DNA of 64,000 nucleotides from a bacterium. Its GTDB lineage: Bacteria; Patescibacteriota; Minisyncoccia; Phycocordibacterales; UBA2100. Where the stretch lies: contig JAEUQT010000001.1 in assembly GCA_016789445.1 (NCBI GenBank), forward strand, positions 67,603 to 131,602, in the 5' to 3' direction. Under the pieces are notes generated by a model that searched no databases, was not told the DNA's origin, and was given only the letters and a program-made list of their open reading frames with translations. The translations under genes and the position numbers were made by a program. Shown here in pieces: positions 1 through 64,000 of this stretch (position 1 is the stretch's first letter; the number at the start of each line of letters is the position of its first letter).

Positions 1-304
1 GCACCGTTAAGCCGGATTCTGTCGGGGACAGTCATTTATCTGGGATACATGTCGCCATGCACCTCGAGCGGTTCTCCACCTTGCGGTGACACGACCTTGC
101 ACGCGGGTAGGAATTTTGCCGTTTCAATCCTGTATTTCGACAGGCCTCACCCTCAAGAAGACTTGAGGGGCTTCGGGATCTCTCCTTCAGCGTCTCTGCT
201 CGCATCCCTTGGATTACCCAGGCGGGCGTTACCCGTTACCTTTTGAACTGAATCACGCGTGTCCGGACTTTCCTCTGGCTTTCGCCAGCGACTGCCTAGT
301 GCAG
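1..304 (-). ncRNA. rnpB: RNase P RNA (bacterial type A-like), 3' end truncated by window edge
   Basis: Minus-strand read gives GCAGTCGC (P2), CTGGCGAAAGCCAG (P3 hairpin with GAAA loop), GAGGAAAGTCCGGAC (P4 5' strand), GGTAACGCCCGCCTGGG, and ACAGAATCCGGCTTAACGG (P4 3' strand) at window start. These match the conserved RNase P RNA motifs GGAAAGUCCGG and ACAGAAcCCGGCUUA. Overlapping short ORFs 49..246 and 209..493 are therefore spurious. Confidence 0.75.
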
Positions 305-310
305 GAATAT

Positions 311-338
311 ATTATCCCACACTGTATTATTTATGCAA
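311..338 (-). promoter_or_regulatory. putative sigma70-type promoter of rnpB (-35 TTGCAT, 16-nt spacer, -10 GATAAT)
   Basis: Minus-strand TTGCAT at 338..333 and GATAAT at 316..311 in a locally AT-rich patch just upstream of the P1/P2 region. Confidence 0.4.
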
Positions 339-344
339 CTATCG

Positions 345-632
345 CTACGCTTCCGGCGAGTCCTCGTCGACTATCTTGGCTTGAATCGGGCTTACCATCG
401 GCTCGTTCGGCAATCTCCCATCGATCACGATATTATTCTTTGTCTCGATTTCTTCTACCTGCTGCGCCAATCCGCGCGAAAGCTTTTTCGTGAGATCAAG
501 CGGCAAGGTAAACGGATGCTTCTTCTCACCTGAAGTGAAGACGATATGCAGGAGGCCATTGATGATGCGGGCATGGAATCCCTCAATGAAGATCTTATCC
601 CCCTCCTTACTGAAGTCGTAGTGCGGTTCCAT
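345..632 (-). CDS. hypothetical protein (95 aa)
   Basis: ORF with AAGAGGAG about 14 nt upstream of the ATG. No family recognised. Confidence 0.4.
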   Translation of the reverse strand: MEPHYDFSKEGDKIFIEGFHARIINGLLHIVFTSGEKKHPFTLPLDLTKKLSRGLAQQVEEIETKNNIVIDGRLPNEPMVSPIQAKIVDEDSPEA

Positions 633-892
633 ATCTTTGCATTCTACTCCTCTTTATTTTCCCCACCAGCGAGACAGGGTTGCAGAATATGCTTTGACGG
701 GGTCTTTCGCAGCGCGACGCCGCCGAGTGAGACGGGGGTGGGGCCCCGTCGCAAGGCCGGAGCTAGCCCGCTAGCGAGGCAGGGTCGCGCAAAATCGCAG
801 CAGCGATTTATGCGTGACTTAGGCTAGGCCAGCAGGCCTAGATAGCGACCCGAGAGAACCGCACCCGCTGCGCGATACGCTCTACTCTTCCC

Positions 893-1882
893 CTACTTGT
901 GTTTTGCGTGCGACCCCGAATCCACCTCGTAGTTCGTATTCTGTGCCTCGAAGAAGTTCACGAGCTCGAAGACGTCGGTGGAAGTTGCCATCCACTTCGC
1001 CGGATTGGTGACGTTGTAGTGCTTCGTGAGGCCCAGCTCTTCCAAGCGGCGGTCAGCGACGTACTGCACGTACTGGTTCACGTAGTCGGCGTTGAGACCG
1101 AGGATGCCGCGCGGGAAGAGATCCTTGTTGTAGTTGGTCTCAAGATTCACGCCTTCCACGATGATACCGGCGATCTCCGCCGCGAAATCCGCGCTCACGA
1201 GATCAGCATTCTCTTCCAAGATATTGTGGATGAGGTTGATACCGAATTTCAAGTGGAGCGATTCATCGCGAATGACCCAGTTGATCATCGAGCCAAGATT
1301 GCGGAGCTGATTGCGCTGACGGAACGAGAGCGCGACCATGAAGCCTGAGTAGAACCAGATGCCTTCCATCACGATGTTCGTCGCGACGAGGTTGCGGATA
1401 AAGTCCTTCTTCCCTTCCGGAGTATCCACGTCGAGCGTGTCCTCCATCATGCGCTTCATGTACTTGTTGATGTACGCCTCCTTGGCGAGCATCGAGGGCG
1501 TCTGCGTATGGATCGCAAAGACCTCATCACGATTGAACGGGAAGGTCTGGAGCACATACTCGAACGCGACACAGTGGTTCGCCTCCTCCCACATCTGCTT
1601 CGCGAGATAGAGATGGCATTCCGGTGATTTGAGGTACGGATACACGCCGAGCGCGATCGAACGGTTCACGATGAGTTCCGCCGGGTTGAAGAACGCCATG
1701 AGGAACTTCACCGCGTGGCGCTCGTCGTCGGTCATCTTCGACCAGTCGTCGAGATCCTCCTTAAGAGCGATCTCATGCGGGAACCAGGTGTTGCGGACCG
1801 CTTGCTGATAGAGATCATACGCCCACTGATAGCGTATGGGGTGCAGATTCATGTCGTCCGGAGACGCTTTTCCAACTAACAT
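893..1882 (-). CDS. nrdB: ribonucleotide reductase class I beta (R2) subunit
   Basis: 329-aa ORF with ferritin-like R2 fold hallmarks (EANHCVAFEY, MVALSFRQ). 45 nt downstream of nrdA. Confidence 0.95.
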   Translation of the reverse strand: MLVGKASPDDMNLHPIRYQWAYDLYQQAVRNTWFPHEIALKEDLDDWSKMTDDERHAVKFLMAFFNPAELIVNRSIALGVYPYLKSPECHLYLAKQMWEEANHCVAFEYVLQTFPFNRDEVFAIHTQTPSMLAKEAYINKYMKRMMEDTLDVDTPEGKKDFIRNLVATNIVMEGIWFYSGFMVALSFRQRNQLRNLGSMINWVIRDESLHLKFGINLIHNILEENADLVSADFAAEIAGIIVEGVNLETNYNKDLFPRGILGLNADYVNQYVQYVADRRLEELGLTKHYNVTNPAKWMATSTDVFELVNFFEAQNTNYEVDSGSHAKHK

Positions 1883-1927
1883 ATGCGCAGTATGTTACCT
1901 AATATTTATAACGATTCGTATTGACTC

Positions 1928-4816
1928 TTACTGGCAGGCATCGCATTGCGCGAGCTCTGCGGGGTCGGTCGGGCACACGAGCGGCTTCTTCTTGATGACC
2001 GGAGCGGCCGCTACAGGCGCAGATGCTTGAACCGGAGTTGCTGCTGGTGCAGGAGCTGCAGCGACTACGGGAGCAGGAGCGACGTTCACAACAGGAGCTG
2101 GTGCCACATTTACGACCGCTGGTACCGGTATCGGCTGAGCCACCATCGGCGCAGCAGCAGCGACCGTCGCAAAGCCCATGCGTGCAACCGGTGCTTCTGC
2201 AGGAGCTGCCGCTACTTCAGGAATGGACTGCTGCATTGCGGGAGTAACGGGAGTAATCGGGAGCGGTGCCTGCGCAGCAACCGGCGAGAATCCTCGCGTT
2301 GCCGGCGTCGATTGCGGCATGACCGCCTCGACGATCGGCTGTGCGGACGCGCTCGGCTGCATCGGAACGACTTCCTGCACCGTAACCGGACTCATCTGGA
2401 TCGGAGATGCGGTCGGCTGTTCAGCGACTGCGCCGGTAGCCACCGCTGCGAAACCGCGCTTACCGATCGCCGCACCCTTGTTCACGTTCGTCGTCGACTG
2501 CTCTGCCGTGTGACGAGGCTTCATGTGGAGGTAGTAGGTGGTCTTAAGGCCGCGCTTCCATGCCGTCATGTAGACTTGCTTCATCTCATCCATATCGCGC
2601 GATTCGAGGTACATATTGCGAGAGAGCGCCTGGTCGACCCACTTCTGCGCACGTGCCGCGACTTCGATGTATGCGTACGGCGAAGTCGTGAACGACGTCT
2701 TGTAGATCTGCTTCAGGTACGACGGGATCTCATTGATCGCTGAAATATCTCCCTGCAGTTCCACGATCTTGTCCTTCACCTCATCCCAGATACCGAGATT
2801 CTTGAGGTCTTTGACGAGGTTGTGGTTGATATCCATGTACTTGCCGGAGATCTTGTTGCGCGAGAAGACCTGTGCGAAGCGCGGATCGATGCCCGGCGTG
2901 GTACCGGCAACGAGGCCGATGTTCGCATTCGGGGCAACCGCCATGAGCGTTGCATTACGCATGCCGCCCTTCACCTTTTCACGAAGAAGGTCCCAGTTGA
3001 GCTGCTTGTTCTTGCTCTCACGCTTCATGCCGGTCGACATGCCGCGATCCTCTTCAAGCACTTGGATACTGTCGAGCGGGACCATTCCCTTCGACCATCG
3101 CGAGCCGGCGAAATTTTTGTAGGTACCACGTGTGCGAGCAAGGTTTGCGCTTTCATCGATCGCCATGTAGCTCACGAATTCGAAGACGCGATCAGCGAAA
3201 TCCGCTGCGTGCGCACTCTCATACGGCATACCGAGCTGCTCGAGCGCATCAGAGAAGCCCATGATGCCTAAGCCCACCGCGCGATTGTCCTTGTCGGAGC
3301 GTGCTGCCTCTTCGATCGGGAGCACGTTGATGTCGATGAGGTTGTCGAGCTGGCGAATTGCGAGGCGGACGGACTCCTCAAGCTTGTGCCAGTTGAGCTG
3401 ACGGCCTTCGATATGTCCGGCGAGGTTGAGCGATGCGAGGTTACAGACGGCGATGTTGTTCTTATCCTGCGGGAGGCAGATCTCCGTGCAGAGGTTCGAC
3501 ATGTGGATCGTGCCGGTGTTGTTGTTGAGGGCGCGGAGGTTAACCGAATCCTTCCACGTCAGCCACGGGTGCGAGGTCGACATGAGGGAGACAAGGATCT
3601 GGTGCCACTGCTCGGAAGCAGGGACCTTCTTGAAGGCGCGCAACTGCCCCGCCTTTGCCATCTCGACGTATTCAGCATAGCGCTTTGCGAATGCCTGGCC
3701 GTAGAGCTCATTGAGATCAGGTGTCTCCTTCGGATCAAACATGTACCAGTCCTCGTTCGCCTCGACGCGTCGCATGAACTCGTCGGAGATCCAGACGGCC
3801 GTGTTCGCGGTACGCATGCGAAGGTAGTCATCACCGGCGTTGTGCTTCCAGTCGATATATTCCGGGAAGTCCATGTGCCAGTTCTCCATGTAGAAGCAGA
3901 GCGCCCCCATCTTCTTGCCGCCACGCTGGATGGCGCGGATAGCGGTGTCCATGATCTTCGCGAACGGCGTCGGGCCGGAAGAGACAGTGTTCGACGATGC
4001 GAGCGGCGAGCCGGTGGCGCGGAGCTTCGTTACCGAAACGCCGATACCGCCGGATGCCTTCGAGATCTTCATGACATCGGCTACCGACTTCGCGATGTGA
4101 TCGATATCGTCGTGCATCTCGAGAAGGAAGCAGTTCGAAAGCGCCGGGCGCGAGGTTCCTGCCTGGAGGTTGGTCGAGCCGCCGGCGATATAGAGGTGCT
4201 GCGACATGCGCTCATAGAACTTGAGCGCCATTTCGTTCGGATTCTCTTCGTTATAGGCAAGACCCATCGCCACACGCATGAAGAAGTATTGCGGAGCTTC
4301 GATCGGCTTTTGGTTGCGATCCTTCAAGGCGTAACGGTTCATGAGCGACGAAAGACCGGCATAGGTGAAGATCTCATCGCGTTCGAGGCGGAGGGCCTGG
4401 GAAAGGAGGTTGAGGTCGTATTTCTCAGCCATTCGGGTGTCCAAGAGGCCGTTCTGGATGCCTGTATGGACGTATTCAGGGAAATGCGCACGATACTTCG
4501 CTTCAAGCTCACCTGCATCGTCGTGGTACTCACCCACCACGCGGCGATATACCGTCTTCAGAAGGAGGCGTACTGCCACCTTGTCGTACTCGATGTCCTC
4601 CTTGATGTTCTGCACCGCCGCACTGATGGTCGCCTGATCCATCTCTTCGGTAGTGATGCCATCGTAGAGCGTGAGCTGTGTCTCAGTAGCGATCTGGGTC
4701 ACCATCGAAATAGGATCGGTAAGACCCACGCAGGCGCGCTCGATCGAGCGGTTGATCTTATCAGCATTAAAAGGCTGCTTTGTTCCGTCACGTTTAGTGA
4801 TTGTAAGTTGGACCAT
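1928..4816 (-). CDS. nrdA: ribonucleotide reductase class I alpha subunit with N-terminal ATP-cone and about 190-aa low-complexity C-terminal linker
   Basis: ATP-cone start MVQLTITKRDGTKQPF (ATG at 4816 inside the longer ORF 1928..4996). Catalytic core carries NLCTEI and a YY pair. Tail ends in a Cys pair (CDAC). Confidence 0.93.
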   Translation of the reverse strand: MVQLTITKRDGTKQPFNADKINRSIERACVGLTDPISMVTQIATETQLTLYDGITTEEMDQATISAAVQNIKEDIEYDKVAVRLLLKTVYRRVVGEYHDDAGELEAKYRAHFPEYVHTGIQNGLLDTRMAEKYDLNLLSQALRLERDEIFTYAGLSSLMNRYALKDRNQKPIEAPQYFFMRVAMGLAYNEENPNEMALKFYERMSQHLYIAGGSTNLQAGTSRPALSNCFLLEMHDDIDHIAKSVADVMKISKASGGIGVSVTKLRATGSPLASSNTVSSGPTPFAKIMDTAIRAIQRGGKKMGALCFYMENWHMDFPEYIDWKHNAGDDYLRMRTANTAVWISDEFMRRVEANEDWYMFDPKETPDLNELYGQAFAKRYAEYVEMAKAGQLRAFKKVPASEQWHQILVSLMSTSHPWLTWKDSVNLRALNNNTGTIHMSNLCTEICLPQDKNNIAVCNLASLNLAGHIEGRQLNWHKLEESVRLAIRQLDNLIDINVLPIEEAARSDKDNRAVGLGIMGFSDALEQLGMPYESAHAADFADRVFEFVSYMAIDESANLARTRGTYKNFAGSRWSKGMVPLDSIQVLEEDRGMSTGMKRESKNKQLNWDLLREKVKGGMRNATLMAVAPNANIGLVAGTTPGIDPRFAQVFSRNKISGKYMDINHNLVKDLKNLGIWDEVKDKIVELQGDISAINEIPSYLKQIYKTSFTTSPYAYIEVAARAQKWVDQALSRNMYLESRDMDEMKQVYMTAWKRGLKTTYYLHMKPRHTAEQSTTNVNKGAAIGKRGFAAVATGAVAEQPTASPIQMSPVTVQEVVPMQPSASAQPIVEAVMPQSTPATRGFSPVAAQAPLPITPVTPAMQQSIPEVAAAPAEAPVARMGFATVAAAAPMVAQPIPVPAVVNVAPAPVVNVAPAPVVAAAPAPAATPVQASAPVAAAPVIKKKPLVCPTDPAELAQCDACQ

Positions 4817-5133
4817 ACGACATTCGTCTTGAAGCTTGGTAGCGAGATGGCTAATAAAGGCTGCACCTGTATCAGCTCCTCGGCTCGGAAATGCATCGTA
4901 GATGCGTTTCTCTCGCCTTACGTCGCTGATAACTTTCCCTGAATTACTAACGACTTCCCTTCCCGGCGGCGTAATTCCGGGGGCAGAAAATTCCACCTGT
5001 CGCCTCTAGGACGACAAGTTTTCTTTACCCTGGCGTACGCACGCTCAGTTGTCTCAGAATACTGCGCAGCGAATTGCCCTCTTTCTATTTTGAGCTGTGG
5101 ATAAACCCGCACTGAAGCATTCCTGCAGGTTTT

Positions 5134-5592
5134 CTATTCGGGAAGATTTGCACGAGTCCCGATTTGTATGTCGTGCTGATCCGCGAATCCGGCACGTACC
5201 TCTAGTACATACCGAGCCGGTGAATGAGGAGTGAAGCTTTGAGGATAGGTATCAGGCGAGAGGTTTTTCTCGATATGGACCACGCTCCCTGTCGCATCAA
5301 GCCAGAAGATATCGATGGAATAGAGCATGTCCTTCATCCAGAAGGGATACACTCCATCCTCGTCGAAGATGAACAGCATCCCCTCGTCGTCTGCCAACGG
5401 AGCACTCCCGCTCAAGCCCTGAGCACGGAGCGCATCAGTATCAGCCACCGCCACGCGCAGCGGTTTGTCGGCGAGAAGCAGGGTTTCCGTCGGCACTATC
5501 GAATGAGGTGCCGAAACTTCAGTTTTATGAAAGAAAGCGTATCCCACGATACTGATGCCAAGAAGCCCGAGAACGATGGGAAGCGCGCGCAT
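5134..5592 (-). CDS. DUF192 family protein (N-terminal signal/TM)
   Basis: MRALPIVLGLL start gives a TAATG overlap with the upstream gene. Conserved LFIFDEDGVYPFWMKDMLYSIDIFWLD motif typical of DUF192/COG1430. Confidence 0.8.
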   Translation of the reverse strand: MRALPIVLGLLGISIVGYAFFHKTEVSAPHSIVPTETLLLADKPLRVAVADTDALRAQGLSGSAPLADDEGMLFIFDEDGVYPFWMKDMLYSIDIFWLDATGSVVHIEKNLSPDTYPQSFTPHSPARYVLEVRAGFADQHDIQIGTRANLPE

Positions 5593-6002
5593 TACGCCAA
5601 GAATACCAGGATGACCGCCATTACGATGAAGTTGACGAGCCAATACCCTCCGACGATCGCAAGGTGCTTAAGCGGCTTCATCTCCCAGAGGACCGCACCG
5701 AGAAGCGGCGGCAGTGCGAAACCGAGCCATACCCAGATACCCAACTCGATCGCCCCCACCCAGTCATAGACACCCCACGCGATACCGAAGTAATTAAGGA
5801 CGTACGCAGCCAGAAGTGCGCTCACAAATGCAAAGAAGACCGAAACCGGCATGCGCTTACGGGCTTTCGCCTGCTGCTCGGGTGTCAGATTGACACTACG
5901 CATATATGCGGCACCGAAGACCTTGGTATGGAACCAGGCAAAACCGACGATCACCGCTGCTACCGCAGCGGCAAGGAGAGGAATGAGCGTTACTTCGAAC
6001 AT
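5592..6002 (-). CDS. small integral membrane protein (4 TM, DUF1761-like)
   Basis: 136-aa hydrophobic ORF translationally coupled to the DUF192 gene. Confidence 0.7.
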   Translation of the reverse strand: MFEVTLIPLLAAAVAAVIVGFAWFHTKVFGAAYMRSVNLTPEQQAKARKRMPVSVFFAFVSALLAAYVLNYFGIAWGVYDWVGAIELGIWVWLGFALPPLLGAVLWEMKPLKHLAIVGGYWLVNFIVMAVILVFLA

Positions 6003-6090
6003 AGCGAAAAATAATGATGAGGCTGATACGTACCCTCATCATATGCCGATATCCGCCCACAGCCACTGGCTGCTGTTGAAAAACTCAGTG

Positions 6091-6175
6091 CGGAGGGTGA
6101 GAGATTCGAACTCTCGGTGGGTTTCCCCACGCTCGCTTTCCAAGCGAGTGCACTAGACCACTATGCGAACCCTCC
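6091..6175 (-). tRNA. tRNA-Ser (anticodon GGA)
   Basis: Minus-strand GGAGGGT acceptor stem. Anticodon loop TTGGAAA in a CTCGC/GCGAG stem. Long variable arm GTGGG-GAAA-CCCAC. T-arm GAGAG-TTCGAAT-CTCTC. Discriminator G. CCA not encoded. Confidence 0.85.
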
Positions 6176-6320
6176 TCAGACCTGACAATGCCCAAAGATA
6201 GCCGAAATCGGTCCTCACGACAACAAAGCGGTCTTCCCCACCCCTAAGGGTTACCCTCCTAGACAAGCCTATAGGGTGCTACTATAGCGGGAGGGGCTTA
6301 CCATTTAAAATAAGATTCAT

Positions 6321-6575
6321 ATGGCAAAAAGCAATTCTGCATTCATGAAGCCGATGAGCGTGAGCGATGAGCTCGCAGAAGTCGTCGGCAAAGGACCGAT
6401 GCCTCGTTCAGAGGTGGTCAAGAAGCTGTGGGTTTACATCAAGAAGCACGATCTTCAGGATGCAAAGAACAAGCGCAATATCAATGCTGACGCGACCCTC
6501 AAGAAGGTCTTCGGCGGCAAGGGTACGGTGAGCATGTTCGAGATGACCAAGCTCGTCTCCAAGCATCTTTCATAA
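6321..6575 (+). CDS. SWIB/MDM2 domain protein
   Basis: 84 aa. KKLWVYIKKHDLQD...KKVFGG pattern typical of the bacterial SWIB domain. Confidence 0.88.
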   Translation: MAKSNSAFMKPMSVSDELAEVVGKGPMPRSEVVKKLWVYIKKHDLQDAKNKRNINADATLKKVFGGKGTVSMFEMTKLVSKHLS

Positions 6576-6602
6576 AGCCCCTCAAAAAGGCGCATGACGA
6601 GA

Positions 6603-6628
6603 AACGACGCGGAAGCGTCGTTTTTTCG
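6603..6628 (+). terminator. rho-independent terminator after SWIB gene
   Basis: AACGACGC-GGAA-GCGTCGTT hairpin followed by TTTTTTCG. Confidence 0.6.
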
Positions 6629-6678
6629 TTGATTTCTGTAGGATTCGAGGTATAGTTTTGGCGGAAAGGAGATTCTTG

Positions 6679-6819
6679 ATGGAACGCACAAAGATAGTGG
6701 GGCTCTTCGGAGTACTGACGGCTGGCTTCGCCTATGTGGCAACCGTCGTCGTGACACTCAATCACTTTGTCCCGCCGCCTGAAAAAGCGGCTGCAATCAC
6801 CGCATCTGTAGCTCCATGA
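6679..6819 (+). CDS. small membrane protein (46 aa), unannotated in ORF track
   Basis: AAAGGAGA 7 nt upstream of the ATG. Single hydrophobic helix (VGLFGVLTAGFAYVATVVV). Followed by a hairpin terminator. Confidence 0.55.
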   Translation: MERTKIVGLFGVLTAGFAYVATVVVTLNHFVPPPEKAAAITASVAP

Positions 6820-6825
6820 CCTTTT

Positions 6826-6856
6826 AAGCCGCGCAGCTAGACTGCGCGGCTTTTCT
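6826..6856. terminator. bidirectional intrinsic terminator
   Basis: AAGCCGCGCAG-CTAGA-CTGCGCGGCTT followed by TTCT, between convergent small ORF and the 6855..7379 gene. Confidence 0.55.
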
Positions 6857-7379
6857 AGTGCTCCTCTTTTGAAACTGATTCCGTGGCGTGCCAATGATCC
6901 TTACGGCGGCGCCACCGGCGGCGCACCGCCTCACGACGCAAGACAAAGCGCTCCTTCTCCTTCTCGAACTCGGCTTTAAGCGTCTTCTCAAGGGTTGCGG
7001 CCTTATGCGATGCGAGCCAACCGAAGAAACTCAGGACACTATCAAGGATGAGGACTACGATGAACGCACCGATCGCCCACCCTCGTGGGATACCCGGCAG
7101 GAGGAGGAATGTGGGTGTAAAACTGGCCATACCCACCACCACATCAAGCACACGGTTCCATCGTGTCTCTTCGATTTCGGCAATGACCTCGAACATCTCG
7201 TAGGCGACCAAGAGGAGGAACGCGATCACGAACGCCGCACTGCCGGTGTAATCCAAGAAAAAAAGGGCGAAAGCGACCGCCATGCCTGAGAGGAAATGCG
7301 GGACGCTCCAGAGATCAAGATACTCTCCCTCACGCCAGATATCCGTACGGACCAACCTGCCTTCCCTATCAAGGCGCAT
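6855..7379 (-). CDS. hypothetical membrane protein (3-4 TM, basic C-terminus)
   Basis: 174-aa ORF 4 nt downstream of htpX. Hydrophobic segments plus an RRRWRRRK tail. Confidence 0.7.
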   Translation of the reverse strand: MRLDREGRLVRTDIWREGEYLDLWSVPHFLSGMAVAFALFFLDYTGSAAFVIAFLLLVAYEMFEVIAEIEETRWNRVLDVVVGMASFTPTFLLLPGIPRGWAIGAFIVVLILDSVLSFFGWLASHKAATLEKTLKAEFEKEKERFVLRREAVRRRWRRRKDHWHATESVSKEEH

Positions 7380-7382
7380 ATC

Positions 7383-8291
7383 TTAGACGCTGATCTCTCC
7401 AAGCGCGCGGATGCGTTCTTCGACCGGCGGATGGGTCGAGAAGAGCTTCGCGACGAATTTGCCGGCGTCGTGCGCACCGAACGGGTTCGAGATGAAAAGG
7501 TGCGCCGTAGCATGGCTTGCGCGCTCCATGGGTGCCTCGTATGAGGAGATCTTCGCGAGAGCTGACGCAAGCGCATCCGGATAGCGGGTAAGGAGCGCGC
7601 CGGAAGTGTCCGCCAGGAATTCACGGCGGCGTGAGATCGCCAGCTGGATGAGCTGTGCGGCGATGGGAGCAAGGATGATACCGATGATACCGAGCACCAT
7701 CACGATCGCATTCCCTTTACTGTCTCGATCGCCTCCGCCCCAGAAACTCATGCGCAGGAAGATATCCGCGATCATAGCTACGAAACCGGCGAGAACGACC
7801 GCGACGGTCATGACGAGAATATCGCGATTACCGATGTGCGAGAGTTCGTGCGCGATGACGCCCTCAAGCTCGCTGCGATCAAGTCGCTCCAGGAGGCCCG
7901 TGGTTACCGCGACAACGGCATTCTTCGGATTACGCCCCGCCGCAAATGCATTCGGCGCCGGATCATGGATGACATAGAGGCGTGGCTTCGGGAGTCCTGC
8001 CGTTATCGAGAGGTTCTCAAGTATGCGATGCAATTCGCGGAATTCCTTTTCATCCGCTTCCTGCGCGCCCGCGGAACTGATCGCCACCTTATCGGAGAAC
8101 CAGTATGCGAAGATATTCATGAAGAGCGAGAACGCCACCGCTACATAGAGAAGCCCCGGTTCCTGCATATACCACGCGATGAAATACCCGATCGCGATCA
8201 CGAAAACGAGGAAGCCCGTCATGAGGAGCCATGTCCGACGGATATTCCTGCCCTGCTGGGTGTAAAGGGATGCCATAGAAGCAAGTATCAA
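7383..8291 (-). CDS. htpX: M48 family zinc metalloprotease HtpX
   Basis: HELSHIGNRD (HExxH), 4 TM. Classic adjacency to lemA. Confidence 0.9.
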   Translation of the reverse strand: MILASMASLYTQQGRNIRRTWLLMTGFLVFVIAIGYFIAWYMQEPGLLYVAVAFSLFMNIFAYWFSDKVAISSAGAQEADEKEFRELHRILENLSITAGLPKPRLYVIHDPAPNAFAAGRNPKNAVVAVTTGLLERLDRSELEGVIAHELSHIGNRDILVMTVAVVLAGFVAMIADIFLRMSFWGGGDRDSKGNAIVMVLGIIGIILAPIAAQLIQLAISRRREFLADTSGALLTRYPDALASALAKISSYEAPMERASHATAHLFISNPFGAHDAGKFVAKLFSTHPPVEERIRALGEISV

Positions 8292-8353
8292 GCATCATGA
8301 CGGAACTATCAAGAACGTGCTATTTTGACATTAGACGGAGAAAGGAGGCATAC

Positions 8354-8572
8354 ATGCCTTTGAGATATGTTCTACAGGGCGCCGTGATGTTCGGGGATAT
8401 CCTCATCTTCGCTGCCGCAGCGATACTGCTCTGGGCGGCGCCGGATGAGCCACTCATCTGGCTCATGCTCTTCTTGGGTTTCCGCTCCTGGAAAAAGGTG
8501 GGCGGCTTCGAGGCATGGAGAAAGAAGGATCGTGCGCAATTCATGCGCAATGCGAAGTCGCTGGGAATCTAG
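8354..8572 (+). CDS. small membrane protein (72 aa, 2 TM)
   Basis: AAAGGAGG 6 nt upstream of the ATG at 8354. The longer ORF from 8297 would leave no room for a promoter against htpX. Confidence 0.55.
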   Translation: MPLRYVLQGAVMFGDILIFAAAAILLWAAPDEPLIWLMLFLGFRSWKKVGGFEAWRKKDRAQFMRNAKSLGI

Positions 8573-8574
8573 AC

Positions 8575-8602
8575 TGAAAGACCGCCTCTCGGCGGTCTTT
8601 CT
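8575..8602. terminator. bidirectional intrinsic terminator
   Basis: AAAGACCGCC-TCTC-GGCGGTCTTT followed by CTTTTCG, between convergent genes. Confidence 0.55.
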
Positions 8603-8607
8603 TTTCG

Positions 8608-9168
8608 TTAGAACGAAACCTTCACCGGCTGACGAGCAGCCTCTTCTCCTTCAGCAAGAGCGAAGAATTCACGCGTCTTGAACCCGAATGCGTTGCCGAT
8701 GATATTACCCGGGAACTGTTCGAGCGCGTTCTGGAGATCCTGGACGACCGAGTTGTAGAAGCGGCGTGCTGCTTGGATCTTGTTCTCGGTGTCGGAGAGT
8801 TCGCGCTGCAATTCCAGGAAGTTGGTGTTCGCCTTCAAGTCCGGATAGCTCTCCGCTACTGCAAAAAGAGATTTGAGTGCGTCGGTGAGCATATTCTCTG
8901 CCTGCGCATGCTGCGCGACGGTCTGCGCACCCATAGCTGCAGTGCGAGCTTCGGTCACCTTCTGGAGCGTGCCCGCCTCATGCTGCATGTAGCCCTTCAC
9001 GGCTTCAACGAGGTTCGGGATGAGGTCGTAGCGACGCTTCATCTGCACGTCGATATCCGACCATGCTTCCTCCGCGCGATTGGTGAGCGCGACGAAGCGG
9101 TTGTACATGATGATAAGGAGGACGGCGATCGCCGCCACAACGCCCAGCACGATATAGAGAGTTGTCAT
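8608..9168 (-). CDS. lemA: LemA family protein
   Basis: N-terminal TM, then NRFVALTNRAEEAWSDIDVQMKRRYDLIPNLV, characteristic of LemA. Confidence 0.9.
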   Translation of the reverse strand: MTTLYIVLGVVAAIAVLLIIMYNRFVALTNRAEEAWSDIDVQMKRRYDLIPNLVEAVKGYMQHEAGTLQKVTEARTAAMGAQTVAQHAQAENMLTDALKSLFAVAESYPDLKANTNFLELQRELSDTENKIQAARRFYNSVVQDLQNALEQFPGNIIGNAFGFKTREFFALAEGEEAARQPVKVSF

Positions 9169-9194
9169 AGGGTCAGTATAGCATTTTCTTCATC

Positions 9195-12100
9195 TCAGCG
9201 GATACCTCCCGGCGGGACACTGCAGCCACGAGGATTCGGCTCTGCTTCACACAGACACTTGATGAAGCTGTCCATCGCCTGCTCCGGATCACAGGTGCGG
9301 ACATCCTGCGGTGTCGGATTATTGCTTGAGCCATCATTCGATCCTTGCTGGGCGGACGAATTCTGCGAAGTAGGTCGCACCGGATTGCTTTGTGATGCCT
9401 GACTCGCCGCAATCTGCTCGTCGGTGAAGATGCGTGGAGGATCGGTGTCATCGCCGCGGACGCGGATCAGTGTCTCGTTCAGGAGCTTATCCTGCGCACC
9501 CTTCACGTTGCACACCAATCCGAAACGCGTCGATTCAGAAAGCGCACCGGAGTTGATCGAACCATTCTGTCCACCGCGCGCGAATACGGCGAAGTCCGAC
9601 GTCACGATCGCACAGGTCGAGCTGCTGACATCCGTACCCACGGTAGACCACGAGAGTGTTGTCGTGTCGCCATCATCGATAACCTGAGGGTTCCCGACGA
9701 TCGCACCGACCGGTGGTTCTGATGCGGGTTGCGATGGCTGTTGTGGTCGGGATTGATCACCCTCTTCTTCATCGCCACCCGTAAACCACTGCATGAGCCC
9801 TTGGAACAATCCTGACAACATATTCATGCCGCCACCGAAGAATCCTCCGTCGCCTCCGCTTGAACCTGCAGGTCCATAGCCGCCATATGCGATCGGACCT
9901 CCAGAACCGAGATCGCGACCGACTGAAGGGTCGGGACGCGGAGTATCAGTGCGTGGGTCAGGAGCAGGCTGACGCGGAGCGTCGGATGATGTCGTATCGC
10001 TAGAATCATCAGGTGTCGGTGCCGGCACCGGTGTCCCGCCTCCAGGCGGTATCTGGAATATCACACTAGTATCATCTTTGACTGGAATCCCATTGAAGTT
10101 GGTCGCGTCCTTCTGTGTCTCTTGCGGCGCCCCGTCTACCGTCACCTGCTGGTACGTCATCACGACACCGGTGAATCCGAGCGCACCGCAAATGAACTGC
10201 CGCACGCGTCCGCCGAGACAGAGTGCGTTCGCGATGCGGGTTGCGCGCGACGGCTCAGCATCATCTGCCGCTGCTGCGCCCGACCCGCCCGTAGTACCAC
10301 CTGCTCCACCCGAGCCTCCGTCGCTCGCCGCTTGTGCAGCACCGCCATATCGCGCCTCCCATTGCCCGAGTCGGCCGATCATGTCGTCAGCCGGTACTTC
10401 GGTATTCGCGCGAGCGATAGTGAGCGCGCGTGATTCCGCCGCCGCCCGTTCGCGCACCTTGTCCAAGCCGCTCGCCGCGAGTGCACGAGCTTCCGCATCA
10501 CCTTCCGGCGTATTCTTCGCTAACGCTTCTTCCGCACGCACGAGGTCTTGGATCGATTCATCGCCACGCGTAAGAGCGGTGGACATCTCTTTGTTCATGC
10601 TCGCAAGCTCAGTATCACGGACCGAAGGAATCCCGGATTGCGGCTCAGGCGTAACAGCGGCAAGGTCAGCAGCGTTACGCGCCACTATCTGCTGACGCAC
10701 CTGAAGCGCCTCCCTGAGTGTCGCGAGCTCCTGCATACGCTCTAATCGACTACCCTCGGAACGCGACCACGCATCGAGCCGTTGCGCGAATGAATCGTTC
10801 AAAGGAGCGGTAACTTCGGCAGGACGACCGGATCCGGTGAGTCGTGACCATCCGACCTGCGTATTGAAACGTGCACGGGCAAACGCATCGGAAAGCGCAT
10901 TGCGTGTACGAGAAATCAATCCTTCGTCCGCTATCGCAGGTGTTATTGGTCCGCCACCGGTCGTTAACGTCGGGGAGATCTCGCCGTCAGGACGAGCGCC
11001 GGTATTCTCCGGGAACGGGAGTTCAGGGTCCTGTCGCGGGAGCGGAGGCGGATTGAGTGCAGGATCTATCTCTTCCTCGCGGGCAATCGTCGGTGTGCGC
11101 CCCGAAGGAACACCGGGCTCCTGTCCCGGAAGATCCGCAGGACCTTGAGGCGTATTCGGAGTATCGGAAACGCGCGTAATCGACACTTCAAATGGACCTT
11201 TCGGTGCAGCGAGCGCGTCTGCCGAAGTCCACGTTCCCGGTGTTGCGGACGGGACATATGCGACCGGTCCTTCCTGATTCACGATCTGCGCTGCGCGCGC
11301 TTCTGCGATCCTTGCCTCCTCGACGAGACGAAGCTGCTCGGCTTCAGCAAGGCGCTTCGCCTCTGCACGAGCCGCATCTGCTGCGGCAATCGTCTTCTCC
11401 GCTCCACTTCGAGCCGCGGTTTCCAGTGCCTGCCGTTCAGCAAGTGAATCACTCAATCTCGCGGGGGTAGTCTTGATTGCTTGCAACCCTTCCGCGGCCC
11501 CATCTACACCGAATGTCGCTCCGAGAGATACCTTGCCGTGACTATTCGGGACAAGCCTCATCAGCTGCGGGCGCTGCGTCTCAAGCAACTGCGAAGTGCT
11601 TTTGACTGGTTCGAACAATTCACGAACTCGAGCGGCAGTAGCCGCATCAAGTGCGCCTAGGGCTTCCGCATCGGCGATCGCGCGCTCGAACCGATTGACC
11701 TGAGCGACTGACTTCTGAATAGCACTGCTGAGCGATTGCGGATCAAGTACTTTTCCTTGATTGAAATACGCACTCATCAAGCGATTTACGTTATCAGCGA
11801 GTTTCTTCGAGGTATCGAGCTCAGCAAGGAACACTTTTGCTGCGACCGCCTTCGCCTCAGCCGCCTCAACACCGGTAAGCGCCCCCTTCACTTCTGCAGA
11901 AGCTACCGCGGTCGCATCAGCACCGCTAATATCTTCCACACGAACGGTCTTCGATGCGATCTGAACGGGACGCTCCGCAACTTGCACGATTTCATTACCT
12001 AATCGATTCGACGGATTGAGCGCGATCGAGGTCGGAGTCGTCGGGCGAATCATTTCCCCTTCTGTCAAAGGTACCCGCGTTATTGCAATCGGACGCGATT

Positions 12101-15100
12101 CCGCAAGCACCGTCGGTGCAACTGGCTCAAGCGACTGCCCTGTTGGTGATGGCAAGATTTCAGTATTTTCCGGTGTACGCACCGGTACGCCCGGTTCGTT
12201 TGATGCGACCACCTGACCCGAGGAAGGCGTGTTCGCACTGCCTCGAGGGTTTTCCGGAACTGCCGGACCGACTAATGCAGTGCGGATATACGAACCCGCG
12301 TCAGCGATTCTGTTAGCGACCCATGACGGCGCATTACCGATGGCAATCGGTACTTCTATGAGATCGAGCGGGGAGAATCCGCGCGGCTCAGCGGCACTGC
12401 CTGGAGTTCGAGCGGGCTCATTCACGGCGACTGGCGTAGGCTCAGTCGGTCGCACGACGGGCGCCGGTTCGCTCACCAGAACAGGAGAAGGACGCACATT
12501 AAGCGGTGATGTGGCTTCAAGCGCAGACGGAGTGGTAAAATTTCTCACCAATTCCCCTCCCGACTGCGGCGCAGCACTAAAGGGCGACACACGATTGAAT
12601 GCAACATCCGCGATTGCAGCTGCCGGAGCGTCCGGTACCGCGACATTTTCTGCAACCAATACCCCGCCGCCCATATCGCGAAGCGCAGTGCGGACGGTTG
12701 AATCTAACGGACCACCTGCTGGCAGGTTCGCTACAGCGGTATTTACAAGTGCGCGATCGGAAACAGAGGTAAAGTCGGCAGCAGAATCAATTCCCGGACG
12801 ATATCCGAGCATACGCACCACATTCGCTGCTGCAGCACCTTCAACATATCGGTCTGCCACACGCGCACTGCTTTCAGCTTTATGCTGCACCCATGAATGG
12901 GCATACACTTTATCTGAAGGAATGTTGTATCGCTCCTGCAAGAAACGCCCGAGTTTAGCGGCCGTATCGAGCTGTTCAGCAGTAAGCGGATTTTGGAGGC
13001 GTCCCGGCGGATTACCCGCAAATTCAATGCCTATCGTATTCTCGCTGGTGATTACTCCGCGCGTTTGAGAGTTATCGATATATTTATTATCTCCACGCAA
13101 ACTGCTTCCACTTCGAATATGCTTCGGATTGGCACTCTCAGGAGCTGCCCAATAGAAGGTGCCGTCACGTTCCACCCAGATAGTTGTACCGACTTTATTC
13201 GGCCTCGACATCTGCGCTCGTGCATGCCCGACAGCATACGAGCCTTCTGTCTGGTGCATTATGATCGCAACACGTTTTGGCAACGTCTCCGGAGCTTGGA
13301 GCGGAACCATGAAATGCCCTTTCCCCTCCAATCCCGGAATTTCCGGGCGACCAGTCGCCTTCGCCACCTCACCGATAGTGCGCTGTGGCTGAAGCTCGCC
13401 GTTCAGGACCGCAAGCTGCCGCCCGATTTCAGCATCTGCACGCGCCGCCTCAGCAGCACTGACTCCACCCTGACCATCGCGACGCCCTGCCAATTCACGC
13501 GCCACGTTGTCACGCAGCTTCTTATATGCACTCGTCCCCACTGCCGATGGCTGCTCCTTCAAGACTTGTGCCGCAAGTTTCGTGCGAGGAATATATGGAT
13601 TCTGCTTGATGACCTGATTCACGATGTCTTTTACACCCTGCTCCGTCGGCGTGAAGATTCGGCCGAAGAAATCATCGACCTCATTAAGCGGATTGATCGC
13701 TTCTAGCTGCGGAGTTCCGACCGGTGCACGCGGAGGAATATTAGCAGTGAGAGATCGAGATGCCAGCTCATCGGGAGTAACGACCACGTTCTGCACGGGA
13801 GGAACAGTGGCGGTTTGAGCTGAGACGGTATTGGGAGGGGGCGCAGTCTCAACTCGTGCAACGAGAGTAGCACTGCCATCTACGGGTCCAGGTGTATAAC
13901 CAGTACCCTCGAGCACGGTTACTTTCACATCATTCAACACGCCACTGTTATTCCCATATTTGTTATTACTTAAATAGCGCATTGACGCCTCGTTGAGATC
14001 AATGATTCTTCCCGGAACGAGAGGACCATTATCATTGATCTTTACGATGAGCTTCTTATCTCCTTGTTCAACCAATGCGAATCCATTGCGAGGATAGTTC
14101 CCGTGCCCCATCTGATATTTCGCCGCCAAATCCGTCTGAAGCGCCGCTTCGTATGCTTTAGGGTTGTACCGTGCGCCGGTAGCCAGCTTCGTCCCGCCGG
14201 TGCGCCAGCCCGGCTTCGCTGGGTTATATGTCGATGCAGCACCTGATTCAACTCCCTTAATGCCGTCAATTTCGACGGTCACGGGAAGAGTGGCTTGCGA
14301 GGCAGGAGCTCCTTGCGCAGGAGTAACCGAACTGACTATGGGCACATCAATACCCGCAACCGGAATCGGTGGCAATGGATTCGTCAGCATACCGACACTC
14401 AACGCGACAGGAGCTGCAACACGACGAACGCTTTGCACTGCACCCTGCACTGCATCTCCGACATTACTTAACGCTTGCGAGAATCGCGTCGGCAAAGAGG
14501 TGAATGCAGCGGCCGGCGTACTCAATCCAGACGCAGGCAATCCAGCAGCAACTGGCGGTATTTCCGCCGCCGCTCGCGGCTTCGTCGAGAATGGTGACTG
14601 CGATGCCGGGCGTGAAGAAACGCTGATAGCTCTATTATTCGGCAGCGGTGCAGACGAACCCGCATCCGGCACGACAACGGGCCGAGGTGCAGGAGTGAAT
14701 CCTGCCTCAGGGACGATGCCCCGCGCCCGCATCTCGCTCTCCAGTGCATTCATCACATTCCTACCATTACCCGATGTGACGAAGTCTGTCTTACCCATCG
14801 AATTATGCAGACGGTTATATACAGCTCTCTCGAATGCTTCTGGCGCGACCGTACCTGATGCAACCTCCGCCTGAACAGCCTCGCGCGCGCTGCGCGTATA
14901 TGCATTCGCAAATCGCGATTCAGCCCCAGAAAGATCGTCTGCAAACGCTGGATTGAAATCCAAATCCGCAGCGCGAGCAGCTGCAGCTGCTCCGCCTGCG
15001 CCTGTATTACTTCCACTTCCGAAGAGGGTTCTTCCGGCAGCAGACACACCATCAAATGCACTACCGAGGGGGTTGCCCACGGATCCGATGCCTGCGACTT

Positions 15101-17168
15101 TTACTGCTCCTATACCCATCTGTTGAGCGGCCGCAATGCCTGTAGTCTTCCCAAGCACCCCTGCTACTGGCAACGCCCCAGCAAAGCCTCCCGCAAGGGT
15201 CCAGTTGTTCGCCTGATCAACCGATTGCGTAACGACCTGCGCTGTCGCATTCGCGATCACGCCCTCGCGCCACGCGGCGGGGTCGCTAATGAAAAGTCCA
15301 AGGTCGCGCAAACCTGCTTCCCCTCCGAAAATAGGCTTGTATAACAACGTTCCGAACCCGAACATCTCATTTACCTGAGCGCGCGCTTGCACGGCATCGT
15401 ACATCTGCTTCTCAAAGGCCGGATCACTGCCATCAAGCATCCTCTCCAGATTCGAATTCACCGTCTTCAATTGATCCGATGTCTCGCGCAACAAGGAGTT
15501 CACGTCGCCTTCCGGGATATCGCGCACTCCCATCGCCTCAAGCGCAGCAAGCTGATCAACTCGAGCGCGCAATTGATCACGGACGTCAATGGCATTTCCC
15601 GCTATTTCCTTCAGATTTGCGGAGGTGCTTTGTAGCGCAAGAGCTTTATCATTCGCCCGCTGCGACGCAGCCGATACACGTGCGCCCTCAGGAGTAGTTT
15701 CAAGCAGTTCTTGCACGGCTGCATCACTGAATTCCGGAAGCGCGGCCATCTGACCATTCGCTGCTAATCCTGACGCATTCGAACTAAGGATTCCCAGAGC
15801 TTCTGCACGAGATGCTTCCTGAAGTCCTGAATTAAGCTGAGCTAGTGTCTGTGCTCGATCGGAATAATTAATGAAGCGATCCATCGTTCGTGCAAACATG
15901 CCACGATCATCGGGCGCGGACTGTACGATACCGATAGCTTCCTTGTATTGGTCCGAAGAAGGGGTCCAACCCTGCTCCTTGCTGCCAAGTATTTCGTTCA
16001 CATAACCGCTCCGTACTTCCTCAGCGACCTGTGGGCTATCAAGCATCTGTGCGAGTTCCGTCACATTCTGCGGCAATCCGGCGATCGGAGTATCGGCACC
16101 CCGTGCAACATCAATGACAGGAAGCTCGTTTCCTGTAGGCGCATCGGGTAGCCCCGCTCCAGGCAGAGCCTCTTCAGTCGGCGTGAGTACCGCCATCGCC
16201 TTTTCCCACTGAGCAGCTGCAAAATCCCTCACTCCCTGCCATGCATTGGATGCAGTTTCTTGGGCAGCCACAAGCGCATTGCCGATCGCCGATCCTGCTG
16301 ATGACTGTACGCCAGGCAGATTCTCCGCCATCGACGCCCATGGATTCGAGAATGTACCTCCTGTTGACGGCGTATCTGATACGAACGACCCCGGACCACC
16401 CGAAGGAGATGGTGCGAAATTCCATCCCTGCGGTGGCGCGATTGAAGTCGGATTCTGCAGATACTGCTGCATCCGACCGAAAACCGTATCGACCGGATTC
16501 ACTTTTGTGCCGGTGATATCGCTCACTGCATTCAATGAGTCGGCCTGTTGTCGCGCAAGCGACTCGAGAGCACCTTGGCTTGCAGGAGCCGTGAGCGGCC
16601 TACCGCCCAGAGAATCTATTGCCTGATTGAGATCATCGAATCCAGAGGAGCCAGGATCGCGTATCGGCGTCGGATCCGGCGGAAGCTCACCGAATGCCTT
16701 CTGCAATCCCTCATAATATTCCTGCGCAGATGTCTGCGGGATGTCGCTTCCTGTCTGTCCGGGTTGCTGAGTGCCCCCGATATTCGTCTCACCGTTCTGC
16801 ATCGCCTCTTTGGCTTCGTAGAGCAAGCTCTGACATGTCGGACCAGCGACAGTACAGGACGGCATCTGCTTGCCTCCTTGTATGCCCGCCTTCCAGCAGG
16901 TCTTAGTACTCATGTAACCGGTTATGTTCACCTTATCGCACTCATTCTTGTTGCCCGTCTGATTCGATTGCGTTGAAGCGCTACCGGTGGAAGGAGTAAT
17001 CGTCTCTTCGAGCTGCGGGCATTTGCCGCACGCCTCCGTCACCGCCCCTCCGACGCTGCAATTGACCTTCGGCTGATCCGCCGGACAGGTGAGCGCAAAG
17101 ATCGCAGCGGGCGATGCAATGAGGATCGAGATTAACGACAGAAGAGACGCGGTCCGCGCGTAAGTCAT
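9195..17168 (-). CDS. giant secreted multidomain protein (2657 aa): signal peptide, Cys-rich N-terminus, Ala-rich coiled coils, Amidase_2 (PGRP-like) domain, RlpA-like DPBB domain, C-terminal Cys-rich module
   Basis: Continuous ORF. Signal peptide MTYARTASLLSLISILIASPAAIFA. Amidase_2 pattern IIMHQTEG...IGIEFAG...YAHSWVQHK at about 12820..13285. DPBB pattern IVKINDNGPLVPGRIIDLNEASMRYL at about 13940..14290. C-terminal module matches the 893-aa paralogue. Confidence 0.9.
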   Translation of the reverse strand: MTYARTASLLSLISILIASPAAIFALTCPADQPKVNCSVGGAVTEACGKCPQLEETITPSTGSASTQSNQTGNKNECDKVNITGYMSTKTCWKAGIQGGKQMPSCTVAGPTCQSLLYEAKEAMQNGETNIGGTQQPGQTGSDIPQTSAQEYYEGLQKAFGELPPDPTPIRDPGSSGFDDLNQAIDSLGGRPLTAPASQGALESLARQQADSLNAVSDITGTKVNPVDTVFGRMQQYLQNPTSIAPPQGWNFAPSPSGGPGSFVSDTPSTGGTFSNPWASMAENLPGVQSSAGSAIGNALVAAQETASNAWQGVRDFAAAQWEKAMAVLTPTEEALPGAGLPDAPTGNELPVIDVARGADTPIAGLPQNVTELAQMLDSPQVAEEVRSGYVNEILGSKEQGWTPSSDQYKEAIGIVQSAPDDRGMFARTMDRFINYSDRAQTLAQLNSGLQEASRAEALGILSSNASGLAANGQMAALPEFSDAAVQELLETTPEGARVSAASQRANDKALALQSTSANLKEIAGNAIDVRDQLRARVDQLAALEAMGVRDIPEGDVNSLLRETSDQLKTVNSNLERMLDGSDPAFEKQMYDAVQARAQVNEMFGFGTLLYKPIFGGEAGLRDLGLFISDPAAWREGVIANATAQVVTQSVDQANNWTLAGGFAGALPVAGVLGKTTGIAAAQQMGIGAVKVAGIGSVGNPLGSAFDGVSAAGRTLFGSGSNTGAGGAAAAARAADLDFNPAFADDLSGAESRFANAYTRSAREAVQAEVASGTVAPEAFERAVYNRLHNSMGKTDFVTSGNGRNVMNALESEMRARGIVPEAGFTPAPRPVVVPDAGSSAPLPNNRAISVSSRPASQSPFSTKPRAAAEIPPVAAGLPASGLSTPAAAFTSLPTRFSQALSNVGDAVQGAVQSVRRVAAPVALSVGMLTNPLPPIPVAGIDVPIVSSVTPAQGAPASQATLPVTVEIDGIKGVESGAASTYNPAKPGWRTGGTKLATGARYNPKAYEAALQTDLAAKYQMGHGNYPRNGFALVEQGDKKLIVKINDNGPLVPGRIIDLNEASMRYLSNNKYGNNSGVLNDVKVTVLEGTGYTPGPVDGSATLVARVETAPPPNTVSAQTATVPPVQNVVVTPDELASRSLTANIPPRAPVGTPQLEAINPLNEVDDFFGRIFTPTEQGVKDIVNQVIKQNPYIPRTKLAAQVLKEQPSAVGTSAYKKLRDNVARELAGRRDGQGGVSAAEAARADAEIGRQLAVLNGELQPQRTIGEVAKATGRPEIPGLEGKGHFMVPLQAPETLPKRVAIIMHQTEGSYAVGHARAQMSRPNKVGTTIWVERDGTFYWAAPESANPKHIRSGSSLRGDNKYIDNSQTRGVITSENTIGIEFAGNPPGRLQNPLTAEQLDTAAKLGRFLQERYNIPSDKVYAHSWVQHKAESSARVADRYVEGAAAANVVRMLGYRPGIDSAADFTSVSDRALVNTAVANLPAGGPLDSTVRTALRDMGGGVLVAENVAVPDAPAAAIADVAFNRVSPFSAAPQSGGELVRNFTTPSALEATSPLNVRPSPVLVSEPAPVVRPTEPTPVAVNEPARTPGSAAEPRGFSPLDLIEVPIAIGNAPSWVANRIADAGSYIRTALVGPAVPENPRGSANTPSSGQVVASNEPGVPVRTPENTEILPSPTGQSLEPVAPTVLAESRPIAITRVPLTEGEMIRPTTPTSIALNPSNRLGNEIVQVAERPVQIASKTVRVEDISGADATAVASAEVKGALTGVEAAEAKAVAAKVFLAELDTSKKLADNVNRLMSAYFNQGKVLDPQSLSSAIQKSVAQVNRFERAIADAEALGALDAATAARVRELFEPVKSTSQLLETQRPQLMRLVPNSHGKVSLGATFGVDGAAEGLQAIKTTPARLSDSLAERQALETAARSGAEKTIAAADAARAEAKRLAEAEQLRLVEEARIAEARAAQIVNQEGPVAYVPSATPGTWTSADALAAPKGPFEVSITRVSDTPNTPQGPADLPGQEPGVPSGRTPTIAREEEIDPALNPPPLPRQDPELPFPENTGARPDGEISPTLTTGGGPITPAIADEGLISRTRNALSDAFARARFNTQVGWSRLTGSGRPAEVTAPLNDSFAQRLDAWSRSEGSRLERMQELATLREALQVRQQIVARNAADLAAVTPEPQSGIPSVRDTELASMNKEMSTALTRGDESIQDLVRAEEALAKNTPEGDAEARALAASGLDKVRERAAAESRALTIARANTEVPADDMIGRLGQWEARYGGAAQAASDGGSGGAGGTTGGSGAAAADDAEPSRATRIANALCLGGRVRQFICGALGFTGVVMTYQQVTVDGAPQETQKDATNFNGIPVKDDTSVIFQIPPGGGTPVPAPTPDDSSDTTSSDAPRQPAPDPRTDTPRPDPSVGRDLGSGGPIAYGGYGPAGSSGGDGGFFGGGMNMLSGLFQGLMQWFTGGDEEEGDQSRPQQPSQPASEPPVGAIVGNPQVIDDGDTTTLSWSTVGTDVSSSTCAIVTSDFAVFARGGQNGSINSGALSESTRFGLVCNVKGAQDKLLNETLIRVRGDDTDPPRIFTDEQIAASQASQSNPVRPTSQNSSAQQGSNDGSSNNPTPQDVRTCDPEQAMDSFIKCLCEAEPNPRGCSVPPGGIR

Positions 17169-17176
17169 TACATCCT

Positions 17177-17182
17177 ATTATA
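17177..17182 (-). promoter_or_regulatory. -10 box TATAAT 8 nt upstream of giant-gene ATG (possible leaderless transcript)
   Basis: Minus strand reads TATAATAGGATGTAATG. The same architecture sits upstream of the 893-aa gene. Confidence 0.35.
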
Positions 17183-17225
17183 TTGAGCATTCCCGCCCAC
17201 TATCCGAGATTTCCCCATTTCACGA

Positions 17226-17268
17226 ACGCTCAAAAGAAAACGACCTCGCATATTTTTGCGAGGTCGTT
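17226..17268 (-). terminator. rho-independent terminator after small secreted-protein gene
   Basis: Minus strand AACGACCTCGC-AAAAATAT-GCGAGGTCGTT followed by TTCTTTTG. Confidence 0.55.
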
Positions 17269-17285
17269 CTACGGTGCCCGAGGAT

Positions 17286-17543
17286 TCAGATACCTCGGGC
17301 GGGCGCCGGACCGAGATCGACCGGACCCTTGCGGAGCTGCTCCTTCATGTGGCGCTCGAGCGCGCACTGGTCGGTGATTTCGAATCCGAACTCATCGGGC
17401 ACCGTCACGGTGTCCGCGACAGAGCACGTGTCCGACTGCAGCCAATCATGACTGCCGACCAACATCGTACGCGGCTGATCGCCGGCAAGAGCTGCTGTTG
17501 CCACAAGAGCGGCACCCAGTACGAGAAGCGACGTTGCCTTCAT
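17286..17543 (-). CDS. small secreted protein (85 aa, signal peptide, 2 Cys)
   Basis: ATG at 17543 preceded by AAAGGAGA. MKATSLLVLGAALVATAALA signal. Own terminator. Sits between the two giant-protein genes. Confidence 0.7.
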   Translation of the reverse strand: MKATSLLVLGAALVATAALAGDQPRTMLVGSHDWLQSDTCSVADTVTVPDEFGFEITDQCALERHMKEQLRKGPVDLGPAPARGI

Positions 17544-17698
17544 GGAAAATCTCCTTTTGTCAGGCGTTGCTTGTACTGTGACTATGTTACCATATATAAC
17601 GAAATAAGTCAATAGCAACGAACGGGCATCTGAAAAAGAACCATCTAAAGCCATTTTCCGGATTCGTCTGTGAAGGCGTTCTGAAGATGCTCTTGGAT

Positions 17699-20380
17699 TT
17701 ACTGCACCAGCGAGCAGCCGTTCGGGTTCGGCTCCGCTTCGCAGAGACACTTGATAAATGTATCCATCGATTGTTCTGGGTTACAGGTGCGCACATCAAT
17801 CGGATTCGGATTCGAGGAGCTGCCGCCAGATGCGCCCGCTTCCGCACCCGCTCCCCCTTGTACCGGTGCCGCCGTGGAAACCCTGCCGCTTTGTGCGAAG
17901 AGCCGCTTCGGTTCGTTCTCGTCGCCATTCACTCGAACCACCGTCTCATTCACGAACTTATCCTTCCCGGATTCGATGTCACAGATGACCCCGAAGCGTG
18001 TCGAGGAATTGAGTGCAGGTGTCGTGAGCTCGCCATCTTTCCCGCCCCGCTTGATCACGTTCAGCGTGGAGTCGACGACGACGCACGAGAGCGTGCCGAC
18101 GCTCGTCCATGAAAGTACGCTGGTATCGCCATCATCTATAGATGAAGGGTTGGCTGTGATGGATACAACGGCAGCAGGTTGTGTTGGTTTCGGCTGTGAG
18201 GGAGTTGGAGCTGAATTCGATTCGTCATCGTTGAAGAAATTAAGAACGGTACCGAGGAGCGCGCTCAGTATTCCCAGACCTCCTTGCAGGAATGAGTTCG
18301 GGCGCGATGCGGACCGCTGCGTCTGCGTCGGCTTTGGATCCGGTTGCGGCGCTGGCTGCGGAGCAGGTGCTGGGGTTGGAGCCGGCTTGGTATCTGGCGT
18401 CGGCGTGGGTTCAGGTTCAGGAGTCGGCGTCGGTTCCGGCTGAGCAGGAGTCTCCGTAACAGGAATTTCGACCCCCTCCGGAATACTCGCACCGACTCCC
18501 AGCACATACCCGAGACGATCGATCGCCGTGCGCGCAGCTTCTGCCACACGCTCGCCGATCTTGCTCAAACCTTCAAGCAGACGCGAAGGGGTCGGTGCCG
18601 GCTGCGGGGCCGCAGCCGCTATTTCAGATTCGAGATCGATTTCAAAGGTCGTACCTTCAAGTGCTTTCTCGATGGCCGGATCGATCGCACGAAGTTCATC
18701 GAATTTCTTATTGATGATAGCGCTTCGCTCTTCGTCAGTGGTTGCGGCATCAAATTCTTGAACAAGTTCGTTGTATTCTCGCTCGAACTGCGCACGCTGC
18801 TGCGGAGTAAGCGTGTTCTCCAGCGCCTCGGCTTCGGGCGGCGTAGCATCCGTCATCACCGATCCGCCTTGAGCGACTTGTACCGTCGAAGGGATCGCGC
18901 GTACGTCAGCGGCGATCTTCTCGAGACCCTCACGCATCGAGGCAGCCTTCAATTCATTGAGCGCCTGTCGGTAGGCCACGCCTTCCTTCGAGCCGATGCC
19001 GACCCAATCAAGCATCTCGCCGAACCACGAACGATCATCAAGTGCTTCGCGCGTTTCTTCTACCGCAGCAAATGCCTCTGCTGCTGTCGTAGGAATGATG
19101 GTGGCGACTACCGACGGAGGGAGCGGCGTTACCTCGGGAATCGGAACCGTGATGCCGCTCGGATTCTCTGCATCCTTAACCACGGCTGGCGGCAAGGTGC
19201 CGCGCGGTGTATCGCCGATGAGAGGCTCTCCGGAACCGACGGTCGGCAAACCGATGCGATCCGCAGGCTGCAACGGGACGATCGGGAATCCGGTAAGGAT
19301 GTTGCGTTCCAAGGGAAGATCAAGCGGCGATTGTGTCGGCTTGTTGATGTCGATGCCGCGCGATTCGTTGAGTCGCTTCAGTTTCTCGTCGAGCGCCTTG
19401 AGACGATCCTGCGCCGCAGCATCGGCGACCTGTACCGGCGGCTTGGTAGTGACCGGCGTCGGTTGCGGTTGCGGTTGCGGCTGTGGTGTCGGTGCAGGTG
19501 CAGGAGCTGGCGTCGGTGAAGAATTTCCTGAGGAGAGACCGCCTCCCCCGCCGAATCCGCCGAAAAGGCTGCCGATAGTGGAGATGAAATTCGAGAACAG
19601 ATTGAACCCCGCAGACGCACCAGTGCCACCGAATGAGGGTGACGCATCACCGAAGGTATTCCCGAACGGATTCCCTCCGCTGAAAACACCGTCTAGATAT
19701 TCCCTGTTGCCGGAGATGATTCCTCCGATACTCGGCTTGGTTCCCGGTTTCAGCGTGAAGGGAGAGCCCGAATCGGTAAACGTGGTTCCTGGTTTCGGTG
19801 GTGTTACCGGCTTTGGCGATTCCGAAATAAGTTCACCCTCCCATCCCTCTCCTGTCGGCGACGGGCGGACACTTCCACTAGTTCCACCTCCACCTGAACC
19901 GCCGCTCGGAATTGAAGGCGCGGACGGACTCGGGCTCGGCGTTGAAGGCTGCGGAGCACTCGGCGTCGGCGAAGGGGTTGGTGTAGAGGGAGTGGGGGTC
20001 GGGGTTGGTGCTGGTTTAAGTGGATCATCTTTTCCACTTGAGCCACCAGGGATTTCGTACGGCTTATCTTCGAGAGGCTTTCCATCGCACTTGAGCGATG
20101 CCACGCATTTTCCTGACTTACATATTGAAGTGATGACAGGATTGGCGATGTCTTTGCACTCCAAACCGACCTGATCTCCTGATATCGGCTCACGCATACA
20201 CACTTCCCCCTCTTTCAGAGGATCGAAACCATTCTCAACCCCTTGGCCGGCAGCGCAGCGGAAATTACCGACATCTTGGCGTGTACTACCTCGAAGGGGC
20301 GTATCTTGCGCAAAAAGCGTAAGCGGCATACTCGCTGCGAACACAAAAAGTGCCGCAGAGATCTGAAGATGTATCCTCAT
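17699..20380 (-). CDS. large secreted protein (893 aa) with Pro/Thr- and Gly-rich linkers and C-terminal Cys-rich module paralogous to the giant protein
   Basis: Signal peptide MRIHLQISAALFVFAASMPLTLFA. PTPTPEPEPTPTP linkers. C-terminal SIDDGDTSVLSWTSVG...DVRTCNPEQSMDTFIKCLCEAEPNPNGCS. Minus-strand TATAAT 7 nt upstream of the ATG (plus 20388..20393). Confidence 0.85.
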   Translation of the reverse strand: MRIHLQISAALFVFAASMPLTLFAQDTPLRGSTRQDVGNFRCAAGQGVENGFDPLKEGEVCMREPISGDQVGLECKDIANPVITSICKSGKCVASLKCDGKPLEDKPYEIPGGSSGKDDPLKPAPTPTPTPSTPTPSPTPSAPQPSTPSPSPSAPSIPSGGSGGGGTSGSVRPSPTGEGWEGELISESPKPVTPPKPGTTFTDSGSPFTLKPGTKPSIGGIISGNREYLDGVFSGGNPFGNTFGDASPSFGGTGASAGFNLFSNFISTIGSLFGGFGGGGGLSSGNSSPTPAPAPAPTPQPQPQPQPTPVTTKPPVQVADAAAQDRLKALDEKLKRLNESRGIDINKPTQSPLDLPLERNILTGFPIVPLQPADRIGLPTVGSGEPLIGDTPRGTLPPAVVKDAENPSGITVPIPEVTPLPPSVVATIIPTTAAEAFAAVEETREALDDRSWFGEMLDWVGIGSKEGVAYRQALNELKAASMREGLEKIAADVRAIPSTVQVAQGGSVMTDATPPEAEALENTLTPQQRAQFEREYNELVQEFDAATTDEERSAIINKKFDELRAIDPAIEKALEGTTFEIDLESEIAAAAPQPAPTPSRLLEGLSKIGERVAEAARTAIDRLGYVLGVGASIPEGVEIPVTETPAQPEPTPTPEPEPTPTPDTKPAPTPAPAPQPAPQPDPKPTQTQRSASRPNSFLQGGLGILSALLGTVLNFFNDDESNSAPTPSQPKPTQPAAVVSITANPSSIDDGDTSVLSWTSVGTLSCVVVDSTLNVIKRGGKDGELTTPALNSSTRFGVICDIESGKDKFVNETVVRVNGDENEPKRLFAQSGRVSTAAPVQGGAGAEAGASGGSSSNPNPIDVRTCNPEQSMDTFIKCLCEAEPNPNGCSLVQ

Positions 20381-20466
20381 TAGGTCTATTATATGCAGAG
20401 CGGCCGCCCTTTCGGGCGGCCGCTGCTTCTATTCTGTTGAGAACTCTAGCTGACGTAGCGACGGGA

Positions 20467-22122
20467 TTACTCCATCCCCATGCCGCCCATGCCCATGTCG
20501 CCGACTGCCGGATTGGCTTTCTTGTCTTCAGGTTCATCAGCGACCGCCGCTTCAGTTGTGAGAAGGACCGCTGCAGCGGAAGCCGCGTTCTGTACGCCCG
20601 AGCGCGTCACCTTCACCGGATCGACGATACCCGCTTCGATCATGTCGACGATCGTCGGTTCGGTCGATTCGCTTGCAGCGTCGTAGCCGAAGTTGCCGCC
20701 CTTCGTGACGACTTCGCGCAGAATCACTTCCGCATCTTCACGGCCGGCGTTCTTCGCGATCTGGAGAAGCGGAGCGGAAAGTGCGGTGATGAGGATGCGG
20801 TAGCCGATCGAGAATTCGTCGTGCGCACCTGCTTTCACGTTCTTCGCGATCTTCGCACCGACTTTCGCAAGCGCGGAACCGCCGCCCGGGACGATTCCTT
20901 CCGCGATAGCCGCCTTCGTCGCGTTGACCGCGTCTTCGATCTTGTCCTTGAGGTATTTCATCTCGGTCTCCGTTGCTGCACCGACACGGATGACCGCGAC
21001 ACCGCCGGAGAGCTTCGCGATACGCTCGTCGAGCTTCTCCGTATCGAATTTCGAATCCGAATTCTCTGCCTGCTTCTTGAGCTGCGCGACACGCTTCTCG
21101 ATGTCTGCTTTCTTTCCCTTGCCACCGACGATGACGGTCGAATCCTTCGTCGCGACGACGCGCTGTGCGCGACCGAGCATCGTGAGATCCGCTTTCTCGA
21201 GAGTCGAACCGGTGTCATCGGAAATGACCTGTGCACCGACGGTGATCGCGATATCCGCAAGGATCTCCTTCTTGCGATCGCCATAGCCCGGTGCCTTCAC
21301 CGCGAGCACGCTGAACGCGCCACGGAGCTTGTTGAGGACGAGCATCGGGAGCGCTTCGCCATCCACATCATCCGCGATGATGACGAGCTCTTTCTTGCCA
21401 CCTTGGGCTAGCTTCTCCAAGAGAGGAAGGATGTCTTTCACCGTCGAGATCTTCTTATCGGTGATGAGGATCGGCGCATCCTTCGCTTCTGCTTCCATAC
21501 GCTCCGCATTGGTGATCATGTACGCAGAGACGTAGCCTTTATCGAACTCGAGTCCTTCGACATAATCCGTCTCGATGCCGATCGACTGCGATTCTTCGAC
21601 GGTCACCACGCCATCCTTGCCGACTTTCTCGACGACATCCGCGATCTTCGCGCCAAGCTCTTCAGATTCAGCGGAGATGGATGCGACCTGACGCGTCTCC
21701 TCCTTGGTCTTGATCGGCTTCGCCATCTTCTTCAACTCATCGACAGCGTCCTTTGCCGCAGCTTCGATGCCGCGACGGATCATCATCGCGTTCGCGCCCA
21801 TTGCCGTGCGCTTCAAGCCTTCGTGGACGAGCGCCTGCGTGAGGACGACTGCGGTCGACGTACCATCACCTGCCTTGTCGTTCGTCTTCGTCGCGACCTC
21901 CTTCACGATGCCCGCGCCCATGTTCTCGAACTTATCCGCGAGCGTGATCTCCTTCGCGATGGAAACGCCGTCGTTGGTGATGACCGGACCGCCCCATGAG
22001 CGATCGATCGCGACATTGCGACCACGCGGACCGATGGTCACTTTCACTGCACCGGCGACGATGTCGACACCGCGCTTGAGCGCGTTGCGGACATCTCCCT
22101 CAAAGATTACTTGTTTTGCCAT
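20467..22122 (-). CDS. groL: chaperonin GroEL (60 kDa)
   Basis: MAKQVIFEGDVRNALKRGVD N-terminus. GGM-repeat C-terminus. Confidence 0.97.
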   Translation of the reverse strand: MAKQVIFEGDVRNALKRGVDIVAGAVKVTIGPRGRNVAIDRSWGGPVITNDGVSIAKEITLADKFENMGAGIVKEVATKTNDKAGDGTSTAVVLTQALVHEGLKRTAMGANAMMIRRGIEAAAKDAVDELKKMAKPIKTKEETRQVASISAESEELGAKIADVVEKVGKDGVVTVEESQSIGIETDYVEGLEFDKGYVSAYMITNAERMEAEAKDAPILITDKKISTVKDILPLLEKLAQGGKKELVIIADDVDGEALPMLVLNKLRGAFSVLAVKAPGYGDRKKEILADIAITVGAQVISDDTGSTLEKADLTMLGRAQRVVATKDSTVIVGGKGKKADIEKRVAQLKKQAENSDSKFDTEKLDERIAKLSGGVAVIRVGAATETEMKYLKDKIEDAVNATKAAIAEGIVPGGGSALAKVGAKIAKNVKAGAHDEFSIGYRILITALSAPLLQIAKNAGREDAEVILREVVTKGGNFGYDAASESTEPTIVDMIEAGIVDPVKVTRSGVQNAASAAAVLLTTEAAVADEPEDKKANPAVGDMGMGGMGME

Positions 22123-22132
22123 AGAGAATTAG

Positions 22133-22453
22133 TTAGTTGAAGACCGCAAGGATGCTGGACTCGCTGATAATGTAGTATTCCTGATCCTCTATCTTCACTT
22201 CGTCGAAACCGTATTTGGAGAACATCACCTTGTCGCCCACTTTGACGCCTACGGGGATGATGTCGTTATCGTCACCGCGCTTGCCGGGACCGACCGCGAC
22301 GACCGTTCCGCGCTCAGGCTTTTCAGTACGCGCCGTATCAGGGATATAAATGCCGCCAGGAGATTTCGCATCGTCCGCCGAATCCGGTCGGACTAAGACA
22401 CGATCACCAAGCGGTTGAATGCCGATCTTTTTTGATCCTTTCGATGTGGCCAT
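22133..22453 (-). CDS. groS: co-chaperonin GroES (10 kDa)
   Basis: 106 aa with IQPLGDRVLV and VVAVGPG mobile loop. 10 nt upstream of groL. Confidence 0.95.
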   Translation of the reverse strand: MATSKGSKKIGIQPLGDRVLVRPDSADDAKSPGGIYIPDTARTEKPERGTVVAVGPGKRGDDNDIIPVGVKVGDKVMFSKYGFDEVKIEDQEYYIISESSILAVFN

Positions 22454-22533
22454 AGTGCCTAGATAGATTAGTTATAAGCGCACAAATTATTGCAAAAAAA
22501 GCGCCGAAATCAAGTCTAAAAAAGAAGAAGCGG

Positions 22534-22560
22534 CATCTGTTCGATGCCGCTTCGTAATTC
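22534..22560 (-). terminator. minus-strand intrinsic terminator upstream of groES
   Basis: AAGCGGCATC-GAACA-GATGCCGCTT followed by CTTCTTTTTT on the minus strand. Confidence 0.5.
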
Positions 22561-22812
22561 TTCGGATGGGCCTATGCGGCCAGTCGGCGTGCCTTCTTCG
22601 GTCGTCGCGAGAATAACCTGCCGATTCTTCGAATAAACCGCTTGAAAAACGGCGTCGAGACGGTTGGTTGCGTGCGATGTGTCGCCCGATTGCAGCATTG
22701 CCGGTACTTCTTCTGATCTCTACCAGACATCCTGAACCCTCAGATTTGTACGCTTCAGACAGCCTGAAGCTCGCGGTAGTATGCTCCTCCTTTTTCTCGA
22801 CGCAAGCCTAAC

Positions 22813-22841
22813 TTGACTAGTGTTTGTATATATGATATTAT
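22813..22841 (+). promoter_or_regulatory. putative promoter for secG (-35 TTGACT, 17-nt spacer, -10 TATTAT)
   Basis: TTGACT at 22813..22818 and TATTAT at 22836..22841 in an AT-rich patch. Confidence 0.4.
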
Positions 22842-22907
22842 TATATCCATCAACGAGTCCGGTGGTCCTAAATTGACTGCCTCCCCCCGTTCTGATACCT
22901 TGAAGCC

Positions 22908-23138
22908 ATGGAAATCTCGGCGGTACTGCCATACGTGCAGATCGCTCTCTCGGTACTCCTCGTCGTTGCGATCCTCTTGCAGCGAACCGGAGCAAGCCTT
23001 GGGGGTGCTTTCGGTGCTGATAACTTCAGCTCCGGTTTCCACACGCGCAGGGGGTTTGAGAAGACACTCTTCCAAGCTACCATTGTCCTCGGCATCCTGT
23101 TTGCTTTGTCTGCGCTCGTGAATATCCTTATCAGTTAG
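22908..23138 (+). CDS. secG: preprotein translocase subunit SecG
   Basis: 76 aa, two TM. LLQRTGASLGGAFGADNFSSGFHTRRGFEKTL matches the SecG signature (LLQ..G.GLG.AFG). Confidence 0.8.
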   Translation: MEISAVLPYVQIALSVLLVVAILLQRTGASLGGAFGADNFSSGFHTRRGFEKTLFQATIVLGILFALSALVNILIS

Positions 23139-23201
23139 TCCGGCACGCGGCATATTCGCGGCCTCCGAGGACTCTTTCCTCGTGCTTCTACTTTTGTCTA
23201 C

Positions 23202-24941
23202 ATGAACGCGCCAGAACCCATCAGTCGCGCGCCTCGCTTCGAAGGCCTCCATACCCTCCTCGCTGCCTTCACGCCGGTACAGCGCATGCTGCTTTATATA
23301 TTCGCCGTCCTCATGGCGCTGAGCACCTTCGTGCTTCTTGCTCAGGCGAACAACATGATTTCGGTGCAGGTCCCCGCGCCGGGCGGATCGTTCGTCGAGG
23401 GCGGCGTCGGGACTCCCCGTTTCGCTAATCCGCTCCTCGCGACTTCGCAGACGGATCAGGATCTCACGACGCTCATCTATTCAGGACTCCTGCGCGAGAA
23501 TCACGACGGCGGCTTCTCGCCGGATCTTGCGGAAAGCATGGATGTTTCAGCTGACGGACTCACCTATACGTTCCGTCTCAAAGAAGGCCTCACCTTCCAC
23601 GACGGCCACCCGCTCACCGCCGATGATGTTCTGTTCACCGTAGCCCTCGCACAGAATCCTGATGCAAAGAGCACGCGCCGTGGCGACTGGGAAGGCATTG
23701 CGGCCCGCAAGGAAGACGATCGCACGGTCATTTTCACGCTTCCGGCAGCGTACGCACCGTTCTCTGAGATCGCGACGACCGGCATCCTGCCGAAGCATCT
23801 CTGGGAACCGGTCCCGGTCACCGAATTCCAATTCGCACCTTTGAATACGCACCCCGTGGGCAGCGGCCCCTACCGCATCAAGGATGTAACCGTCGATACG
23901 ACCGGTGCACCGACCGAATACAAACTCACCGCGTTCAAGAAATTCGCACTCGGCGAACCGAACGTGACGCGCATCACCTATCGCATCTATCTGAGCGAAG
24001 ATGAAGCGCGCTCGGCATTCGAGGACGGCGACATCGATAGCTTCGTCTCCACGGTGCCGAAGGCGCTGCCGCGCGATGCCGCAGAAGACGGCGCTCTCAT
24101 GCACGTCCCACTCAGCCGCGTATTCGGCGTCTTCTTCAACCAGAATCACGCAAGCGCTCTCGCGAATGCATCGGTGCGCCAAGCGCTCGATAGTGCGATC
24201 GATAAGCAACGAATCATCAATGAGGTCCTCGGCGGCTACGGCTCGGTGCTTGAAGGTCCGATCCCACCCGGCATGCTTCGCGCCACGACGACCGCAGCAA
24301 CTACGACGGCTCCGATCGATCATGCGGCGGACGCACGTGCGGCACTCACCCGCGGCGGTTGGAAATATGATGAGAGCTCGCAATCATGGAGCAAAGACGG
24401 TACGACGCTCTCGCTGAAGCTCGCTACGGCGGATACTGAAGAACTCGTCGCGACCGCCCGCGCCGTCGCCGACGCGTGGAACGCCATCGGCGTGAAAGCA
24501 GAGGTGGAAGTCTACCCGCTGACCGAGTTCAACCAGACCATATTGCGTCCGCGCGCATATGACGCTATTCTCTTCGGCGAAGTCGTCGGACGTTCGCTCG
24601 ACCTGTACCCCTACTGGCACTCGTCGCAGCGCAACGATCCCGGCCTCAATCTCGCCCTCTACGCGAATCCGGACGCCGATAAGGCGCTCGTAGACGCTCG
24701 GGCACAGGTGGACGTCCTCGCACGTCAGGCCTCGCTGCTTTCGTTCATCGAAAGCGTCGAGACCGATACGCCTGCCGTGTTCCTCTATGCGCCGCACGCC
24801 GCCTATCTCGTGCCGGAGGGCCTCCAGGGCATCCGCTTAGGGACGCTGACGACGCCCGCGGAGCGGTTCATCAATGTGCACGAATGGTATCGCGATACGG
24901 AACGTGTCTGGGATATCTTCGCGTCAGATTCAACTCAATAA
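23202..24941 (+). CDS. ABC transporter substrate-binding protein, family 5 (Opp/Dpp-like), N-terminal membrane anchor
   Basis: 579 aa. TM anchor then LIYSGLLREN...GLTYTFRLKEGLTFHDGHPLTADDV, typical of SBP_bac_5. Confidence 0.85.
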   Translation: MNAPEPISRAPRFEGLHTLLAAFTPVQRMLLYIFAVLMALSTFVLLAQANNMISVQVPAPGGSFVEGGVGTPRFANPLLATSQTDQDLTTLIYSGLLRENHDGGFSPDLAESMDVSADGLTYTFRLKEGLTFHDGHPLTADDVLFTVALAQNPDAKSTRRGDWEGIAARKEDDRTVIFTLPAAYAPFSEIATTGILPKHLWEPVPVTEFQFAPLNTHPVGSGPYRIKDVTVDTTGAPTEYKLTAFKKFALGEPNVTRITYRIYLSEDEARSAFEDGDIDSFVSTVPKALPRDAAEDGALMHVPLSRVFGVFFNQNHASALANASVRQALDSAIDKQRIINEVLGGYGSVLEGPIPPGMLRATTTAATTTAPIDHAADARAALTRGGWKYDESSQSWSKDGTTLSLKLATADTEELVATARAVADAWNAIGVKAEVEVYPLTEFNQTILRPRAYDAILFGEVVGRSLDLYPYWHSSQRNDPGLNLALYANPDADKALVDARAQVDVLARQASLLSFIESVETDTPAVFLYAPHAAYLVPEGLQGIRLGTLTTPAERFINVHEWYRDTERVWDIFASDSTQ

Positions 24942-24982
24942 GTTACAAACATTATCAAATTATTAATTCCAGAAATTCAGTT

Positions 24983-26869
24983 ATGTTCATGCAACCTAAC
25001 CAGCCTGCTCCGCAAGGAGGTGGCGAGACCCGCTCGCAAAACCGACCGCACGGCAATCGCCAAGGCGGCGGTCCGCGACAGCGCCGTGGCGGCGCCGGTC
25101 GATCATTTAGACCGAATCGTCCACGCCGCAACTCGATCGTAAAGGTCGAGCATGCAGCACCATCGCCGCGCCAGAAGCCGCAGGCGAAGATCCCGGCAGT
25201 ACCGGAAAACGCGGTGCGCATCGTACCGCTCGGCGGTGTCGAAGAGATCGGCCGCAACATGACGGCGGTGGAAGTCGGCAACGACATCTACATCCTCGAC
25301 GCAGGATTCCAGTTCAAGGAAGACGAGACGCCGGGTATCGATTACATCCTTCCGAACACCGGATACCTCGAAGAGAATCGCGACAAGATCCGCGGTCTTC
25401 TCATCTCGCACGGCCACCTCGACCACATCGGCGGTATTCCCTACATCATGGATCGCGTCGGTAATCCGATGATCTACACGCGCAAGCTCACGGGCAAGAT
25501 GATCCAGAAGCGTCAGGAAGAATTCGCCGGCGCACCGGTCGTCATCCGCGAAGTCGAGAAGGACGAGGCGATCCGCCTCGGTGATCACGTCATCCGCTTC
25601 TTCGGCGTCACCCACACCGTTCCGGATTCGATGGGTATCATCATCGAGACCCCGTGGGGCGATGTCGTCTTTACGGGAGATATCAAGCTCAACCACGACA
25701 ACGGCGAGCCGTCAGACGAGGAAAAGCGCGAATTCTCCATCTTCCAGAACCGCAAGGTATTGGCACTCCTCATGGACTCCACGAACGTGTGGCAGCCGGG
25801 CTTCTCGATTCCTGAGAAGAACGTCTACGCGACGCTCGAGAAGATCGTGAAGGATTCCAACAGCCGCCTCATCATCGCGATGTTCGCCTCCCACTTGGAG
25901 CGCCTCATCCGCGTCATCCATTTCGCGGAAGAAGCGGGCAAGAAGATCATCATCGATGGTCGTTCCATGCGCACCAACATCGAGATCGCGCGCGAGCTTG
26001 GGTTAGTGAAGTACAAGGACGAGAGCGTGGTCAGTGTCGAGAATATGGCGCAGTATCCGCCGGAGAAGCTTGTGATTCTTGCAACCGGCGCACAGGGAGA
26101 CGAATTCGCTTCCCTCGCTCGCATCGGTAACAAGACGCACAAGTACATCCGCTTGCAGCCGACGGACACCGTCGTTCTCTCGTCGTCCGTCATTCCAGGC
26201 AACGAGCGCGCCGTCCAGAAGCTTAAGGACAACCTCTCGCGTCAGGGCGCGCACATCATCACCTACCACGCATCCGACGTTCACGCGTCTGGTCACGGTA
26301 ACCGCGAAGAAGCGGCATGGATCCACAAGCAGGTGAAGCCGAAGTTCTTCATCCCGGTCCACGGCTATCACTACATGCTCCGCGTCCACGGCCATCTCGC
26401 ACACGAGCTCGGTATGCCGAAGGAGAACGTCATGATCCCGGACAACGGTTCGATCATCGAGATCTTCGAAGGAGAGAAGATCACGAAGAACTCGATCAAG
26501 GCGCCGTCGGAACTTCGCGTCGTCGAAGGGCACGTGGTCTCCGAACTGAGCGATGTCTTGATGCGCGATCGTAAGGCGCTTGGTCAGGAAGGTTTCTGTG
26601 TCGTCGTCGCCACCGTCGATCGCCGCACCGGCCGACTCCACAAATCTCCCGACATCATCTCACGCGGCTTCGTCTACCTGAGGGACAACAAGGATCTCAT
26701 GGATCAGACGCGCCTCATCATCCGCAAGAGCGTCGAAGGTTCGATGAAGAACCCGCGCTCAGCCGATCTCGATGCGGCGCGCGAGGATCTCGCCGAGAAC
26801 GTCTCGCGCTTTCTTCTCATGAAGACCCACAAGCGTCCGATCGTGATCCCGGTCATCGTGAGCATCTAG
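24983..26869 (+). CDS. rnj: ribonuclease J (metallo-beta-lactamase/beta-CASP) with Gly/Arg-rich N-terminal extension
   Basis: HGHLDHIGGIPY motif, beta-CASP and C-terminal domain. Start taken at the ATG at 24983 (MFMQPNQ) to avoid overlap with the upstream gene. Confidence 0.9.
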   Translation: MFMQPNQPAPQGGGETRSQNRPHGNRQGGGPRQRRGGAGRSFRPNRPRRNSIVKVEHAAPSPRQKPQAKIPAVPENAVRIVPLGGVEEIGRNMTAVEVGNDIYILDAGFQFKEDETPGIDYILPNTGYLEENRDKIRGLLISHGHLDHIGGIPYIMDRVGNPMIYTRKLTGKMIQKRQEEFAGAPVVIREVEKDEAIRLGDHVIRFFGVTHTVPDSMGIIIETPWGDVVFTGDIKLNHDNGEPSDEEKREFSIFQNRKVLALLMDSTNVWQPGFSIPEKNVYATLEKIVKDSNSRLIIAMFASHLERLIRVIHFAEEAGKKIIIDGRSMRTNIEIARELGLVKYKDESVVSVENMAQYPPEKLVILATGAQGDEFASLARIGNKTHKYIRLQPTDTVVLSSSVIPGNERAVQKLKDNLSRQGAHIITYHASDVHASGHGNREEAAWIHKQVKPKFFIPVHGYHYMLRVHGHLAHELGMPKENVMIPDNGSIIEIFEGEKITKNSIKAPSELRVVEGHVVSELSDVLMRDRKALGQEGFCVVVATVDRRTGRLHKSPDIISRGFVYLRDNKDLMDQTRLIIRKSVEGSMKNPRSADLDAAREDLAENVSRFLLMKTHKRPIVIPVIVSI

Positions 26870-27762
26870 TCGGCAAGCTGCCACGACTTCCCTTTCTTGA
26901 TGAGAAGCCCTTCGGCTTCCATCGCCCGAAGCACCTGCTCGATACGGTAGGTGTTTTTGGTTTGTTCGCGCACGAGTGCCGATTCAGCAATAGGCCCGTC
27001 CATCAAACGACGCAGGAGCTGTCCCCGAAGCTGGCGTTGCGACCCTTCGAATTTCGATTGCACCGTGTGGTGCTTGCTTCTGCGCGACGGGTTCGGGTGC
27101 GCTTTTTTGACATGGGAGCCGTAGTCCATGAATGCTGCATACCATTCGCGCGGTGATTCGGCATGAAGGATGAGTTTCCTGAGGATGGGCATAAGCTTCG
27201 TGTCCGGCACGTTCTTCGATCGAGGGAAGAAATGATGCAGCAGCGCGGCGCGGATATTCGTCTCGATGAACACCTCCGGCTCATCGAATGCAAAAGCACG
27301 GATCGCCCCTGCGGTATACGGGCCGATGGCAGGCAGCGCGACAAGCTTCTCGCGATCCTTCGGGACTTTGCCGCTATGCTTCTCGACGATCGCCTTCGCA
27401 CACTCGCGCAGCAGTTTCCCACGGCGGTTGTAGCCGAGCCCCTGCCACTCCTTCAAGACGCTGGGAAGCGATGCGGATGCGAGTGCTTGAGGGGTCGGGA
27501 ATTTCCGCATCCAGCGCTCGAAATACGGCTTCACGCGATTAACCTGCGTCTGTTGCAGCATGATCTCTGAGACGAGTATCGCGTACGGATCGCGCGTGCG
27601 GCGCCACGGCAGATCATGTCTCCCATATGCCTTCCAATACCCCACCACCAATGAGTGGAAGGCGGCGACCCGTGCGTTTTCATGCTTCTTCGCAGCGCGA
27701 CGGCGCGAGGAGGAATGAATTTTCAGCAGAAAATTACATGACCCCGAAAATGTGCGGGGCAC
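26866..27762 (-). CDS. HhH-GPD superfamily DNA glycosylase (MutY/Nth-like fold, no Fe-S cluster motif)
   Basis: LPWRRTRDPYAILVSEIMLQQTQVNRV and GLGYNRRGKLL match the HhH-GPD signature. No Cys residues at the C-terminus. Confidence 0.8.
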   Translation of the reverse strand: MPRTFSGSCNFLLKIHSSSRRRAAKKHENARVAAFHSLVVGYWKAYGRHDLPWRRTRDPYAILVSEIMLQQTQVNRVKPYFERWMRKFPTPQALASASLPSVLKEWQGLGYNRRGKLLRECAKAIVEKHSGKVPKDREKLVALPAIGPYTAGAIRAFAFDEPEVFIETNIRAALLHHFFPRSKNVPDTKLMPILRKLILHAESPREWYAAFMDYGSHVKKAHPNPSRRSKHHTVQSKFEGSQRQLRGQLLRRLMDGPIAESALVREQTKNTYRIEQVLRAMEAEGLLIKKGKSWQLAD

Positions 27763-27765
27763 AGA

Positions 27766-28473
27766 CTAGAGCTCATAAATCACATCCTTCCTCTCTACGA
27801 CGACCTTCCAGCCCACCCTTTTGGCGTGCTTATAGAGCTTGGCGTTCGGGTTGAAACAGATAGGTCGGGCGACGAGTTCAAGGAACGGGATATCCGATTC
27901 CGTATCCCCCACACCCACCGAACCATCCAAAGTGAGATCGTGCTTCTCGACGGCGCGCTTTACGATCGCCGCCTTATTGAATATGAGATGCGCGTCCATG
28001 ACTTCCCCCGTGAATGCGTCCGTGGGACCGATCTCATACATCGTGCCGTATACCTTGTCGAAGCCAAGGTGCGGACAGAACTTGTCGAGGATGCTCTTCG
28101 GAGAGTGCGACACCGCGAGGAGGAAATAACCGTCCTGCTTGAGCTGCTTCAGGAGATCGCGCGTATAGGTATACACGCGGCGCCAGTGCTCCTCGACGAC
28201 ATATTCGGCGACATCGGAAAGGACGCGATACTGCATGCCTTTCAAATGCTTGTAGAACGAGCTGACGACCGCTTGGATGTAGGCGTCGTAATCCCCTTCG
28301 CGGTTGAGCCACTTCTCCTTTTCCGCATCGAATTCATCGCGTGCACTTTCCGGAAACGCGCCGACGAAGATGAGCCGGTCCACCACCTCGATGAGGAGCG
28401 ACGAGCGGAATATCGTGCCATCAACATCAAAAACCGCAACTCGCTTTTTTTCCATAGGAGCAATAATACCCAT
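27766..28473 (-). CDS. HAD superfamily hydrolase (subfamily IB, phosphoserine phosphatase-like)
   Basis: Motif I VAVFDVDGTIF. Motif IV GVGDTESDIPFL. Confidence 0.8.
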   Translation of the reverse strand: MGIIAPMEKKRVAVFDVDGTIFRSSLLIEVVDRLIFVGAFPESARDEFDAEKEKWLNREGDYDAYIQAVVSSFYKHLKGMQYRVLSDVAEYVVEEHWRRVYTYTRDLLKQLKQDGYFLLAVSHSPKSILDKFCPHLGFDKVYGTMYEIGPTDAFTGEVMDAHLIFNKAAIVKRAVEKHDLTLDGSVGVGDTESDIPFLELVARPICFNPNAKLYKHAKRVGWKVVVERKDVIYEL

Positions 28474-28575
28474 TCTGGGGAGTCGAAGCTATACCACAGA
28501 CGACACTGGGCAGAAATTGCCGCAGTGCTACCATTCCTTCAGAAGTCGCGCTGACAACGATGCAAGGAGGATCGC

Positions 28576-28834
28576 TATGTCAGAAATGCACCAATGCGAA
28601 ATGCGCATCGCCACTGAGGACAATATGCAGTGCGCGGGTGAGACCAATTGCAGGATCGAGCATAACGGCACGAAAGTGTATGCGTGCGATCCCTGCATTG
28701 CGACCCTTACCGGGACTCCATTCTGCTTCGAGCACGGACGTGTACATATCATGTTCCTTGGGCGCCCCGGTGTATTTGGATGCCCCGATTGCCTGCGCGA
28801 AGCGGATGCCTTACCTCAACAGGTAATGGGATGA
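28576..28834 (+). CDS. cysteine-rich small protein (86 aa, 8 Cys including CDPC and CPDC, probable Zn ribbon)
   Basis: AAGGAGG 6 nt upstream of the ATG. Terminator hairpin immediately downstream. Confidence 0.65.
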
Positions 28835-28860
28835 TTATTTGGCTCGTGGCCAATGTCAGA

Positions 28861-28891
28861 AGTCCCCGATGAAAACATCGGGGACATTCTT
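28861..28891 (+). terminator. intrinsic terminator after Cys-rich gene
   Basis: GTCCCCGATG-AAAA-CATCGGGGAC followed by ATTCTTT. Confidence 0.55.
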
Positions 28892-29006
28892 TGAGAACTC
28901 TCGGTTCTCAACGGGCGATTTCGCTTCGCTCATCACCCTGCTCTCCGACACGGGAAAACTACAGTTTTCCCGACCCCTTTCGCCTCTCGTTGGCTGAAGG
29001 CCAACG
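28890..29006 (+). repeat. structured intergenic repeat, copy A (three hairpins)
   Basis: TTGAGAACTCTCGGTTCTCAA, then CCCTGCTCTCCGACAC, then GGGAAAACTACAGTTTTCCC, then CTCGTTGGC-TGAAG-GCCAACGAG. Homologous to copies at 34429..34542 and 39985..40095. Confidence 0.7.
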
Positions 29007-29648
29007 AGATTTTGCAGGTGGCCACAGTTTTGTGAGGGGGTGCTGCGCGCAATCATGCCGGTGCGCCTTGCAGATGTAACGGCCGTAGAGCACGAGGCCG
29101 TTGTTTACGTATTTCCAGTCTTTCTCCGGCACCAACGCTTCCAGATCCTTTGATATCTTGTTGAGATCGGTATGGGTCGTCAGTTCGAATTTCCGTGCAA
29201 AACGTTTTACGTGCGTGTCCGTCGGGATTCCCGGCCAGACATCAAATAATTCCCCCACAATGACATGCGCCGTCTTATAACCGACGCCCGGTAGTTTCTG
29301 CAGCCTCGCGACATCGTTCGGTACTCTGCCGCCGTATTCTGCCTGTACCATCTTCGCCGACGCGATCACATGCTTCGCTTTCGTGCGGAAGAACGAGACT
29401 CGAGCGATTTCGCGCGCGAATTCATTCGGATCCGCGGACGCAAAATCCTTGGGTGTCTTGTATTTTGCGAAGAGCGTCTCGGTGACTTTATTTACCAGCT
29501 TATCGGTACACTGCGCCGAGAGCATCACCGCAACCACGAACTGGAATGGCGTCGTGTGATTGAGCTCACTTTTTGGTTGCGGATAGGCCTTTTTGAGGTA
29601 GCGGACGATCTTTGCGGCGCGGGCTTTTCGTTCAGCAAGACTCGTCAT
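28959..29648 (-). CDS. nth: endonuclease III-like DNA glycosylase with incomplete Fe-S ligand set
   Basis: HhH-GPD core (LPGVGYKTAHVIVGELF, DTHVKR). C-terminal CKAHRHDC-AQ-H-PLTKL-W where consensus is C-X6-C-X2-C-X5-C. The last 17 codons lie inside repeat copy A. Confidence 0.82.
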   Translation of the reverse strand: MTSLAERKARAAKIVRYLKKAYPQPKSELNHTTPFQFVVAVMLSAQCTDKLVNKVTETLFAKYKTPKDFASADPNEFAREIARVSFFRTKAKHVIASAKMVQAEYGGRVPNDVARLQKLPGVGYKTAHVIVGELFDVWPGIPTDTHVKRFARKFELTTHTDLNKISKDLEALVPEKDWKYVNNGLVLYGRYICKAHRHDCAQHPLTKLWPPAKSRWPSANERRKGSGKL

Positions 29649-29657
29649 CCGAGCATC

Positions 29658-30155
29658 TTACTGGATGGTGATCGGAATTGAAATCGAGGCAGCGTTTTCA
29701 GGCAGACCCGATGGATTGTCGTTACGCAGTATGAGGGTCGCCTTCCCTTTGTAGTTCGGGATCGAGACTTGGAAGCTGAACGGTACGAAGGCCGGCGTCA
29801 TCCACTCTCCCTGTGCCTGTACCGGACCTTCAGCGATCTTTTTGCCATTCGCGTCTTGCACTTCATACGGGAAACTCGCCTCGAAATACCACCCACCGAC
29901 GGCCTTGCCGCTCACCGTGAATGTCGACGGGACGGTCGCGCCGGGCGCCGGCATAGTCACTTGGATGCGATTGGAATCCGCATTATCGTACACCGCCACC
30001 GGCGCGGTCGGATTCTGTGTCGGCGTAGTAGTCGGCGTGGAGGTTGCCGGCTGATTAAGCCCAGGAACCTGGGGCAAGGCTTCAAATCCACCGGTGTACC
30101 AGACACCTGCTGCAAAAGCGAGCGCCGCTATGAATATGGTGAAAAGGATACGCAT
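29658..30155 (-). CDS. Gmad2/GerMN-type immunoglobulin-like domain protein, membrane-anchored
   Basis: N-terminal TM (MRILFTIFIAALAFAA), Pro/Thr linker, then FTVSGKAVGGWYFEASFPYEV pattern of Gmad2. Confidence 0.72.
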   Translation of the reverse strand: MRILFTIFIAALAFAAGVWYTGGFEALPQVPGLNQPATSTPTTTPTQNPTAPVAVYDNADSNRIQVTMPAPGATVPSTFTVSGKAVGGWYFEASFPYEVQDANGKKIAEGPVQAQGEWMTPAFVPFSFQVSIPNYKGKATLILRNDNPSGLPENAASISIPITIQ

Positions 30156-30197
30156 GGCTTCACTATACCAGACGTATGAGGTGTCGTTTGCTTTCAA

Positions 30198-31163
30198 CTA
30201 GAGCTCAGCGAGGACCTTCGCCACCTTGTCCGAATCGTGGCGTGCAAGGTCTGATTCTGACGCGAAATCGCCCAGAATGATCTCCGTCGCATAGGTCTCC
30301 AGCTCGGTCGTATCGAGCACCATCGGCTCCTTCTTCTCTTCAGCGTAGGCAGCGAGCATTGCCGGATCAGGCTTCGTGGTGTTGCAGAGAACCGCATCGA
30401 ACGATTCGATACCCATGTACGCGCAGAGTTCTTTGGCGACGGCGGAGATGGTATATCCGTTGGTCTCTCCCCACTTGGTCATAAGCGGCGCGACGAGCAC
30501 TTTCTTGGCGGTACTGGTGCGGAGGACCTCCTGCATACCTTCGACAAGGAAATTCGGCATCAGCGACGAATAGAGGTCACCCGGGCAGATCACGATGACG
30601 TCGGCTTCTTCGATGGCCTCTGCGGTCTCATCGTAGATGCGGGCAGGCGGCTTGAGGAAGACCTCTTCGATCCTGATATTGCCATCATGCTTAGGCTCGT
30701 CGATATTCGTCTCTCCTTCGATCTCGGTGCCGTCTTCCAAGCGCGCATGCACATGCGCCTTATCGAGCGAGACCGGTAATACCTTGCCGTTGAGATCGAG
30801 AAGCTCCGAGGCCTTTTTGATTCCTTCAATATCTGAGCCGTAGATGGACGTGAGCGCCACGAGGAACAGATTCCCGAAGCTATGTCCGTGGAGTGAGGAT
30901 TTATTCCCGTTGCCGTTACCGTTCTCGAAACGGAACGCGAACAGTTTGCGGAGGATCTCCGCGCGCTTCCCTTCCGAGAGCGCGAGGAGACAGCGGCGCA
31001 CATCGCCCGGCGGGAGCACGCCGAATTCGTCCCGCAGGACACCGGTAGAGCCGCCGGAATCGAACATGGTAACGACCGCCGTGATATCCAGCGTATACAT
31101 CCTGAGGCCGCGCAGCACGACGTAACTGCCGGTGCCGCCTCCGATCGTGACGACTTTCTTCAT
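30198..31163 (-). CDS. YvcK/CofD family protein (UPF0052, gluconeogenesis factor-like)
   Basis: VVTIGGGTGSYVVLRGL and FDSGGSTG motifs. Confidence 0.85.
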   Translation of the reverse strand: MKKVVTIGGGTGSYVVLRGLRMYTLDITAVVTMFDSGGSTGVLRDEFGVLPPGDVRRCLLALSEGKRAEILRKLFAFRFENGNGNGNKSSLHGHSFGNLFLVALTSIYGSDIEGIKKASELLDLNGKVLPVSLDKAHVHARLEDGTEIEGETNIDEPKHDGNIRIEEVFLKPPARIYDETAEAIEEADVIVICPGDLYSSLMPNFLVEGMQEVLRTSTAKKVLVAPLMTKWGETNGYTISAVAKELCAYMGIESFDAVLCNTTKPDPAMLAAYAEEKKEPMVLDTTELETYATEIILGDFASESDLARHDSDKVAKVLAEL

Positions 31164-31250
31164 ACGTATCCTGAGAATAGCCGCCGCCGGAAGGCAGTGG
31201 TGATTCCTACTATAGCTGACGGATAGTCCGTACGCTACTGACCGCTTACG

Positions 31251-31637
31251 TTACGCGTCCAGGGAGTACGGATCGGCTGGCAGGAACGAGAGCGCGAAGG
31301 TGGCCATCATGATGGCGAAATCGCGCATACCGATGGGACTCAGTCCTATCTCAAAGACAAGGACAGCGAGATGCAGGCCAAGCAGGATTGCCGCCGGTCG
31401 GATATACAAACCGAGCGCAAGAAGGACTCCCATGGCGATCTCGAAACCGCCATTGAGAAGGACGATCATCTCAGCCTCGAGACCGGTGATGTTCATCGCC
31501 CACTGCGGTACCCAGCTCGTCCACGCCGATTGATCGAAGAATTGCGAGAAACCGAACCACAGGAAGAGGATCGCGAGTCCGATGCGTAGTACGAAGATAC
31601 CCCATTCAGTTCTGCGTTCCATATCACTTGACGACAC
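31251..31637 (-). CDS. DoxX family membrane protein
   Basis: 128 aa, 4 TM. GIFVLRIGLAILFLWFGFSQF typical of DoxX. Confidence 0.72.
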   Translation of the reverse strand: MSSSDMERRTEWGIFVLRIGLAILFLWFGFSQFFDQSAWTSWVPQWAMNITGLEAEMIVLLNGGFEIAMGVLLALGLYIRPAAILLGLHLAVLVFEIGLSPIGMRDFAIMMATFALSFLPADPYSLDA

Positions 31638-31642
31638 CTACC

Positions 31643-32017
31643 TTAAGATCGACTAAGATCGACTAAGATCGCGGCTTGCGCCGCGCCGCCGCCATGCTGC
31701 CCGTTGAATGCGGCGGAACCATCCTTGCCGCACAGCCCTTCGATGGCACGCTCGCCACCCGGGTGTCGCGGTATCCACGACGTGAGATCGTACACACCGC
31801 CATTGATGATGGACCAGCAATCGCTGGATGAGTTGTGTGACGCGACATCTGCAGCGCTGTAGGCAGCCTGCGCAGCATCTTCATTCGAAGGCACTGAAGG
31901 GGTTGCTGGTGCCTCGTGACCATCCTGCCAATACGCGAGTCCGCCGGTTGCAGCAATTACGGCAATACCGATGAGTGTGGGGATGAATTTGTTCTGCATG
32001 GATCCAGTATACCCCAT
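31643..32017 (-). CDS. cytochrome b5-like heme-binding domain protein, membrane-anchored
   Basis: CWSIINGGVYDLTSWIPRHPGG (HPGG heme motif) after an N-terminal TM. Confidence 0.72.
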   Translation of the reverse strand: MGYTGSMQNKFIPTLIGIAVIAATGGLAYWQDGHEAPATPSVPSNEDAAQAAYSAADVASHNSSSDCWSIINGGVYDLTSWIPRHPGGERAIEGLCGKDGSAAFNGQHGGGAAQAAILVDLSRS

Positions 32018-32602
32018 CTAGAGCGCCGCTTGCGCCAGCAGGGTGACACCGAGGATGCCGATGAAATTCATCGCATACGAGATCGGTATGAAGACGCGGG
32101 TGTCCATCTTCGAGAAGCCCATGAGCGCGAGCCCGAGCTCATCCGGGAGCGGCGATGCGATGATGATGGCTCCCGTCACAGGAAGGATCCAGTGCAGTAA
32201 CGGATGATGGCGAAGGACACGTAGACGCTGACGCAGCGAGGTCGTCAGAAGCATCATGGCATTGTCGGCGAGGGAATTGCGCACGAACATGAACAGGAAT
32301 AAATCCCCGAGCACAGCACCGGCTGCGCCGATGAGTGCGACCGTGAGCGGGGAGGATACATTCGCGATCTCCATCAAGACGACCGTCGCCGGCGCGAGCG
32401 TGAAGAGCGAGGTGAATCCCATGCCGGCAAGGAAGCTGCCCGGGACGACATGCGGCATCGAGGCAAGTACCCATGTCTCGATGGCACCGGTGAGATACAG
32501 CTCGATCGCCACATAGATGCTCACGATGATGAGGAAGAGGTTTCGCGCACGCGCGATACGCTGCGCATGCACTTCCCCGCGCGATAATTTATTACGCGAC
32601 AT
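32018..32602 (-). CDS. hypothetical polytopic membrane protein
   Basis: ORF 32018..32629 trimmed to M10 to limit overlap with uppP. 5-6 TM. Confidence 0.55.
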   Translation of the reverse strand: MSRNKLSRGEVHAQRIARARNLFLIIVSIYVAIELYLTGAIETWVLASMPHVVPGSFLAGMGFTSLFTLAPATVVLMEIANVSSPLTVALIGAAGAVLGDLFLFMFVRNSLADNAMMLLTTSLRQRLRVLRHHPLLHWILPVTGAIIIASPLPDELGLALMGFSKMDTRVFIPISYAMNFIGILGVTLLAQAAL

Positions 32603-33368
32603 AGAGATACGCGAGAACCGCGACACCAAGCACGACGCGGTACCAGCCGAAACCGGTGAACGAGTGCGTCTGCACGAGACGCATCAAGAAACGGATACCT
32701 GCATAGGCGGCGATGAACGAAACAAGGAAGCCGACCGCGAGAAGCTCCCATTCGTGCGCAGCGAACGAGCTACCGGTTTTCAGAAGATCGTATCCGGTTG
32801 CCGCAAGCATCGTCGGGATCGCCAGAAGGAACGAGAACTCGACGATCTCCTTGCGCCCGAGGCCGAGGAGCATGCCTCCCACGATGGTGGCCCCCGCGCG
32901 CGAGACGCCCGGGATGATCGCGATCGCCTGGATGCAGCCGATGACGAACGCGGTCATATACGGCATTTCCGAAAGCGGTGTCTCGACGATCGTGCGGTCC
33001 TTTCGCCAGTATTCGAAAATGATGAGTATGATACCCCCCAAAAGAAGCGTCCACGCGATTATTTCCAAGCTGTCGAAAAGGAATCCTTTCACCAACGAAT
33101 AGAGGGCGTAACCGATAAGTGCGGTGGGTATGAACGCCACACTCACCCGCTTCATCACGCAGAAGTTCAGGAAGACGCGCCGCCAGAAGATGAGGACCAC
33201 GCTCGCGATGGCTCCGAGCTGGATCGCGATGATGAAGCTCGAGAGGAACGCGCTTTCAGGGATCCGCAGGACCTGCGACGTCAGGATGAGATGGGCCGTC
33301 GATGAGATCGGGAGAAATTCGGTAAATCCCTCGACGACGCCGAGGATGATGGCTTCAAGGAAATTCAT
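32592..33368 (-). CDS. uppP: undecaprenyl-diphosphate phosphatase (BacA/UppP)
   Basis: VVEGFTEFLPISSTAHL and PGVSRAGATIVGG motifs. Confidence 0.92.
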   Translation of the reverse strand: MNFLEAIILGVVEGFTEFLPISSTAHLILTSQVLRIPESAFLSSFIIAIQLGAIASVVLIFWRRVFLNFCVMKRVSVAFIPTALIGYALYSLVKGFLFDSLEIIAWTLLLGGIILIIFEYWRKDRTIVETPLSEMPYMTAFVIGCIQAIAIIPGVSRAGATIVGGMLLGLGRKEIVEFSFLLAIPTMLAATGYDLLKTGSSFAAHEWELLAVGFLVSFIAAYAGIRFLMRLVQTHSFTGFGWYRVVLGVAVLAYLYVA

Positions 33369-33374
33369 ATCCTA

Positions 33375-33842
33375 CTACTGTACACGATGGAACGAGAGAG
33401 TGTTGCCCCGATCCAGATAGATAAGCTCGAGAGAATCTTCGTCCGCTTCCACGACCTTGAAATAGAGCTTCTCCTCTTCGCTCATGGCGAGCGAGAGATA
33501 TACCGCACCGTCTTCAATCGTCCCCGCGTATGCGGTGTCGGGTATTTCCTTGGTAAACACCATCCAGAGACCATCGGAATCCTCCTCGCCTTCATAGCCA
33601 TCCACCACGGTGCCGTCATTACGGATCTCGCGGGTGAATTTCGGATCCTCATCGGACTGCCACATCCCGATGATGTTCGACATCACCGTCGCAGCATCAC
33701 TGAGCGATCCCTGCTCATAGGGCGCAGTAACAGGATCCGCACTCCGATTAAAACCATGATCGAATCCCACGAAATATCCGACACCGCTCGCGATTATGAT
33801 TCCGCCGAGGATAAGGAGCAGTTGTTGCATACCGATAATCAT
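33375..33842 (-). CDS. hypothetical membrane-anchored protein (155 aa)
   Basis: N-terminal TM followed by an acidic soluble domain. No family recognised. Confidence 0.6.
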   Translation of the reverse strand: MIIGMQQLLLILGGIIIASGVGYFVGFDHGFNRSADPVTAPYEQGSLSDAATVMSNIIGMWQSDEDPKFTREIRNDGTVVDGYEGEEDSDGLWMVFTKEIPDTAYAGTIEDGAVYLSLAMSEEEKLYFKVVEADEDSLELIYLDRGNTLSFHRVQ

Positions 33843-33890
33843 ACTCTGCCGGTAACCTTCTGAAAAAGCAGCAGCGTGAGGCGTGGGGAA

Positions 33891-33920
33891 AAGAAAAAGG
33901 AGCCAGCCGGCTCCTTTTTC
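33891..33920. terminator. bidirectional intrinsic terminator
   Basis: AAAAAGGAGCC-AGCC-GGCTCCTTTTTC, 20 nt downstream of the 33939..34328 gene. Confidence 0.6.
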
Positions 33921-33938
33921 CTACGTATATTCGAGAGA

Positions 33939-34328
33939 TTACCAGAGGCCGAAACCCTTTCCTGCCAGATACCCGCCCATGACGATCGCCACCAAGCCGC
34001 CGGAGGTATACCACGTCGGCGTATTGAACTGGCGCATGAGGCGTCCGACTTTCGTGTACGGCATCGCAAGATAGATGATACCTTCGACTGCCATCCAGGC
34101 ACCGACAAGCGTGAGGAGGCCCTGCCAAGTTGCCGTGAAGATAGGGTGTGCGATGACGATCGCGAGACCGGCGAGAAGCTCGGCCACGCCGAGGATGAGA
34201 AGCAGCGGCCTGCTGCCGAGTATCTCCGTGAAGATCGGCATGAATGATCGCTGTCGCATCATGATGATGCCGCCGGCAATCAAGAAATACAGACCGAATA
34301 ATTTCGCAAGAAAGATGGAAAGTTCCAT
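33939..34328 (-). CDS. DoxX-like family membrane protein
   Basis: 129 aa, 4 TM, DoxX-like hydrophobic pattern. Confidence 0.68.
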   Translation of the reverse strand: MELSIFLAKLFGLYFLIAGGIIMMRQRSFMPIFTEILGSRPLLLILGVAELLAGLAIVIAHPIFTATWQGLLTLVGAWMAVEGIIYLAMPYTKVGRLMRQFNTPTWYTSGGLVAIVMGGYLAGKGFGLW

Positions 34329-34428
34329 ATCTGATAAGAGAGGTTTCCCTACCGTTTAATGAGCGAATTGTAACGTATCTAGCGGACCACAATGCTCGCT
34401 TCGCCGTGCAACGGGGATAACTTAAAAC

Positions 34429-34542
34429 TTGAGAACCCTCGGTTCTCAACGGAGAACTTCGCTTTGCTCGTTCCCCTGCTCTCCGACACGGGGAACCGGC
34501 CGCGGTTCCCCGACCCCCTCCGCGATTCGTCTAAGACGAATC
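34429..34542 (+). repeat. structured intergenic repeat, copy B
   Basis: TTGAGAACCCTCGGTTCTCAA, CCCTGCTCTCCGACAC, GGGGAACCGGCCGCGGTTCCCC (compensatory version of hairpin 2), GATTCGTCT-TAAG-ACGAATC. Confidence 0.7.
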
Positions 34543-35101
34543 ATTTCCCCGCCTGCCACGCACCGATCGCATCGATGGGATGGATGAGCTGGATTACATT
34601 GAGCGCGAGCGAATCGCGGATGAAATAGAGCGCGACAAGCTCGAGAGCGATGACAAGTGCGATCGAGGCCCGCGTCGGCAGTTTCCATGTTAGGAGGAAA
34701 CCGATGATGACGGAGATGATATCTCCCACCGAATTGACGATACTGTCGCCGAAATAACCTTGTGCGAGCGCCTGCTCGCGATACCGATCGATGACCATGT
34801 CGGTATTCTCGAACAACTCCCATCCCATTTCTATCCCGATCGCGAGCATGAGGCGGATACCAAGCGGGATACGCGGAAAGAAGTACGTAAGGAGCGCGTA
34901 GAAAAGGACGCCGTGGATGATATGCGAGAGCGAATACCAGTCGCTCACGTGTTGCGAATTGCCGTCGCTGAGCACGACACCGTGCCAGAATTTGATGTAT
35001 CCGCCGGAATACATGAGCGGCTGCCCCATGTACCACAAAAGCCCTGCATGCAGAAGAATAAGTCCCAGAACACCCGCAATTACAAGAAGGATATTTCGCA
35101 T
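34541..35101 (-). CDS. polytopic membrane protein (DUF2585/UPF0314-like)
   Basis: 186 aa, 5 TM. Tightly linked to the upstream DsbD-like gene. Confidence 0.65.
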   Translation of the reverse strand: MRNILLVIAGVLGLILLHAGLLWYMGQPLMYSGGYIKFWHGVVLSDGNSQHVSDWYSLSHIIHGVLFYALLTYFFPRIPLGIRLMLAIGIEMGWELFENTDMVIDRYREQALAQGYFGDSIVNSVGDIISVIIGFLLTWKLPTRASIALVIALELVALYFIRDSLALNVIQLIHPIDAIGAWQAGK

Positions 35102-35102
35102 A

Positions 35103-36791
35103 TCAGCCGAAGGTAAACGTAAACGCTTCTAAGGTACCGCTCTTCACCCTGATTTCGAGCACGTGCTCTTCCCCACTGGGATTGCGGATGAGCTCGTAGA
35201 GGCGCTCATCCTGTACCCGTACCACACCTGTTTGTACATCTTTGCCCGCAGCAGCATTCACGATCTCACCATCCTGCCATATCTCAAGTTCAGCTCCTTG
35301 CGCGGAACCTGCCACCATAAATACCTCACCCGCTTTATAGCGGAATACGATCGTTGCGTCCTCCGATACTGAAGCTGCATGTTCGGGAGTGATGTTCCAG
35401 GTGCCGCCAAGATACAGCGCATTCAGCACGAACGAATCCGGAAGCGTAAATGATTGCTGCCCCGGTACGAAACGCTTCCCTCCTGCAAGATTTTGATTGC
35501 GCAGCGATCCGAAATAGATCTCCGGGCTTTGCGCAAGATTCCGGGCTTCACTTCGCTGATCGGCAACCAAGGGGAGAGACACATCGGGTTCGGGAAGACT
35601 AAGTTTCTCTGCGCGATCCCGCAATGCCTCGCGGATCTTCTTTTCAGTCTCGGCGTACCCGCCTTCGCCGATATGGTCGTAGATGATATTCCCCTCGATA
35701 TCCACGAGATATTTGCGGGGCCAGTACTGATTGCCGCAGGCGCGCCACGTCGCGTAATTATTATCCAAGACCACCGGATAGGTGATACCGAATTTCCGCA
35801 TCGCCTCCTCCACGTTGTTGATGTCCTTCTCGAACGCGAATTCCGGCGTGTGAATGCCGATGATCTCCAGACCCTGATCCTTGTATCGTTCGTACCAGGC
35901 GTTCATATACGGGAATGTGCGTTGGCAATTGATGCAGCTATAGGTCATGAAATCGATGAGAATGACCTTCTTCCCCACCAGTTCACCGACCGTGATTCCG
36001 TCGGTATTCACGAATCCTGCGGGGGACTCGATCTCGAAATACGGACGGATGCCCGTCTCTTCTTCCATGCCGATACGCTGCAGGAGTCGCTGTTCCCAAC
36101 GGACGGAATCAACATACCCGCTTTCCAAGAGCCACACTTCAAACTTCTTTTCGTAGCCCGATGCGATAAGTAGACCGAGCGCAATAAAGAGGATGCCGAC
36201 CGTCTTTTTGAGGGCGCCACGAGAATCAGCTGCGCGTGTAAGACGATCCGCGAACCGCTGTCCGATGAGCGCGATACAGATGAGCATGATCGCAAGCCCA
36301 GCGGTATACGCGAGAAGATAGGAAAAGCCGAGCAGAAATGAAGCCGGCAGCACCGTGGCAAGGATGACGAAATACGTCGGCGAACACGATGAGAATACCG
36401 GACCGAGTGCGACGCCGATTACGACATCGCCCCAGAAGCTTTTCTTCTGATACCCCGTACCGACGAGTTTATTCGAACGCGATGAGAGTTTTGCCATCCC
36501 GGGGATTCGTTCCCACAAGGAGGGGAATATGAACGTGAATCCCAAGAAGACGAGCAGCCCTCCGGATAGATACGTCCAGAAACTTTCAGGTACGGCAATG
36601 AAGAGCGATGAGACTTTAAGGAGGAGCGTGAAGAGGATTATCGAGAGCGAAACCGAAGCGACGACGACATAGGGCGTGAGCCTGCTCCTCTCTGCCGCGG
36701 AAGAGCCCACGACCACCGGCAGGAGCGGTAGTATGCACGGAGCAAGGACGGTCAGCGTACCGGCAAGAAACGATACCGCAAGAAGCGCCAT
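35103..36791 (-). CDS. thiol:disulfide interchange protein, DsbD/CcdA-like transmembrane domain fused to thioredoxin-like (TlpA/ResA-type) domain
   Basis: N-terminal TM with LAPCILPLLP, central TM bundle, then thioredoxin CXXC (YSCINCQRT). Confidence 0.82.
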   Translation of the reverse strand: MALLAVSFLAGTLTVLAPCILPLLPVVVGSSAAERSRLTPYVVVASVSLSIILFTLLLKVSSLFIAVPESFWTYLSGGLLVFLGFTFIFPSLWERIPGMAKLSSRSNKLVGTGYQKKSFWGDVVIGVALGPVFSSCSPTYFVILATVLPASFLLGFSYLLAYTAGLAIMLICIALIGQRFADRLTRAADSRGALKKTVGILFIALGLLIASGYEKKFEVWLLESGYVDSVRWEQRLLQRIGMEEETGIRPYFEIESPAGFVNTDGITVGELVGKKVILIDFMTYSCINCQRTFPYMNAWYERYKDQGLEIIGIHTPEFAFEKDINNVEEAMRKFGITYPVVLDNNYATWRACGNQYWPRKYLVDIEGNIIYDHIGEGGYAETEKKIREALRDRAEKLSLPEPDVSLPLVADQRSEARNLAQSPEIYFGSLRNQNLAGGKRFVPGQQSFTLPDSFVLNALYLGGTWNITPEHAASVSEDATIVFRYKAGEVFMVAGSAQGAELEIWQDGEIVNAAAGKDVQTGVVRVQDERLYELIRNPSGEEHVLEIRVKSGTLEAFTFTFG

Positions 36792-36795
36792 CGCG

Positions 36796-38019
36796 TTATT
36801 CTACCGCTTCTTTCGAGAGGGATTTGAGCGCAACACTGTACGCCGCATCGCGCAGCGAGATCTTTTGTGCGACTGATTCCGCATACACGTTCTCTGCGGC
36901 TGCTTCCATCATCGGGCGCAGCTTCGCGAATACGTCCTCTTTCGTCCATTTCTCCTGCCGCCTGTTCTGCTCCCATTCGAAATAGGAGACCGCCACTCCT
37001 CCTGCGTTCGCAAGAATGTCAGGAATCACGATTATTCCCTTGTTATTCAGAATCGCATCCGCTTCGAGCGTGGTCGGACCATTTGCGAGCTCGAGCACGA
37101 TCGATGCTTTGATATCAGGTGCGTTCGTCTCCGTGATGGAATTCTCGAGGGCTGCCGGGACGATGATATCGACGGGGAGCGCCAGAACATCAGAAGGGGA
37201 GATGGCAGTTCCACCGAAACCGGAGAGCGTCCCCTTTTCGTCTTTGAATTTTCCTACCGCTTCGACATCGATGCCGTCTTCCTTGTAGATACCGCTCTTC
37301 GAATCGGAAAGACCGACGATAGTGAATCCTTGGCGGGAGAGGTACTCCGCAAGATATGAACCTACATTACCGAATCCCTGGATCGCAACCGTCCCCTTCG
37401 GCTCTTTCCCCAGCTTCCGCATGATCGCTTCAAGTGCGAAGCCGCCGCCGTAGCCCGTAGCCTCAGTGCGACCTTCAGAACCACCCTGTCCAACCGGCTT
37501 TCCGGTGACGACTGCGGGCGAATGCTCACCGACATGCTTCGAATACTCATCCGCGATCCAATGCATCATCTGCGCATTCGATCCCACATCCGGTGCCGGC
37601 ACGTCTTTTTCAGGTCCGATGACATGCGCGAGCTCACGTGCGAAATTCCGTGTGAGACGTTCCAACTCTCCTTCTGAGAGCGATTTCGGATCGACTTCGA
37701 TGCCGCCTTTGCCGCCGCCGAAGGGGACTCCGATGAGAGCATTCTTCATCGTCATCCAGAACGCGAGCGCCTTCGCCTCATCGAGATCCACCTGCGGATG
37801 GAAACGCAAACCGCCCTTGTATGGCCCGCGGATATTATTGTGCTGCACGCGATACCCACGGAAGGTCTTGGTCTCCCCGCTATCCATTTCAACAGGCACG
37901 TTCACTTCGACGACCCGATCAGGTTCCTTGAGGCGCTGCTGGAGATTGGGATGCGCTTCGGTGAGCTCGAGCGTTCGCTGTAATTGCGCCAGAGCGCGCT
38001 GCCAGGGATTGTTCTGCAT
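36796..38019 (-). CDS. gdhA: Glu/Leu/Phe/Val family dehydrogenase (glutamate dehydrogenase)
   Basis: KGGLRFHPQVDLDEAKALAFWMT and GGGKGGIEVDPK motifs. Rossmann GFGNVGSY. Confidence 0.9.
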   Translation of the reverse strand: MQNNPWQRALAQLQRTLELTEAHPNLQQRLKEPDRVVEVNVPVEMDSGETKTFRGYRVQHNNIRGPYKGGLRFHPQVDLDEAKALAFWMTMKNALIGVPFGGGKGGIEVDPKSLSEGELERLTRNFARELAHVIGPEKDVPAPDVGSNAQMMHWIADEYSKHVGEHSPAVVTGKPVGQGGSEGRTEATGYGGGFALEAIMRKLGKEPKGTVAIQGFGNVGSYLAEYLSRQGFTIVGLSDSKSGIYKEDGIDVEAVGKFKDEKGTLSGFGGTAISPSDVLALPVDIIVPAALENSITETNAPDIKASIVLELANGPTTLEADAILNNKGIIVIPDILANAGGVAVSYFEWEQNRRQEKWTKEDVFAKLRPMMEAAAENVYAESVAQKISLRDAAYSVALKSLSKEAVE

Positions 38020-38037
38020 CTAAGGATTTTACTGGAA

Positions 38038-38088
38038 AACGCCAAGAATGCCCGGCCTTTTGGCACGGGGCATTCTTGGCGTTCTTTT
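38038..38088. terminator. long-stem hairpin (16 bp) with flanking A/T runs, 19 nt upstream of gdh start
   Basis: AACGCCAAGAATGCCC ... GGGCATTCTTGGCGTT, then TCTTTTG. Confidence 0.5.
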
Positions 38089-38122
38089 GAAAAGAGCGCC
38101 GGCGGGCGCATCCGCTTCCAGC

Positions 38123-38189
38123 AAAAACGCCCGGTCCGAATTAACAAACTCCGCGCTCGTCGCGCAGAGTTTGTTAATTCGGCGTTTTT
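38123..38189 (-). terminator. long imperfect hairpin terminator immediately after the sugar dehydrogenase stop
   Basis: AAAAACGCC...CCGAATTAACAAACTC...GAGTTTGTTAATTCGG...GGCGTTTTT. Confidence 0.5.
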
Positions 38190-39345
38190 ACTCCTCTCTT
38201 TTCACAATGCGAAAGATGCGATCATCCCCTTCAGCCGGAGAGCCGCGGCCATCCTGGTTAGATGTCGCAAAGTAGATCGCCCCGTCCGGCCCCTCGATCA
38301 CCTCGCGGATTCGTCCGTATTCTTCGCGGAAAAGACGATCAAACCCTGATGCGGCGCCATCCACCAAAGAGACCCGCATCAGGTTCTCTCCACGAAGCGC
38401 ACCGAAGAAAAGATTATCCTTGAATTGCGGAAAGAGCTTCCCCGAATAGATCATGGCAGATGACGGCGCCTCTGCTGGAGTAAAAACGAGAAGGGGAGAA
38501 ACCGTTCCTTCTTTCGTCTTCTCATGCGAGACCAATGGCCAGCCGTAATTCCCTCCCATCACGATCTTATTCACCTCATCACCTCCGCCAGGGCCGTCGA
38601 AACCGGACGGACCATGTTCCGTCTCGTACATCTCTCTTTTCGAATTCCACGCGATGCCCTGCGGGTTCCGATGCCCGTAGCTCCAGATAGGTGATTGCGG
38701 GAAGGGATTCCCCTCCGGAATCGACCCGTCGTCATTCACGCGCAGTATCTTCCCTGCGAGCGAATTCAGATCCTGGGCGAGTTCACCATCGGTCGCGTCT
38801 CCGGTCGTGATATAGAGCTTCCCGTCGGGACCGAATGCTAATTCGCAACCCGCATGGAAGCGCGCCGCTGGGATATCGCGCACGATCGGTATGATGTCGG
38901 AAATAGAATCACCCTCGTCTTTGAATCGCACGACATCGACACGCATTCCTTCAGACCCTTGATAAGCATACGCGGTATATACGTATTTGTTTGAAGCATA
39001 CTGCGGGTGGAGCGTCAGCGACATGAGTCCCTCTTCGCCACCACTCGAGACTTCATCAAAAGTATGGAGCGGCGCTTCGCGCAGCGTGCCGTTTTCAACC
39101 ACCCGAATGCGTCCGGGACGTTCTGTAATGAGCATGCGTGTCGATGAGGTAAAAACGATGCCCCATGGCACTTCAAGACCGCGCACGACTTCTTCGACCC
39201 GATAGGCGACTTCCCCGTCCATAACGGGAATCGTAGCATCCGCTGTCTGATTGATGGGTGAATATCCAAGCCAATAGATACCGAAGGCAGTCGTGATAAT
39301 GAGGGCGAGAACGGCGAACGCGGTAGCGAACGGAAGGGAATTCAT
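38188..39345 (-). CDS. PQQ-dependent sugar (glucose/sorbosone) dehydrogenase family beta-propeller protein, membrane-anchored
   Basis: HAGCELAFGPDGKLYITTGDA, HRNPQGIAW and NYGWP motifs. Start taken at MNSLPFATAFAVLALI (ATG 39345) inside the longer ORF. Confidence 0.85.
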   Translation of the reverse strand: MNSLPFATAFAVLALIITTAFGIYWLGYSPINQTADATIPVMDGEVAYRVEEVVRGLEVPWGIVFTSSTRMLITERPGRIRVVENGTLREAPLHTFDEVSSGGEEGLMSLTLHPQYASNKYVYTAYAYQGSEGMRVDVVRFKDEGDSISDIIPIVRDIPAARFHAGCELAFGPDGKLYITTGDATDGELAQDLNSLAGKILRVNDDGSIPEGNPFPQSPIWSYGHRNPQGIAWNSKREMYETEHGPSGFDGPGGGDEVNKIVMGGNYGWPLVSHEKTKEGTVSPLLVFTPAEAPSSAMIYSGKLFPQFKDNLFFGALRGENLMRVSLVDGAASGFDRLFREEYGRIREVIEGPDGAIYFATSNQDGRGSPAEGDDRIFRIVKREE

Positions 39346-39347
39346 TG

Positions 39348-39926
39348 TTATTTGAATACCACCGTCCGAAGGATATCCTCGAAGTCCCGTCGAATGCCGT
39401 CTTCTGGCGTGAGATAGGTACTGGTGAATGCGTATACATATGATGGACGGGCGATCGCGGTCGTGTCGCCTCGATACAAGCCGTCCCAGGTATAGGTCAG
39501 CGACTGCTGCCCTGCGATCGTCGTCGATGAAAGCTTCCCATCCACGGACTGTTTGAAATTCGAAGCGCTGGAATTCTTGATCCACTCTTCCGTGGTCAGA
39601 TCATCCAGATCATTCTGGATCATTTCTATGGAAATAGCAGGCGGCCCCTCGCCTCCTTGCGGTGCGGGGAGATCGGTAATGCGCATAAGGGTGACCACAT
39701 GATGACGACGCTGGGAACTTCCCGGCAGATCACGTTCCGTAAGCTGATATGAGGACGGATAGCGGAATTCGATGCCGTATTCCGGCGAACTATACGTTTT
39801 CAGGCTCGCGCCCGGTGTGGATGTGGAGGTATCCGGCGTTGGCACTTGGACCGCCTGGTCAGAGAGGAGCCAATACCCGCCGGCCGCAAGAACGACAACC
39901 ACTACGATGCCGATAAGCGCTTTCAT
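39348..39926 (-). CDS. hypothetical exported/membrane-anchored protein
   Basis: MKALIGIVVVVVLAAGGYWLL N-terminal anchor. Ends 2 nt before the downstream gene. Confidence 0.6.
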   Translation of the reverse strand: MKALIGIVVVVVLAAGGYWLLSDQAVQVPTPDTSTSTPGASLKTYSSPEYGIEFRYPSSYQLTERDLPGSSQRRHHVVTLMRITDLPAPQGGEGPPAISIEMIQNDLDDLTTEEWIKNSSASNFKQSVDGKLSSTTIAGQQSLTYTWDGLYRGDTTAIARPSYVYAFTSTYLTPEDGIRRDFEDILRTVVFK

Positions 39927-39984
39927 AACCGCACTATACCAACGCCGCGTATTTTTTCCATGAACCAACAAGATTCTCTTGTTT

Positions 39985-40095
39985 TTGAGAACCCTCGGTT
40001 CTCAACGGACGCCAGCGCTTCGCTCGGCGCCCTGCTCTCCGACACGGGAAAACTACAGTTTTCCCGACCCCTTTCGCCTCGCGCTGCTGCGCGAG
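39985..40095 (+). repeat. structured intergenic repeat, copy C
   Basis: TTGAGAACCCTCGGTTCTCAA, CCCTGCTCTCCGACAC, GGGAAAACTACAGTTTTCCC, CTCGCGC-TGCTG-CGCGAG. Confidence 0.7.
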
Positions 40096-40100
40096 CCGCT

Positions 40101-40694
40101 TCAAGTACCCGAAAGCTTGGTAAATACGACCAGGCGCTGATCGTACGTCTTGGCGGATTTCACCCACGAGCCGCCGCAGGTTATGAGATTCAGCCGCGCA
40201 GAACCCGAAGGATTGAAAATGATCTCCGTCGGCACCGCGTCATACGGGTACGATCGCTTACCGGTGACCACGAATGTGCGCCGGGTCCCGTCACGCCGCT
40301 CGACGATTATCTCATCGCCGGTTTCAAGTTCATCGAGGCGTTTGAAAACACCAGAGAGCCCGAGTCCGTTGTCGACATGTCCGGCAATGACCGAAGATCC
40401 TGCGCCGCCGGGCACGACGCCGTACTTGTACCAACCGACATCGGTGAAATTGCTCGGCACTCCCATGTTGCCTGCAGCATTTACGCCGACATCCTGCACA
40501 TTCGCATCGATACCGAGCGAAGGGACGATGAGGCGTACCGGATGGTGCTGCGGATTCGAGGCCACCACCTCATCAGGTGGCACCGTGATCTCCGTATCCG
40601 GGTTGTAGAAGAACGCACGCACGATGGTCGTGGTGAATATCGCGACCGCACAGAGCGTGAGCGTGAATATGAAAAAACGCGAAAGTCTGGCCAT
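40101..40694 (-). CDS. sortase family transpeptidase
   Basis: N-terminal TM, catalytic His (VIAGHVD), TLXTC motif (LNLITCGG) and conserved Arg. Confidence 0.85.
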   Translation of the reverse strand: MARLSRFFIFTLTLCAVAIFTTTIVRAFFYNPDTEITVPPDEVVASNPQHHPVRLIVPSLGIDANVQDVGVNAAGNMGVPSNFTDVGWYKYGVVPGGAGSSVIAGHVDNGLGLSGVFKRLDELETGDEIIVERRDGTRRTFVVTGKRSYPYDAVPTEIIFNPSGSARLNLITCGGSWVKSAKTYDQRLVVFTKLSGT

Positions 40695-40756
40695 ATGAAT
40701 ACTAAGACGTGCGCAGCCAAGGCATCTTTCGATGCCCGGGCTGCGCAAAGGCACTG

Positions 40757-40972
40757 CTATTCAGCTAGCGCATTCCGCTGCATGTACAGATACAGCGCAC
40801 CGCCGACTGCTATCATCGCCGAGATGCCGAGGATGACCGCGTTAAGCGCGATATCTCCCGCACCGGTATTCGGGACGCCTGGTGTCGTCGTCGACGTGGT
40901 GGTCTGGGCGCTCGCGATGCCTGCCACGAAGAGGGAGGCTGCCGCTGCGCCGTTAACGAATTTCTTCAACAT
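40757..40972 (-). CDS. mini sortase-substrate precursor (71 aa): signal peptide plus VPNTG sorting signal, predicted mature part about 14 aa (Thr-rich)
   Basis: MLKKFVNGAAAASLFVAGIASA signal. QTTTSTTTPG-VPNTG-AGDIALNAVILGISAMIAVGGALYLYM-QRNALAE gives motif, hydrophobic segment and basic tail. Sits immediately upstream of the sortase gene. Confidence 0.6.
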   Translation of the reverse strand: MLKKFVNGAAAASLFVAGIASAQTTTSTTTPGVPNTGAGDIALNAVILGISAMIAVGGALYLYMQRNALAE

Positions 40973-41053
40973 ATTTGCAAGATGAGGTTAATTCCTAATC
41001 ATCTCGACCGCTTCTGGTTATATACGCAGGCGGTGAACCAAATATGAACGCGC

Positions 41054-41704
41054 TTACCGGCCGCGGCGATACACCATCATGACGAAGATCGCGAGTGCTG
41101 CGAGGATCAGGAGGCCGAAGATCGGCCACAGGAGAAGCGGCGTGAGATATGCCTCTGCTGCGGACTTTCCGAAGAAATCGGATTTGATAGCCGGCACGGT
41201 GCCGTAGCGGCGGAACGTCTCCAGAAGCGAGAACGAGCTGTCTCCCGCTACCACGAGTACGTACTGCGCATCATCGGCGGCACTGGAGACCTGCACGCGA
41301 TACTCGCTGGGCGGAAGATTCGCTTCAAGCGTCGGGCCTGCAAGATAGCTATCACGTCCGGCAGTGTCGAAGAATCGCTGCCATTCGGTGAGCGTTCCGT
41401 CTCCCGGGATGAAAACGCCTTGCGGGTTCTTCACATCAACGAGCGTCGCCGAAACCTGCGTATTCGCGTCCGGTACATCGGGGACGAGGAGCACGAATTT
41501 GACCGGTGTCTCTTCGTCCACCGTAAAGGTGAAATCGTGCGGTTCGCCGGAGAGCTTGCCGTAATAGGCGCGGTATTTAGTCGGATTAATCGCAGTAGAA
41601 CCCTCGTCTACGATCCTGAGCTGCTGCGCAGAGACGGCGATAGGAAGAACGAGGAATAAAAGCACCGCGAGGATGCCGACGCTGATACGGGATTGGTGGG
41701 TCAT
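41054..41704 (-). CDS. hypothetical exported protein with C-terminal membrane anchor
   Basis: Start at MTHQSRISVGILAVLLFLVLPIAVSA signal inside the longer ORF. C-terminal TM plus YRRGR tail. Confidence 0.62.
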   Translation of the reverse strand: MTHQSRISVGILAVLLFLVLPIAVSAQQLRIVDEGSTAINPTKYRAYYGKLSGEPHDFTFTVDEETPVKFVLLVPDVPDANTQVSATLVDVKNPQGVFIPGDGTLTEWQRFFDTAGRDSYLAGPTLEANLPPSEYRVQVSSAADDAQYVLVVAGDSSFSLLETFRRYGTVPAIKSDFFGKSAAEAYLTPLLLWPIFGLLILAALAIFVMMVYRRGR

Positions 41705-41735
41705 GAGAAGAGTATGGCAGAGAGGGAGGCCGACT

Positions 41736-41954
41736 TCAATGCTGCTTGGTGATGGAGTGTTGGCGGCCGCGCGGTACATCGCTACCTGCGCGACGCGCCT
41801 TCGAAAGCCCGATAGCAACTGCCTGTTTGCGAGTACGGACCTTCGCACCGCTACCGCTCTTCAGTGTTCCTCGCTTGTATTCGTGCATCGCCTTTGCAAC
41901 CTTCTTCTTGGCACTTCGTGGATATTGGGAAGCCATATGCGGGTACGATTGCAC
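41736..41954 (-). CDS. small basic conserved protein of unknown function (Lys/Gly/Ser-rich)
   Basis: KKKVAKAMHEYKRGTLKSGSGAKVRTRKQAVAIGLSKARRAG. No RBS seen. Confidence 0.45.
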   Translation of the reverse strand: MQSYPHMASQYPRSAKKKVAKAMHEYKRGTLKSGSGAKVRTRKQAVAIGLSKARRAGSDVPRGRQHSITKQH

Positions 41955-42365
41955 AGGGGATTGAAGGGGACATGAAGGGGATTCGGGTCCGGCACTTCAG
42001 CCGCCTCGAGTACCGATCATCGGTTATTGCATCCAGTACGACCAGCTTCTCGGAAGAAGGGAAAGAGCAGGGGAGTCAGAGCGATTTTTATGCGACACAG
42101 CACAACGGTGTGCAGTTTTTTTCTTCCTCCACTTTCCCACCATGCCTTAGAAGAACGCTCGTGCAATGAAAACGAATATATACACGCGTGCAACACTGCC
42201 GCCGACGAACATGAATATGGACATCGGCAACCCGAGGTTGAGTTATCCACAGGTCCGAGATACCGGGGTCCGAGATTGCCCTTGACTCCCCTCGCTTTCC
42301 CCTGCCCTTTATGAAGGCGTCGGAATGGATACTTCGAGGAAGACTTGATTCGGCAATGATCCTGC

Positions 42366-42542
42366 TTAGACAGTCTCAGGTTCGATCTCGATCTGTTCGA
42401 TCGGCGTCGCTTCTTGGATTATTTTCGTAAGCGCAAGTACCAATCCGGCGACTAGTAACAGATGGATCATTCCGCCCATCGTGAATTCGGCCATGAGACC
42501 GAAGAACCAAAGGCCGACTAATGCCGCAGCGAATGTAAGCAT
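42366..42542 (-). CDS. small membrane protein (58 aa)
   Basis: MLTFAAALVGLWFFGLMAEFTMGGMIHLLLVAGLVLAL, two hydrophobic helices. Start inside the longer ORF 42366..42650. Confidence 0.45.
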   Translation of the reverse strand: MLTFAAALVGLWFFGLMAEFTMGGMIHLLLVAGLVLALTKIIQEATPIEQIEIEPETV

Positions 42543-42654
42543 AGTGGGTGCGTTTAAAGTTTGTATAAAATCCCCGAAGCTGCGCACGACCTCGAGATAG
42601 GTACATTGTGTACACTGCGCATGAAGCGTGTGTGATGAATCGAAACCCAATCCA

Positions 42655-42682
42655 AAAAGATCCCTTGCGGGATCTTTTTGGA
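42655..42682. terminator. bidirectional intrinsic terminator
   Basis: AAAAGATCCC-TTGC-GGGATCTTTTT. Confidence 0.5.
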
Positions 42683-43199
42683 ACGGGCGCTTATTGGAAT
42701 AGGTAGCGGTTAGCGATCGTCTGCCGAGGTGTCAGTGCTTTCGCGCTGATCCCCTTGACGATCTCCGCTTGAGCCAGCGTTGTTCTGGCTCCGCATGTCG
42801 TGTGTCATACGTCTGGTGTATTACGACGATTAAAGCTCGACACAGATAGAGCGTAGCAGTGGCCAATGAACGTGAGATTAAGTTTTTGAATGTAAGAAAT
42901 GTTCATACTGGACGGCTCCTGTGACAGGACAGAGTCGGAAGAATCATGCGCTTGTGGTGTTGCGACTCAAGCGAAGAGACGACCGGCTTGCTTGATAGGG
43001 AGATTCCCTCCTCTATCGGGCTGTCACGGACACCCTTCAGTCCCCTCCCTCGGGGACTGAAGCCAGTTCCGTACACTGTCGAAATTGGCGCTAAGGATGG
43101 CCGCATTTCAGCGATTCCGACGTTTGGTGAGGTCGGTCTGCTGTGCTAGACTTCCTTCACGGAAACCAGTGCAGCGTTTAATTCAGTACTGCATTCTGC

Positions 43200-44192
43200 A
43201 TGGCCTCTATCCTTGTCACCGGCGGTGCCGGATTCATCGGTTCCAATCTCTGCCGCACCCTTCTTGCAGAAGGACATACAGTGCACGCGGTTGATAACTG
43301 CATCACCGGATCGCGAACCAATGTCGTACCGCTTGAGAGCGATACGAATTTCTTTTTTTATCTTCAGGATATTTCCGATCCTCAGTTCCTGGAAACATTT
43401 TTGCGTACAAAGATCGATCTTATCTACAGCCTCGCCTGCCCTACCGGTGTTCCCAACCTCATCACGCTCGCGGAAGAGATGCTCCGCACCTGTTCGTACG
43501 GCACGTTCAATGTGCTGGAAATCGCGAAACACCATCGTGCGAAACTCCTCCTTTCCTCGACGGCCGAAGTGTACGGCCAGCCGCTTACCAGCCCGCAGGA
43601 CGAGACCTATAACGGCAACGTAAACCCCCTTGGTATGCGCAGTGCCTACGAGGAAGGCAAACGCTTTGCTGAATCAACGCTCGCGATGTACGTCCGTAAA
43701 TACGACGTCGACGCACGCGTCGTGCGCATCTTCAATACGTTCGGCCCGGGCATGTCGCTCAACGATTTCCGCGTTATCCCGCATTTCATCCAGTGCGTAC
43801 TCAATGAACAGCCGCTACGTCTCTACGGCGACGGTCTTCAGACCCGCACGCATCTCTATGTCGATGATCTCGTACGCGGGCTCACCACGGTCATGGAACA
43901 CGGCATTCCTGGCGAGGCATACAACGTCGGCGGCGAGCATCAGATGACGATCCGTGAACTCGCTGAGCTCGTAATCACCCTCACTGACCACACAGCCGGC
44001 ATCGTCTACGAACCGCATTTTATCGAGGATCATACGCATCGTCGTCCTGCCGTTGAGAAAGCAAAATCCCTTGGCTGGTCGCAGCAGGTCACCGTCGAAG
44101 AAGGTCTACGTCGCATGGTCGCGCACCACCTGCCGCTGCGTGTCGTCACAGAATCCGAAATCCAACCATCCGCTGACCAGGTCATCACATAG
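43200..44192 (+). CDS. NAD-dependent epimerase/dehydratase, UDP-glucuronate decarboxylase (UDP-xylose synthase)-like
   Basis: ILVTGGAGFIGSNL Rossmann. YEEGKRFAESTLAMY catalytic YxxxK. High similarity pattern to UXS/ArnA C-terminal domain. Confidence 0.88.
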   Translation: MASILVTGGAGFIGSNLCRTLLAEGHTVHAVDNCITGSRTNVVPLESDTNFFFYLQDISDPQFLETFLRTKIDLIYSLACPTGVPNLITLAEEMLRTCSYGTFNVLEIAKHHRAKLLLSSTAEVYGQPLTSPQDETYNGNVNPLGMRSAYEEGKRFAESTLAMYVRKYDVDARVVRIFNTFGPGMSLNDFRVIPHFIQCVLNEQPLRLYGDGLQTRTHLYVDDLVRGLTTVMEHGIPGEAYNVGGEHQMTIRELAELVITLTDHTAGIVYEPHFIEDHTHRRPAVEKAKSLGWSQQVTVEEGLRRMVAHHLPLRVVTESEIQPSADQVIT

Positions 44193-44194
44193 CC

Positions 44195-45868
44195 ATGGTC
44201 GGGTTCTTCCAGTTTTTCGGCATCAGTTTCCTCTTCTGGATCATTGTAGGGTGCCTCAGATTCATTTTTGAGACACTGCGTAAGCTGCGCGATATGCCCC
44301 AGAAGTCTTCGCGCATCAATCTGGTCGCAGCATCCATAGCAGGAGTCGGCCTCAGCGCCTCACTGTTCTTCCTCGTCTTCTTCAGTTTCGGCTTTGAAGA
44401 AAGCTTACTCCTCACCGCGAACGTGTCCGCCTTGCATGTCTCCAGCTTCATCCTCTGGCTCGCCTGTATCGGCGTCGGCTCATATATCGCAGCACGAATC
44501 TACGTGCACGAACCGTACATTCTCTCGTTCGCGGTCTCCATGGGAACCCTTGCGGCAGTCACGACCTCCCTTCTCTACTCACCTTCTCTTTCCGCGAATC
44601 TTATCCCGCAGAATGCCGGTTTCGCCTTCCTCATATTCGCTTCAACGATGGGCATCGGTTTTCTCGGCGGACATATTGCGCGCAGTATGAATGCGCTTGA
44701 ACGCGAACGCGATGCCATTCGCCGCGAAGCAACTAAGCACGCACGCATCGCACCAGAAGACGTTGCCATCCTCATCGCAGCGCACAACGAAGAACTCACC
44801 ATCGGCACCACGGTGGCATCAGTGCTTGCGTTTACGGATGCCAAAAACGTCTTCGTGGCGAGCGACGGCTCATCCGACAAAACCATTGACGTCGTGCGCT
44901 CACTGGGCGCGCATGCGGACGATATTCGGCCGAATCGGGGAAAAGCAGGCGCGATCGTCGAAGCGCTTAAGAGAAATGACCTGCTTGATCGCTACAAGGC
45001 CGTGTTTCTCATGGATGCGGACCTGAAAGTCGATCCAAATTTTTTCACTCATGCCCTCCCCTTTTTCGACAATCCGAACGTCGCAGCGGTCGCAGGTCAT
45101 CTCGATTCGCTGTGGATCCCACACCTCATGCCGCGATGGAATATGTTTTTCACCGCGTACCGAATCCGACTGTGGCGGATCCTACAATTCTGCGTACGCT
45201 ACGGACAGACATGGCAATATACCAACGTCTCCCCGATTATCCCTGGCGGAGGAAGCGTATATCGTAGCGAGGCTCTTAAAAAGATAACCATCGAAGTACC
45301 TGGCCTCATCATTGAGGACTTCAACATGACGTTTGAGGTCCATCACAAGAACCTCGGCCTCATCGCCTTTGATCCGAAAGCCTTTGCTACGACTCAAGAA
45401 CCATTTTCGCTGCGAGACTATACCAAACAGATCAATCGCTGGTATTTGGGATACTTCCAGACAATCCGGCACCATGGCATCTGGCCGAGCTGGTTCATAT
45501 TCTCAACGCTTTTTTTCACGGTCGAGCTTGCTCTCTCTTCTCTACTGTTTGCGTTGCTTCCTTTTTTCGTACTAGAACTTCTCCTCAGCTCACGGGATTC
45601 CCTATTCATCAACATCCCTGTTTTCGGCTTTGAGATAAGCCTTGCGGGCATCGCCATGGTCGTGTTTGCACTGGATTACATCGTTACGATTCTGGTCGCG
45701 TTCATTGAGCGCAAACCCGTGCTCATGTTCTACGGGCCCGCTTTCTTCTTCTTGCGATACATCGAGACATGGATATTCCTCTATGCGCTCGGTGTTGGCC
45801 TTTTCACCACCCCACAGACCGAAGGAAAGTGGAAAAGCCCGAAACGAGTGGCGTACTCGAAAAACTAA
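44195..45868 (+). CDS. membrane glycosyltransferase family 2 (processive synthase-like, N- and C-terminal TM bundles)
   Basis: 4 N-terminal TM, GT2 core (ILIAAHNEELTIG, FVASDGSSDKT, FLMDADLKVDP), QINRWYLGY (QxxRW-like) motif, C-terminal TMs. Confidence 0.85.
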   Translation: MVGFFQFFGISFLFWIIVGCLRFIFETLRKLRDMPQKSSRINLVAASIAGVGLSASLFFLVFFSFGFEESLLLTANVSALHVSSFILWLACIGVGSYIAARIYVHEPYILSFAVSMGTLAAVTTSLLYSPSLSANLIPQNAGFAFLIFASTMGIGFLGGHIARSMNALERERDAIRREATKHARIAPEDVAILIAAHNEELTIGTTVASVLAFTDAKNVFVASDGSSDKTIDVVRSLGAHADDIRPNRGKAGAIVEALKRNDLLDRYKAVFLMDADLKVDPNFFTHALPFFDNPNVAAVAGHLDSLWIPHLMPRWNMFFTAYRIRLWRILQFCVRYGQTWQYTNVSPIIPGGGSVYRSEALKKITIEVPGLIIEDFNMTFEVHHKNLGLIAFDPKAFATTQEPFSLRDYTKQINRWYLGYFQTIRHHGIWPSWFIFSTLFFTVELALSSLLFALLPFFVLELLLSSRDSLFINIPVFGFEISLAGIAMVVFALDYIVTILVAFIERKPVLMFYGPAFFFLRYIETWIFLYALGVGLFTTPQTEGKWKSPKRVAYSKN

Positions 45869-45873
45869 TTAAA

Positions 45874-45899
45874 AAACCGCGGCAGATGCCGCGGTTTTT
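45874..45899. terminator. bidirectional intrinsic terminator
   Basis: AAAAAACCGCGGCA-GA-TGCCGCGGTTTTT between convergent GT2 and deacetylase genes. Confidence 0.6.
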
Positions 45900-45916
45900 A
45901 ATACCTATGATCAGGA

Positions 45917-46912
45917 TTATTCGATCGAGCCGAGCCTTTCGAGACCTTCGCTCGCGGTGACCACCTCGATGTTCGACTGCTTTACATAGTCGACAATCTG
46001 CGTGAGCAGCTCGCTGGAAATATTCACGGCGGTATCACCCGAACCTTCGTCTACCGGTTCGTCTACCTTATGGATAAGGAAGATGACCCATTTCTTCTGC
46101 GCAATTGCCTGATCGATCACCTCCTTGGCCTTCTCGAACGTCATATTGCTCGCATTCCAGCTGTAGAGAACGTAGCGATCGGTGTTTTTATCGTTGAATC
46201 CCTCCTCGACGCCGCGGGCACCGCTGAAGGACCCTGCTACCACAGTGCGGACATCATTGTTCACTGCACCGTAGGGATACGCGAAAACCTTAGTCTCATG
46301 CCCGAGATTCGCGAGGTCTTGCTTACCACCGATCACTTCATCCTGGACCCGTTGACTGTCTAAGGTTGTCAAATCCGGATGCGATCTGGTATGTGCCCCA
46401 ATCTCATGCCCACGTGCCGCTATATCGGCCAGATTGTTCGGTTTTATGAATGCCTCATAGCCTCCGTCTCCGAGATACTCCGTCGTGACGTAATAGGTCG
46501 TCTTGATGCCTGCAGCATCGAAGATGGGAAGCCCTTTCTCATAGCCTGATATCCATCCGTCATCAAAATCGAATGAAATAAGCGCACCACTTGCCGGCTG
46601 CGGCGCAGGTTGCGGTTCTGGAGTCGGAGTCGGGTCTGGTTCCGGCTGCGGCGCAGGTTCTGGAGTCGGCGTTGGCGTCGGTTCAGGTTGCGGCTGCGGT
46701 TCCGGCGTCGGCGTCGGCGTCGGCGTCGGCTCAGGAGTTGGCGTTGGAGCCGGACCACGAAGCGAATTGCGCAATTCGACACGCATCTGCACTGCAGCTT
46801 CTCGAGCCGCACGAGCGGCTTCGCGATCGGCGTGCGCCGTCTGATAAGGGAGACCAGTACTCACCAAAACAAGTGACGCGAGTACAATCAAAGCATTGAA
46901 TCGCTTCATCAT
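45917..46912 (-). CDS. secreted polysaccharide deacetylase (CE4/NodB domain) with Pro-rich linker
   Basis: Signal peptide, PTPEPTPTPTPEPQPQPEPTP linker, NodB motifs FDFDDGW and HTRSHPDL. Confidence 0.85.
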   Translation of the reverse strand: MMKRFNALIVLASLVLVSTGLPYQTAHADREAARAAREAAVQMRVELRNSLRGPAPTPTPEPTPTPTPTPEPQPQPEPTPTPTPEPAPQPEPDPTPTPEPQPAPQPASGALISFDFDDGWISGYEKGLPIFDAAGIKTTYYVTTEYLGDGGYEAFIKPNNLADIAARGHEIGAHTRSHPDLTTLDSQRVQDEVIGGKQDLANLGHETKVFAYPYGAVNNDVRTVVAGSFSGARGVEEGFNDKNTDRYVLYSWNASNMTFEKAKEVIDQAIAQKKWVIFLIHKVDEPVDEGSGDTAVNISSELLTQIVDYVKQSNIEVVTASEGLERLGSIE

Positions 46913-47064
46913 ATTTAATTTGTAGAAACGTTAACAGCAAATAACCCCCCGAGACGTTCCCTCCTTACAAAGCTAAGGGTACGCTAAGGGTACGCTTTTT
47001 TTATGAGGAATGTGTGACGAAGAATGTGGATAAAAATGTATGACAGGGGTCGGGGCTACCGTCG

Positions 47065-47901
47065 GTGGTTGATGGAGAAGTAAATTGCTATCATCCCCCC
47101 ATGCTTCTTTTGATACTATCAGTCGTACTATCAGACTGGTTTCGTGGCATAATCCTCTCATTCGTGACACTTGTCTCCATGTTTGCACATAATCCGCAGA
47201 CAACGACTCAGCCTATCACCGACCTTCGCGACGCCGTGATCGAGTTGTCGGCCATTCATCAAGAACAAGAATCGGAAGCGCCATCGATTTCAAGCGCCTA
47301 TCCGCTTCATCGCGGCATCGTGGCGACCGTCTTTTGGGTAGGCGAACCTGAAGGCGGAGGATCTTCAGAAGATAATGCGCTGTCCGCATGGGATGACGAC
47401 TGGCAAAGAAACTATGGCGGCTTCGACGACCCTCAGAAGCGCAATGGCTATCATCCGATCGGATTCACCCCGAAAGAAAATCCTTTCTATCTTGATCTGC
47501 CGTACAACGACTTCGACGATGAAGGCAGACGGAAGACGAATGCCTATCGCGTGATACCGTGGGCGAACGAAAAACAGTGGGGACCACGAGAGTCAATGAT
47601 GAAGAATCGCTGGGTCAAGCTGATCCGTAATGGCATCACCTGCTATGGCCAGATCCAAGATGCCGGGCCGTATGAATACGACGATCATGCCTATGTGTTC
47701 GGCGATGGAAGCACTAAACCCAAATCGACCCTTGCTAACAATGCCGGACTAGACGTCTCACCGGCCCTCCGCGACTGCCTCAAATTCAATCATTGGAATA
47801 ACGCAGACAACAAGGTTGACTGGCAATTTGTGGACGCTGCCGATGTGCCGGCAGGACCCTGGAACGAGATCGTAACAACATCACAGATACACTGGCGCTA
47901 A
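47065..47901 (+). CDS. hypothetical membrane-anchored protein, possibly RlpA/expansin-like DPBB fold
   Basis: N-terminal TM. ATVFWVGEP ... CYGQIQDAGPYEYDD ... GLDVSPALRDCL loosely matches the DPBB pattern (ASWYG ... INDRGP ... IDLS.AA). Fold assignment tentative. Confidence 0.65.
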   Translation: MVDGEVNCYHPPMLLLILSVVLSDWFRGIILSFVTLVSMFAHNPQTTTQPITDLRDAVIELSAIHQEQESEAPSISSAYPLHRGIVATVFWVGEPEGGGSSEDNALSAWDDDWQRNYGGFDDPQKRNGYHPIGFTPKENPFYLDLPYNDFDDEGRRKTNAYRVIPWANEKQWGPRESMMKNRWVKLIRNGITCYGQIQDAGPYEYDDHAYVFGDGSTKPKSTLANNAGLDVSPALRDCLKFNHWNNADNKVDWQFVDAADVPAGPWNEIVTTSQIHWR

Positions 47902-48082
47902 GCACGACAGTTGCACAGGCAACCTTGCATTTGTCGTGAAAATGATGCCTTCTCTCATGCTTCGTAATAAGAAACTGGCCCATCCGGCACAAGATATGAT
48001 ACGCTTGTATCGTATCGCGGTTATAAGTTCTTGACAGGGGAACAAGAACGCACGAAGTCGTCTGTCATTAATAACTTATTCC

Positions 48083-50098
48083 TTGTTCCTCGCTATGATG
48101 TTTCTAAAAGGGCGCGTCTTCCCTTATCAGTCTCCTATTGCATCCGCACTGCTCTTCGCACTCATCGTTGCGGCCACGCCATTGCAAGCGGTCTTTGCAG
48201 CGCAAACAGGCCTTATCGCACCGAGCACCAACGTGAACAGCGGCTGGCAGAATCCGCAGAATGCATATGCCTCGGACAACAATCGCGCGATCGCGGATAA
48301 TAACGCTGATATCGTCCAGTACGGTGGTTTTTCGTTTCCGACGACTACCGGTGTCATAAACGGCATCGAGCTGGTCGTTGAAGGCTATACCACCGGTCGG
48401 ACATCACTCTCCTCCGTAGGGCGTCCTCAAGAGCAAATTTCCCTCTCCTGGAACGGTGGTACCAACTACACTTCCGGAACCGCTGGCGTGAAGACGACGA
48501 GTCTACCGCTCAATCGTGAGACGACGCAGACATTCGGCGGATCCAGGGATGCATGGGGCCGCACGTGGACCCCTGAAGAGCTTGCGAACCTACGAGTGAA
48601 GCTCGCGACCAGAGGAGCAACTGGCGGGAAACTATATGTGGATCAAATTCGAGTACGTATTCATTACACCCCCCGCATCACTACGCAAACGGTTATAACA
48701 TCTCACACTCCAGACCCTTCGACGACCAATCAAGCCTATACCGTAAACGTAACAGTCACTCCTGCCTCGGGTTCCACACGCCCATCCGGAAGCGTAACGG
48801 TCACTGACGGAACGAGCTCGTGCACCGACACGACTGCAAGCAACGGAGCAAGCAGCACCTCAGCCTTCTCATGCGCACTTACCTCCACGACCGCGGGCAC
48901 CAAGACCCTCACCGCAACCTTTACCAGCACCAATGCCTTTACGGGCAGTTCGGGAACAGCGTCGCACACCGTCACCGCAGCACCCCCACCCCCACCTTCG
49001 TCGGAGACCTTCAGCAAAGGCATGGTTTCCATCACCTTCGATGACGGCACGAAATCCGTGTACAACGCAATCGCCGCTCGCAACCTGCTTCAAGGTTTGC
49101 CGAGCACGCAGTACGTGTATTCAATCCCGATGTACGGTGCTGCGCTATGCAATGGCGCCTGCTACACCGAATACATGTCAACCGCAGACGTGCAGAACCT
49201 TGCTGCAGCGGGACATGAAATCGCTTCGCATACGCGCGGACACCGTAATCTATCGACGCTCTCAGGAACCGATTCGCTCTTTGAGACGAACGGTTCGCGA
49301 CTTGATTTCATCGGTGAGTTCCCATCCCTGGCTGTTACAAGCCTTGCGTATCCGTACGGAGGATTCAACAGCGCGGTCAAACAACAACTTCAAGCGGCGG
49401 GCTACAGCGGCGGCCGCACCGTAGATATCATAGGCGCTGATGGACGACCCATACTTAACAAGCCGTCAACGGATCGATTCGCACTCTTTTCAGGCCAAGT
49501 AACCGGCACGTCACCCGTAACGCCGAACGACCCTTTACCGACCGGCTGGAATCCCGAATTCGGTACGATCCAATCCTGGATTGATGATGCGGTAAACAAC
49601 AAGCAATGGCTGATTCTGACCCTTCACGAAGTCAAAGACGACTGCGGCGCGGACGCGTATTGCGTCACCCCCGCGAAACTCACACAGATCGTGAATTATC
49701 TCAAGTCAAAAGGATCATCGATCGATGTGGTTACGGTTGGACAGGGATTGAGTCGCATGAATAGTGCCCCCACTTCAGACGGTGCGGCACCGGTAGTGAC
49801 CGTACCTCAAACGGTCAACAATACGATCACCACCAAGGCAACATCGTCGTCCGGAGCGGCAGTCACCTTCACCCCGGTCGTAACCGACTCGAACTCCGGC
49901 TTGAACGCACTCTGCGTTCTCCCCGCCATCCAAGAGGAGTTCGTGTTCCCTTCCGGTGAAGCCTCGGGAATACAGCTCCCGAAAGTCGTCACCTCCGGAT
50001 ACACGTTCCCGACAGGCTCGACAAGCGTGCGATGTTCCGCGAGCGACGTCGGCGGTAAAGTCGGTACCTACACCTTTACGGTTACCGTAACCCCGTAG
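48083..50098 (+). CDS. secreted multidomain polysaccharide deacetylase (N-terminal domain of unknown function, Ig-like Thr/Ser-rich domain, CE4 NodB domain, C-terminal HYR-like domain)
   Basis: Signal peptide. NodB motifs ITFDDGTKS and HTRGHRNL. C-terminal CVLPA...TFTVTVTP beta-sandwich. Confidence 0.85.
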   Translation: MFLAMMFLKGRVFPYQSPIASALLFALIVAATPLQAVFAAQTGLIAPSTNVNSGWQNPQNAYASDNNRAIADNNADIVQYGGFSFPTTTGVINGIELVVEGYTTGRTSLSSVGRPQEQISLSWNGGTNYTSGTAGVKTTSLPLNRETTQTFGGSRDAWGRTWTPEELANLRVKLATRGATGGKLYVDQIRVRIHYTPRITTQTVITSHTPDPSTTNQAYTVNVTVTPASGSTRPSGSVTVTDGTSSCTDTTASNGASSTSAFSCALTSTTAGTKTLTATFTSTNAFTGSSGTASHTVTAAPPPPPSSETFSKGMVSITFDDGTKSVYNAIAARNLLQGLPSTQYVYSIPMYGAALCNGACYTEYMSTADVQNLAAAGHEIASHTRGHRNLSTLSGTDSLFETNGSRLDFIGEFPSLAVTSLAYPYGGFNSAVKQQLQAAGYSGGRTVDIIGADGRPILNKPSTDRFALFSGQVTGTSPVTPNDPLPTGWNPEFGTIQSWIDDAVNNKQWLILTLHEVKDDCGADAYCVTPAKLTQIVNYLKSKGSSIDVVTVGQGLSRMNSAPTSDGAAPVVTVPQTVNNTITTKATSSSGAAVTFTPVVTDSNSGLNALCVLPAIQEEFVFPSGEASGIQLPKVVTSGYTFPTGSTSVRCSASDVGGKVGTYTFTVTVTP

Positions 50099-50116
50099 CC
50101 GGCACCCGACCAGCGC

Positions 50117-50150
50117 GAAAACCCCGGCGAATAGCCGGGGTTTTCAAATG
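50117..50150. terminator. bidirectional intrinsic terminator
   Basis: AAAACCCCGGC-GAATA-GCCGGGGTTTTC. Confidence 0.6.
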
Positions 50151-50211
50151 ATCAAGGATCAAGAATGTATCCGCAGCGTACGATACGACACTACTACAAC
50201 AAACATTTTGC

Positions 50212-51606
50212 TTGCGTGCGAGAGGATATTTCATGCTATACTCCTCGACAAGGAAACTGGCGTACGCCGAGATGGAAACGCAGCAACGGGAAACCCTTGA
50301 ACCAATCGCAACGGAACTCACGTCCGCTGCGCTTTCCTATTCAGTGGCCGTTGTCGGCCTCGGCTACGTCGGATTGCCACTCGCCCTCCTCGCCGCCCGC
50401 AAGGGTCATCGCGTGGTGGGTATCGATGTAAGCGAAAAGAAGGTCGCCTCTATTCGTGGCGGGACTTCGCCGTTTTATGACGAAGCGATCACCCGCCACC
50501 TTGCCGAAACCAAGCTCGAAGCCGACACCGATTTCGTGCGCATTCGCGATGCCGAAATCGTCATTGTCTGCGTTCCGACGCCGGTGCGTGACGATCATTC
50601 GCCCGATCTCGATCCCCTCATCAAGGCGTGCGAATCGATCGCGCCGCACCTCTCACAAGGTTCGCTTATCGTCATTGAATCTACGGTGAACCCCGGCATC
50701 TGCGACACGATCGTTATCCCGACTCTCGAGCAGCATTCCAATCTCGTTGCAGGACGTGATTTCATGGTCTCCCACTGTCCTGAGCGCGTAAACCCGGGCG
50801 ATGATCGCTGGGGCGTCGACAACATCAACCGCGTCGCCGGCTCTCTCACGCCACAGGGTCTTGAGAAAACGCTCCTCTTTTATCGCTCGATCGTGGACGG
50901 CGAGGTGCGGCCGATGGGCTCCCTCAAGGAGGCCGAAGCAGTAAAAATCGTCGAAAACACGTTCCGTGATATCAACATCGCATTTGTGAACGAACTCGCA
51001 ATGTCGTTCGACCGAATGGGCATCGACATCGTCAATGTCATCGACGCGGCATCGACCAAGCCATTTGCTTTCATGCCGCACTACCCCGGCTGTGGCGTCG
51101 GCGGCCACTGCATTCCGGTTGATCCGTACTACCTCATCGAAGAAGGACGCCGTCATGGATTCGATCACGAATTCCTCGCCCTCGCTCGCCGTATCAACAA
51201 CCGCATGCCGATCCATACCGTCGACATACTCGAGAAAATGCTCTCTGAAGCTGGTATCGCGCTCTCCGATGCCCGCATCGCGGTCCTCGGTCTCGCCTAC
51301 AAGGCTGACATCGACGACATGCGCGAGAGCCCAGCACACGACATCCTGAATGAGCTCACCGCGCGCGGCGCTACGCCGGTCGCCTTTGATCCGTACGTGC
51401 AGGACGACCGCTACGCATCTTCGCTTGATGAGGCGCTTCTGGGCGCTCAGGCAGCCATCATCGCGACACCGCACAAAGCATTCCGCAATATGCACCCGCG
51501 CGACTTCCTCGACCGCGGCGTAGAAATCGTCCTCGACGGCAAGAACTGCCTGCCGAAGAAACTGTTCCTCGATTCAGGAATTACGTTCAAGGGAATCGGT
51601 CGCTAG
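50212..51606 (+). CDS. nucleotide-sugar (UDP-glucose/UDP-ManNAc) 6-dehydrogenase family
   Basis: VAVVGLGYVGLPLA Rossmann. Catalytic GGHCIPVDPYY. Start may be at METQQR (50272). Confidence 0.9.
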   Translation: MRARGYFMLYSSTRKLAYAEMETQQRETLEPIATELTSAALSYSVAVVGLGYVGLPLALLAARKGHRVVGIDVSEKKVASIRGGTSPFYDEAITRHLAETKLEADTDFVRIRDAEIVIVCVPTPVRDDHSPDLDPLIKACESIAPHLSQGSLIVIESTVNPGICDTIVIPTLEQHSNLVAGRDFMVSHCPERVNPGDDRWGVDNINRVAGSLTPQGLEKTLLFYRSIVDGEVRPMGSLKEAEAVKIVENTFRDINIAFVNELAMSFDRMGIDIVNVIDAASTKPFAFMPHYPGCGVGGHCIPVDPYYLIEEGRRHGFDHEFLALARRINNRMPIHTVDILEKMLSEAGIALSDARIAVLGLAYKADIDDMRESPAHDILNELTARGATPVAFDPYVQDDRYASSLDEALLGAQAAIIATPHKAFRNMHPRDFLDRGVEIVLDGKNCLPKKLFLDSGITFKGIGR

Positions 51607-52028
51607 CTGCGCGCCTTCTTCTTTGCAGCTTTCTTTTTAGCTGTCGGTCGCTTCTTTGCAGCAGTCTTCTTCGGTGCGATGCGGACGCCGAGGCGGCTCT
51701 TTACGACCTTCCCTGCATCCTGCCAGCTTTTCTGGACCGCGCTCACGAATTCCCGCACATCCTTCGGATCGAGTTCGCGCGCGGTCTCATAGCGCTTCGC
51801 TACCTCGTCGATGACGCGGCGGATATTCTGATCGGTATACGCCGCGCTCTTCAGACGTTTCGCCTCGTGGACGATCTCGCGCTCCGCACGACGCATCCAT
51901 GCGCCGACCTTACGGCGATGCGCGGATGCCTTCTCACTGCCGTAGAGATAATACGCTCCAGCCGCCGCCGCCATAGTCGCTCCCGCGGCTCCGAGAGCAG
52001 CTGCGGTCTTCTTTGTGGTTTGCTTCAT
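51603..52028 (-). CDS. hypothetical protein with histone H1-like Lys/Ala-rich C-terminal tail
   Basis: 141 aa. N-terminal Ala-rich hydrophobic segment, helical middle, KKTAAKKRPTAKKKAAKKKARS tail. Confidence 0.6.
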   Translation of the reverse strand: MKQTTKKTAAALGAAGATMAAAAGAYYLYGSEKASAHRRKVGAWMRRAEREIVHEAKRLKSAAYTDQNIRRVIDEVAKRYETARELDPKDVREFVSAVQKSWQDAGKVVKSRLGVRIAPKKTAAKKRPTAKKKAAKKKARS

Positions 52029-52068
52029 AGTGAAAAGATTAGATGTATTAATTGTTTAATAAGCATGA

Positions 52069-52347
52069 TTATCGGCGCCGGCGTTTCTTCTTCGGCTGCG
52101 TGATGAGATCAGCGACCACCTCGGCCGCGAGTCCGGCACCTTTGGCGAGCGCGCTCTCCCCGCTATCCTCACGTGCTTCTTCCAATTCCTCGATGATCTC
52201 CTCCCCTTCCTGCTGGACTTTCTGCGAAAGATCACGCACTCGTCGGAGGATGTCGAGAAGATAATAGGCGATGGCGATGAGGATGGCGGCGATCGCGAGA
52301 TCTGCGATTGCTTCCACGACCTGTGCGATGGAAACTAACGTGCTCAC
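52069..52347 (-). CDS. small membrane protein with acidic helix and KKKRRRR tail
   Basis: 92-aa ORF. One TM (IADLAIAAILIAIAYYLL). Confidence 0.5.
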   Translation of the reverse strand: MSTLVSIAQVVEAIADLAIAAILIAIAYYLLDILRRVRDLSQKVQQEGEEIIEELEEAREDSGESALAKGAGLAAEVVADLITQPKKKRRRR

Positions 52348-52462
52348 TCTTCAGAATGTAGCACTCTGATGATTGAGAAATCATGAAGATTGCGTGCTTC
52401 ACAAACACATGGTGATGATGTAATAATCCTGCCCAGCCAGATGTTCTTGAAAGGAGCACACG

Positions 52463-53020
52463 ATGAAAAGTCCACAGAAGGACGCGAATATCATCACGAC
52501 CGTCGCGCAAGCTATGCGGAGGCAGTTCACCATCAGAACCGTCCTGCGGGATATGTGGTGGGCGGAACAACTTGCGAGCGCACGGATTCAGCGGGCAAAT
52601 CAGCAGAAGGAGGATCGTCTCGGCTTCCTCAGGGAAAGACTCCGTGGACTTATCGATCCGCTGGTCGCCTTCGTACGGAAAGAACGTGATTCCCTAGCGG
52701 ATCCGAAGAATCCGAAGATGATCCGCCTGGCGGGCGGTACCATCGAACGGACGGCAGCGCACCGCATCACCGTCACCGACGAAGATGCCGCGCTCGCCGC
52801 GCTCAAGAGGATGAAAAAGAAGCATCCGGATGCAATCAGGACGAAACTCGAGATCAATAAACTGTACCTGCACGCGCATCCGGAGCTCGTGGATGCGATT
52901 CCGGGAATCGAGTGGGACGATACGCCCGCACTCACCTTCAGCTTCCTGGATAACGACGCCCGCATCGAATACACGGACGATGACGTGCTAACCATCACGC
53001 TTCCTCGTCGGCAGAAATGA
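52463..53020 (+). CDS. bacteriophage Mu Gam-like protein (DNA-end-binding, Ku-like host-nuclease inhibitor family)
   Basis: GAAAGGAG 6 nt upstream of the ATG. Coiled-coil N-terminus. KMIRLAGGTIERTAAHRITVTDEDAALAALKRM...IRTKLEINKLYLHAHPELVDAIPGIEWDD resembles Mu Gam (IRTKQEINKEAIL ... GIEDFSI). Confidence 0.65.
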   Translation: MKSPQKDANIITTVAQAMRRQFTIRTVLRDMWWAEQLASARIQRANQQKEDRLGFLRERLRGLIDPLVAFVRKERDSLADPKNPKMIRLAGGTIERTAAHRITVTDEDAALAALKRMKKKHPDAIRTKLEINKLYLHAHPELVDAIPGIEWDDTPALTFSFLDNDARIEYTDDDVLTITLPRRQK

Positions 53021-53023
53021 CTC

Positions 53024-53053
53024 AAAGCCCCGTCTTCCGCGGGGCTTTTCTTT
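53024..53053 (+). terminator. intrinsic terminator after Gam-like gene
   Basis: AAAGCCCCG-TCTTCCG-CGGGGCTTT followed by TCTTTC. Confidence 0.55.
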
Positions 53054-53077
53054 CAGTCATCCTGCTGATAGTCTGTC

Positions 53078-54226
53078 GTGATGTTCAAATTCAAGGTTCT
53101 GAAGCAATCGAAAAAGAGCCGCGCCCGTCTCGGTGTCATCTCTACACCCCATGGCGAGGTCGAGACCCCGACGTTCATTCCGGTCGCGACGCGGGCCACG
53201 GTGCGCACCCTCGATACCGATGAGATCGCGGAAGTGGGCTCGCAGATGCTCATCGCGAACACCTACCACCTCCACCTCGCTCCTGGCGAAGATATCGTCA
53301 AGAAAGCAGGCGGCATCCATGGCTACATGCAGTGGGATAAGCCCCTCATGACGGATAGCGGCGGGTTCCAGGTCTTCTCGCTCGGCTTCGGGCGCGATCA
53401 CGGCGTCGGAAAGATCCTCAAAGACGAAAAGGAGCGCTCGATCGAAACCGGCGCACAGCCGGTTGCGGTGAAGATCACTCCAGATGGCGTGCATTTCCGC
53501 TCCCCTATCGACGGAAAACAGCACTACCTCTCCCCGAAGGTCTCCGTCGGCATCCAGGAGAAACTCGGCGCCGATATCATCTTCGCGTTCGATGAATGCC
53601 CATCCCCCCTCGCGAGCGAGGACTACATGCGTAAATCGCTTGAGACCACACACCGCTGGGCCAAGGAATCACTTGATGCACGCAAGAATGCGAAGAAGCA
53701 GGCCATGTACGGCATCGTGCAGGGCGGCGCGTTCAAGCACTTACGTCTCGAGAGCGCGAGAGCGATCGGCGCCATGGACGGTTTTGAAGGCTTCGGTTTC
53801 GGCGGCGAATTCGGCTACAACAAGGCGCAGCTCAAGAAAGGCGTGAGCGAGGTCGTTGATGCTCTCCCTTCGCACAAGCCACGCCACGTCCTCGGCATCG
53901 GCCATCCGGAAGATTTCCCGATCATCGCCCAAGCAGGCGGTGACACCTTCGACTGCATCGCTCCCACGCACTACGCACGTCGCGGCGTCATCTTCACCTC
54001 GAAGGGTCGCATTGATTTGCGCAAGCCGCGCTTCCTCAAAGAATTAAAACCCCTTGATCCGAACTGCAAGTGCATGATCTGCCAGAACTACACACGCAGC
54101 TATATCTCGCACCTTCTGCGCGGCCACGAACTCTCGGGCCTCAAGCTCGCCACCTACCACAACCTCTTCTTCTTCAACAATCTCGCGAAGACGATGCGCA
54201 AGCGCATCAAGGACGGCGACCTCTAA
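53078..54226 (+). CDS. tgt: queuine tRNA-ribosyltransferase
   Basis: TPHGEVETPTFIPVAT, LIANTYHL and MTDSGGFQV motifs. C-terminal Zn site CKCMICQNY...H. Confidence 0.92.
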   Translation: MMFKFKVLKQSKKSRARLGVISTPHGEVETPTFIPVATRATVRTLDTDEIAEVGSQMLIANTYHLHLAPGEDIVKKAGGIHGYMQWDKPLMTDSGGFQVFSLGFGRDHGVGKILKDEKERSIETGAQPVAVKITPDGVHFRSPIDGKQHYLSPKVSVGIQEKLGADIIFAFDECPSPLASEDYMRKSLETTHRWAKESLDARKNAKKQAMYGIVQGGAFKHLRLESARAIGAMDGFEGFGFGGEFGYNKAQLKKGVSEVVDALPSHKPRHVLGIGHPEDFPIIAQAGGDTFDCIAPTHYARRGVIFTSKGRIDLRKPRFLKELKPLDPNCKCMICQNYTRSYISHLLRGHELSGLKLATYHNLFFFNNLAKTMRKRIKDGDL

Positions 54227-55782
54227 TCCTCGAGGAAACGCACGCTTGCGTGCATCCCCGGGTGTATACGATCATCCGGATCAAGCGCGACGGTTACCGC
54301 AAAACTGACGAATCCGTCGGTATTTTTCTCGCCTTTGCCGATTTCCGCGACACGCCCCTTCAGCTGGATATCCGTTCCTTCGAATGCAACAAGGGCGGGT
54401 TGTCCGACGTTCGTGCGCACGACCTGTCCTTGTGCGAGATACACCACCACAAGCGTGTCTCGCGCGAGAAGTCTCGCGACCACCTCCCCATCATCCACAT
54501 ACTGGGCTTTTTTCTTCTCGATACTCGCGATGACGCCACTGAACGGTGCCCGTACTTCGTAATTCGAGAGTGTGCCCTTCGCATCATCGAGCCGGTTACG
54601 CGCACGCGTCACCTCCAGCTCCGCGGCTTTCCGCTCAGCGTCAGAGGCTGAGATGCGTGTCTGTGCAGCGTCTCCCCCTTCTGAAGCTGCGCGCGCCATG
54701 CGGATCCCCTCGATGGATCCATTGAGAAGCGCGAGCTGATCGGTCAGCTGGGAGGAGTAGTTCGAAAGCGCATCAGTATATTCCTGGAAGACCGGTGGTT
54801 CCGTATATCTCAGTGACCGGAAATGATTCTGTTCGAATGAAAATAATTCGTTGACTGCTTTCGTCGCATCCGAGAGCGCACCGATCGCCTCTTGGGACTG
54901 GATGAGCAGCGCCCACATCTCTTCGTCGCTCGAATTGCTTGAGATGCGATGGTATTGATCGGCGGCCCGCTGGTATTTTTCCTTCGCCGCCAGATACCGA
55001 TCACCTGCACGAGTACTGACGTCGTCGATGGCCTCGTTGTCCTCACTGATGCGCTGCGCATGCGCCATCAGGTAATCGACGCCATCGTCCGAAAATCCGC
55101 TGCCATAGAGCATGCCTGAGAGTCCCGAGACGAGATCCGGCAGCGTCAGATAGATCTCCGTCATCTGAATGTAGGCATCATCAAAGAGACCGGGGATGGA
55201 CGCGGCCGCTTCGCGACGAGACGATGAATCATCGGGAGCGGAGGCAGCCTCGGAACCCACCTGCGCGAGCGCGAGTTCGGCACGAGCGAGCTCCGCTTCC
55301 GCATCGCGTACGTTCCGCCGTGCTTCCACATCATCAATGCGGACGATAACCGCACCCTCTTCGACAAAATCGCCCACACGCCCGACGACTTCCTCGACGA
55401 GTCCGCCTGCCCGTGATGAGAGCGAGAGTTCGCGCGCCGGCACCGTATCCCCATCAGCGATAACGCCCGCAATCGCTGCAGGCGGCATATCCCCTTCGAG
55501 GGAGAACGGCAGCATCGCGACCAGCGAATTCCGGAACTCTCCCGGAGTCGATACGCCCATGGCGACACCGAAGCTCGCAAGGATGAGAAGGAGCCCTGCA
55601 ATCGCCACCGAGGCGCGCACGCCACCGGCCGCAACCGCCGCTGATTGCGTGTGATGCGTACGGAAATTATTCCATCGATCACGTACGGAGGTCTTCGTCG
55701 TATTCAGTAATTCAGTCAGATTCGATCGTTTCATCCATGACGGCATACCTACTATTTTCATGCGCAATCTATAGCGTGGCAA
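54223..55782 (-). CDS. HlyD-family periplasmic adaptor (membrane fusion protein) with long coiled-coil insert
   Basis: N-terminal TM, biotinyl/lipoyl-like beta strands (VVGRVGDFVEEGAVIVRID, VRAPFSGVIASI), long alpha-helical hairpin, C-terminal beta-barrel. Confidence 0.8.
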   Translation of the reverse strand: MPRYRLRMKIVGMPSWMKRSNLTELLNTTKTSVRDRWNNFRTHHTQSAAVAAGGVRASVAIAGLLLILASFGVAMGVSTPGEFRNSLVAMLPFSLEGDMPPAAIAGVIADGDTVPARELSLSSRAGGLVEEVVGRVGDFVEEGAVIVRIDDVEARRNVRDAEAELARAELALAQVGSEAASAPDDSSSRREAAASIPGLFDDAYIQMTEIYLTLPDLVSGLSGMLYGSGFSDDGVDYLMAHAQRISEDNEAIDDVSTRAGDRYLAAKEKYQRAADQYHRISSNSSDEEMWALLIQSQEAIGALSDATKAVNELFSFEQNHFRSLRYTEPPVFQEYTDALSNYSSQLTDQLALLNGSIEGIRMARAASEGGDAAQTRISASDAERKAAELEVTRARNRLDDAKGTLSNYEVRAPFSGVIASIEKKKAQYVDDGEVVARLLARDTLVVVYLAQGQVVRTNVGQPALVAFEGTDIQLKGRVAEIGKGEKNTDGFVSFAVTVALDPDDRIHPGMHASVRFLED

Positions 55783-55931
55783 GGAGAATTCCGCATGAAG
55801 CCATCATTCAGCGGGACTGTAAATGATTCCGTGCGCATGATTCGCTCCCGGAGCGCGCACGCATTCACGGCAGTCTAATCTCATCAATCTAGAGTACGTA
55901 CGTCGCGCATTACTAGCATCTAAGCGCCCAA

Positions 55932-57056
55932 ATGGCGCATTACGACGATATGCATTCGAAACACTATTCAGAAGATTATAAGGATATATTCCTCGCACTC
56001 GGGATCCTCACCGCGGCGATCCTTGCCTTGGGCGCTACCACCGCCTACGCGGATACCAACGACCAGGACTGGGAGAATCGTGACGAGGCACGGAATATCG
56101 ATGTGCAGCTCTCGGGGTCGAAGGAGGTACCTTCGGTCAATACCGATACCACGGGACGATACTGGCTCGACTTCGACAAAGACGGCTCCGACATGACCAG
56201 TCGGCTTGATGTCTACGACGGAGATGAAATCACCGCCGCCCACCTCCATTGCGCGGAGCCGGGCGAGAACGGTCCTCCCGTCGTGACGCTGTTCGAAGAC
56301 TCGAACGGCACTGACGTGGATGGCCAGCTCGTCAGCGGCTCGATCGATGATACCGATATCGATGACGCGAACTGCCAGTCGGAGATCGGCTATGACATCG
56401 ACAATGTTCAGGACCTTGCCCGCGTTATCAATGACGGCAAGATCTATGTGAACGTGCACTCACAGGCACGCCCTGAAGGACTGATCCGCGCGGATCTTCC
56501 GGAAGGTCAGCGCAATGACGATAATGGTCATGGCGGCTGGAATGGATCAGATGATCACGGCTGGGATTCCAATGATCACGGCTGGAAGGACGATGACCGT
56601 GACGGAAAGAACGACTGGTACAAGGATCATGATGGTTCCTGGAAGGACAGCTGCAATGACTGGAGCGATGACAATCACGACGGCAGGCATGACTGGAACA
56701 ACAAGGAATGGGATCGATGGGAGAAGGATCGATCTGGTTCATGGGATAACAATTCCCACTCCTGGAATGATTCGAAGGATGATCACCATGACTACGATTG
56801 GAAGGATTCTGATCATCAGAAGAACAATAACCATGACTGGGACAACCAGAATGACCACGAATGGAAGCACGGAAAGAATGACTGGAATTCCAACGAAAAC
56901 GATGGTCGTGATGGGAAGGACGGCAACGATGGCCACGACGGCTACAGCAACAACCGGAAGGATGATGGGAACCGATGGGGTGGAAACGATTCGCACACAT
57001 CGGATCGCATCCTCTCCGACATCAGCGCGCGACTCGGTGTCCGACTCGGTCGCTAG
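55932..57056 (+). CDS. CHRD domain protein with about 160-aa Asp/Asn/His/Trp-rich periodic C-terminal tail
   Basis: CHRD signature AAHLHCAEPGENGPPV ... IYVNVHS. Tail has DHGW/NDW/HDW units with Trp every 6-12 residues. Confidence 0.8.
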   Translation: MAHYDDMHSKHYSEDYKDIFLALGILTAAILALGATTAYADTNDQDWENRDEARNIDVQLSGSKEVPSVNTDTTGRYWLDFDKDGSDMTSRLDVYDGDEITAAHLHCAEPGENGPPVVTLFEDSNGTDVDGQLVSGSIDDTDIDDANCQSEIGYDIDNVQDLARVINDGKIYVNVHSQARPEGLIRADLPEGQRNDDNGHGGWNGSDDHGWDSNDHGWKDDDRDGKNDWYKDHDGSWKDSCNDWSDDNHDGRHDWNNKEWDRWEKDRSGSWDNNSHSWNDSKDDHHDYDWKDSDHQKNNNHDWDNQNDHEWKHGKNDWNSNENDGRDGKDGNDGHDGYSNNRKDDGNRWGGNDSHTSDRILSDISARLGVRLGR

Positions 57057-57066
57057 ATTGCAACGC

Positions 57067-57094
57067 AAACCGCCCCGCAAACGGGGCGGTTTCG
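57067..57094. terminator. bidirectional intrinsic terminator
   Basis: AAACCGCCCCG-CAAA-CGGGGCGGTTT between convergent genes. Confidence 0.6.
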
Positions 57095-58126
57095 TTATGC
57101 GTGCTCTTCGAGAACCTTCATATACACCGCTTCGTAGCCGTCGGCCATCTTTGTGGCGCTGAAATTCGTGAGCGCCCTCTCTCGACAGACCGCACGATCG
57201 ATATTGCCGATATTCTCGACCGCCTCGATCATCGTGTCGAGATCCTGCACGACGAATCCGGTCACCCCCGTATCGATGATTTCCGGGATCGAGCCTTTAT
57301 CAAAGGCCACGACCGGGCACCCCGTCGCCATGGCTTCGATCAGCGTGAGTCCGAACGGCTCCCGCCAGGTGACCGGATGCAGGAAGCAGCGTGCGTTCAT
57401 CATGAGCTTGTTGCGCTCTTCCTCATTCACCTCTCCGATCCACTGGATGCGATCGCTCAGGCGCGGCTCGATATATTCCTTGAAATACAGCTGATCCTGC
57501 GGATCCACCTTTGCGGCAATGATGAGCGGTAGATCCAATTGCTGCGCGACCTCGATCGCGAAGTGCACACCCTTCTCCTGCGAGATGCGGCCGACATAGA
57601 GGAGATACTCCCCCATTTCTTCTCCGAACGGATAATCATCCATCGGCAAGCCGTTGTAGACGGTCCCCGCATGATTGAGACTCGGCAGGCTGTACATCTG
57701 CGCCTCGGAGATGGTTACGATATGCGGCCCATGCAGCGTTTGGAAAAGCTTTTTCGTTTCTGCATTGAATGCCCCATGCATCGTCATGACGACCGGAGTG
57801 GTCGCAAGATTCGCGATAGGAAGGCTTACCGGCGCGAGATGATCGTGGATGATATCGAACTCATCCTGCAGTTCGTAGGCGAGACCGAGGTTAAGAAGCG
57901 TCCACGGATTCAGTCCATAGATATCTTTCATCTTCGCCTCGCGGATCCCGCGGGGATAGACGCTTTCAAGCTTGGCTGATGTGAGCGAATCCCCGCTCGC
58001 GAACAGGGTCACCTCATGTCCACGCTTCACCAACTCCTCCGTGAGGGCATGGACCATGCGTTCGGTCCCCCCGTATTTCTTGGGAGGTACCCGCTCGACG
58101 ATCGGGGATATCTGCGCGATGCGCAT
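57095..58126 (-). CDS. glycosyltransferase family 4
   Basis: MRIAQISPIVERVPPKKYGGTERMVHALTEEL and C-terminal EPFGLTLIEAMATGCPVVA (GT4 EX7E region). Confidence 0.88.
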   Translation of the reverse strand: MRIAQISPIVERVPPKKYGGTERMVHALTEELVKRGHEVTLFASGDSLTSAKLESVYPRGIREAKMKDIYGLNPWTLLNLGLAYELQDEFDIIHDHLAPVSLPIANLATTPVVMTMHGAFNAETKKLFQTLHGPHIVTISEAQMYSLPSLNHAGTVYNGLPMDDYPFGEEMGEYLLYVGRISQEKGVHFAIEVAQQLDLPLIIAAKVDPQDQLYFKEYIEPRLSDRIQWIGEVNEEERNKLMMNARCFLHPVTWREPFGLTLIEAMATGCPVVAFDKGSIPEIIDTGVTGFVVQDLDTMIEAVENIGNIDRAVCRERALTNFSATKMADGYEAVYMKVLEEHA

Positions 58127-58246
58127 TTGCCTAAGTGTACGGATGTAAGATGAAAACTGGCTGAGCTTGCAGTAGTAAAAAACCTATGTTATAGTAACGA
58201 CGGCTTCGCGACGGGTTTCCCTCCCCGCCAAAACGCGAGCCGTGCT

Positions 58247-58289
58247 GCCCCAGGATCACCTCCCCCGTGATCCTGGGGTTTTCTTTTTA
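58247..58289 (+). terminator. orphan plus-strand intrinsic terminator between two minus-strand genes
   Basis: CCCCAGGATCAC-CTCCCCC-GTGATCCTGGGG followed by TTTTCTTTTT. No plus-strand CDS upstream. Confidence 0.5.
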
Positions 58290-58790
58290 CGCGCGCCGTG
58301 CCGCCTGTGCTTTTTTGATATTCGCCTTCTGCGCCCTTCGCATGGCGGGAGTCGGCTTCGCTGCTTCCGGCACGTTCCTTGCCGGGTGTGCGCGGAAAAT
58401 ATCGCCCTTCACATGGTATATGTGACCGCTCAGGCTTTTGAGGACAGAACGTGCTTTCTTATCGGTGATGATGAGATGCCCGTTCTTTACGTGAGCATCT
58501 TCCTTGGAAATGAGCCACGAGACCGTGTCCCATGAGCCGCTGGATCGTCGTCCGGTTAACCGCTCAAGTCCACCCTTCTCTCCCACATCCTGCACACGGA
58601 AACTCGTGAAGTCATTCTTATCCCGCACCACGATCCGATAGAATTTTCCCCCTCCGGTCGAACTGGGTTTCTTGCGGGCCCTCCCTTGCGGCTGCGCGAG
58701 CGTGCGCTGCCGTTTCGTCATCCCTCTCCATGCAGCCTGCGCTTTCTTGATGTTCTTCTTCGCGGCCGCGCTCTGCTTTTTCGTTGCCAT
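58287..58790 (-). CDS. hypothetical protein with duplicated Lys/Ala-rich termini
   Basis: 167 aa. KKNIKKAQAAWRG near the N-terminus and KANIKKAQAARRA at the C-terminus. Confidence 0.62.
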   Translation of the reverse strand: MATKKQSAAAKKNIKKAQAAWRGMTKRQRTLAQPQGRARKKPSSTGGGKFYRIVVRDKNDFTSFRVQDVGEKGGLERLTGRRSSGSWDTVSWLISKEDAHVKNGHLIITDKKARSVLKSLSGHIYHVKGDIFRAHPARNVPEAAKPTPAMRRAQKANIKKAQAARRA

Positions 58791-58867
58791 AGCGAATACA
58801 TGAACTCATAATGCACCCACTATAGCACTCGAGGACGCCTGTAATGAACGTGACGCACGCAACCGGC

Positions 58868-59383
58868 TTACCCGCGCACGTACGCGAGAAGCGGTTCAAG
58901 ATTCTGTTTCTTCACGCCGTCGAACGGCTTGAACCCTTCGTAGGCCGCCTTGTTCTCCGGTGTCCGATTGAAAAGGTATCTCAGATAGAGCATCGTCTGC
59001 GGGACGGCGACCAGGAAACGATCCTTGAGATCGAGATCCATCGCCCTGCCGAGAAGGCCGAAATGGACGATCTTCTCGCGGATATCCGCAGGGACATTAT
59101 CGGTATAGAACTTCTCCTCCGCCGGTCCCGGACCGGCTCCCGAGACGGTAAAAAGGATCACCTCCTTGTTCCGCAGCACGTTCCATTCATCGAGGAGGAA
59201 TTTCACGCCGACGATCTTCCCCATATGCAGATAGCCGCCGATGATGACGCGATCAAAACGCGCGAGATCGGTCACCGCTATATCGGAGACATGCTTCAAT
59301 TCCGCACCGATTTCAGCGGCGACCCATTCCGCATACTGTTTCGTCGATCCGTATTTACTCTCGTACACGACGAGCGTAGCCAT
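58868..59383 (-). CDS. flavodoxin-like fold protein
   Basis: TLVVYESKYGSTKQYAEWVA, typical flavodoxin N-terminal phosphate-binding loop. Confidence 0.78.
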   Translation of the reverse strand: MATLVVYESKYGSTKQYAEWVAAEIGAELKHVSDIAVTDLARFDRVIIGGYLHMGKIVGVKFLLDEWNVLRNKEVILFTVSGAGPGPAEEKFYTDNVPADIREKIVHFGLLGRAMDLDLKDRFLVAVPQTMLYLRYLFNRTPENKAAYEGFKPFDGVKKQNLEPLLAYVRG

Positions 59384-59384
59384 A

Positions 59385-59636
59385 TCATTCCTCTCCTTCC
59401 ATCTCCGCCAGACGCGTGTAGTAATCGGGCAATTCCTTCAGATGGGCCAGAGCGATCTTGCCGGTTGTCGTAAGATCATCGTCCGTCACGTTCGTCTGCG
59501 GGTCGCGCGCTCCGTGCTCGAGCTCGACGGCAAGGCCGAGGCGGAACTGTTCGAGGTCGACGACGGTCCAATCGATACCGATACCCTCCCCGATGGTTCG
59601 CGCTTCGTCTGCAGTGAATTCACGCTTCATAATCAC
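59385..59636 (-). CDS. small acidic hypothetical protein (83 aa)
   Basis: ORF 2 nt downstream of the flavodoxin-like gene. No family assigned. Confidence 0.55.
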   Translation of the reverse strand: MIMKREFTADEARTIGEGIGIDWTVVDLEQFRLGLAVELEHGARDPQTNVTDDDLTTTGKIALAHLKELPDYYTRLAEMEGEE

Positions 59637-59776
59637 TTCTTGAATATCTGGTAGCCGCCGAGGAGTCCGAGCGCGGCGGTCGCTATCACGATGGAGACCG
59701 AAGGATCGATCATGGCGCTCCCGAGGACGAGGATGGCGGCCAATATCGAGAGTATGCCGTGATGCTTATCGCTCAT
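59633..59776 (-). CDS. small membrane protein (47 aa)
   Basis: Start MSDKHHGILSILAAILVLG overlaps the upstream stop as ATGA. Two hydrophobic helices. Confidence 0.45.
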   Translation of the reverse strand: MSDKHHGILSILAAILVLGSAMIDPSVSIVIATAALGLLGGYQIFKK

Positions 59777-60237
59777 ACCGTCAGCGGGATATCGATGATC
59801 ACGTTCTCGGTTCCCGATGCATTCGTCGTGTAATCCGCCCAACGGACCGACTTCGGTTGGATCCAGATGATCGCCGTCGCATCATTATCGAGCTTCGTGA
59901 TGGGTGCGTAATACCGGCTGTTCGACGTGAGGGCTTTCATGAGATCCATCCCATGTGCGCCGATCTCCTCCGGATGCTGCAGCGCGCTCGCGACACCCTC
60001 GATCTGGATGGTCTGCGGAACATCCTGGCGCCCTACCGTGAATGCGACCGCAGGATGTTCCTGCAGGTTCGCGAATTTCCTGCTTGTCTTGAGGGTGACA
60101 AAAAAGATATTGAACGCGTCATCTGCCACGTAGTAGATCGCGCTGCCATGCGGCTTGTCGTCCGATGTGACCGTAGAAAGCACTCCGGCCTGATGCTCCT
60201 TGAGGAAAGCGAGCGCTGCGGTTCGCGCGTCTGCCAT
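59773..60237 (-). CDS. pyridoxamine 5'-phosphate oxidase-like FMN-binding split-barrel protein
   Basis: AFLKEHQAGVLSTV...GSAIYYV, pattern of the PNPOx-like family. Confidence 0.78.
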   Translation of the reverse strand: MADARTAALAFLKEHQAGVLSTVTSDDKPHGSAIYYVADDAFNIFFVTLKTSRKFANLQEHPAVAFTVGRQDVPQTIQIEGVASALQHPEEIGAHGMDLMKALTSNSRYYAPITKLDNDATAIIWIQPKSVRWADYTTNASGTENVIIDIPLTV

Positions 60238-60241
60238 ACGA

Positions 60242-60760
60242 TTATTCTACCACCAAACGGCCGCCCTCGATCTTCGCGCGAAGCGTTATTCCCACGGAAG
60301 GCTGTACCGCCATCGGTTCATCTGGTTTGCGATCAGCGTAGTTGACGATCACTTTTCCGTCCTGGATCTCGGTGGACTGTGGCGCCACGCGATCCCCGAG
60401 AAGTATGCCGTTGGTGCCGCGATACCCTTCACCATCCTTGAGTGCCGCAACGACGTACACGAACGTGCCGCTTCCCCCGCCGTTCTGGATAAGGATGAAT
60501 GCGCTGTCTTCGTCGCCATCACCGTCGAGATCACCCTTCGCTTCGTTGCCGAAATATGCCGTGATCGTCTTGGATGTCGGCGTGTCCTCCACGATGGAGT
60601 TACCGTCGGTGAGCGTCACCTGCTTTTCCTGGATCTCGTAGGTCGCGTTCTTAGGGGTGCTCGCGAGCGGTTCGTGCCCGCCCGCGGGCGGCGCACTGTA
60701 GAGATAAAACCCGACGCCGATGATGATAAGGATCAAGAGACCGAAGATGAAACGTAGCAT
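60242..60760 (-). CDS. hypothetical membrane-anchored protein (172 aa)
   Basis: N-terminal TM then soluble domain with DLDGDGDED motif. Confidence 0.62.
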   Translation of the reverse strand: MLRFIFGLLILIIIGVGFYLYSAPPAGGHEPLASTPKNATYEIQEKQVTLTDGNSIVEDTPTSKTITAYFGNEAKGDLDGDGDEDSAFILIQNGGGSGTFVYVVAALKDGEGYRGTNGILLGDRVAPQSTEIQDGKVIVNYADRKPDEPMAVQPSVGITLRAKIEGGRLVVE

Positions 60761-60767
60761 GGTGGTT

Positions 60768-60992
60768 TTATAAATCTTGAAGGACTTGTAAATCTCCGGC
60801 TTCGATCATGCTCGTATACGAGCTCATTGCTTTCGGCACGGCATAGATGAGGCCGAAGAGCGGCAACACGAGTAACACGATGGTCACCCAGAACATGATC
60901 TGCATATAGCGACGCGTGGCGAGCACTGCTTCCCTGATCTCTTCGATCTTTGCTTCCTGCTGCTGAAGCTTTTGCGCGAGCTCGGTATCCAT
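60768..60992 (-). CDS. small membrane protein (74 aa)
   Basis: Coiled N-terminus followed by one TM. Confidence 0.5.
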   Translation of the reverse strand: MDTELAQKLQQQEAKIEEIREAVLATRRYMQIMFWVTIVLLVLPLFGLIYAVPKAMSSYTSMIEAGDLQVLQDL

Positions 60993-61053
60993 AGCGACAA
61001 GTGTAGCAAGGATTGCCGTGAGAGATAAGAATACCTACGCCAAATCGGGCAGA

Positions 61054-61287
61054 TCACGCGACGATCCGGAATCGTTTGTTCGGCGATCGCACTCCGGCTT
61101 CGAGCCGCACCTTCTGGACGGCGACGCCGAAATGCCGCGCAAGAAGCTCGCGCACGCGATCATTCGCACGGTTCTCTTCTGCCGGCTCTTTGACTGCTAT
61201 CTCGAACTGCGTCGGTTTCAGCTCGAACGATTCCTTCCGTGCACCGGCACGGACTTTGACGCGTATGCTTTTCCCGCTATTCGGCAT
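61054..61287 (-). CDS. DUF167 (YggU/UPF0235) family protein
   Basis: IRVKVRAGARKESFE ... IAVKEPAEENRANDRVRELLARHFGV ... VRLEAGVRSPNKRFRI. Start trimmed to MPNSGK. Confidence 0.7.
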   Translation of the reverse strand: MPNSGKSIRVKVRAGARKESFELKPTQFEIAVKEPAEENRANDRVRELLARHFGVAVQKVRLEAGVRSPNKRFRIVA

Positions 61288-61543
61288 CCGGGTGGTGCTG
61301 GGACTCGGTGGTGTCGTGATGCTCAGCCTTGGTTGCATGAGCAGGTGCGTGCGGCGGCAGCGGCATGATGACGATCGCAAGGATGTACGCGATCACTCCC
61401 GGGAAGATGCCCGTGAAGATGACGATGAGCATCCAGAAGAGGCGCAGGAGCGTCGCGTCGATATTGAAATACTCGGCGATGCCGCCGCAGACGCCCGCAA
61501 GGAGCTTGTTCGAAGTACTGCGATAGAGCTTCTTCTCCAACAT
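61277..61543 (-). CDS. PspC domain protein
   Basis: LYRSTSNKLLAGVCGGIAEYFNIDATLLRLFWMLIVIFTG, the PspC N-terminal domain signature. Confidence 0.75.
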   Translation of the reverse strand: MLEKKLYRSTSNKLLAGVCGGIAEYFNIDATLLRLFWMLIVIFTGIFPGVIAYILAIVIMPLPPHAPAHATKAEHHDTTESQHHPDAE

Positions 61544-61607
61544 ATCTGCATGCTACCACCGGCTGGAACATAAGAAAACCCCGAGCGATTTCTCGCTCGG
61601 GGGTATG

Positions 61608-62216
61608 TCATGCCGCTTTCACGGCTCGCAGGCCGCCGCGCAGCAGCGCACGCTCATCTTCCGTGAACAATGACGCCATCTCGCGGACATGCCTGATGAG
61701 AGCCTTGTCGTCGGAGCTGAGGATCAGCCTGATGAGCATCTCGCGATACGCATCGTTATAGCGACGGAGCCGTCGTCGCTTCCAACGCTCTCGTGCTTCG
61801 TGCGGGAACGTGGCCCCGACACTGCGCAGAAGCTCCCACGTACGCGAGAACGACTCGCGATCAAGCGACGGGTGCCGCAGCCCGCTTTTGAGCAACGTCA
61901 TCCGGCCGGCCCGCGTCGCCCCGATCGTCGGCGTGTCGGCATCGCCGAAGACGAAAAACGCCTTGAGTGCGGCTTCGGCGTCACCGAGCCGGGTGAGCAC
62001 CTGCACGAAGCGTTCGGGAGCCATCTGGACGAGCGCAAGGGCGACCATCTCCTTCAGATAGCGTTTCGACTGGTCGGAGGTGTCGCCGGAGTCGTAGTTA
62101 CGACGATAGAAATCAGCGGCATGATGCCCGCCATATTTCTCGAGCAACTCGACTCCCTTCTTCGAGAACAGCATTAAAGAACTCCTTTGGCTGTTTCGCT
62201 GCATCTGCAGCAGCAA
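61608..62216 (-). CDS. hypothetical protein (about 190 aa, helical)
   Basis: ORF with no recognised family. Likely start at MLFSKKG. Confidence 0.55.
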   Translation of the reverse strand: MLLQMQRNSQRSSLMLFSKKGVELLEKYGGHHAADFYRRNYDSGDTSDQSKRYLKEMVALALVQMAPERFVQVLTRLGDAEAALKAFFVFGDADTPTIGATRAGRMTLLKSGLRHPSLDRESFSRTWELLRSVGATFPHEARERWKRRRLRRYNDAYREMLIRLILSSDDKALIRHVREMASLFTEDERALLRGGLRAVKAA

Positions 62217-62247
62217 GTAAAATACAATGTATATTGAGGAACGTCAA

Positions 62248-63048
62248 CTACGCGACCGTCTCCGCACTGTAGCGCGCGATGAGGCCGGTGCGCACTGCGC
62301 GTCGGTAGACGCTCACGAAGAATGCGTATGAGAGCGCGATATAAAAGACGCCGAGAATAGAGCCGATGACGAGCGCGCCCGATTCGATCCCCTTCCCCGC
62401 AACGACCGCACGGACACCGTCGAACACATACGTCGGCGGGAGCGCTTTACCGATGAGCTGCATCCAGTGCGGCAGCGTTTCGATCGGATAGAAGACGCCG
62501 ACGAATGGCGCGACGATGGCCGGCAGCGGCCAGATGAACCACTCCGCCGATGGACCGAAACGCAAAACCAATGCGACGCCGAAGATGCCGAGCGCCACAC
62601 CTGAGAGGAATAGAACAAGGAGGAACGGGAGCGAAAGGAGTCCGTACGAGGTGATCGTGAATCCGAACAGGAATCCGCCGGCGATCAGCATGCCGATGAA
62701 TCCGATCGCGCTCGTCCCCACCGTCGAGACCACCATGCCAGAGACGTATTCACGGATGGAAAGCGGTGAAGCGAACATATTGAGGAAGTTGCGCGACCAC
62801 ACATCCTCGAAGAACGTCATAGTCACACCCGTCATGACGCGGGAGAGGAAATCCCAGAGGATGATGGCGCCGAGAAGGACCGGAATGAGATCGCCTCCCG
62901 GAGATACTTCGTTCAGGTATTTACTGATGAACCCCCAGAGCACGATGTCGAGGAACGGCCAGAGGAAGATCTGGAGTGTGCGCGTCGGATTATCCCTCGT
63001 GAGGTAGTACTGACGCAGTACGATGGCGAAGATGCGGGTCCAGCTCAT
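62248..63048 (-). CDS. ABC-2 type transporter permease
   Basis: 6 TM. Start MSWTRIFAIVLRQYYL 1 nt after the ATPase stop. The upstream extension of ORF 62248..63432 overlaps the ATPase gene and is rejected. Confidence 0.85.
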   Translation of the reverse strand: MSWTRIFAIVLRQYYLTRDNPTRTLQIFLWPFLDIVLWGFISKYLNEVSPGGDLIPVLLGAIILWDFLSRVMTGVTMTFFEDVWSRNFLNMFASPLSIREYVSGMVVSTVGTSAIGFIGMLIAGGFLFGFTITSYGLLSLPFLLVLFLSGVALGIFGVALVLRFGPSAEWFIWPLPAIVAPFVGVFYPIETLPHWMQLIGKALPPTYVFDGVRAVVAGKGIESGALVIGSILGVFYIALSYAFFVSVYRRAVRTGLIARYSAETVA

Positions 63049-63049
63049 A

Positions 63050-63787
63050 TCAGTCGGAAAGAGAAAGCGGCTCGCGCGCGACGGTGATGAATAATTCCTC
63101 GAGATTCTTCTTGCCGCGCTGCGCCGGTAACTCACGCGGATTCCCTTCCAAGAGGATGTTTCCATGCGAGACGAAGAGCACGCGGTCGCACACATCGGTG
63201 ACCTCATGCATGTTGTGCGAGGTCCACAGGACCGTTCCGCCTTTCGCGGCGTACTCGCGGATCTTCTCGCGCACGAGCTGCGCCGACGACGGATCGAGCG
63301 AGGCCGTCGGTTCATCCAGAAGAAGCAGCTGCGGCTCGTTAAGGAATGCCTTCGCGAGCGTGACGCGCGTCTGCTCACCCGAGGAAAGGACGCCTGCTTT
63401 CGTGTGCTCGAATTTTTTGAGATCCAACTCACGCATCACCGCTTCGATGCGGTCGCTCAGATGCTCGACCTCGTAGATACGCCCGAAGACATTGAGATTC
63501 TGTCGCACCGTGAGATTGCCGGGGAGCTGCGCATAGACTGCGGCGAAATTCGTGACTTTAAGCGCATTCGTGCGATCTCGCTGGACATCGTGACCGCCGA
63601 TGGTGATCGAGCCTTCGCTCGGCTCCAAGATTCCGAGGATCATGCTGATCGTGGTCGTCTTACCCGCCCCATTCGGACCGAGGAGTCCCACGATCTCCCC
63701 CTTGGCGACCGAGAACGAGATGCCGGTAACGGCTTCCTTCTCGCCATAGCGTTTCTTCAGATCACGGACACGCAAGACTGACATCAC
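63050..63787 (-). CDS. ABC transporter ATP-binding protein
   Basis: Walker A GPNGAGKTT, signature LSSGEQTRV, Walker B LLLLDEPT. Confidence 0.92.
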   Translation of the reverse strand: MMSVLRVRDLKKRYGEKEAVTGISFSVAKGEIVGLLGPNGAGKTTTISMILGILEPSEGSITIGGHDVQRDRTNALKVTNFAAVYAQLPGNLTVRQNLNVFGRIYEVEHLSDRIEAVMRELDLKKFEHTKAGVLSSGEQTRVTLAKAFLNEPQLLLLDEPTASLDPSSAQLVREKIREYAAKGGTVLWTSHNMHEVTDVCDRVLFVSHGNILLEGNPRELPAQRGKKNLEELFITVAREPLSLSD

Positions 63788-63793
63788 GGGATT

Positions 63794-64000
63794 CTAGCGT
63801 CTTTTTGCTGACTGTACGAGCCTGAAATGATTCCCTGCGCCGAAGAGGAGTATGAGGATGATCGCAGCGAAATGCGGCAAGTGTCCGGTGAGTTCGATCG
63901 GTCCCAAGAGGAATATCGGGATGCTGAATATCGTCGCGACGACGAGCGCATTGAGGCGCGTCATGATGCCGAGAATGAAGATGAGCCCGAAGAGCGACTC
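63794..64000 (-). CDS. partial CDS (C-terminal fragment) of a membrane protein, start beyond window end
   Basis: Open frame reading ...IFILGIMTRLNALVVATIFSIPIFLLGPIELTGHLPHF... ending at the stop 63794..63796. Confidence 0.45.
   Translation of the reverse strand, partial: ESLFGLIFILGIMTRLNALVVATIFSIPIFLLGPIELTGHLPHFAAIILILLFGAGNHFRLVQSAKRR

Follow-up and report, generated by a model that had tools for sequence, protein, structure and literature searches.

The window, by which we mean the whole 64-kb stretch of DNA analysed, carries on its minus strand a giant open reading frame in a region bounded by two conserved genes, groEL upstream and lemA downstream (Table 1). The initial annotation had claimed a single 8-kb ORF, and the frame indeed runs uninterrupted from ATG to stop. 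It was intact in six independent assemblies, which encode the full-length homologues P0001-P0005 and P0007 (2686-3211 aa); the ORF is genuine. The region also holds the gene of an 893-aa secreted paralogue and, directly upstream of the giant gene, a small secreted ORF, and the other neighbours encode GroES, an M48 peptidase, a DUF192 protein, ribonucleotide reductase, a solute-binding protein, RNase J and glycosylases, among others. GroEL was 78-81% identical to that of Kaiserbacteria/Paceibacterota MAGs, which on sequence grounds places the organism among the Paceibacteria (CPR), near Kaiserbacteria. In 19 related Paceibacteria loci, lemA was found within about 1.1 kb after groEL and the giant gene was absent; the gene sits in a fast-changing island between these two boundaries.

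Table 1. Positions in the window of the giant gene, its predicted parts and the flanking genes.
Feature	Position (nt)	Strand	Description
groEL	20467..22122	-	Conserved gene marking the upstream edge of the variable island
893-aa paralogous secreted protein	17699..20380	-	Signal peptide, Cys-rich N-terminus, Pro-rich linkers
Small secreted ORF	17286..17543	-	85 aa; signal peptide followed by ~65 aa (2 Cys); lies just upstream of the giant ORF
Giant ORF	9195..17168	-	2657 aa; ATG start; stop codon 9195-9197
Signal-peptide-like N-terminus	17094..17168	-	~aa 1-25; MTYAR, hydrophobic core, AIFA; direct sequence reading
Hypervariable N-terminal tip	16266..17093	-	~aa 26-301; 8 Cys; Pro/Gly/Ser/Thr-rich tracts
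RlpA-like double-psi beta-barrel (Pfam DPBB_1)	13953..14243	-	aa 976-1072; motifs GAASTYNP, KINDNGP, GRIIDLN
Conserved helical linker between the enzyme domains	13392..13691	-	~aa 1160-1259; 94-98% identical in P0003-P0005
Amidase_2/PGRP-fold N-acetylmuramoyl-L-alanine amidase domain	12768..13331	-	Modelled aa 1280-1467
Pfam Amidase_2 (PF01510) match	12882-13268	-	aa 1301-1429; key residues H1305, E1382, H1424, K1430, E1432
Conserved family-specific core	11169..12071	-	~aa 1700-2000; partly helix-rich; holds the AEAKRLAEAEQ stretch
C-terminal module	9198..9851	-	aa 2440-2657 of the giant protein
lemA	8608..9168	-	Conserved downstream boundary; begins 26 nt beyond the stop of the giant gene

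The product is best explained as a modular surface protein of about 280 kDa with predicted Sec export. The signal peptide claimed earlier was recovered as a Sec-type segment at the N-terminus: Kyte-Doolittle hydrophobicity over 19 residues exceeded 1.4 at aa 9-27 only, and no second strongly hydrophobic segment was seen in the protein. A canonical lipobox was not found, since A-L-T precedes Cys28. Of the 16 cysteines, 8 are grouped close to the N-terminus and 4 at the very C-terminal end, with another 2 at about aa 2317/2327 and the last 2 in the C-terminal beta-sandwich, in agreement with the Cys-rich N-terminal region and C-terminal module described before, and the Gly/Ala-rich tracts were found as well. 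Signal peptide, paired cysteines and a DsbD/thioredoxin protein encoded within the window together count towards export. A Pfam search for wall-anchor or wall-binding domains returned no LPXTG, SLH, LysM, SPOR or PG_binding match, about 85% of the protein had no assignable domain, and self-BLASTP showed no internal repeats. The order of the parts had to be corrected: the helical stretches had been set ahead of the amidase and the amidase ahead of the double-psi beta-barrel (DPBB), but in the protein the DPBB precedes the amidase, and the helical stretch quoted lies about 500 residues after both.

The DPBB domain was detected by Pfam DPBB_1 with 33.3 bits, above the gathering cut-off of 28.8 (E 5.8e-8), and the range first assigned to it was right. 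Searches against PDB matched it to PA4485 (PDB 4avr), with E 1.3e-3 for the single sequence and 9e-13 for the family profile, and by profile to the hub of phage A-1(L) (8kea), with E 5.8e-11. Within the GRIIDLN motif, D1057 aligned with GRIIDVS of PA4485 and was kept in 111 of 111 DPBB relatives, while D1046 was kept in 109 of the 111. We take D1057 to be the equivalent of RlpA D168 by way of the E. coli motif RVISLS and of PMC9712689, the alignment itself having been made to PA4485. That paper describes the Asp of the DPBB motif as catalytic in P. aeruginosa RlpA and replaced by Ser in the inactive E. coli RlpA, so that D1057 is a putative catalytic Asp of the RlpA type. It also describes RlpA as acting on amidase-denuded glycan, its preferred substrate (PMC9712689), which provides a rationale for pairing a DPBB domain with an amidase. 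The TIGR00413 rlpA model scored 24.9 bits, below its subfamily cut-off of 82.15 (NCBIfam), and no SPOR domain was matched in the giant protein at E <= 1 (Pfam). Without SPOR and without lipobox, the protein would contain an RlpA-like domain but would not be an RlpA.

The amidase claim received similar backing. Pfam Amidase_2 matched with 41.7 bits against a cut-off of 26 (E 1.8e-10), within the nucleotide range originally given, and a PHROG amidase family matched with E 1.3e-5. An AlphaFold model based on a 17-sequence alignment (pLDDT 84.5, pTM 0.85) adopted the Amidase_2/PGRP fold. When it was compared with PDB by Foldseek, all of the 50 matches listed were Amidase_2/PGRP structures, PGRP-SA among them; the best E was 2e-6, the top 24 had E <= 1e-3 and the others reached up to 7e-3, with TM-scores of about 0.5. 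Among viral structures, 45 matches had E <= 1e-3, and most of these were named amidases or endolysins. Both His of the Zn-binding triad were retained, H1305 being conserved in 21 of 22 relatives and H1424 in 24 of 26, and PDB profile alignments placed them with the His of AmpDh2, LysC and 7f5i. Together with K1430, conserved in 25 of 26 relatives, they aligned with an hhalign probability of 91% to H17, H122 and K128 of T7 lysozyme. The glutamate E1382 of IGIEFAG was conserved in 26 of 26 relatives and aligned with SIGIE of AmpDh2. The third Zn-ligand position aligned to Glu1432, in a loop with pLDDT of about 57, whereas Cys (T7/PGRP) or Asp (AmpD/AmiD) is the ligand in the reference enzymes. 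Glu1432 is shared by the close family and P0006, 16 of the 26 relatives having Asp at 1431 instead, and a carboxylate (D1431 or E1432) was usually adjacent to K1430. Two subfamily-specific inserts, at about aa 1350-1369 and 1433-1439, were poorly modelled. The proposal of two cell-wall-active domains was therefore sustained by Pfam and the residue alignments, as a peptidoglycan-directed pair with key catalytic residues largely intact; the Glu at the third Zn position and its low-confidence loop suggest, however, that the amidase could be weakened or be only a binding module.

Between the two domains lies a conserved linker, which alone was modelled as helix with confidence (pLDDT 70-83) when AlphaFold was run on the DPBB-linker-amidase segment (501 aa, 6 sequences); the model as a whole had a pLDDT of 42.5 and was unusable. 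The linker also accompanies the amidase in other giant proteins, such as P0009, with 13 matches altogether. The middle of the giant protein is thus a predicted two-enzyme peptidoglycan-cutting unit made of DPBB, helical linker and Amidase_2.

Other features attributed to the protein were less well reproduced. The long coiled coils of the initial annotation shrank to five helix-former-rich, Pro/Gly-poor stretches of 40-78 aa, which add up to 277 aa (10%). The stretch AEAKRLAEAEQ quoted in their support is present, at aa 1935-1961, but it has no 3.5-residue hydrophobic periodicity (z = -0.7), which was observed only at aa 1816-1873 (z = 3.8). It belongs to the family core, which was the most conserved part of the full-length homologues (70-100% identical in all of them) and had no Pfam or PDB match; of the 153 proteins retrieved, only those of the close family contained it. 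The amidase segment had also been described as AT-rich, hinting at separate acquisition. Its GC content of 0.506 is indeed at the 4.7th percentile of 400-nt windows across the 64 kb (mean 0.562, sd 0.032), but the dip is modest and tracks amino-acid composition: most of it comes from the first two codon positions, against linkers rich in Ala, Gly, Pro and Arg. The DPBB segment, with 0.515, is at the 8.9th percentile, and GC3 was 0.41-0.48 in the dip and 0.39-0.43 at aa 401-550 and 651-800 of the same ORF. Horizontal transfer of the amidase was consequently rejected as a reading of base composition, the dip being an effect of amino-acid composition with GC3 equalled or undercut elsewhere in the ORF, and the hint at separate acquisition was not borne out by GC windows, codon positions or GC3. 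A better version of the acquired-domain idea is a recombination mosaic of the whole protein.

In agreement with such a mosaic, comparison of block identities showed incongruent relationships among the homologues, which are products of recombination. Among P0001 and P0003-P0005, 50-residue windows of the block at aa 1151-1450 were 62-100% identical, the two DPBB types were only about 20% identical between close relatives, and P0002 had unrelated sequence in place of the amidase. By eye, this P0002 segment could be read as a very divergent Amidase_2 ('LLVFHETR', 'GIETA', 'IVNHQQ'), a candidate rejected at an hhalign probability of 0.1%. In the tip block, identity was 24-42%, with the exception of P0001 and P0005 (82%). 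A conspecific contig (L086) showed no nucleotide similarity over 17698-16266 (1.43 kb), with flanks 96-98% identical, indicating that the small upstream ORF and the first ~300 codons have been swapped as one cassette between conspecific strains. This small ORF has an AAGGAG Shine-Dalgarno sequence 7 nt before its ATG, a promoter-like site at 17612-17584 and a hairpin with a T-run after its stop. Its copy in L001 was 73% identical, and its place was taken by two unrelated types of small ORF in L082/L083 and L086/L087; nothing significant was found in Pfam for the three small-ORF types or two tip variants. Positional counterparts in related lineages bear different enzymes on a scaffold of the same kind. 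P0006, which occupies the same locus, combines Amidase_2 with Peptidase_M15_3 and Zeta_toxin; other, more distant counterparts carry Zn_peptidase, GDSL-like or CAP domains, one of them pairing a Zn-peptidase with CAP; and neighbouring-lineage proteins at the groEL-lemA locus carry PG_binding_1. Scans of GTDB genomes with family-core motifs, of IMG/VR with amidase motifs and, in a first metagenome scan, with the giant-protein family alignment recovered no relatives.

The C-terminal module was, by contrast with the tip, 81-100% identical among homologues. It consists, in order, of a Gly-flanked amphipathic helix, a Pro/Gln linker, an Ig-like beta-sandwich holding one Cys pair, a Ser/Thr/Gln linker and a 4-Cys knot (DVRTCDPEQAMDSFIKCLCEAEPNPRGC). 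The same module of about 200 aa forms the C-terminus of the 893-aa paralogue (aa 690-893, nt 17702-18313; 44% identical, E 8e-51), in which an enzyme domain was not detected and which was kept in position in seven loci (L001, L082, L083, L086, L087, L092 and L094). In relatives, further large proteins encoded at the locus end in this module as well, and a search with the module's alignment gave 10 matches, mostly short proteins (183-389 aa) on short contigs. In a window-wide repeat search, only the paralogous Cys-knot repeat was found (9222-9320 versus 17714-17812). A diversity-generating retroelement was rejected, with no TR/VR pair in the window and no RT among the ORFs scanned, and so was a T4SS context, as no virB4 or other T4SS gene lay in the scanned neighbourhood. 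A phage context was likewise discarded (no phage genes nearby; PHROG matches to the amidase only, none to a structural family), and PADLOC gave no ground for a defence-system context.

A giant wall-cutting surface protein fits a tool acting on the wall of a partner cell, and we give about an even chance to a surface fibre whose tip varies, whose enzyme payload can be exchanged and which breaches this wall. The C-terminal conserved module would retain the protein at the producer's envelope, and the Cys-rich variable tip would touch the partner (host) cell surface. The amidase would then remove stem peptides from the partner's peptidoglycan, leaving denuded glycan, the preferred substrate of an RlpA-type lytic transglycosylase, for the DPBB domain to cut. 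The resulting local breach could serve attachment, access or muropeptide scavenging. Hypervariability, swapping of the tip cassette and the zeta-toxin payload of a positional counterpart indirectly favour the partner over the producer's own wall, while the zeta toxin of P0006 and the Zn_peptidase, GDSL-like and CAP counterparts lend the class an offensive flavour. The epibiont-type context proposed initially also agrees with the GroEL placement in the CPR lineage: cultivated members of Patescibacteria/CPR are described as epibionts, and peptidase and lysozyme homologues as essential for the epibiotic growth of a cultivated Saccharibacterium (PMC12102498). The giant surface proteins known from Vampirococcus, a CPR predator (PMC8080830), belong to this lineage context too. 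Counting against the surface fibre is the lack of a recognised wall-anchor or wall-binding domain in the protein.

Both domains might instead cut the producer's own peptidoglycan, either for septum splitting or, as a 'space-maker', to make gaps through which the giant protein itself and other surface structures would cross the wall. An amidase and an RlpA-type enzyme are a pair also used for splitting the own septum, which counts against the partner reading; in Gram-negative bacteria, amidases make the denuded septal glycan that RlpA cleaves (PMC9712689). The giant gene moreover lies among same-strand housekeeping genes (groES-groEL ... lemA-M48), the catalytic block is well conserved among P0001 and P0003-P0005, and reduced CPR genomes could merge such functions in one protein. 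Nevertheless, the empty locus in the 19 relatives, the mosaicism, the clean replacement of the tip and the amidase-less P0002 argue that this is not a housekeeping gene. Lineage-dependent payloads, one with a zeta-toxin kinase, and the divergence of the DPBB types between close relatives speak in the same sense, and strain-level exchange of a tip cassette would be unexpected for a division enzyme. We regard an own-wall autolysin as somewhat unlikely; were it true, the protein would be an ordinary, though oversized, cell-wall enzyme.

The domains might also only bind peptidoglycan, as in PGRPs, E. coli RlpA and expansins, in a long variable fibre that adheres to a partner or wall debris. Expansin DPBB domains are non-catalytic, which counts against a cutting role; both families have binding-only members, PGRP-SA is among the fold matches, the third Zn position holds a non-canonical residue (Glu1432; Asp1431 in relatives), and PG_binding_1 occurs in the neighbouring lineage. 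The inactivity of E. coli RlpA (PMC9712689) points the same way. A non-catalytic adhesin is nonetheless improbable in our judgement, given the conservation of H1305, E1382, H1424, K1430 and D1057 across the 26 amidase and 111 DPBB relatives, the carboxylate usually found beside K1430, and the lytic nature of the hub of phage A-1(L), which is the nearest DPBB relative to have both a solved structure and functional data. More doubtful still is a multi-effector toxin, shed whole or as fragments to kill or lyse competitors without stable contact, in the manner of bacteriocins or MARTX. A conserved scaffold with exchangeable payload recalls MARTX or polymorphic toxins, the zeta-toxin kinase of P0006 could act only inside a target cell, and Pfam recognised no anchor domain; yet Pfam, NCBIfam and PADLOC detected no RTX repeats, cysteine-protease autoprocessing domain, T1SS or immunity gene, and no toxin-type C-terminal variability was found. 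The C-terminus is conserved and common to the non-enzymatic 893-aa neighbour, more like an attachment or assembly module.

Paceibacteria (Parcubacteria) are very abundant, ultra-small bacteria, of which, to our knowledge, none has been cultivated so far. If the partner wall is the target, the locus offers a concrete, testable candidate for how they attach to and exploit partners. It includes a candidate two-step wall-cutting unit, in which the amidase would yield denuded glycan that the RlpA-type domain can cut, and a candidate envelope-attachment module common to neighbouring proteins; the strain-variable tip cassette could mark partner specificity in population metagenomes. A wider proposition, which we deem unlikely, is that the groEL-lemA island of this Paceibacteria clade encodes an undescribed class of modular effector-display fibres, in which a conserved scaffold would display interchangeable enzymes to a host, or deliver them to it, and a cassette of tip and cognate small secreted protein would set host range. 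Such fibres would be analogous to MARTX/CdiA or to phage tail-fibre and chaperone cassettes, and evolutionarily unrelated to them. The conserved scaffold parts are the signal peptide, the Cys-rich tip, the family core and the C-terminal helix/Ig/Cys-knot module; the putative payloads so far comprise lytic transglycosylase, amidase, M15 peptidase, Zn-peptidase, CAP, GDSL esterase and zeta-toxin kinase. If payload swapping is true, CPR bacteria would have evolved modular effector scaffolds of their own.

Among known systems, MARTX/CdiA-type effectors likewise join a conserved scaffold to strain-variable, recombining enzymatic modules, and the zeta-toxin kinase of P0006 adds to the likeness. For the giant protein, neither RTX nor FHA repeats were found, nor an autoprocessing domain, an immunity gene or a dedicated secretion partner, and it varies at the N-terminus and in the middle, with a conserved C-terminus. 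The CPR predator Vampirococcus typically has giant surface proteins (1392-4163 aa; PMC8080830), and very large exported proteins with occasional SLT domains have been described in Omnitrophota as 'Archaeovorins' (bioRxiv 10.1101/2023.11.21.568195). Such proteins of putative host-dependent bacteria are read as attachment or wall-degrading devices; they have no sequence relationship to the giant protein, and in the accessible parts of these sources no mention was found of cassette mosaicism, the DPBB-linker-Amidase_2 unit, the C-terminal module common to neighbours or the groEL-lemA locus. The two-domain VirB1-like hydrolases of monoderm conjugation systems, also present in Patescibacteria, are secreted and open peptidoglycan locally with glycan- and peptide-cleaving domains (TraG of pIP501, PrgK of pCF10; PMC12102498). 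These combine SLT with CHAP (or LytM), are much smaller and adjoin virB4, whereas the giant gene has no T4SS gene in the neighbourhood scanned.

With RlpA of P. aeruginosa, a septal-ring lytic transglycosylase, and the stand-alone DPBB protein PA4485, the DPBB domain shares the DPBB_1 fold family, the INDxGP and GRIIDL(S/N) motifs and the position of the Asp, and the amidase-denuded glycan that RlpA prefers would come from the neighbouring amidase. It differs in lacking SPOR and lipobox, in scoring far below the TIGR00413 cut-off and in forming part of a secreted protein of 2657 aa in a CPR bacterium of monoderm type. The amidase shares its fold and both Zn His with T7 lysozyme, AmpD/AmpDh2/AmiD, the phage endolysins PlyL/XlyA/LysC and the catalytic PGRPs, together with the AmpD/PlyL-type catalytic Glu and the Lys of T7 K128 type. 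Its Glu1432 sets it apart, most subfamily relatives having Asp one residue earlier and a RYCEGC motif, as do its two inserts and the TM-scores of only about 0.5. The hub gp15 of the Anabaena myophage A-1(L) is a phage structural protein with a peptidase instead of Amidase_2, and no phage genes lie near the giant gene. It nevertheless resembles the giant protein in joining a DPBB-type 'endoglucanase' (residues 266-430, of which the DPBB matches 288-391) and a peptide-cleaving domain in one cell-puncturing polypeptide, and both of its domains have been shown to lyse target cells from outside.

The giant gene lies in a variable island and encodes an exported protein that shares its C-terminal module with a neighbour, has changed by mosaic recombination and by replacement of a tip cassette, and carries payloads that vary between lineages. 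As proposed in the initial annotation, it is one uninterrupted frame from ATG to stop, and both wall-directed domains were placed by Pfam where they had been expected, each above its cut-off. The order previously given to the parts was wrong: from N to C, the DPBB precedes the amidase, and the helical stretch beginning AEAKRLAEAEQ (aa 1935-1961) follows both, inside the conserved core. Residue numbers were taken from direct translation of the ORF. The layout is a signal peptide, a Cys-rich low-complexity tip, about 650 residues without known domains that include Gly/Ala-rich tracts, the DPBB, a helical linker, the amidase, about 270 residues, the conserved core and the C-terminal module. The N-terminal segment is the sole strongly hydrophobic stretch, and the 16 cysteines fall into even-numbered groups (8 N-terminal, 2, 2 and 4 C-terminal), a pattern that would suit an exported, disulfide-bonded protein. 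No long coiled coils of the kind described earlier were recovered; the helix-prone, Pro/Gly-poor pieces number five, of at most 78 aa each and 277 aa in total, and the stretch at aa 1935-1961 is without heptad-type periodicity. The G+C content of the DNA coding for the amidase does fall below the window mean (0.506 vs 0.562), but this lends no support to the separate acquisition read from it. The value is only at the 4.7th percentile, the DPBB segment is close to it (0.515), and, because the drop is mainly at codon positions 1 and 2 and GC3 is as low elsewhere in the ORF, a foreign-DNA signature was ruled out, the dip reflecting the amino-acid composition of folded domains compared with Ala/Gly/Pro/Arg-rich linkers.

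Coordinates of the giant gene, its neighbours, other elements of the window and counterparts on related contigs
Feature	Locus	Position (nt)	Strand	Description
Giant gene	window	9195-17168	-	2657 aa
DPBB_1 domain	window	13953-14243		aa 976-1072; 33.3 bits, cut-off 28.8
Amidase_2 domain	window	12882-13268		aa 1301-1429; 41.7 bits, cut-off 26
Cys knot of giant gene	window	9222-9320		
Small upstream ORF	window	17286-17543	-	85 aa, secreted
Replaced segment	window	17698-16266		1.43 kb; small ORF and first ~300 giant codons
Neighbour gene	window	17699-20380	-	893 aa, secreted
C-terminal module of neighbour	window	17702-18313		last ~200 aa
Cys knot of neighbour	window	17714-17812		
Palindrome	window	20399-20424		AGCGGCCGCCC TTTC GGGCGGCCGCT
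Linker repeats	window	18323-18442, 19454-19516, 46589-46765		Pro/Thr/Glu-rich linkers
ORF with similar linkers	window	45917-46912	-	
~95-nt element, three copies	window	28890-28992, 34428-34530, 39984-40086	+	hairpins TTGAGAACCCTCGGTTCTCAA and GGGAAAACTACAGTTTTCCC
DsbD-type gene	window	35103-36791	-	fused to redoxin/thioredoxin domains
Sortase-like gene	window	40101-40754	-	NLITCGG motif
Small sorting-type gene	window	40757-40972	-	71 aa; VPNTG motif
Homologue P0002	L082	3307-11367		
Counterpart P0006	L084	10001-19738		3245 aa; GCA_041643055.1
Ga0155055_116, N-terminal frame	L092	12987-20612		at least 2542 aa
Ga0155055_116, C-terminal frame	L090	14-10669		at least 3551 aa

When 1.84 billion representative proteins were searched exhaustively with HMMER, 408 relatives of the DPBB-amidase region emerged. 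Conservation among 26 amidase relatives was high at H1305 (21/22), E1382 (26/26), H1424 (24/26) and K1430 (25/26). A 17-sequence amidase profile matched the solved Amidase_2 structures 7f5i (4.7e-8), LysC (1.7e-6), AmpDh2 (1.3e-3) and AmiD (1.9e-3); in these alignments, H1305 and H1424 fall on the zinc histidines and E1382 on the SIGIE glutamate of AmpDh2. In an hhalign comparison with T7 lysozyme (91% probability), H1305 was paired with H17, H1424 with H122, K1430 with K128 and E1432 with C130, suggesting a glutamate at the third zinc position. This ligand is as a rule Cys or Asp in Amidase_2 enzymes, Glu being unusual, and most relatives place the carboxylate one residue earlier, as an Asp within AHNWIDYKD.RYCEGC. 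A missing zinc triad had been named beforehand as evidence against the domain; both histidines are kept, and Glu1432 is what aligns with the third place, where Cys or Asp would be expected. The AlphaFold model of aa 1280-1467 (pLDDT 84.5, pTM 0.85) is good overall and weak precisely at the third-zinc loop and a subfamily insert, and the PDB structures that Foldseek listed for it are all Amidase_2/PGRP.

The DPBB as a single sequence matched P. aeruginosa PA4485 (4avr), and its family profile matched the same protein at 9e-13 and, at 5.8e-11, the phage A-1(L) baseplate hub (8kea) over residues 288-391. These residues lie within the 'endoglucanase' domain of the hub, which is reported to lyse Anabaena cells in vitro (PMC10966104). 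All 111 relatives compared have D1057 (GRIIDLN), and almost all have D1046 (IND). In P. aeruginosa RlpA an aspartate is catalytic, and E. coli RlpA is described as inactive because Ser replaces it (PMC9712689); judged from the common motif rather than from an RlpA alignment, D1057 probably corresponds to this residue. The two wall-directed domains have their catalytic residues largely intact. Since RlpA is reported to act on glycan strands stripped of peptides by amidases (PMC9712689), an amidase and an RlpA-type domain on one chain would be plausible as a two-step cutter. The giant protein is not itself an RlpA, as it scores far under the TIGR00413 cut-off and contains neither a SPOR domain nor a lipobox.

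No rRNA was found in the window. GroEL, encoded two genes upstream of the giant gene, is 78-81% identical to proteins of Kaiserbacteria, Paceibacterota and 'Patescibacteria group' MAGs and about 52-57% to those of other phyla, indicating that the organism belongs to the class Paceibacteria within the CPR; among the GTDB genomes scanned, none represents its species. The gene order, all on the minus strand, is groES-groEL, the 893-aa secreted protein, the 85-aa secreted ORF, the giant gene, lemA, an M48 peptidase, DUF192 and ribonucleotide reductase; genes farther upstream of groES-groEL are ordinary housekeeping genes, and neither T4SS, phage nor defence genes were found around the giant gene. 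In 19 related Paceibacteria loci lemA lies within about 1.1 kb after groEL, and the closest Kaiserbacteria-like genomes have an insertion of 3-8 kb between the two, coding for large signal-peptide proteins, some with PG_binding_1 or DPBB. From these comparisons, the giant gene belongs to a lineage-specific variable island and not to a conserved operon. A perfect GC-rich palindrome lies in the gap that separates groEL from the 893-aa gene and is likely a terminator or attenuator parting groESL from the island.

Six full-length relatives were found (P0001-P0005 and P0007), and the locus was the same in all five whose contigs were examined (P0001-P0005). The flanking proteins are nearly identical across relatives (GroEL 97.5-99.8%, LemA 96-100%, M48 94-99%). 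Within the giant protein, the tip (aa 1-300) shows 24-42% identity for most pairs and 82% between P0001 and P0005. The region aa 400-1100, including the DPBB, occurs as three types (window/P0001/P0002; P0003/P0005, with about 500 extra residues; and P0004), and two DPBB versions with about 20% identity exist among close relatives. Residues 1100-1650, including the amidase, are 70-97% identical among five proteins; P0002 keeps the DPBB and has, in place of the helical linker and amidase, about 550 unrelated residues with two Cys, for which no Pfam match and no detectable Amidase_2 relationship were found. The core (aa 1650-2050) and the C-terminal module are conserved in all homologues compared. 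The relationships of these blocks are mutually incongruent, which indicates that the homologues have recombined; a search for DGR-type repeats found none explaining the variability of the giant gene.

Joint replacement of the small ORF and the tip was seen directly in L086, a contig conspecific with the window. On one side of the replaced segment, from groES up to the 893-aa stop codon, its DNA matches the window at 97.8% identity; on the other side, where the match resumes at giant codon ~302 and runs on over the remaining codons and lemA until the contig ends, identity is 96.3%. Over the segment itself there is no nucleotide similarity. Signals of its own accompany the small ORF: a good Shine-Dalgarno sequence, a site resembling a promoter, and a hairpin with a T-run that resembles a terminator. 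In six loci, this slot holds three unrelated ORF types: with the 128-aa type (L086, L087) the tips are similar (P0001 vs P0005), with the 85-aa type (window, L001) partly similar (42% overall, 70-76% over aa 201-300), and with the 88-aa type (L082, L083) dissimilar (33%), so that the co-variation of ORF and tip is partial. The small product may serve the tip as partner, chaperone or inhibitor.

No enzyme domain can be recognised in the 893-aa neighbour, whose end is 44% identical to the C-terminus of the giant protein (E 8e-51). The shared module consists, in order, of a Gly-flanked amphipathic helix, a Pro/Gln linker, an Ig-like beta-sandwich with one Cys pair, a Ser/Thr linker and a four-Cys knot, and the knot-coding DNA of the two genes is 76% identical. 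The module also ends other large proteins at the groEL-lemA locus in more distant relatives, and 14 metagenome loci end in it, with flanks that, where present, are groEL, a 900-1000-aa module protein, a giant module protein, lemA and M48. A known anchor domain was not found in it; it is the leading candidate for a role in envelope attachment or assembly. Elsewhere in the window, the sortase-like protein adjoins the 71-aa protein, which has a signal peptide, a hydrophobic tail and a charged end besides its sorting-type motif, and the two look like a minimal sortase-substrate pair; a VPNTG-type motif is absent from the giant protein. The DsbD-type product is likely an extracytoplasmic disulfide-handling protein, consistent with the paired Cys of the secreted proteins. 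Degenerate GC-rich repeats with periods of 6 to 18 nt encode linkers both in the 893-aa protein and in an ORF about 27 kb away, which may be a further surface protein. The ~95-nt intergenic element (copies 64-89% identical) has two conserved hairpins with some compensatory changes. Rfam gave no hit for it at gathering scores; a small structured RNA is one possible reading, a repeated element with a regulatory or terminator role another.

More distant counterparts retain the layout and carry other enzymes. P0006, at the same groEL-lemA position, contains Amidase_2, Peptidase_M15_3 and a Zeta_toxin P-loop kinase with a Walker A motif. A zeta-toxin is of no use outside the target cytoplasm, and a kinase of this type implies a payload meant to act inside another cell. 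P0012 (4918 aa) contains Zn_peptidase, weak sub-threshold GDSL-like and Peptidase_M78 matches and the C-terminal module; its DPBB is of the window's type (phmmer E 1e-50), with a Pfam DPBB_1 score under the cut-off. At Ga0155055_116, a frame whose N-terminus is homologous to the giant protein is followed 2.6 kb further by a frame ending in the module; if the two are continuous, the protein would be of about 6980 aa, with CAP and Zn_peptidase domains. Variants of the DPBB and amidase occur also in other proteins of 1500-5900 aa.

The favoured reading, to which we give about an even chance, joins a surface fibre, a variable partner-recognising tip and an enzyme pair breaching the wall of a partner. 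The C-terminal module would anchor the fibre at the producer's surface, the tip would recognise the partner cell, and the central amidase/transglycosylase pair would open its wall. An amidase with an RlpA-type enzyme is a septum-splitting pair too, and the main rival is accordingly an autolysin or space-maker for the producer's own wall. We regard such a housekeeping role as rather unlikely, because the hypervariability at strain level, the fact that relatives can do without the locus, and the zeta-toxin in a counterpart all favour action on a partner. That the two domains serve for binding only is an improbable explanation, against which the well-conserved catalytic residues argue.

In the excerpts of the literature compared with these results, we found no description of the giant family, the fixed groEL-lemA island, the DPBB-linker-Amidase_2 unit, the shared C-terminal module or the mosaicism of cassette and payload. 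The individual domains are ordinary, and giant wall-degrading surface proteins of host-dependent bacteria are already in the literature. Giant surface proteins are reported for the CPR predator Vampirococcus (PMC8080830), some giant Omnitrophota proteins are reported to contain SLT domains (bioRxiv 10.1101/2023.11.21.568195), and peptidase and lysozyme homologues are described as essential for the epibiotic growth of a Saccharibacterium (PMC12102498).

Follow-up and report, generated by a model that had tools for sequence, protein, structure and literature searches.

C-terminal signals and domains that sort or hold exported proteins have been described in several forms. The small tripartite C-terminal sorting domains consist of a motif, a transmembrane segment and an Arg cluster, and the MYXO-, JDVT-, CGP- and Synerg-CTERM signals contain a cysteine (Haft 2023, doi 10.1101/2023.06.07.544157). 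We compared these and other systems to a C-terminal module shared by two neighboring exported proteins, here called A and B, which are encoded in a 64-kb stretch of a contig from an uncultured, ultra-small patescibacterium (the window, i.e. the whole stretch of DNA analyzed). Every known cleaved sorting signal in this comparison has defining features that are missing from the module. It resembles LPXTG, PEP-CTERM, GlyGly-CTERM and Cys-type CTERM signals in its strict C-terminal position, and the Cys-type signals also in an invariant signature cysteine. It differs from the tripartite signals in that neither a hydrophobic segment nor an Arg-rich cluster comes after the Cys motif, the tail being hydrophilic with a predicted helix-loop fold. 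The initial annotation of this DNA had stated that A and B have no LPXTG motif, and a scan with a relaxed sortase pattern, [LIVNS]Px[TSA][GNSA], agrees: in A the pattern last occurs at residue 1528 (of 2657) and in B at 429 (of 893), and never within ~35 residues of the C-terminus. The hydrophobic segment and basic tail of LPXTG-type proteins are likewise absent, as the final 40 residues are hydrophilic and neither A nor B has a Kyte-Doolittle peak of 1.3 or above in its last 120 residues. The sortase that had been reported for the window is indeed encoded there.

The T9SS C-terminal domain (Por_Secre_tail) is a beta-sandwich of ~80-100 residues near the C-terminus of large proteins with Sec signals, and in this respect is similar to our module. 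However, neither module copy matches the T9SS models TIGR04183 (NCBIfam, E <= 1) or PF18962 (Pfam, E <= 10). The Ig core ends at residue 2570 of 2657 in A and 836 of 893 in B, such that ~57-87 residues follow, each locus has one or two carriers, and the CPR bacterium itself presumably has no outer membrane. T9SS families (PorU/V, SprA etc.) found no match among the scanned ORFs of the window and of related loci of 8-29 kb. Non-covalent envelope anchors such as SLH, CWB2, GW/SH3b, LysM and the Lactobacillus S-layer C-terminal wall-binding domain also represent conserved terminal modules on divergent exported proteins with a variable remainder. Like our module, they are common to neighboring paralogues and have no transmembrane segment and no cleavage motif. 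In Bacillus anthracis, for example, the adjacent sap and eag genes share an SLH anchor. Here the resemblance would be functional only: we found no Pfam match (E <= 10) to SLH, CWB2, LysM, SH3b/GW or SLAP, and our module instead combines a single Ig-like sandwich with an amphipathic helix and a tail that is probably stapled by disulfides. Big-type tandem Ig repeats share with the module a generic Ig sandwich and the pattern ANPxxIxxGxxxxLxWxSxxAxxC ... TTxYxLxC, which occurs in proteins with 3-24 internal repeats. In contrast, the Ig domain of the module is single and terminal, with a helix before it and usually a Cys tail after it, and Pfam searches with the module and with five repeat-type proteins returned no credible match. 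The CTCK ends of mucins and von Willebrand factor are found, as is our module, in giant secreted proteins with Cys-rich ends, a long Cys-free middle rich in Pro/Ser/Thr/Gly and a small terminal Cys unit. They have no sequence relation to the module, whose tail contains only four Cys (two in relatives), always an even number. With four or two Cys, the tail allows for no true knot and leaves no spare Cys for intermolecular bonds. A cystine knot takes at least three disulfides, one of them threading a ring, and the "terminal knot" of the initial annotation thus has too few cysteines to be one. More generally, Pfam (E <= 10) and NCBIfam (E <= 1) searches with both modules identified no family, and a PDB profile search with the module gave nothing at E <= 1. 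A literature search for an earlier description of the module found nothing; the nearest related text treats other giant proteins (PMC12419801).

A BLASTP comparison of A and B yielded a single significant segment (A 2443-2651, B 697-891; 94 of 211 positions identical, 45%; E 4e-49), all remaining segments having E > 2. Over the 64-kb window, tblastn recovered the two module copies only, with the next match at E 0.59. The shared C-terminal module noted in the initial annotation is therefore real, and the motifs and four conserved tail cysteines quoted there are present in both proteins. Its proposed extent of ~160 and ~150 residues does lie within the homologous region, but the module starts ~45 residues further N-terminal, which adds a helix and an acidic/PQ linker. 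As now defined, it comprises ~200-215 residues (window positions 9198-9842 in A and 17702-18292 in B) and runs from an amphipathic, Gly-flanked helix through a short acidic/Pro-Gln linker, an Ig-like beta-sandwich and a disordered Ser/Gly spacer to a Cys tail of ~30 residues (Table 1).

Table 1. Genes, domains and module parts discussed in the text, in window coordinates; residue numbers refer to the encoded protein.
Feature	Position	Strand	Description	Evidence
Gene A	9195..17168	minus	2657 aa, Sec-exported giant	ORF and translation
A signal peptide and N-terminal Cys-rich domain	16833..17168	minus	residues 1-112, 8 Cys	sequence, Cys map
A RlpA-like DPBB (lytic transglycosylase-type) domain	13953..14243	minus	residues 976-1072	PF03330 E 5.8e-8
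A Amidase_2 (N-acetylmuramoyl-L-alanine amidase) domain	12882..13268	minus	residues 1301-1429	PF01510 E 1.8e-10
A module part 1, amphipathic helix	9783..9827	minus	residues 2448-2462; Gly-rich before, acidic after	AF2 helix at model residues 8-22
A module part 2, Ig-like beta-sandwich and conserved extension	9399..9710	minus	residues 2487-2590; Cys 2519, 2553	AF2 pLDDT 89-98 per 10-residue block
A module part 3, Ser/Gly/Asn/Gln spacer, disordered	9306..9398	minus	residues 2591-2621	pLDDT < 50 at model residues 162-164, 168-177
A module part 4, 4-Cys tail DVRTCDPEQAMDSFIKCLCEAEPNPRGCSVPPGGIR	9198..9305	minus	residues 2622-2657; Cys 2626, 2638, 2640, 2649	AF2 pLDDT 76-85, helix at model residues 192-202
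Gene B	17699..20380	minus	893 aa, Sec-exported; mostly disordered between two folded ends	translation, AF2
B signal peptide and N-terminal Cys-rich domain	20081..20380	minus	6 Cys at 42-98	common to B-type relatives
B module part 1, amphipathic/hydrophobic helix FLQGGLGILSALLGTVLNFF	18233..18292	minus	residues 697-716	BLASTP alignment start; AF2 helix 698-716
B module part 2, Ig-like domain	17873..18172	minus	residues 737-836; Cys 766, 800	Ig HMM i-E 2.9e-42
B module part 3, Ser/Gly/Ala spacer	17810..17872	minus	residues 837-857	pLDDT < 50 for 841-857
B module part 4, 4-Cys tail DVRTCNPEQSMDTFIKCLCEAEPNPNGCSLVQ	17702..17809	minus	residues 858-893; Cys 866, 878, 880, 889	tail HMM i-E 2.5e-20
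lemA	8608..9168	minus	directly downstream of A	PF04011 E 6.9e-60
htpX-like M48 peptidase	7383..8291	minus	syntenic neighbor	PF01435 E 8.6e-36
Sortase	40101-40754	minus		PF04203 E 4.8e-21

The helix of A has a hydrophobic moment of 0.40 and a mean hydrophobicity of 0.42, and a helix HMM matches across loci. Over nine module helices (Eisenberg scale) the moment ranges from 0.34 to 0.60 and the mean hydrophobicity from 0.20 to 0.56, and in many relatives the helix bears Lys, Asp or Gln. These properties suggest a surface-seeking rather than a transmembrane helix. We rejected a transmembrane reading, for which many members are too polar and which would also put a disulfide-type Ig domain in the cytoplasm. 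The Ig-like fold anticipated in the initial annotation is supported by AF2, with seven strands in A and the same fold predicted in B (pLDDT 87-95 in the core, 76-83 at the C-terminal edge), and by Foldseek, where the module Ig unit finds generic Ig folds only. The top matches, with a best E of 1.2e-3 at probability 1.0 and a target TM of at most 0.69, are antibody V domains, Fc receptors and macroglobulin domains. The Cys pair in this unit is an addition to the earlier description, and both Cys and the Ig Trp are invariant over the wide family. While the spacers of A and B are 32% identical, their tails share 83% amino acid identity, and the low non-synonymous against synonymous divergence (pN 0.15 vs pS 0.79) indicates that purifying selection on the tail is very strong. 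The ~75% nucleotide identity initially given for the entire region holds for the tail (72% over 30 codons, 77.5% in the best 89 nt) but not for the Ig domain (56%) or for helix, linker and spacer (38-44%). Each of the six regions measured has saturated synonymous sites (pS 0.60-0.88), in agreement with the earlier view that A and B are old paralogues and not products of a recent duplication; given this saturation, tail included, we also rejected recent gene conversion between them.

Cysteines in A and B are confined to the terminal domains and always come in even numbers, with none in residues 113-2316 of A. The tail contains four in A, B and close relatives and two in distant relatives, and the relatives with only two suggest two consecutive disulfide loops (C1-C2, C3-C4), reduced to one loop in those distant relatives. 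For A, the predicted pairs are 2626-2638 and 2640-2649 in the tail and 2519-2553 in the Ig domain. We infer that the module disulfides, predicted to pair in this way, form outside the cell. A DsbD/thioredoxin fusion encoded at positions 35103-36791 was counted toward this extracellular signature.

A protein of the same length as A in its 90%-identity cluster, MBL8158003.1 (NCBI), is annotated as N-acetylmuramoyl-L-alanine amidase. Residues 26-187 of A are conserved in other giants. Its DPBB domain is also matched by TIGR00413 (E 1.7e-5, under the model cut-off) and by PDB entry 4avr (E 0.015), and a PDB sequence search with full-length A gave a weak DPBB match only. Past the signal peptide, no segment of A has a Kyte-Doolittle mean of 1.3 or above, and the strongest hydrophobic segment of B is the module helix (1.52). 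Full-length B has a pLDDT below 50 at 538 of 893 residues in AF2, the better predicted parts (block pLDDT mostly at least 70) being residues ~31-100, a few helices and the C-terminal module; the model was too disordered to be usable in a fold search. Within the B family, 31 of 33 invariant columns fall within residues 745-889, and the share of sequences with the commonest residue is highest in the tail (0.79), the most conserved stretch of all, and in the Ig domain (0.67), with the middle being the variable part. We also asked whether B and A are separated by a conserved small gene. An 85-aa ORF with a signal peptide lies there in the window (17286-17543) and an 88-aa gene at the same site in locus L004, but the two have no detectable similarity and the candidate was dropped.

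The module family has 219 matches among 1.84 billion representative proteins. Its core tail motif, defined as C-x-P-x(4-10)-[FYWI]-x-x-C-[LIV], is present in 78 proteins and is terminal (at most 25 residues from the end) in every one, with none internal and 0.4 expected by chance; all 60 carriers of a 4-Cys tail finish 2-11 residues past it. The extreme C-terminal position claimed at the outset is thus borne out. Internal copies, which the initial annotation had named as evidence against a C-terminal role, were seen for one part only: the Ig half is similar to tandem Ig repeats that lie inside other proteins, whereas the whole module is never internal among the relatives found. For class 1, a word-indexed homologue search returned only 10 close fragments, and the distant alignment gave 3; a metagenome locus scan with alignment A4 identified only 2 loci. 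No module relative was found in a scan of viral contigs, which argues against a phage origin. The carriers are, as far as seen, restricted to Patescibacteria (CPR, Paceibacterota-like). Conserved N-terminal Cys-rich domains and hybrid members mark them, as judged from sequence comparison, as one mosaic family of envelope proteins and not as independent cargo, and the inference drawn initially from otherwise unrelated giants is not supported. With only 219 matches and carriers that are related to each other, the module is not a promiscuous or general tag.

Loci have one or two carriers, normally an adjacent pair of a small and a giant protein. A tandem module-bearing pair is conserved in eight loci (the window, L001, L002, L004, L007, L008, L010 and L011), the smaller B-type partner having ~600-1000 aa and the A-type giant carrying, in this window, the RlpA-like and amidase_2 peptidoglycan-hydrolase domains. 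The B-type proteins of L007 and L011 have no tail and B of L008 has no helix, indicating that no single part of the module is universally required. Of the 10 related loci that reach that far, 9 have a lemA gene downstream of a module-bearing gene, and 8 of those also an M48 gene. The related loci share a larger colinear block (SBP-secG-groES-groEL) and show 67-88% identity in LemA and 68-83% in GroEL. As these are fairly close relatives with a larger block in common, the synteny may reflect plain common descent. In L007 and L011 (also L005, L006 and L009), LemA is 86-88% identical vs only 27-43% for the Ig domain. The A/B modules hence diverge far faster than neighboring housekeeping genes, which is more typical of an exposed arms-race surface than of a self-docking element.

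We propose, at a probability of roughly 0.4, that A and B are held at one envelope site by the module, which would act in docking or retention and would not be cleaved. Once the signal peptides are removed, neither protein would keep a membrane anchor. The helix would then rest on the membrane's outer face or in a groove of a partner, with the Ig domain and disulfide-stapled tail binding each other or a conserved component of the envelope. The two proteins would in this way be held at the same site, with their flexible bodies and N-terminal Cys-rich heads reaching outward. In favor of docking we count the homology and anatomy of the modules, the lack of another anchor, the Cys signature, the sequence constraint, the strict terminal position, the pairing of the genes and the non-general distribution; retention at the envelope and the identity of the ligand are inferred. 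Against docking we count the fast divergence of the modules, the relatives in which a module part is missing, and the moderate AF2 confidence of the helix (pLDDT ~45-72). Moreover, a folded docking domain has no evident need to end 2-11 residues from the C-terminus, and this strictness could mean that a free C-terminus is recognized. It is possible, but in our estimate unlikely, that the tail represents a new CPR-specific C-terminal signal without a transmembrane segment, the free stapled end being read by a putative machinery, or that the Cys-rich ends join A and B end to end in the manner of mucins and von Willebrand factor. Either way, the proteins would form a long extracellular tether from these ultra-small cells to their hosts, with A delivering peptidoglycan hydrolases.

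The terminal position has also to be weighed as that of a genuine sorting or attachment signal, in which the module or the Cys tail alone would direct export, cleavage or covalent attachment by a putative CPR machinery, by analogy with T9SS or LPXTG. All 78 core motifs are terminal with 0.4 expected, the tail is the most conserved segment, A and B differ in their N-terminal domains yet share the module, the beta-sandwich recalls the T9SS C-terminal domain, and C-terminal signals with an invariant Cys have precedent (Haft 2023, doi 10.1101/2023.06.07.544157). Common descent can explain the position, however, because all carriers come from one mosaic family, with one or two per locus. No transmembrane segment or Arg cluster lies past the motif, no NCBIfam or Pfam sorting domain matches, and the B-type partners of L007 and L011 do without the tail. 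There is no conserved adjacent enzyme candidate in the window or the related loci, as LemA and the M48 peptidase are predicted to face the cytoplasm and a lemA-htpX pair is also found in Streptococcus pneumoniae. Patescibacteria are assumed to have no outer membrane, and Sec signals should then already suffice for export. We regard a sorting signal as doubtful on these grounds. What stands of the sorting or anchoring interpretation put forward initially is the strict C-terminal position and the absence of a known family and of LPXTG; independent cargo, tripartite features, an Ig domain at the extreme end and a sorting enzyme were not found. A recognition element for the adjacent LemA or HtpX-like M48 peptidase, either in quality control or in a CaaX-like end processing, is very improbable. 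The type I CaaX protease Ste24 belongs to M48 and some relatives (P0068, P0099) have a CaaX-like CVLR end, in addition to the synteny described above. But that synteny may be inherited, L008 keeps the A/B pair while having lost its groEL/lemA context and the M48 gene, and in S. pneumoniae lemA and htpX are adjacent and co-regulated, in a paper that reports no such giant proteins. The HELSH motif of the M48 peptidase is located after two N-terminal transmembrane helices, and by the positive-inside rule its active site and the bulk of LemA would be cytoplasmic, whereas the module seems built for an oxidizing exterior. We thus do not regard them as cognate partners, and lemA and the htpX-like gene are probably not part of the mechanism.

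Two further explanations were weighed. The module may be the distal, target-binding end of the proteins, an adhesin tip or cell-wall-binding domain directing A, B and the hydrolases of A to a host or prey surface, similar to the wall-binding C-terminal domains of lysins; we consider this somewhat unlikely. Most CPR bacteria are episymbionts, A has DPBB and amidase_2 domains, and A and B evolve much faster than the flanking housekeeping genes, as expected of host-facing proteins. Ig-like domains are common in adhesins, and among the Foldseek matches is a fragment of GhpA, a giant grappling-hook protein. The part of a protein that sets host specificity usually varies most, but here the module is most conserved and the middle is variable, and the near-identity of the tails of the two paralogues points to a single conserved ligand. 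With the signal peptide cleaved and the C-terminus distal, the protein would have nothing to keep it on the producer cell. Alternatively, the module could be a stable folded cap or folding nucleus that ends disordered, rapidly evolving proteins and has no specific targeting role. B is mostly predicted to be disordered with its two ends best predicted, and descent would account for the terminal position. This appears decidedly unlikely, given the very strong purifying selection on a 30-residue tail beyond a disordered spacer, the amphipathic helix kept in distant members, and the retention of the module by both partners of a conserved gene pair.

How CPR/Patescibacteria assemble and retain their surface apparatus is poorly understood; most of them are uncultured, and they presumably have no outer membrane. 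The module is a new, uncharacterized domain architecture with a searchable signature, i.e. a helix, a single Ig domain, a spacer and the terminal core motif defined above. This signature picks out a conserved exported pair, one partner of which carries peptidoglycan hydrolases, and is the most constrained part of these fast-evolving, mostly disordered proteins. It provides protein-family curators with a new domain to model, and experimentalists with a small expressible fragment (~170-215 aa). Should the module prove to act in retention or sorting, the known range of bacterial surface-anchoring strategies would grow to include a major uncultured radiation.

Two exported proteins encoded by adjacent genes in the window, the 2657-residue giant A and the 893-residue B, are homologous only at their C-termini. 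In BLASTP, A 2443-2651 aligned to B 697-891 with 94 of 211 positions identical (E 4e-49), no second A-B segment scored better than E 2, and tblastn located no further copies of either C-terminus in the 64-kb window. The motifs and four terminal cysteines quoted in the initial annotation were all found in both proteins. It had, however, placed the start of the shared region too late: also homologous are a Gly-flanked hydrophobic/amphipathic helix (A GMNMLSGLFQGLMQWF, B FLQGGLGILSALLGTVLNFF) and, after it, an acidic/Pro-Gln linker. Amino acid and nucleotide identities are 35 and 42% for the helix, 28 and 44% for the linker, 48 and 56% for the Ig-like domain, 38 and 49% for the segment that follows it, 32 and 38% for the spacer, and 83 and 72% for the Cys tail. 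With only 38-56% nucleotide identity outside the tail, the ~75% originally reported is thus valid for the tail only. Synonymous sites are saturated in all six regions (pS 0.60-0.88; 0.79 in the tail), in agreement with the earlier view that the copies are old and not recent paralogues; recent gene conversion between A and B is ruled out on the same grounds, tail included. Tail pN is 0.15. The modules are ancient paralogues, with a tail under strong constraint.

We modeled the last 217 residues of A with AlphaFold2 from a 37-sequence alignment (mean pLDDT 79.8). The helix occupies model residues 8-22 (A 2448-2462; pLDDT about 60-70) and is followed by a seven-stranded sandwich (47-130) with a conserved extension to ~150 (pLDDT 89-98). 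Much of the spacer has pLDDT < 50, and the tail reaches 76-85 with a helix at 192-202. In the PDB, Foldseek matched the module to generic Ig-type domains only, with a best E of 1.2e-3; the matches were antibody V domains, Fc receptors, a macroglobulin domain and part of the giant protein GhpA. In the full-length B model, 538 of 893 residues (60%) have pLDDT < 50 and count as disordered; better predictions were obtained for the Cys-rich unit at the N-terminus, a few helices, and the Ig domain and tail at the C-terminus. After the Ig core, A and most of its A-type relatives have a conserved strand, RVRGDD, that includes an RGD tripeptide; B has NGD there.

Cysteines in A are found at both ends and in even counts: eight at residues 28-112, a pair at 2317/2327, two in the Ig domain (2519 and 2553) and four in the tail (2626, 2638, 2640 and 2649), with none in the ~2200 consecutive residues 113-2316. 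B has 6, 2 and 4 at places corresponding to the N-terminal, Ig and tail sets. The 2317/2327 pair is an isolated C-x9-C inside a hydrophobic stretch, and several C-x5-C pairs occur in the middles of the proteins from related loci L001 and L002. Of the tail cysteines, only the first two persist in distant relatives (C-x-P…F-x-x-C-L), from which we infer C1-C2 and C3-C4 connectivity. Of the Ig-like fold and disulfide knot initially proposed, the sandwich is therefore predicted, but the tail would form two consecutive loops rather than a knot. A DsbD/CcdA fusion protein in the window would fit with the handling of thiols and disulfides outside the cytoplasm in Cys-rich exports such as A and B.

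Coordinates of the features discussed (window positions)
Feature	Position	Strand	Remarks
Colinear block SBP_bac_5 - secG - groES - groEL - [B] - [A] - lemA - htpX-like M48	7383-24941		
ORF A	9195-17168	minus	2657 aa
RGD-containing strand of A	9399-9420 region		A residues about 2568-2572
85-aa ORF	17286-17543	minus	in the 530-bp B-A gap
ORF B	17699-20380	minus	893 aa, adjacent to A
DsbD/CcdA-type transmembrane domain fused to redoxin and thioredoxin-like domains	35103-36791	minus	
ORF overlapping sortase gene	39846-40985	plus	
Sortase-domain protein	40101-40754	minus	PF04203, E 4.8e-21; ~20 kb from A/B pair
264-aa ORF beside sortase	41054-41848		no Pfam match
Phage Mu Gam-like protein	52463-53020	plus	PF07352, E 4.2e-11; beside tRNA-guanine transglycosylase

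The module matched nothing in Pfam, NCBIfam or the PDB sequence families. When 1.84 billion representative proteins were searched by profile, 219 matched at E <= 1e-3, and these fall into three classes. Class 1 comprises ~28 proteins with the full module, which group by size into about 800-990 aa and 1900-6650 aa. Class 2 contains more distant giants with the parts in the same order and a tail of the form WCDPNLPIDxFxQCLCxLEPxGC or a reduced two-Cys version (QLCNPEIGITRFTWCLLNNR, ACDPNSSxYFDCL…, ICHPSLPYDEFVACVLR). Class 3 proteins carry many internal tandem Ig repeats, and the match is restricted to the Ig part, in most of them to its N-terminal portion. Where a source is labelled, it always belongs to the Patescibacteria (Candidatus Paceibacterota, 'Patescibacteria group', Candidatus Kaiserbacteria and one MAG labelled Saccharibacteria); no viral relatives were found. 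The annotated amidase MBL8158003.1 lies in A's 90%-identity cluster and is linked to A by that cluster and by equal length. Separate HMMs were then run over the 157 retrieved proteins together with five from the window and the loci. The four-Cys tail ends 2-11 residues before the C-terminus in 60/60 carriers, 58 of which have exactly one Ig match. The core pattern C-x-P-x(4-10)-[FYWI]-x-x-C-[LIV] lies <=25 residues from the end in all 78 proteins containing it, with no internal match (0.4 expected in shuffled sequences). As had been suspected, the whole module is thus genuinely confined to the C-terminus, but the Ig domain alone is not position-specific. Certain relatives have just the helix and the Ig domain and stop right after the latter.

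The carriers are not the otherwise unrelated proteins they were first taken for. The N-terminal Cys-rich domain of A (26-187) is common to several A-type giants, its DPBB region recurs in other relatives, including class 2 members, and B-type proteins have their own common N-terminal Cys-rich domain. Hybrids (a 1807-aa L002 protein and the retrieved protein P0013) place a B-type head on an A-type body, and single-linkage clustering joined 45 of 62 passenger regions. Common descent inside one mosaic family can therefore largely account for the terminal position.

The window gene order SBP - secG - groES - groEL - B - A - lemA - M48 (htpX-like) recurs in several Paceibacterota-like genomes (L007, L011, L009). 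lemA lies 3' of the module-bearing gene in nine related loci (L001, L002, L003, L005, L006, L007, L009, L010, L011), eight of them with an M48 gene. Since the genomes concerned are fairly closely related (LemA 67-88%, GroEL 68-83% identical), the synteny may be plain colinearity. Ig domains of class 1 share only 27-43% identity with those of class 2; in L007 and L011 these values compare with 86-88% for LemA, and A and B evolve far faster than their housekeeping neighbours, as the fastest members of the block. The tandem pair is more telling than the lemA/M48 synteny. It is present in the window and in L001 (where the second copy is the tail of an upstream gene at 3-197), L002, L004, L007, L008, L010 and L011; L008 has kept the pair and lost the groEL/lemA context, and the smaller partner in L007 and L011 ends in helix and Ig without the tail. 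Within class 1, Ig identities (52-69% A-A, 53-55% B-B, 39-49% A-B) all exceed most class 1-class 2 values, which suggests that the two modules either share a constraint or were homogenised long ago.

The 85-aa ORF between B and A has a signal-peptide-like start (MKATSLLVLGAALVATAALAG…); an 88-aa gene in L004 and a 45-aa gene in L007 occupy the same position, the three having no detectable similarity to one another and no Pfam match. In L002, a relic tail copy (…RCLSEAEPNPAGCTIPPGGI; about 1181-1270, plus strand) within an otherwise unrelated 161-aa ORF lies ~400 bp downstream of a B-type gene ending at 793 and looks like a decayed partial duplication of that gene's 3' end. The L008 pair (17494-23614) adjoins a prepilin-type N_methyl protein near pilM-like genes, which hints, in this one locus, at a link to a type IV pilus region. 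The Gam-like gene of the window may be left over from a prophage or may stand alone as a DNA-end-binding gene.

What might the module do? Both proteins start with typical Sec signal peptides, as judged by inspection. Past the signal peptide, A has no segment with a Kyte-Doolittle mean of >=1.3. The strongest such segment in B is the module helix (1.52), which we rejected as a transmembrane segment, since it is surface-seeking by the Eisenberg measure and contains Lys, Asp and Gln in relatives. Of the 33 invariant columns of the B family, 31 fall within the module (conservation 0.79 in the tail, 0.67 in the Ig domain), which is the most conserved part of the mature proteins. With no membrane anchor in mature A or B, this conservation favours, by elimination, a non-cleaved docking or retention module common to two partner proteins, a tentative reading to which we assign a probability of about 0.4. 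The amphipathic helix would bind interfacially to a membrane or groove, the Ig domain and stapled tail could bind a conserved envelope component or each other, and the RlpA-like and amidase_2 domains of A would act from a tethered position.

A true sorting signal, as the terminal position might suggest, is rather improbable. Small sorting signals combine a motif with a transmembrane segment and an Arg cluster (Haft 2023), defining features that are all missing from the module; T9SS C-terminal domain models do not match it, and its Ig domain is not terminal. The window does encode the sortase noted initially, and neither A nor B has an LPXTG-type end, also as noted; the 264-aa ORF product could be a candidate sortase substrate. 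The module might instead form a distal target-binding tip, which is possible but unlikely, and we regard an inert folded cap as distinctly improbable. Recognition by LemA/HtpX is the least credible alternative and highly improbable: Streptococcus pneumoniae also has lemA and htpX side by side and co-regulated (PMC8546594), and the positive-inside rule predicts a cytoplasmic location for most of LemA and for the M48 active site. Two distant members, P0068 (L009) and P0099, end in …C-V-L-R, formally a CaaX box, and L009 has an M48 (Ste24/HtpX family) peptidase gene ~1.3 kb downstream of P0068; given the predicted cytoplasmic active site, this is probably coincidental.

We found no prior description of the module in the searchable literature. 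It is best classed with a known theme, the terminal anchoring or sorting modules of surface proteins. Carried by a conserved CPR gene pair, this combination of domains is new and uncharacterised; as a discovery at the level of annotation it is solid and useful rather than startling.

Follow-up and report, generated by a model that had tools for sequence, protein, structure and literature searches.

The three structured repeats (copies A, B, and C) of the window, by which we mean the whole 64-kb stretch of DNA analyzed, are probably (roughly 0.55) copies of a non-autonomous mobile element of 120-150 nt that is specific to the Patescibacteria (CPR) and inserts at the ends of genes; that it is mobilized in trans, and by what kind of partner enzyme, is inferred. 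CPR genomes are tiny and tightly packed, and the window most likely belongs to a Kaiserbacteria- or Parcubacteria-like one. The element occurs in lineages that differ at the class level, and its core hardly varies among them. Its insertion at the stop or start codons of housekeeping genes is exact to the nucleotide and alters the ends of the encoded proteins; in CPR populations, the element can serve to mark variation between strains as well as horizontal exchange. Were a partner enzyme or a catalytic activity identified, it could reveal a new mobilization mechanism, possibly one guided by base-pairing with the target.

Copies in the window

An earlier note on this DNA placed the repeats at 28890-29006 (A), 34429-34542 (B), and 39985-40095 (C) with a common order of modules, and they are present as described. 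The 16-mer CCCTGCTCTCCGACAC occurs exactly three times in the window (shuffle mean 0.5), as does the hairpin 1 palindrome (shuffle mean 0.01), neither count being reached in any of 100 shuffles. A covariance model run with filters off over the 64 kb matched only A, B, and C (80-96 bits) and no fourth copy, the next-best sense-strand match scoring below 10 bits. The positions thus stand, but the boundaries do not, as the true elements are wider (Table 1). The core of each comprises three helices joined by invariant single-stranded blocks in the order J1 (GAAAGGGGUC), hairpin 2, J2 (GUGUCGGAGAGCAGGG), helix P with a GNA triloop, and hairpin 1, and is flanked by copy-specific hairpins: hairpin 3 and often also hairpin 4. 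Helix P, between hairpin 1 and the conserved block, had been overlooked when three hairpins were taken as the full set. Core identity among the copies is 78-89% (A and its paralogue C, 89%) and hairpin 3 is entirely different in each; because they have diverged, no recent burst has occurred in this genome. An integron attC or gene cassette array was rejected, as the copies lie 5.5 kb apart with 5-11 housekeeping genes between them and the window has no integrase. All three have one orientation, each co-directional with its upstream gene and abutting the stop codon of that gene.

Table 1. Coordinates of the three inserts and their parts
Feature	Position	Strand	Comment
Copy A insert, 146 nt	28853..28998	-	versus empty sites of L163, L164
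A left 5-bp direct repeat TGGCC	28999..29003	-	host codons W-P
A right 5-bp direct repeat TGGCC	28848..28852	-	
Displaced native EndoIII-like C-terminus, CAT TGG CCA CGA GCC AAA TAA (HWPRAK-stop)	28835..28855	-	element-free homologues end ..RWPRAK-stop
A hairpin 3 (UCUCGUUGGC/GCCAACGAGA)	28985..29009	-	5' arm is host codons S-R-W-P
A junction J1 (GGCGAAAGGGGUC)	28972..28984	-	invariant block
A hairpin 2	28952..28971	-	loop UAG is stop of extended EndoIII ORF
A junction J2 (GUGUCGGAGAGCA)	28939..28951	-	invariant across family
A helix P, long form	28913..28938	-	tip GC-GAA-GC
A hairpin 1 (UUGAGAACCGAGAGUUCUCAA)	28891..28911	-	
A hairpin 4	28862..28885	-	within insert; on + strand, terminator-like for convergent 85-aa gene
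Copy B insert, 123 nt	34421..34543	-	includes new stop codon TGA; versus L168, L169
Site B native 5' arm CGGGGA	34546..34551	-	host stop-codon hairpin
Site B native 3' arm UCCCCG	34412..34417	-	host stop-codon hairpin
B hairpin 3	34524..34542	-	
B hairpin 2, 22 nt	34490..34511	-	other sequence, pairing kept
B helix P	34451..34476	-	
B hairpin 1	34429..34449	-	
Copy C insert, 136 nt	39965..40100	-	right after sortase stop codon (40101-40103); versus L168, L169, L170
C hairpin 3	40078..40095	-	
C hairpin 2	40046..40065	-	
C helix P	40007..40032	-	
C hairpin 1	39985..40005	-	
C hairpin 4 (CAAGA-GAA-UCUUG)	39969..39981	-	within insert

Insertion at gene ends

Copies A, B, and C are discrete insertions at gene ends, and their sites are empty in the closest relatives. 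Two or three relatives per site, with the same gene order and 80-87% protein identity, provided the comparison (L163 and L164 for A; L168 and L169 for B; these two and L170 for C), and no copy was found in 34 kb of relatives; a near-identical strain, L001, lacks copy B. It is formally possible that the relatives instead lost all three copies precisely.

The empty site A reads ..TGGCC ACGAGCKAAATAA, and the window has ..TGGCC, the 146-nt insert, and then TGGCC ACGAGCCAAATAA; the target, TGGCCA, is itself palindromic. Target-site duplications had been proposed as a check, and this 5-bp repeat is the only clear one: B and C have no unambiguous flanking repeat, their comparison relatives being only ~85% identical. 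The inserts, as defined against the empty sites, have neither terminal inverted repeats nor common termini, and their 5' flanks differ. Contrary to the earlier assignment of every copy to an intergenic gap, A interrupts the last four codons of an endonuclease III (EndoIII)-like gene, the native end of which (WPRAK-stop) is found just downstream, and the supposed terminator adjoining A is part of the inserted element. The EndoIII ORF reads into only the first 8-9 codons of the element, gaining the tail ..SANERRKGSGKL before stopping at a conserved UAG in the hairpin 2 loop; occupied homologues end in RWPSANERRKGSGKL, as opposed to RWPRAK in those without the element. For copy B, the site is the loop of a native hairpin containing the stop codon of the DUF2585 gene (empty site GGGGAGA TAG TTATCCCCG), and the empty site C is a 38-nt gap in which the stop codon is followed directly by TYCATGGAAAA... 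By inference, insertion is directed to gene boundaries where the DNA is palindromic or can form a hairpin, or is tolerated only there. The element would be nearly harmless to its host because a stop codon is supplied or preserved and downstream promoters are left intact.

Fold and strand

Structure statistics were taken from ~33 non-redundant homologues from Patescibacteria MAGs and metagenomes. In these, 95.2% of cells pair, versus 34-63% with the partners slid, and eight pairs have changes on both sides. Covariation was 0.126 against 0.072 in the shuffled controls that the earlier note had called for, with the observed score reached in none of 500 shuffles, and RNAalifold recovered the same helices independently. 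Compensatory changes support the idea of selection on secondary structure. Hairpins 1 and 2 are conserved in sequence as well as in pairing; helix P and hairpin 3 keep their pairing with unrelated sequences, the arms of helix P being GGGUGAU/AUCGCCC in A, GGGGAAC/GUUCUCC in B, and GGGCGCC/GGCGUCC in C. Hairpin 2 had been correctly described as differing in sequence and length with its pairing kept, but its dimensions needed correction: it has 8 bp and a 4-nt loop (20 nt) in A and C, and 9 bp and a 4-nt loop (22 nt) in B. Across the family, hairpin 2 measures 18, 20, or 22 nt and helix P 11 or 26 nt. These differences shift the frame, and a protein-coding ORF, already thought unlikely, was rejected since no frame is conserved across copies.

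The functional strand is the minus (gene-sense) strand, and not the plus strand on which the folded element was originally drawn. Within the core helices, G-U pairs outnumber A-C by 13 to 5, 16 of 17 members fold better on the sense strand, by 5-15 kcal/mol, and helix P pairs fully on the minus strand only. Because the core folds properly only on this strand, the element acts as a folded single strand, which could be either a 3' extension of the upstream mRNA or the matching ssDNA; the choice between them is a matter of inference. The T-run said always to precede hairpin 1 is clear only in C, and a U-tract follows none of the hairpins.

Hairpins 1 and 2 are also perfect palindromes with related half-sites (GAGAAC...GUUCUC), and might instead be double-stranded sites, either operators or recombinase or partition sites, for a dimeric protein. 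Their conservation goes beyond pairing alone, one homologue (L111) has the hairpin 1 half-site in its hairpin 2 (GGGAGAAC..GUUCUCCC), and an HTH protein gene follows rplL-type copies at 5-6 loci. We regard this as very improbable, however: no such gene is near the window copies, J1 and J2 are not palindromic, helix P and hairpin 3 pair with unrelated sequences in a way not needed for duplex binding, and neither the G-U/A-C nor the energy asymmetry between strands fits. Genes for independently transcribed, trans-acting small RNAs are hardly credible. The size (~100-150 nt), the stable fold (z = -3.5 to -5.6), and the multiple paralogues would suit them, but no room is left for a promoter because hairpin 3 touches or runs into the stop or start codon upstream, no intrinsic terminator follows the fold, and the element is missing from close relatives.

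Hairpin 3 and the host gene end

Hairpin 3 is a copy-specific module, and its differences, once attributed to compensatory evolution, do not represent slow change of one helix. In A, its 5' arm consists of the host gene's own codons S-R-W-P and its 3' arm of their inverted copy; in B, it lies wholly within the insert. The arm adjacent to J1 is an exact inverted copy of codons of the neighboring gene and tracks codon changes (GCT/GCA/GCG at rplL; TCTCGT/CATCGT/TTTCGT at EndoIII). The helix next to J1 is either capped, as hairpin 3, or built from the 5' and 3' ends of the element ("type 2"). On the other side of the element is a displaced copy of the gene end, still in frame and with its stop at the same place, in five lineages at the EndoIII site and eight at the rplL site. 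These three features underlie a more specific, and rather improbable, proposal: a mobile RNA or ssDNA with a variable stem templated on, or pairing with, the host gene terminus it enters. The stem would then serve either as a reprogrammable, guide-like helix for targeting or as the substrate helix in a miniature ribozyme that cleaves or splices itself and restores the reading frame of the host gene.

A small catalytic RNA, either a new class of self-cleaving ribozyme or a minimal self-splicing intervening sequence, that is carried in mRNAs and is cleaved or removed to restore the gene end, is likewise only inferred and seems quite improbable. Highly conserved unpaired junction nucleotides amid variable helices speak for it, and an optional large domain occupies the hairpin 1 loop of four homologues (L150, L151, L153, and L121). 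The alternative closures of the J1 helix resemble circular permutation, the genomic scatter is like that of twister or hammerhead, and the displaced ends remain in frame. The last are, however, explicable by recent independent insertions. No Rfam ribozyme or intron matched even at E<=10, there are neither group I/II hallmarks nor conserved splice-junction nucleotides, and the host ORF stops within the hairpin 2 loop, which suggests that unprocessed RNA gets translated.

Distribution and neighboring genes

The whole element was found at ~45 loci in Saccharibacteria, Nomurabacteria, Paceibacterota, and Parcubacteria MAGs and in groundwater and soil metagenomes, with multiple copies on some contigs (L126 with L147; two on L122). 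Metagenome contigs break at copies, and short-read assemblies are broken at every copy. The neighboring genes, some identified by motif only, include EndoIII, DUF2585, sortase, rplL, lepA, bipA, fusA, rnhA, a putative CCA-adding enzyme, and ddl, in both orientations; a riboswitch or gene-specific cis-regulator was rejected because functions and orientations vary in this way. The core of A is closer to that of C and of other long-P copies than to the short-P copy that L097/L152 carry at this EndoIII site, which, on sequence similarity, suggests recurrent insertion.

Some of the evidence also fits an RNA that functions for its host. Such a structured, cis-acting module, located in 3' UTRs or between cistrons, would be bound by a conserved CPR protein, would set mRNA 3' ends, stability, or termination, and would have been duplicated to several gene ends. 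The single-stranded junction blocks are invariant across deep CPR lineages and classes, and copies at the same EndoIII site (the window versus L152) have compensatory changes in hairpins 1 and 2 in genomes with only ~65% protein identity. All three window copies are co-directional with the upstream gene and abut its stop codon, and convergent genes, between which terminators sit, flank many members of the family. We nevertheless consider such a module unlikely, though it should be kept in mind. The closest relatives do without the element at all three sites, so that it is dispensable there, and at the EndoIII site copies have decayed (L166, 73 bits; L167, 35 bits), so that fixed copies can erode. 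Across the family, the upstream neighbor is divergent about as often as co-directional (the GTPase, rnhA, L126, L151, and L153 types are divergent), and co-transcription is therefore not obligatory; moreover, the neighbors are functionally unrelated and no hairpin has a U-tract after it.

Relation to known elements

For a mobile element, the invariant junctions and sequence-conserved hairpins 1 and 2 would form the recognition module for an enzyme encoded elsewhere. Pfam revealed no transposase, integrase, or reverse transcriptase among the window ORFs, and an all-versus-all comparison of ORFs near 36 loci, which did not cover whole genomes, yielded only synteny groups and no recurrent mobility gene. 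Because no autonomous partner was found, mobility is inferred from presence and absence and not from a known mechanism.

The earlier suggestion of a structured RNA family or a MITE/REP-like element is supported by the conserved fold and by insertions missing from relatives. Like the MITE-type repeats Correia/NEMIS, ERIC, RUP, and BOX, the CPR element is short, non-coding, multi-copy, and non-autonomous, varies in presence between strains, lies at gene boundaries, would be co-transcribed and folded in mRNA, and, at copy A, has a short flanking direct repeat. It meets the MITE criterion of multiple copies with insertion polymorphism (three window copies, all sites empty in relatives, B missing from L001), but not that of terminal inverted repeats, the termini of A, B, and C sharing no sequence, nor that of a related autonomous IS, none being found within the limits of the ORF searches above. 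It also differs in having several independent helices with invariant junctions in place of one long hairpin of terminal repeats, and a core nearly identical across class-level lineages.

IS200/IS605 PATEs and REP/REPIN-RAYT systems share its strand-specific, single-stranded hairpins, small size, lack of terminal inverted repeats, pair of hairpins related in sequence, and, in the window, uniform orientation. Their hairpins are imperfect, whereas those of the CPR element, which has conserved junctions and helix P in addition, are perfect; REPs are 20-40 nt. The conserved 4-5-nt target expected beside the left-end hairpin is missing, given the differing 5' flanks, and a tblastn search of the examined loci with an approximate IS608 TnpA-like query for a Y1 (HUH) transposase returned only noise. 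Class C group II introns, IS1397/ISKpn1 in REP loops, and IS110/IS1111 also insert into hairpins or palindromes (compare the hairpin loop at B and TGGCCA at A) without terminal inverted repeats, but they span kilobases and bring an enzyme or ribozyme of their own, and none of their hallmarks is seen here. Rickettsia palindromic elements are reportedly simple palindromes that enter genes in frame and persist as coding sequence. They too are small, structured repeats found in bacteria that depend on a host and have reduced genomes, entering the ends or bodies of protein genes and translated with the protein (here, the EndoIII tail ..RKGSGKL-stop); the CPR element, in contrast, is not coding throughout and is usually at or after the stop codon. 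Sequence relatedness between the two was not compared.

The resemblance to twister, hammerhead, hatchet, and pistol is architectural only, in the absence of an Rfam sequence or structure match and of cleavage data: a multi-stem junction with invariant unpaired nucleotides, stems that vary or can be missing, an open helix that seems permuted, and multiple copies in scattered genomic contexts. We know of no member of these classes that duplicates host gene ends. At gathering score, Rfam 15 identified only a tRNA in the window and, at E<=10, only sub-threshold noise in the region; the Rfam check that had been recommended thus gave no match to the element, nor did any family match it in 13 CPR loci and the full-length L029 version. 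Targeted literature searches likewise turned up nothing comparable for CPR/Patescibacteria, neither as an interspersed repeat nor as a mobile RNA-like element, and the family is previously undescribed. A group I or II intron was rejected because 120-150 nt is too small and no Rfam intron matches the element; L111 does have a group I intron, but this one belongs to a tRNA upstream and is separate.

The three copies in the window

Re-reading the sequences bore out the earlier note, which had claimed three elements (copies A, B, and C) of one module order and had placed them correctly. The 64 kb contain exactly three matches to the 16-nt block CCCTGCTCTCCGACAC and exactly three to the 21-nt hairpin-1 palindrome; dinucleotide shuffles gave means of 0.5 and 0.01 matches, respectively, and the observed count was reached in none of 100. 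A covariance model run on the window with filters off recovered the three copies only, at 80-96 bits, and short-read contigs of the same organism from at least six samples terminate inside them. Samples containing the organism include SRR17233805, SRR24576372, and SRR31850040. The copy starts (28890, 34428, and 39984) share one orientation and are almost evenly spaced, by 5538 and 5556 nt; this may be coincidence, and its cause was not found.

The window is ordinary bacterial chromosome of ~56% G+C, with genes for ribonucleotide reductase, GroEL, RNase J, glutamate dehydrogenase, UppP (BacA), a CofD-family protein, sortase, and envelope enzymes. A phage or prophage setting was ruled out, the genes being housekeeping ones. 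No transposase, integrase, or reverse transcriptase is encoded in the window, and the element demonstrably encodes no enzyme in cis.

Positions of the elements and of other features

Feature	Position (strand)	Remark
Copy A	28853-28998 (-)	EndoIII-like gene end; helix P arms GGGUGAU/AUCGCCC
Copy B	34421-34543 (-)	DUF2585 gene end; helix P arms GGGGAAC/GUUCUCC
Copy C	39965-40100 (-)	after sortase stop; helix P arms GGGCGCC/GGCGUCC
Displaced native EndoIII-like end	28835-28855	(H)WPRAK-stop
Convergent 85-88-aa gene	28560-28826 (+)	in relative, L164 2164-2421
217-aa gene replacing copy B	L001:5366-6019 (-)	~34421-34556 in window
Giant 2657-aa ORF	9195-17168 (-)	
893-aa ORF	17699-20380 (-)	no Pfam domain
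Segment common to both ORFs	9222-9320, 17714-17812	99 nt, 76% identity
GGN/CGG repeats	18323-18433, 19454-19516, 46589-46765	degenerate, 6-nt-periodic, inside ORFs
tRNA gene	6091-6175 (-)	sole Rfam gathering-score match in window
Members with hairpin-1-loop domain	L150:1784-1929, L151:1731-1897, L153:4390-4567, L121:1731-1900	GGGCGACC...GGUGUUCUCA
rplL-type loci	L029:3341-3570; L066, L050, L128, L144, L121, L127, L069	
GTPase-type loci	L061, L094, L120, L006, L146, L007	
rnhA-type locus	L107	
Group I intron	L111:2992-3260 (+)	~80 nt upstream of element
glmS ribozyme match	L097:6162-6355 (+)	60.9 bits

Fold and strand

Folding the minus strand, which is the sense strand for the genes flanking the copies, exposes a helix (P) between hairpin 1 and the conserved block that was overlooked at first reading; its G-U pairs would be A-C mismatches on the plus strand. 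Read on the minus strand, the element consists of hairpin 3, the junction block J1 ((N)GAAAGGGGUC), hairpin 2, a second junction block J2 (GUGUCGGAGAGCAGGG), helix P with a GNA triloop at its tip, CCG, hairpin 1 (UUGAGAACCGAGGGUUCUCAA), an A-rich stretch, and often hairpin 4. The three-helix core was tested on an alignment of 33 non-redundant cores. Paired cells made up 95.2%, against 34-63% with the partners slid, and eight pairs (31 cells) had changed on both sides. The comparison with shuffled controls that the earlier note had proposed gave a covariation score of 0.126 versus 0.072, reached by none of 500 shuffles, with phylogeny not fully corrected for. RNAalifold independently gave the same helices. 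G-U pairs in the core helices outnumber A-C 13 to 5, and the sense fold is 5-15 kcal/mol better than the antisense in 16 of 17 full-length members. A conserved, strand-specific fold with invariant junctions is thereby demonstrated. That the elements are palindromes bound by protein as duplex DNA is very improbable: P and hairpin 3 pair independently of sequence, and the strand asymmetry contradicts it.

Hairpin 2 is 18, 20, or 22 nt long among members, helix P has a short form (GGGC-GNA-GCCC) and a long form with a common tip, and four members carry a structured insertion of ~50 nt in the hairpin-1 loop, a modular expansion typical of functional RNAs. Such length changes exclude a coding explanation, already thought unlikely from the window alone. 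The architecture also makes a new small ribozyme or mini-intron attractive, but no hallmark of either is present, and we regard this proposal, in which catalysis is assumed without any test, as improbable.

Hairpin 3 had been taken to differ between copies through compensatory evolution, and this did not hold; it is better described as a copy-specific module. In copy A, the 5' arm is the host codons TCT CGT TGG CC (S R W P) and the 3' arm their inverted copy. Where other lineages carry the element at this endonuclease-III-like (EndoIII) gene, the 3' arm mirrors whatever codons are present there (CATCGT/ACGATG in L166, TTTCGT/ACGAAA in L167). Hairpin 3 of copies B and C lies wholly inside the insert. 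Overall, in ~22 of 30 non-redundant members, J1 is preceded at a distance of 2-4 nt by a stable, locally formed hairpin of unrelated sequence.

Insertion sites

The window proteins have 80-87% identical homologues on contigs with matching gene order (L163/L168 on one, L164/L169 on another, plus L170), in 34 kb of which no element copy was found; all three window copies are insertions. Because these relatives are only ~85% identical, the junctions of copies B and C can be placed only to within a few nucleotides. At site A, relatives read ..(A/G)G TGGCC ACGAGCKAAATAA and the window ..CGT TGGCC (146 nt) TGGCC ACGAGCCAAATAA, which places the element inside the last codons of the EndoIII-like gene, between 5-bp direct repeats; the native gene end is displaced just downstream. 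Most homologues are ~220 aa and end ..RWPRAK-stop, and element-bearing ones are ~229 aa and end ..RWP(S/K)AN(E/D)xRKGSGKL-stop, the stop being a UAG in the hairpin-2 loop. The site is a natural palindrome, CGN TGG CCA CGN, encoding R-W-P-R. Hairpin 4 of copy A was wrongly considered the native terminator of the small convergent gene: empty sites lack it, and it is part of the insert. That gene is conserved in relatives, and at empty sites its stop abuts the EndoIII stop with zero spacer, indicating tight genome packing.

At site B, relatives have CAG GCG GGG AGA TAG TTATCCCCG, which forms a host hairpin (CGGGGA/UCCCCG) whose loop holds the stop codon; in the window, this loop has taken up 123 nt, a new stop codon included. 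Copy B is absent from a near-identical strain (Logan contig L001), where an opposite-strand gene stands instead, and this hairpin around the stop codon is apparently a hotspot for insertion. The 217-aa product of the L001 gene is secreted and cysteine-rich, with no Pfam match, and the DUF2585 C-terminus changes from WQAGK-stop in the window to WQSAR-stop in L001. At site C, the 38-nt gap of the relatives (stop, then TYCATGGAAAAAATAC..TATAGT..ATG) has received 136 nt immediately 3' of the sortase stop, with the promoter-like TGGAAA..TATAGT intact downstream. The idea that copy C splits a TTGAAG-N17-TATAGT promoter was wrong, as the native promoter lies whole beyond the insert. The copies demonstrably entered at exact positions on gene boundaries, within or beside palindromic or hairpin DNA. 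That they are independent sRNA genes is very improbable, there being no room for a promoter and no terminator.

Distribution and age

The invariant block was used in one reference-genome scan and one metagenome scan, in which most matches were chance coding hits. Further copies were found at about 45 loci outside the window, each with the whole element. Every named locus is of Patescibacteria (Saccharibacteria, Nomurabacteria, Paceibacterota, and Parcubacteria), so the element is demonstrably spread across CPR classes; two-copy contigs exist (L126+L147; L122 with two). A scan of viral contigs gave chance coding hits only. No Rfam 15 family matched the window or full-length CPR versions at gathering or permissive thresholds, and no description of the element turned up in the literature, whether sought by sequence string or by topic.

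The EndoIII site is occupied in lineages at 94% down to 65% protein identity but empty in the nearest relatives, and some occupants are eroded (J2 has diverged in L166, and L167 reaches only 35 bits). The copy A core, which has a long P, matches its paralogue C at 89%. Recurrent insertion at a hotspot, the R-W-P-R palindrome, fits better than pure vertical descent, because this core is closer to C and to long-P copies at unrelated sites than to the short-P copy that L097/L152 carry at the EndoIII site. The window and L152 copies differ by one compensatory double change each in hairpin 2 and hairpin 1 (A-U to G-C). A 3'-end RNA module of benefit to the host remains possible but unlikely, given that sites are empty in relatives, orientations relative to neighbours are mixed, and some copies are decaying. 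A 5'-UTR riboswitch, prompted by GGAG after hairpin 1 in CPR copies, was ruled out by inconsistent neighbours and orientations. An rRNA-operon leader was rejected too: the 23S gene is 3 kb off in three loci, but with protein genes between.

Gene-end duplications in other CPR genomes

Many single-copy "type 2" members, whose helix next to J1 forms from the 5' and 3' ends of the element, have a 3' extension (hairpin 1, GGAG, hairpin 4, GACGAY) and a long closing stem in which arm 2, next to J1, pairs with a 3' stretch (segment 3). This stretch duplicates the end of the conserved gene alongside (copy 1), over up to about 60 nt; the element is flanked by two gene-end copies, and the codons of the functional gene are also present as an exact inverted copy. 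The genes are rplL (C-terminus ..AG(A/G)KVTLK-stop, nine loci) and, on the opposite strand, the N-termini of lepA, bipA-like and fusA-like GTPases, and rnhA. Arm 2 follows copy 1 without deviation: where the Ala codon reads GCT, GCA, or GCG in L029, L069, and L127, for example, arm 2 has the complement in every case. The 5' part of segment 3 is element-constant, and segment 3 keeps the stop or start codon; beyond the constant part, nearly all its differences from copy 1 are synonymous, including Arg CGA/AGG and Ser TCT/AGT. This excludes a recent, simple target-site duplication in situ as the source of the long repeats; by implication, copy 1 and segment 3 each evolved in a functional gene of its own. 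Their origin could be insertion at a gene end with a replacement supplied by the element, or later allelic replacement via recombination; the two are undecided. Copy A shows this arrangement on a small scale (hairpin 1, AAGAAU, hairpin 4, UUCUGAC, AUUGGCC), as has its L097 counterpart (hairpin 1, AAGGAG, hairpin 4, GCGACGA, AUUGGCC).

Mechanism and comparison with known systems

We consider it somewhat better than even (roughly 55%) that the fold is a handle for mobilisation and that survival at gene termini reflects both target preference and harmlessness. Mobilisation is inferred, and would be by an enzyme encoded elsewhere or by the RNA itself; harmlessness is inferred because the element gives or keeps a stop codon and leaves promoters intact. 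An HTH gene conserved downstream of rplL-type copies was rejected as the mobilising enzyme, being only an HTH/DUF7342 protein.

The earlier note had offered a structured RNA family or a MITE/REP-like element. In how it works, the element does resemble bacterial interspersed repeats of the MITE or REP type, but it lacks the terminal inverted repeats that define a MITE. Another similarity is to Rickettsia palindromic elements, which likewise enter protein genes of reduced genomes. For IS200/IS605 (PATE), no Y1 transposase in the loci examined and no conserved target were found, and the element fails each membership test for integron attC sites, introns, and riboswitches. We rate it a small non-autonomous interspersed element of unusual RNA-like architecture, with an unexplained relation to host gene termini.

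Other features of the window and loci

The 2657-aa and 893-aa ORFs have a common segment at their 3' ends, and L126 and L143 contain giant ORFs related to them. The GGN/CGG repeats encode low-complexity linkers, one of them inside a polysaccharide deacetylase-like protein that also has a PARP-repeat Pfam match. The group I intron in L111 is apparently in a tRNA gene, consistent with the tRNA introns reported in Patescibacteria (PMC13011429); its position next to an element is probably coincidence. The glmS ribozyme match is in a Parcubacteria relative.
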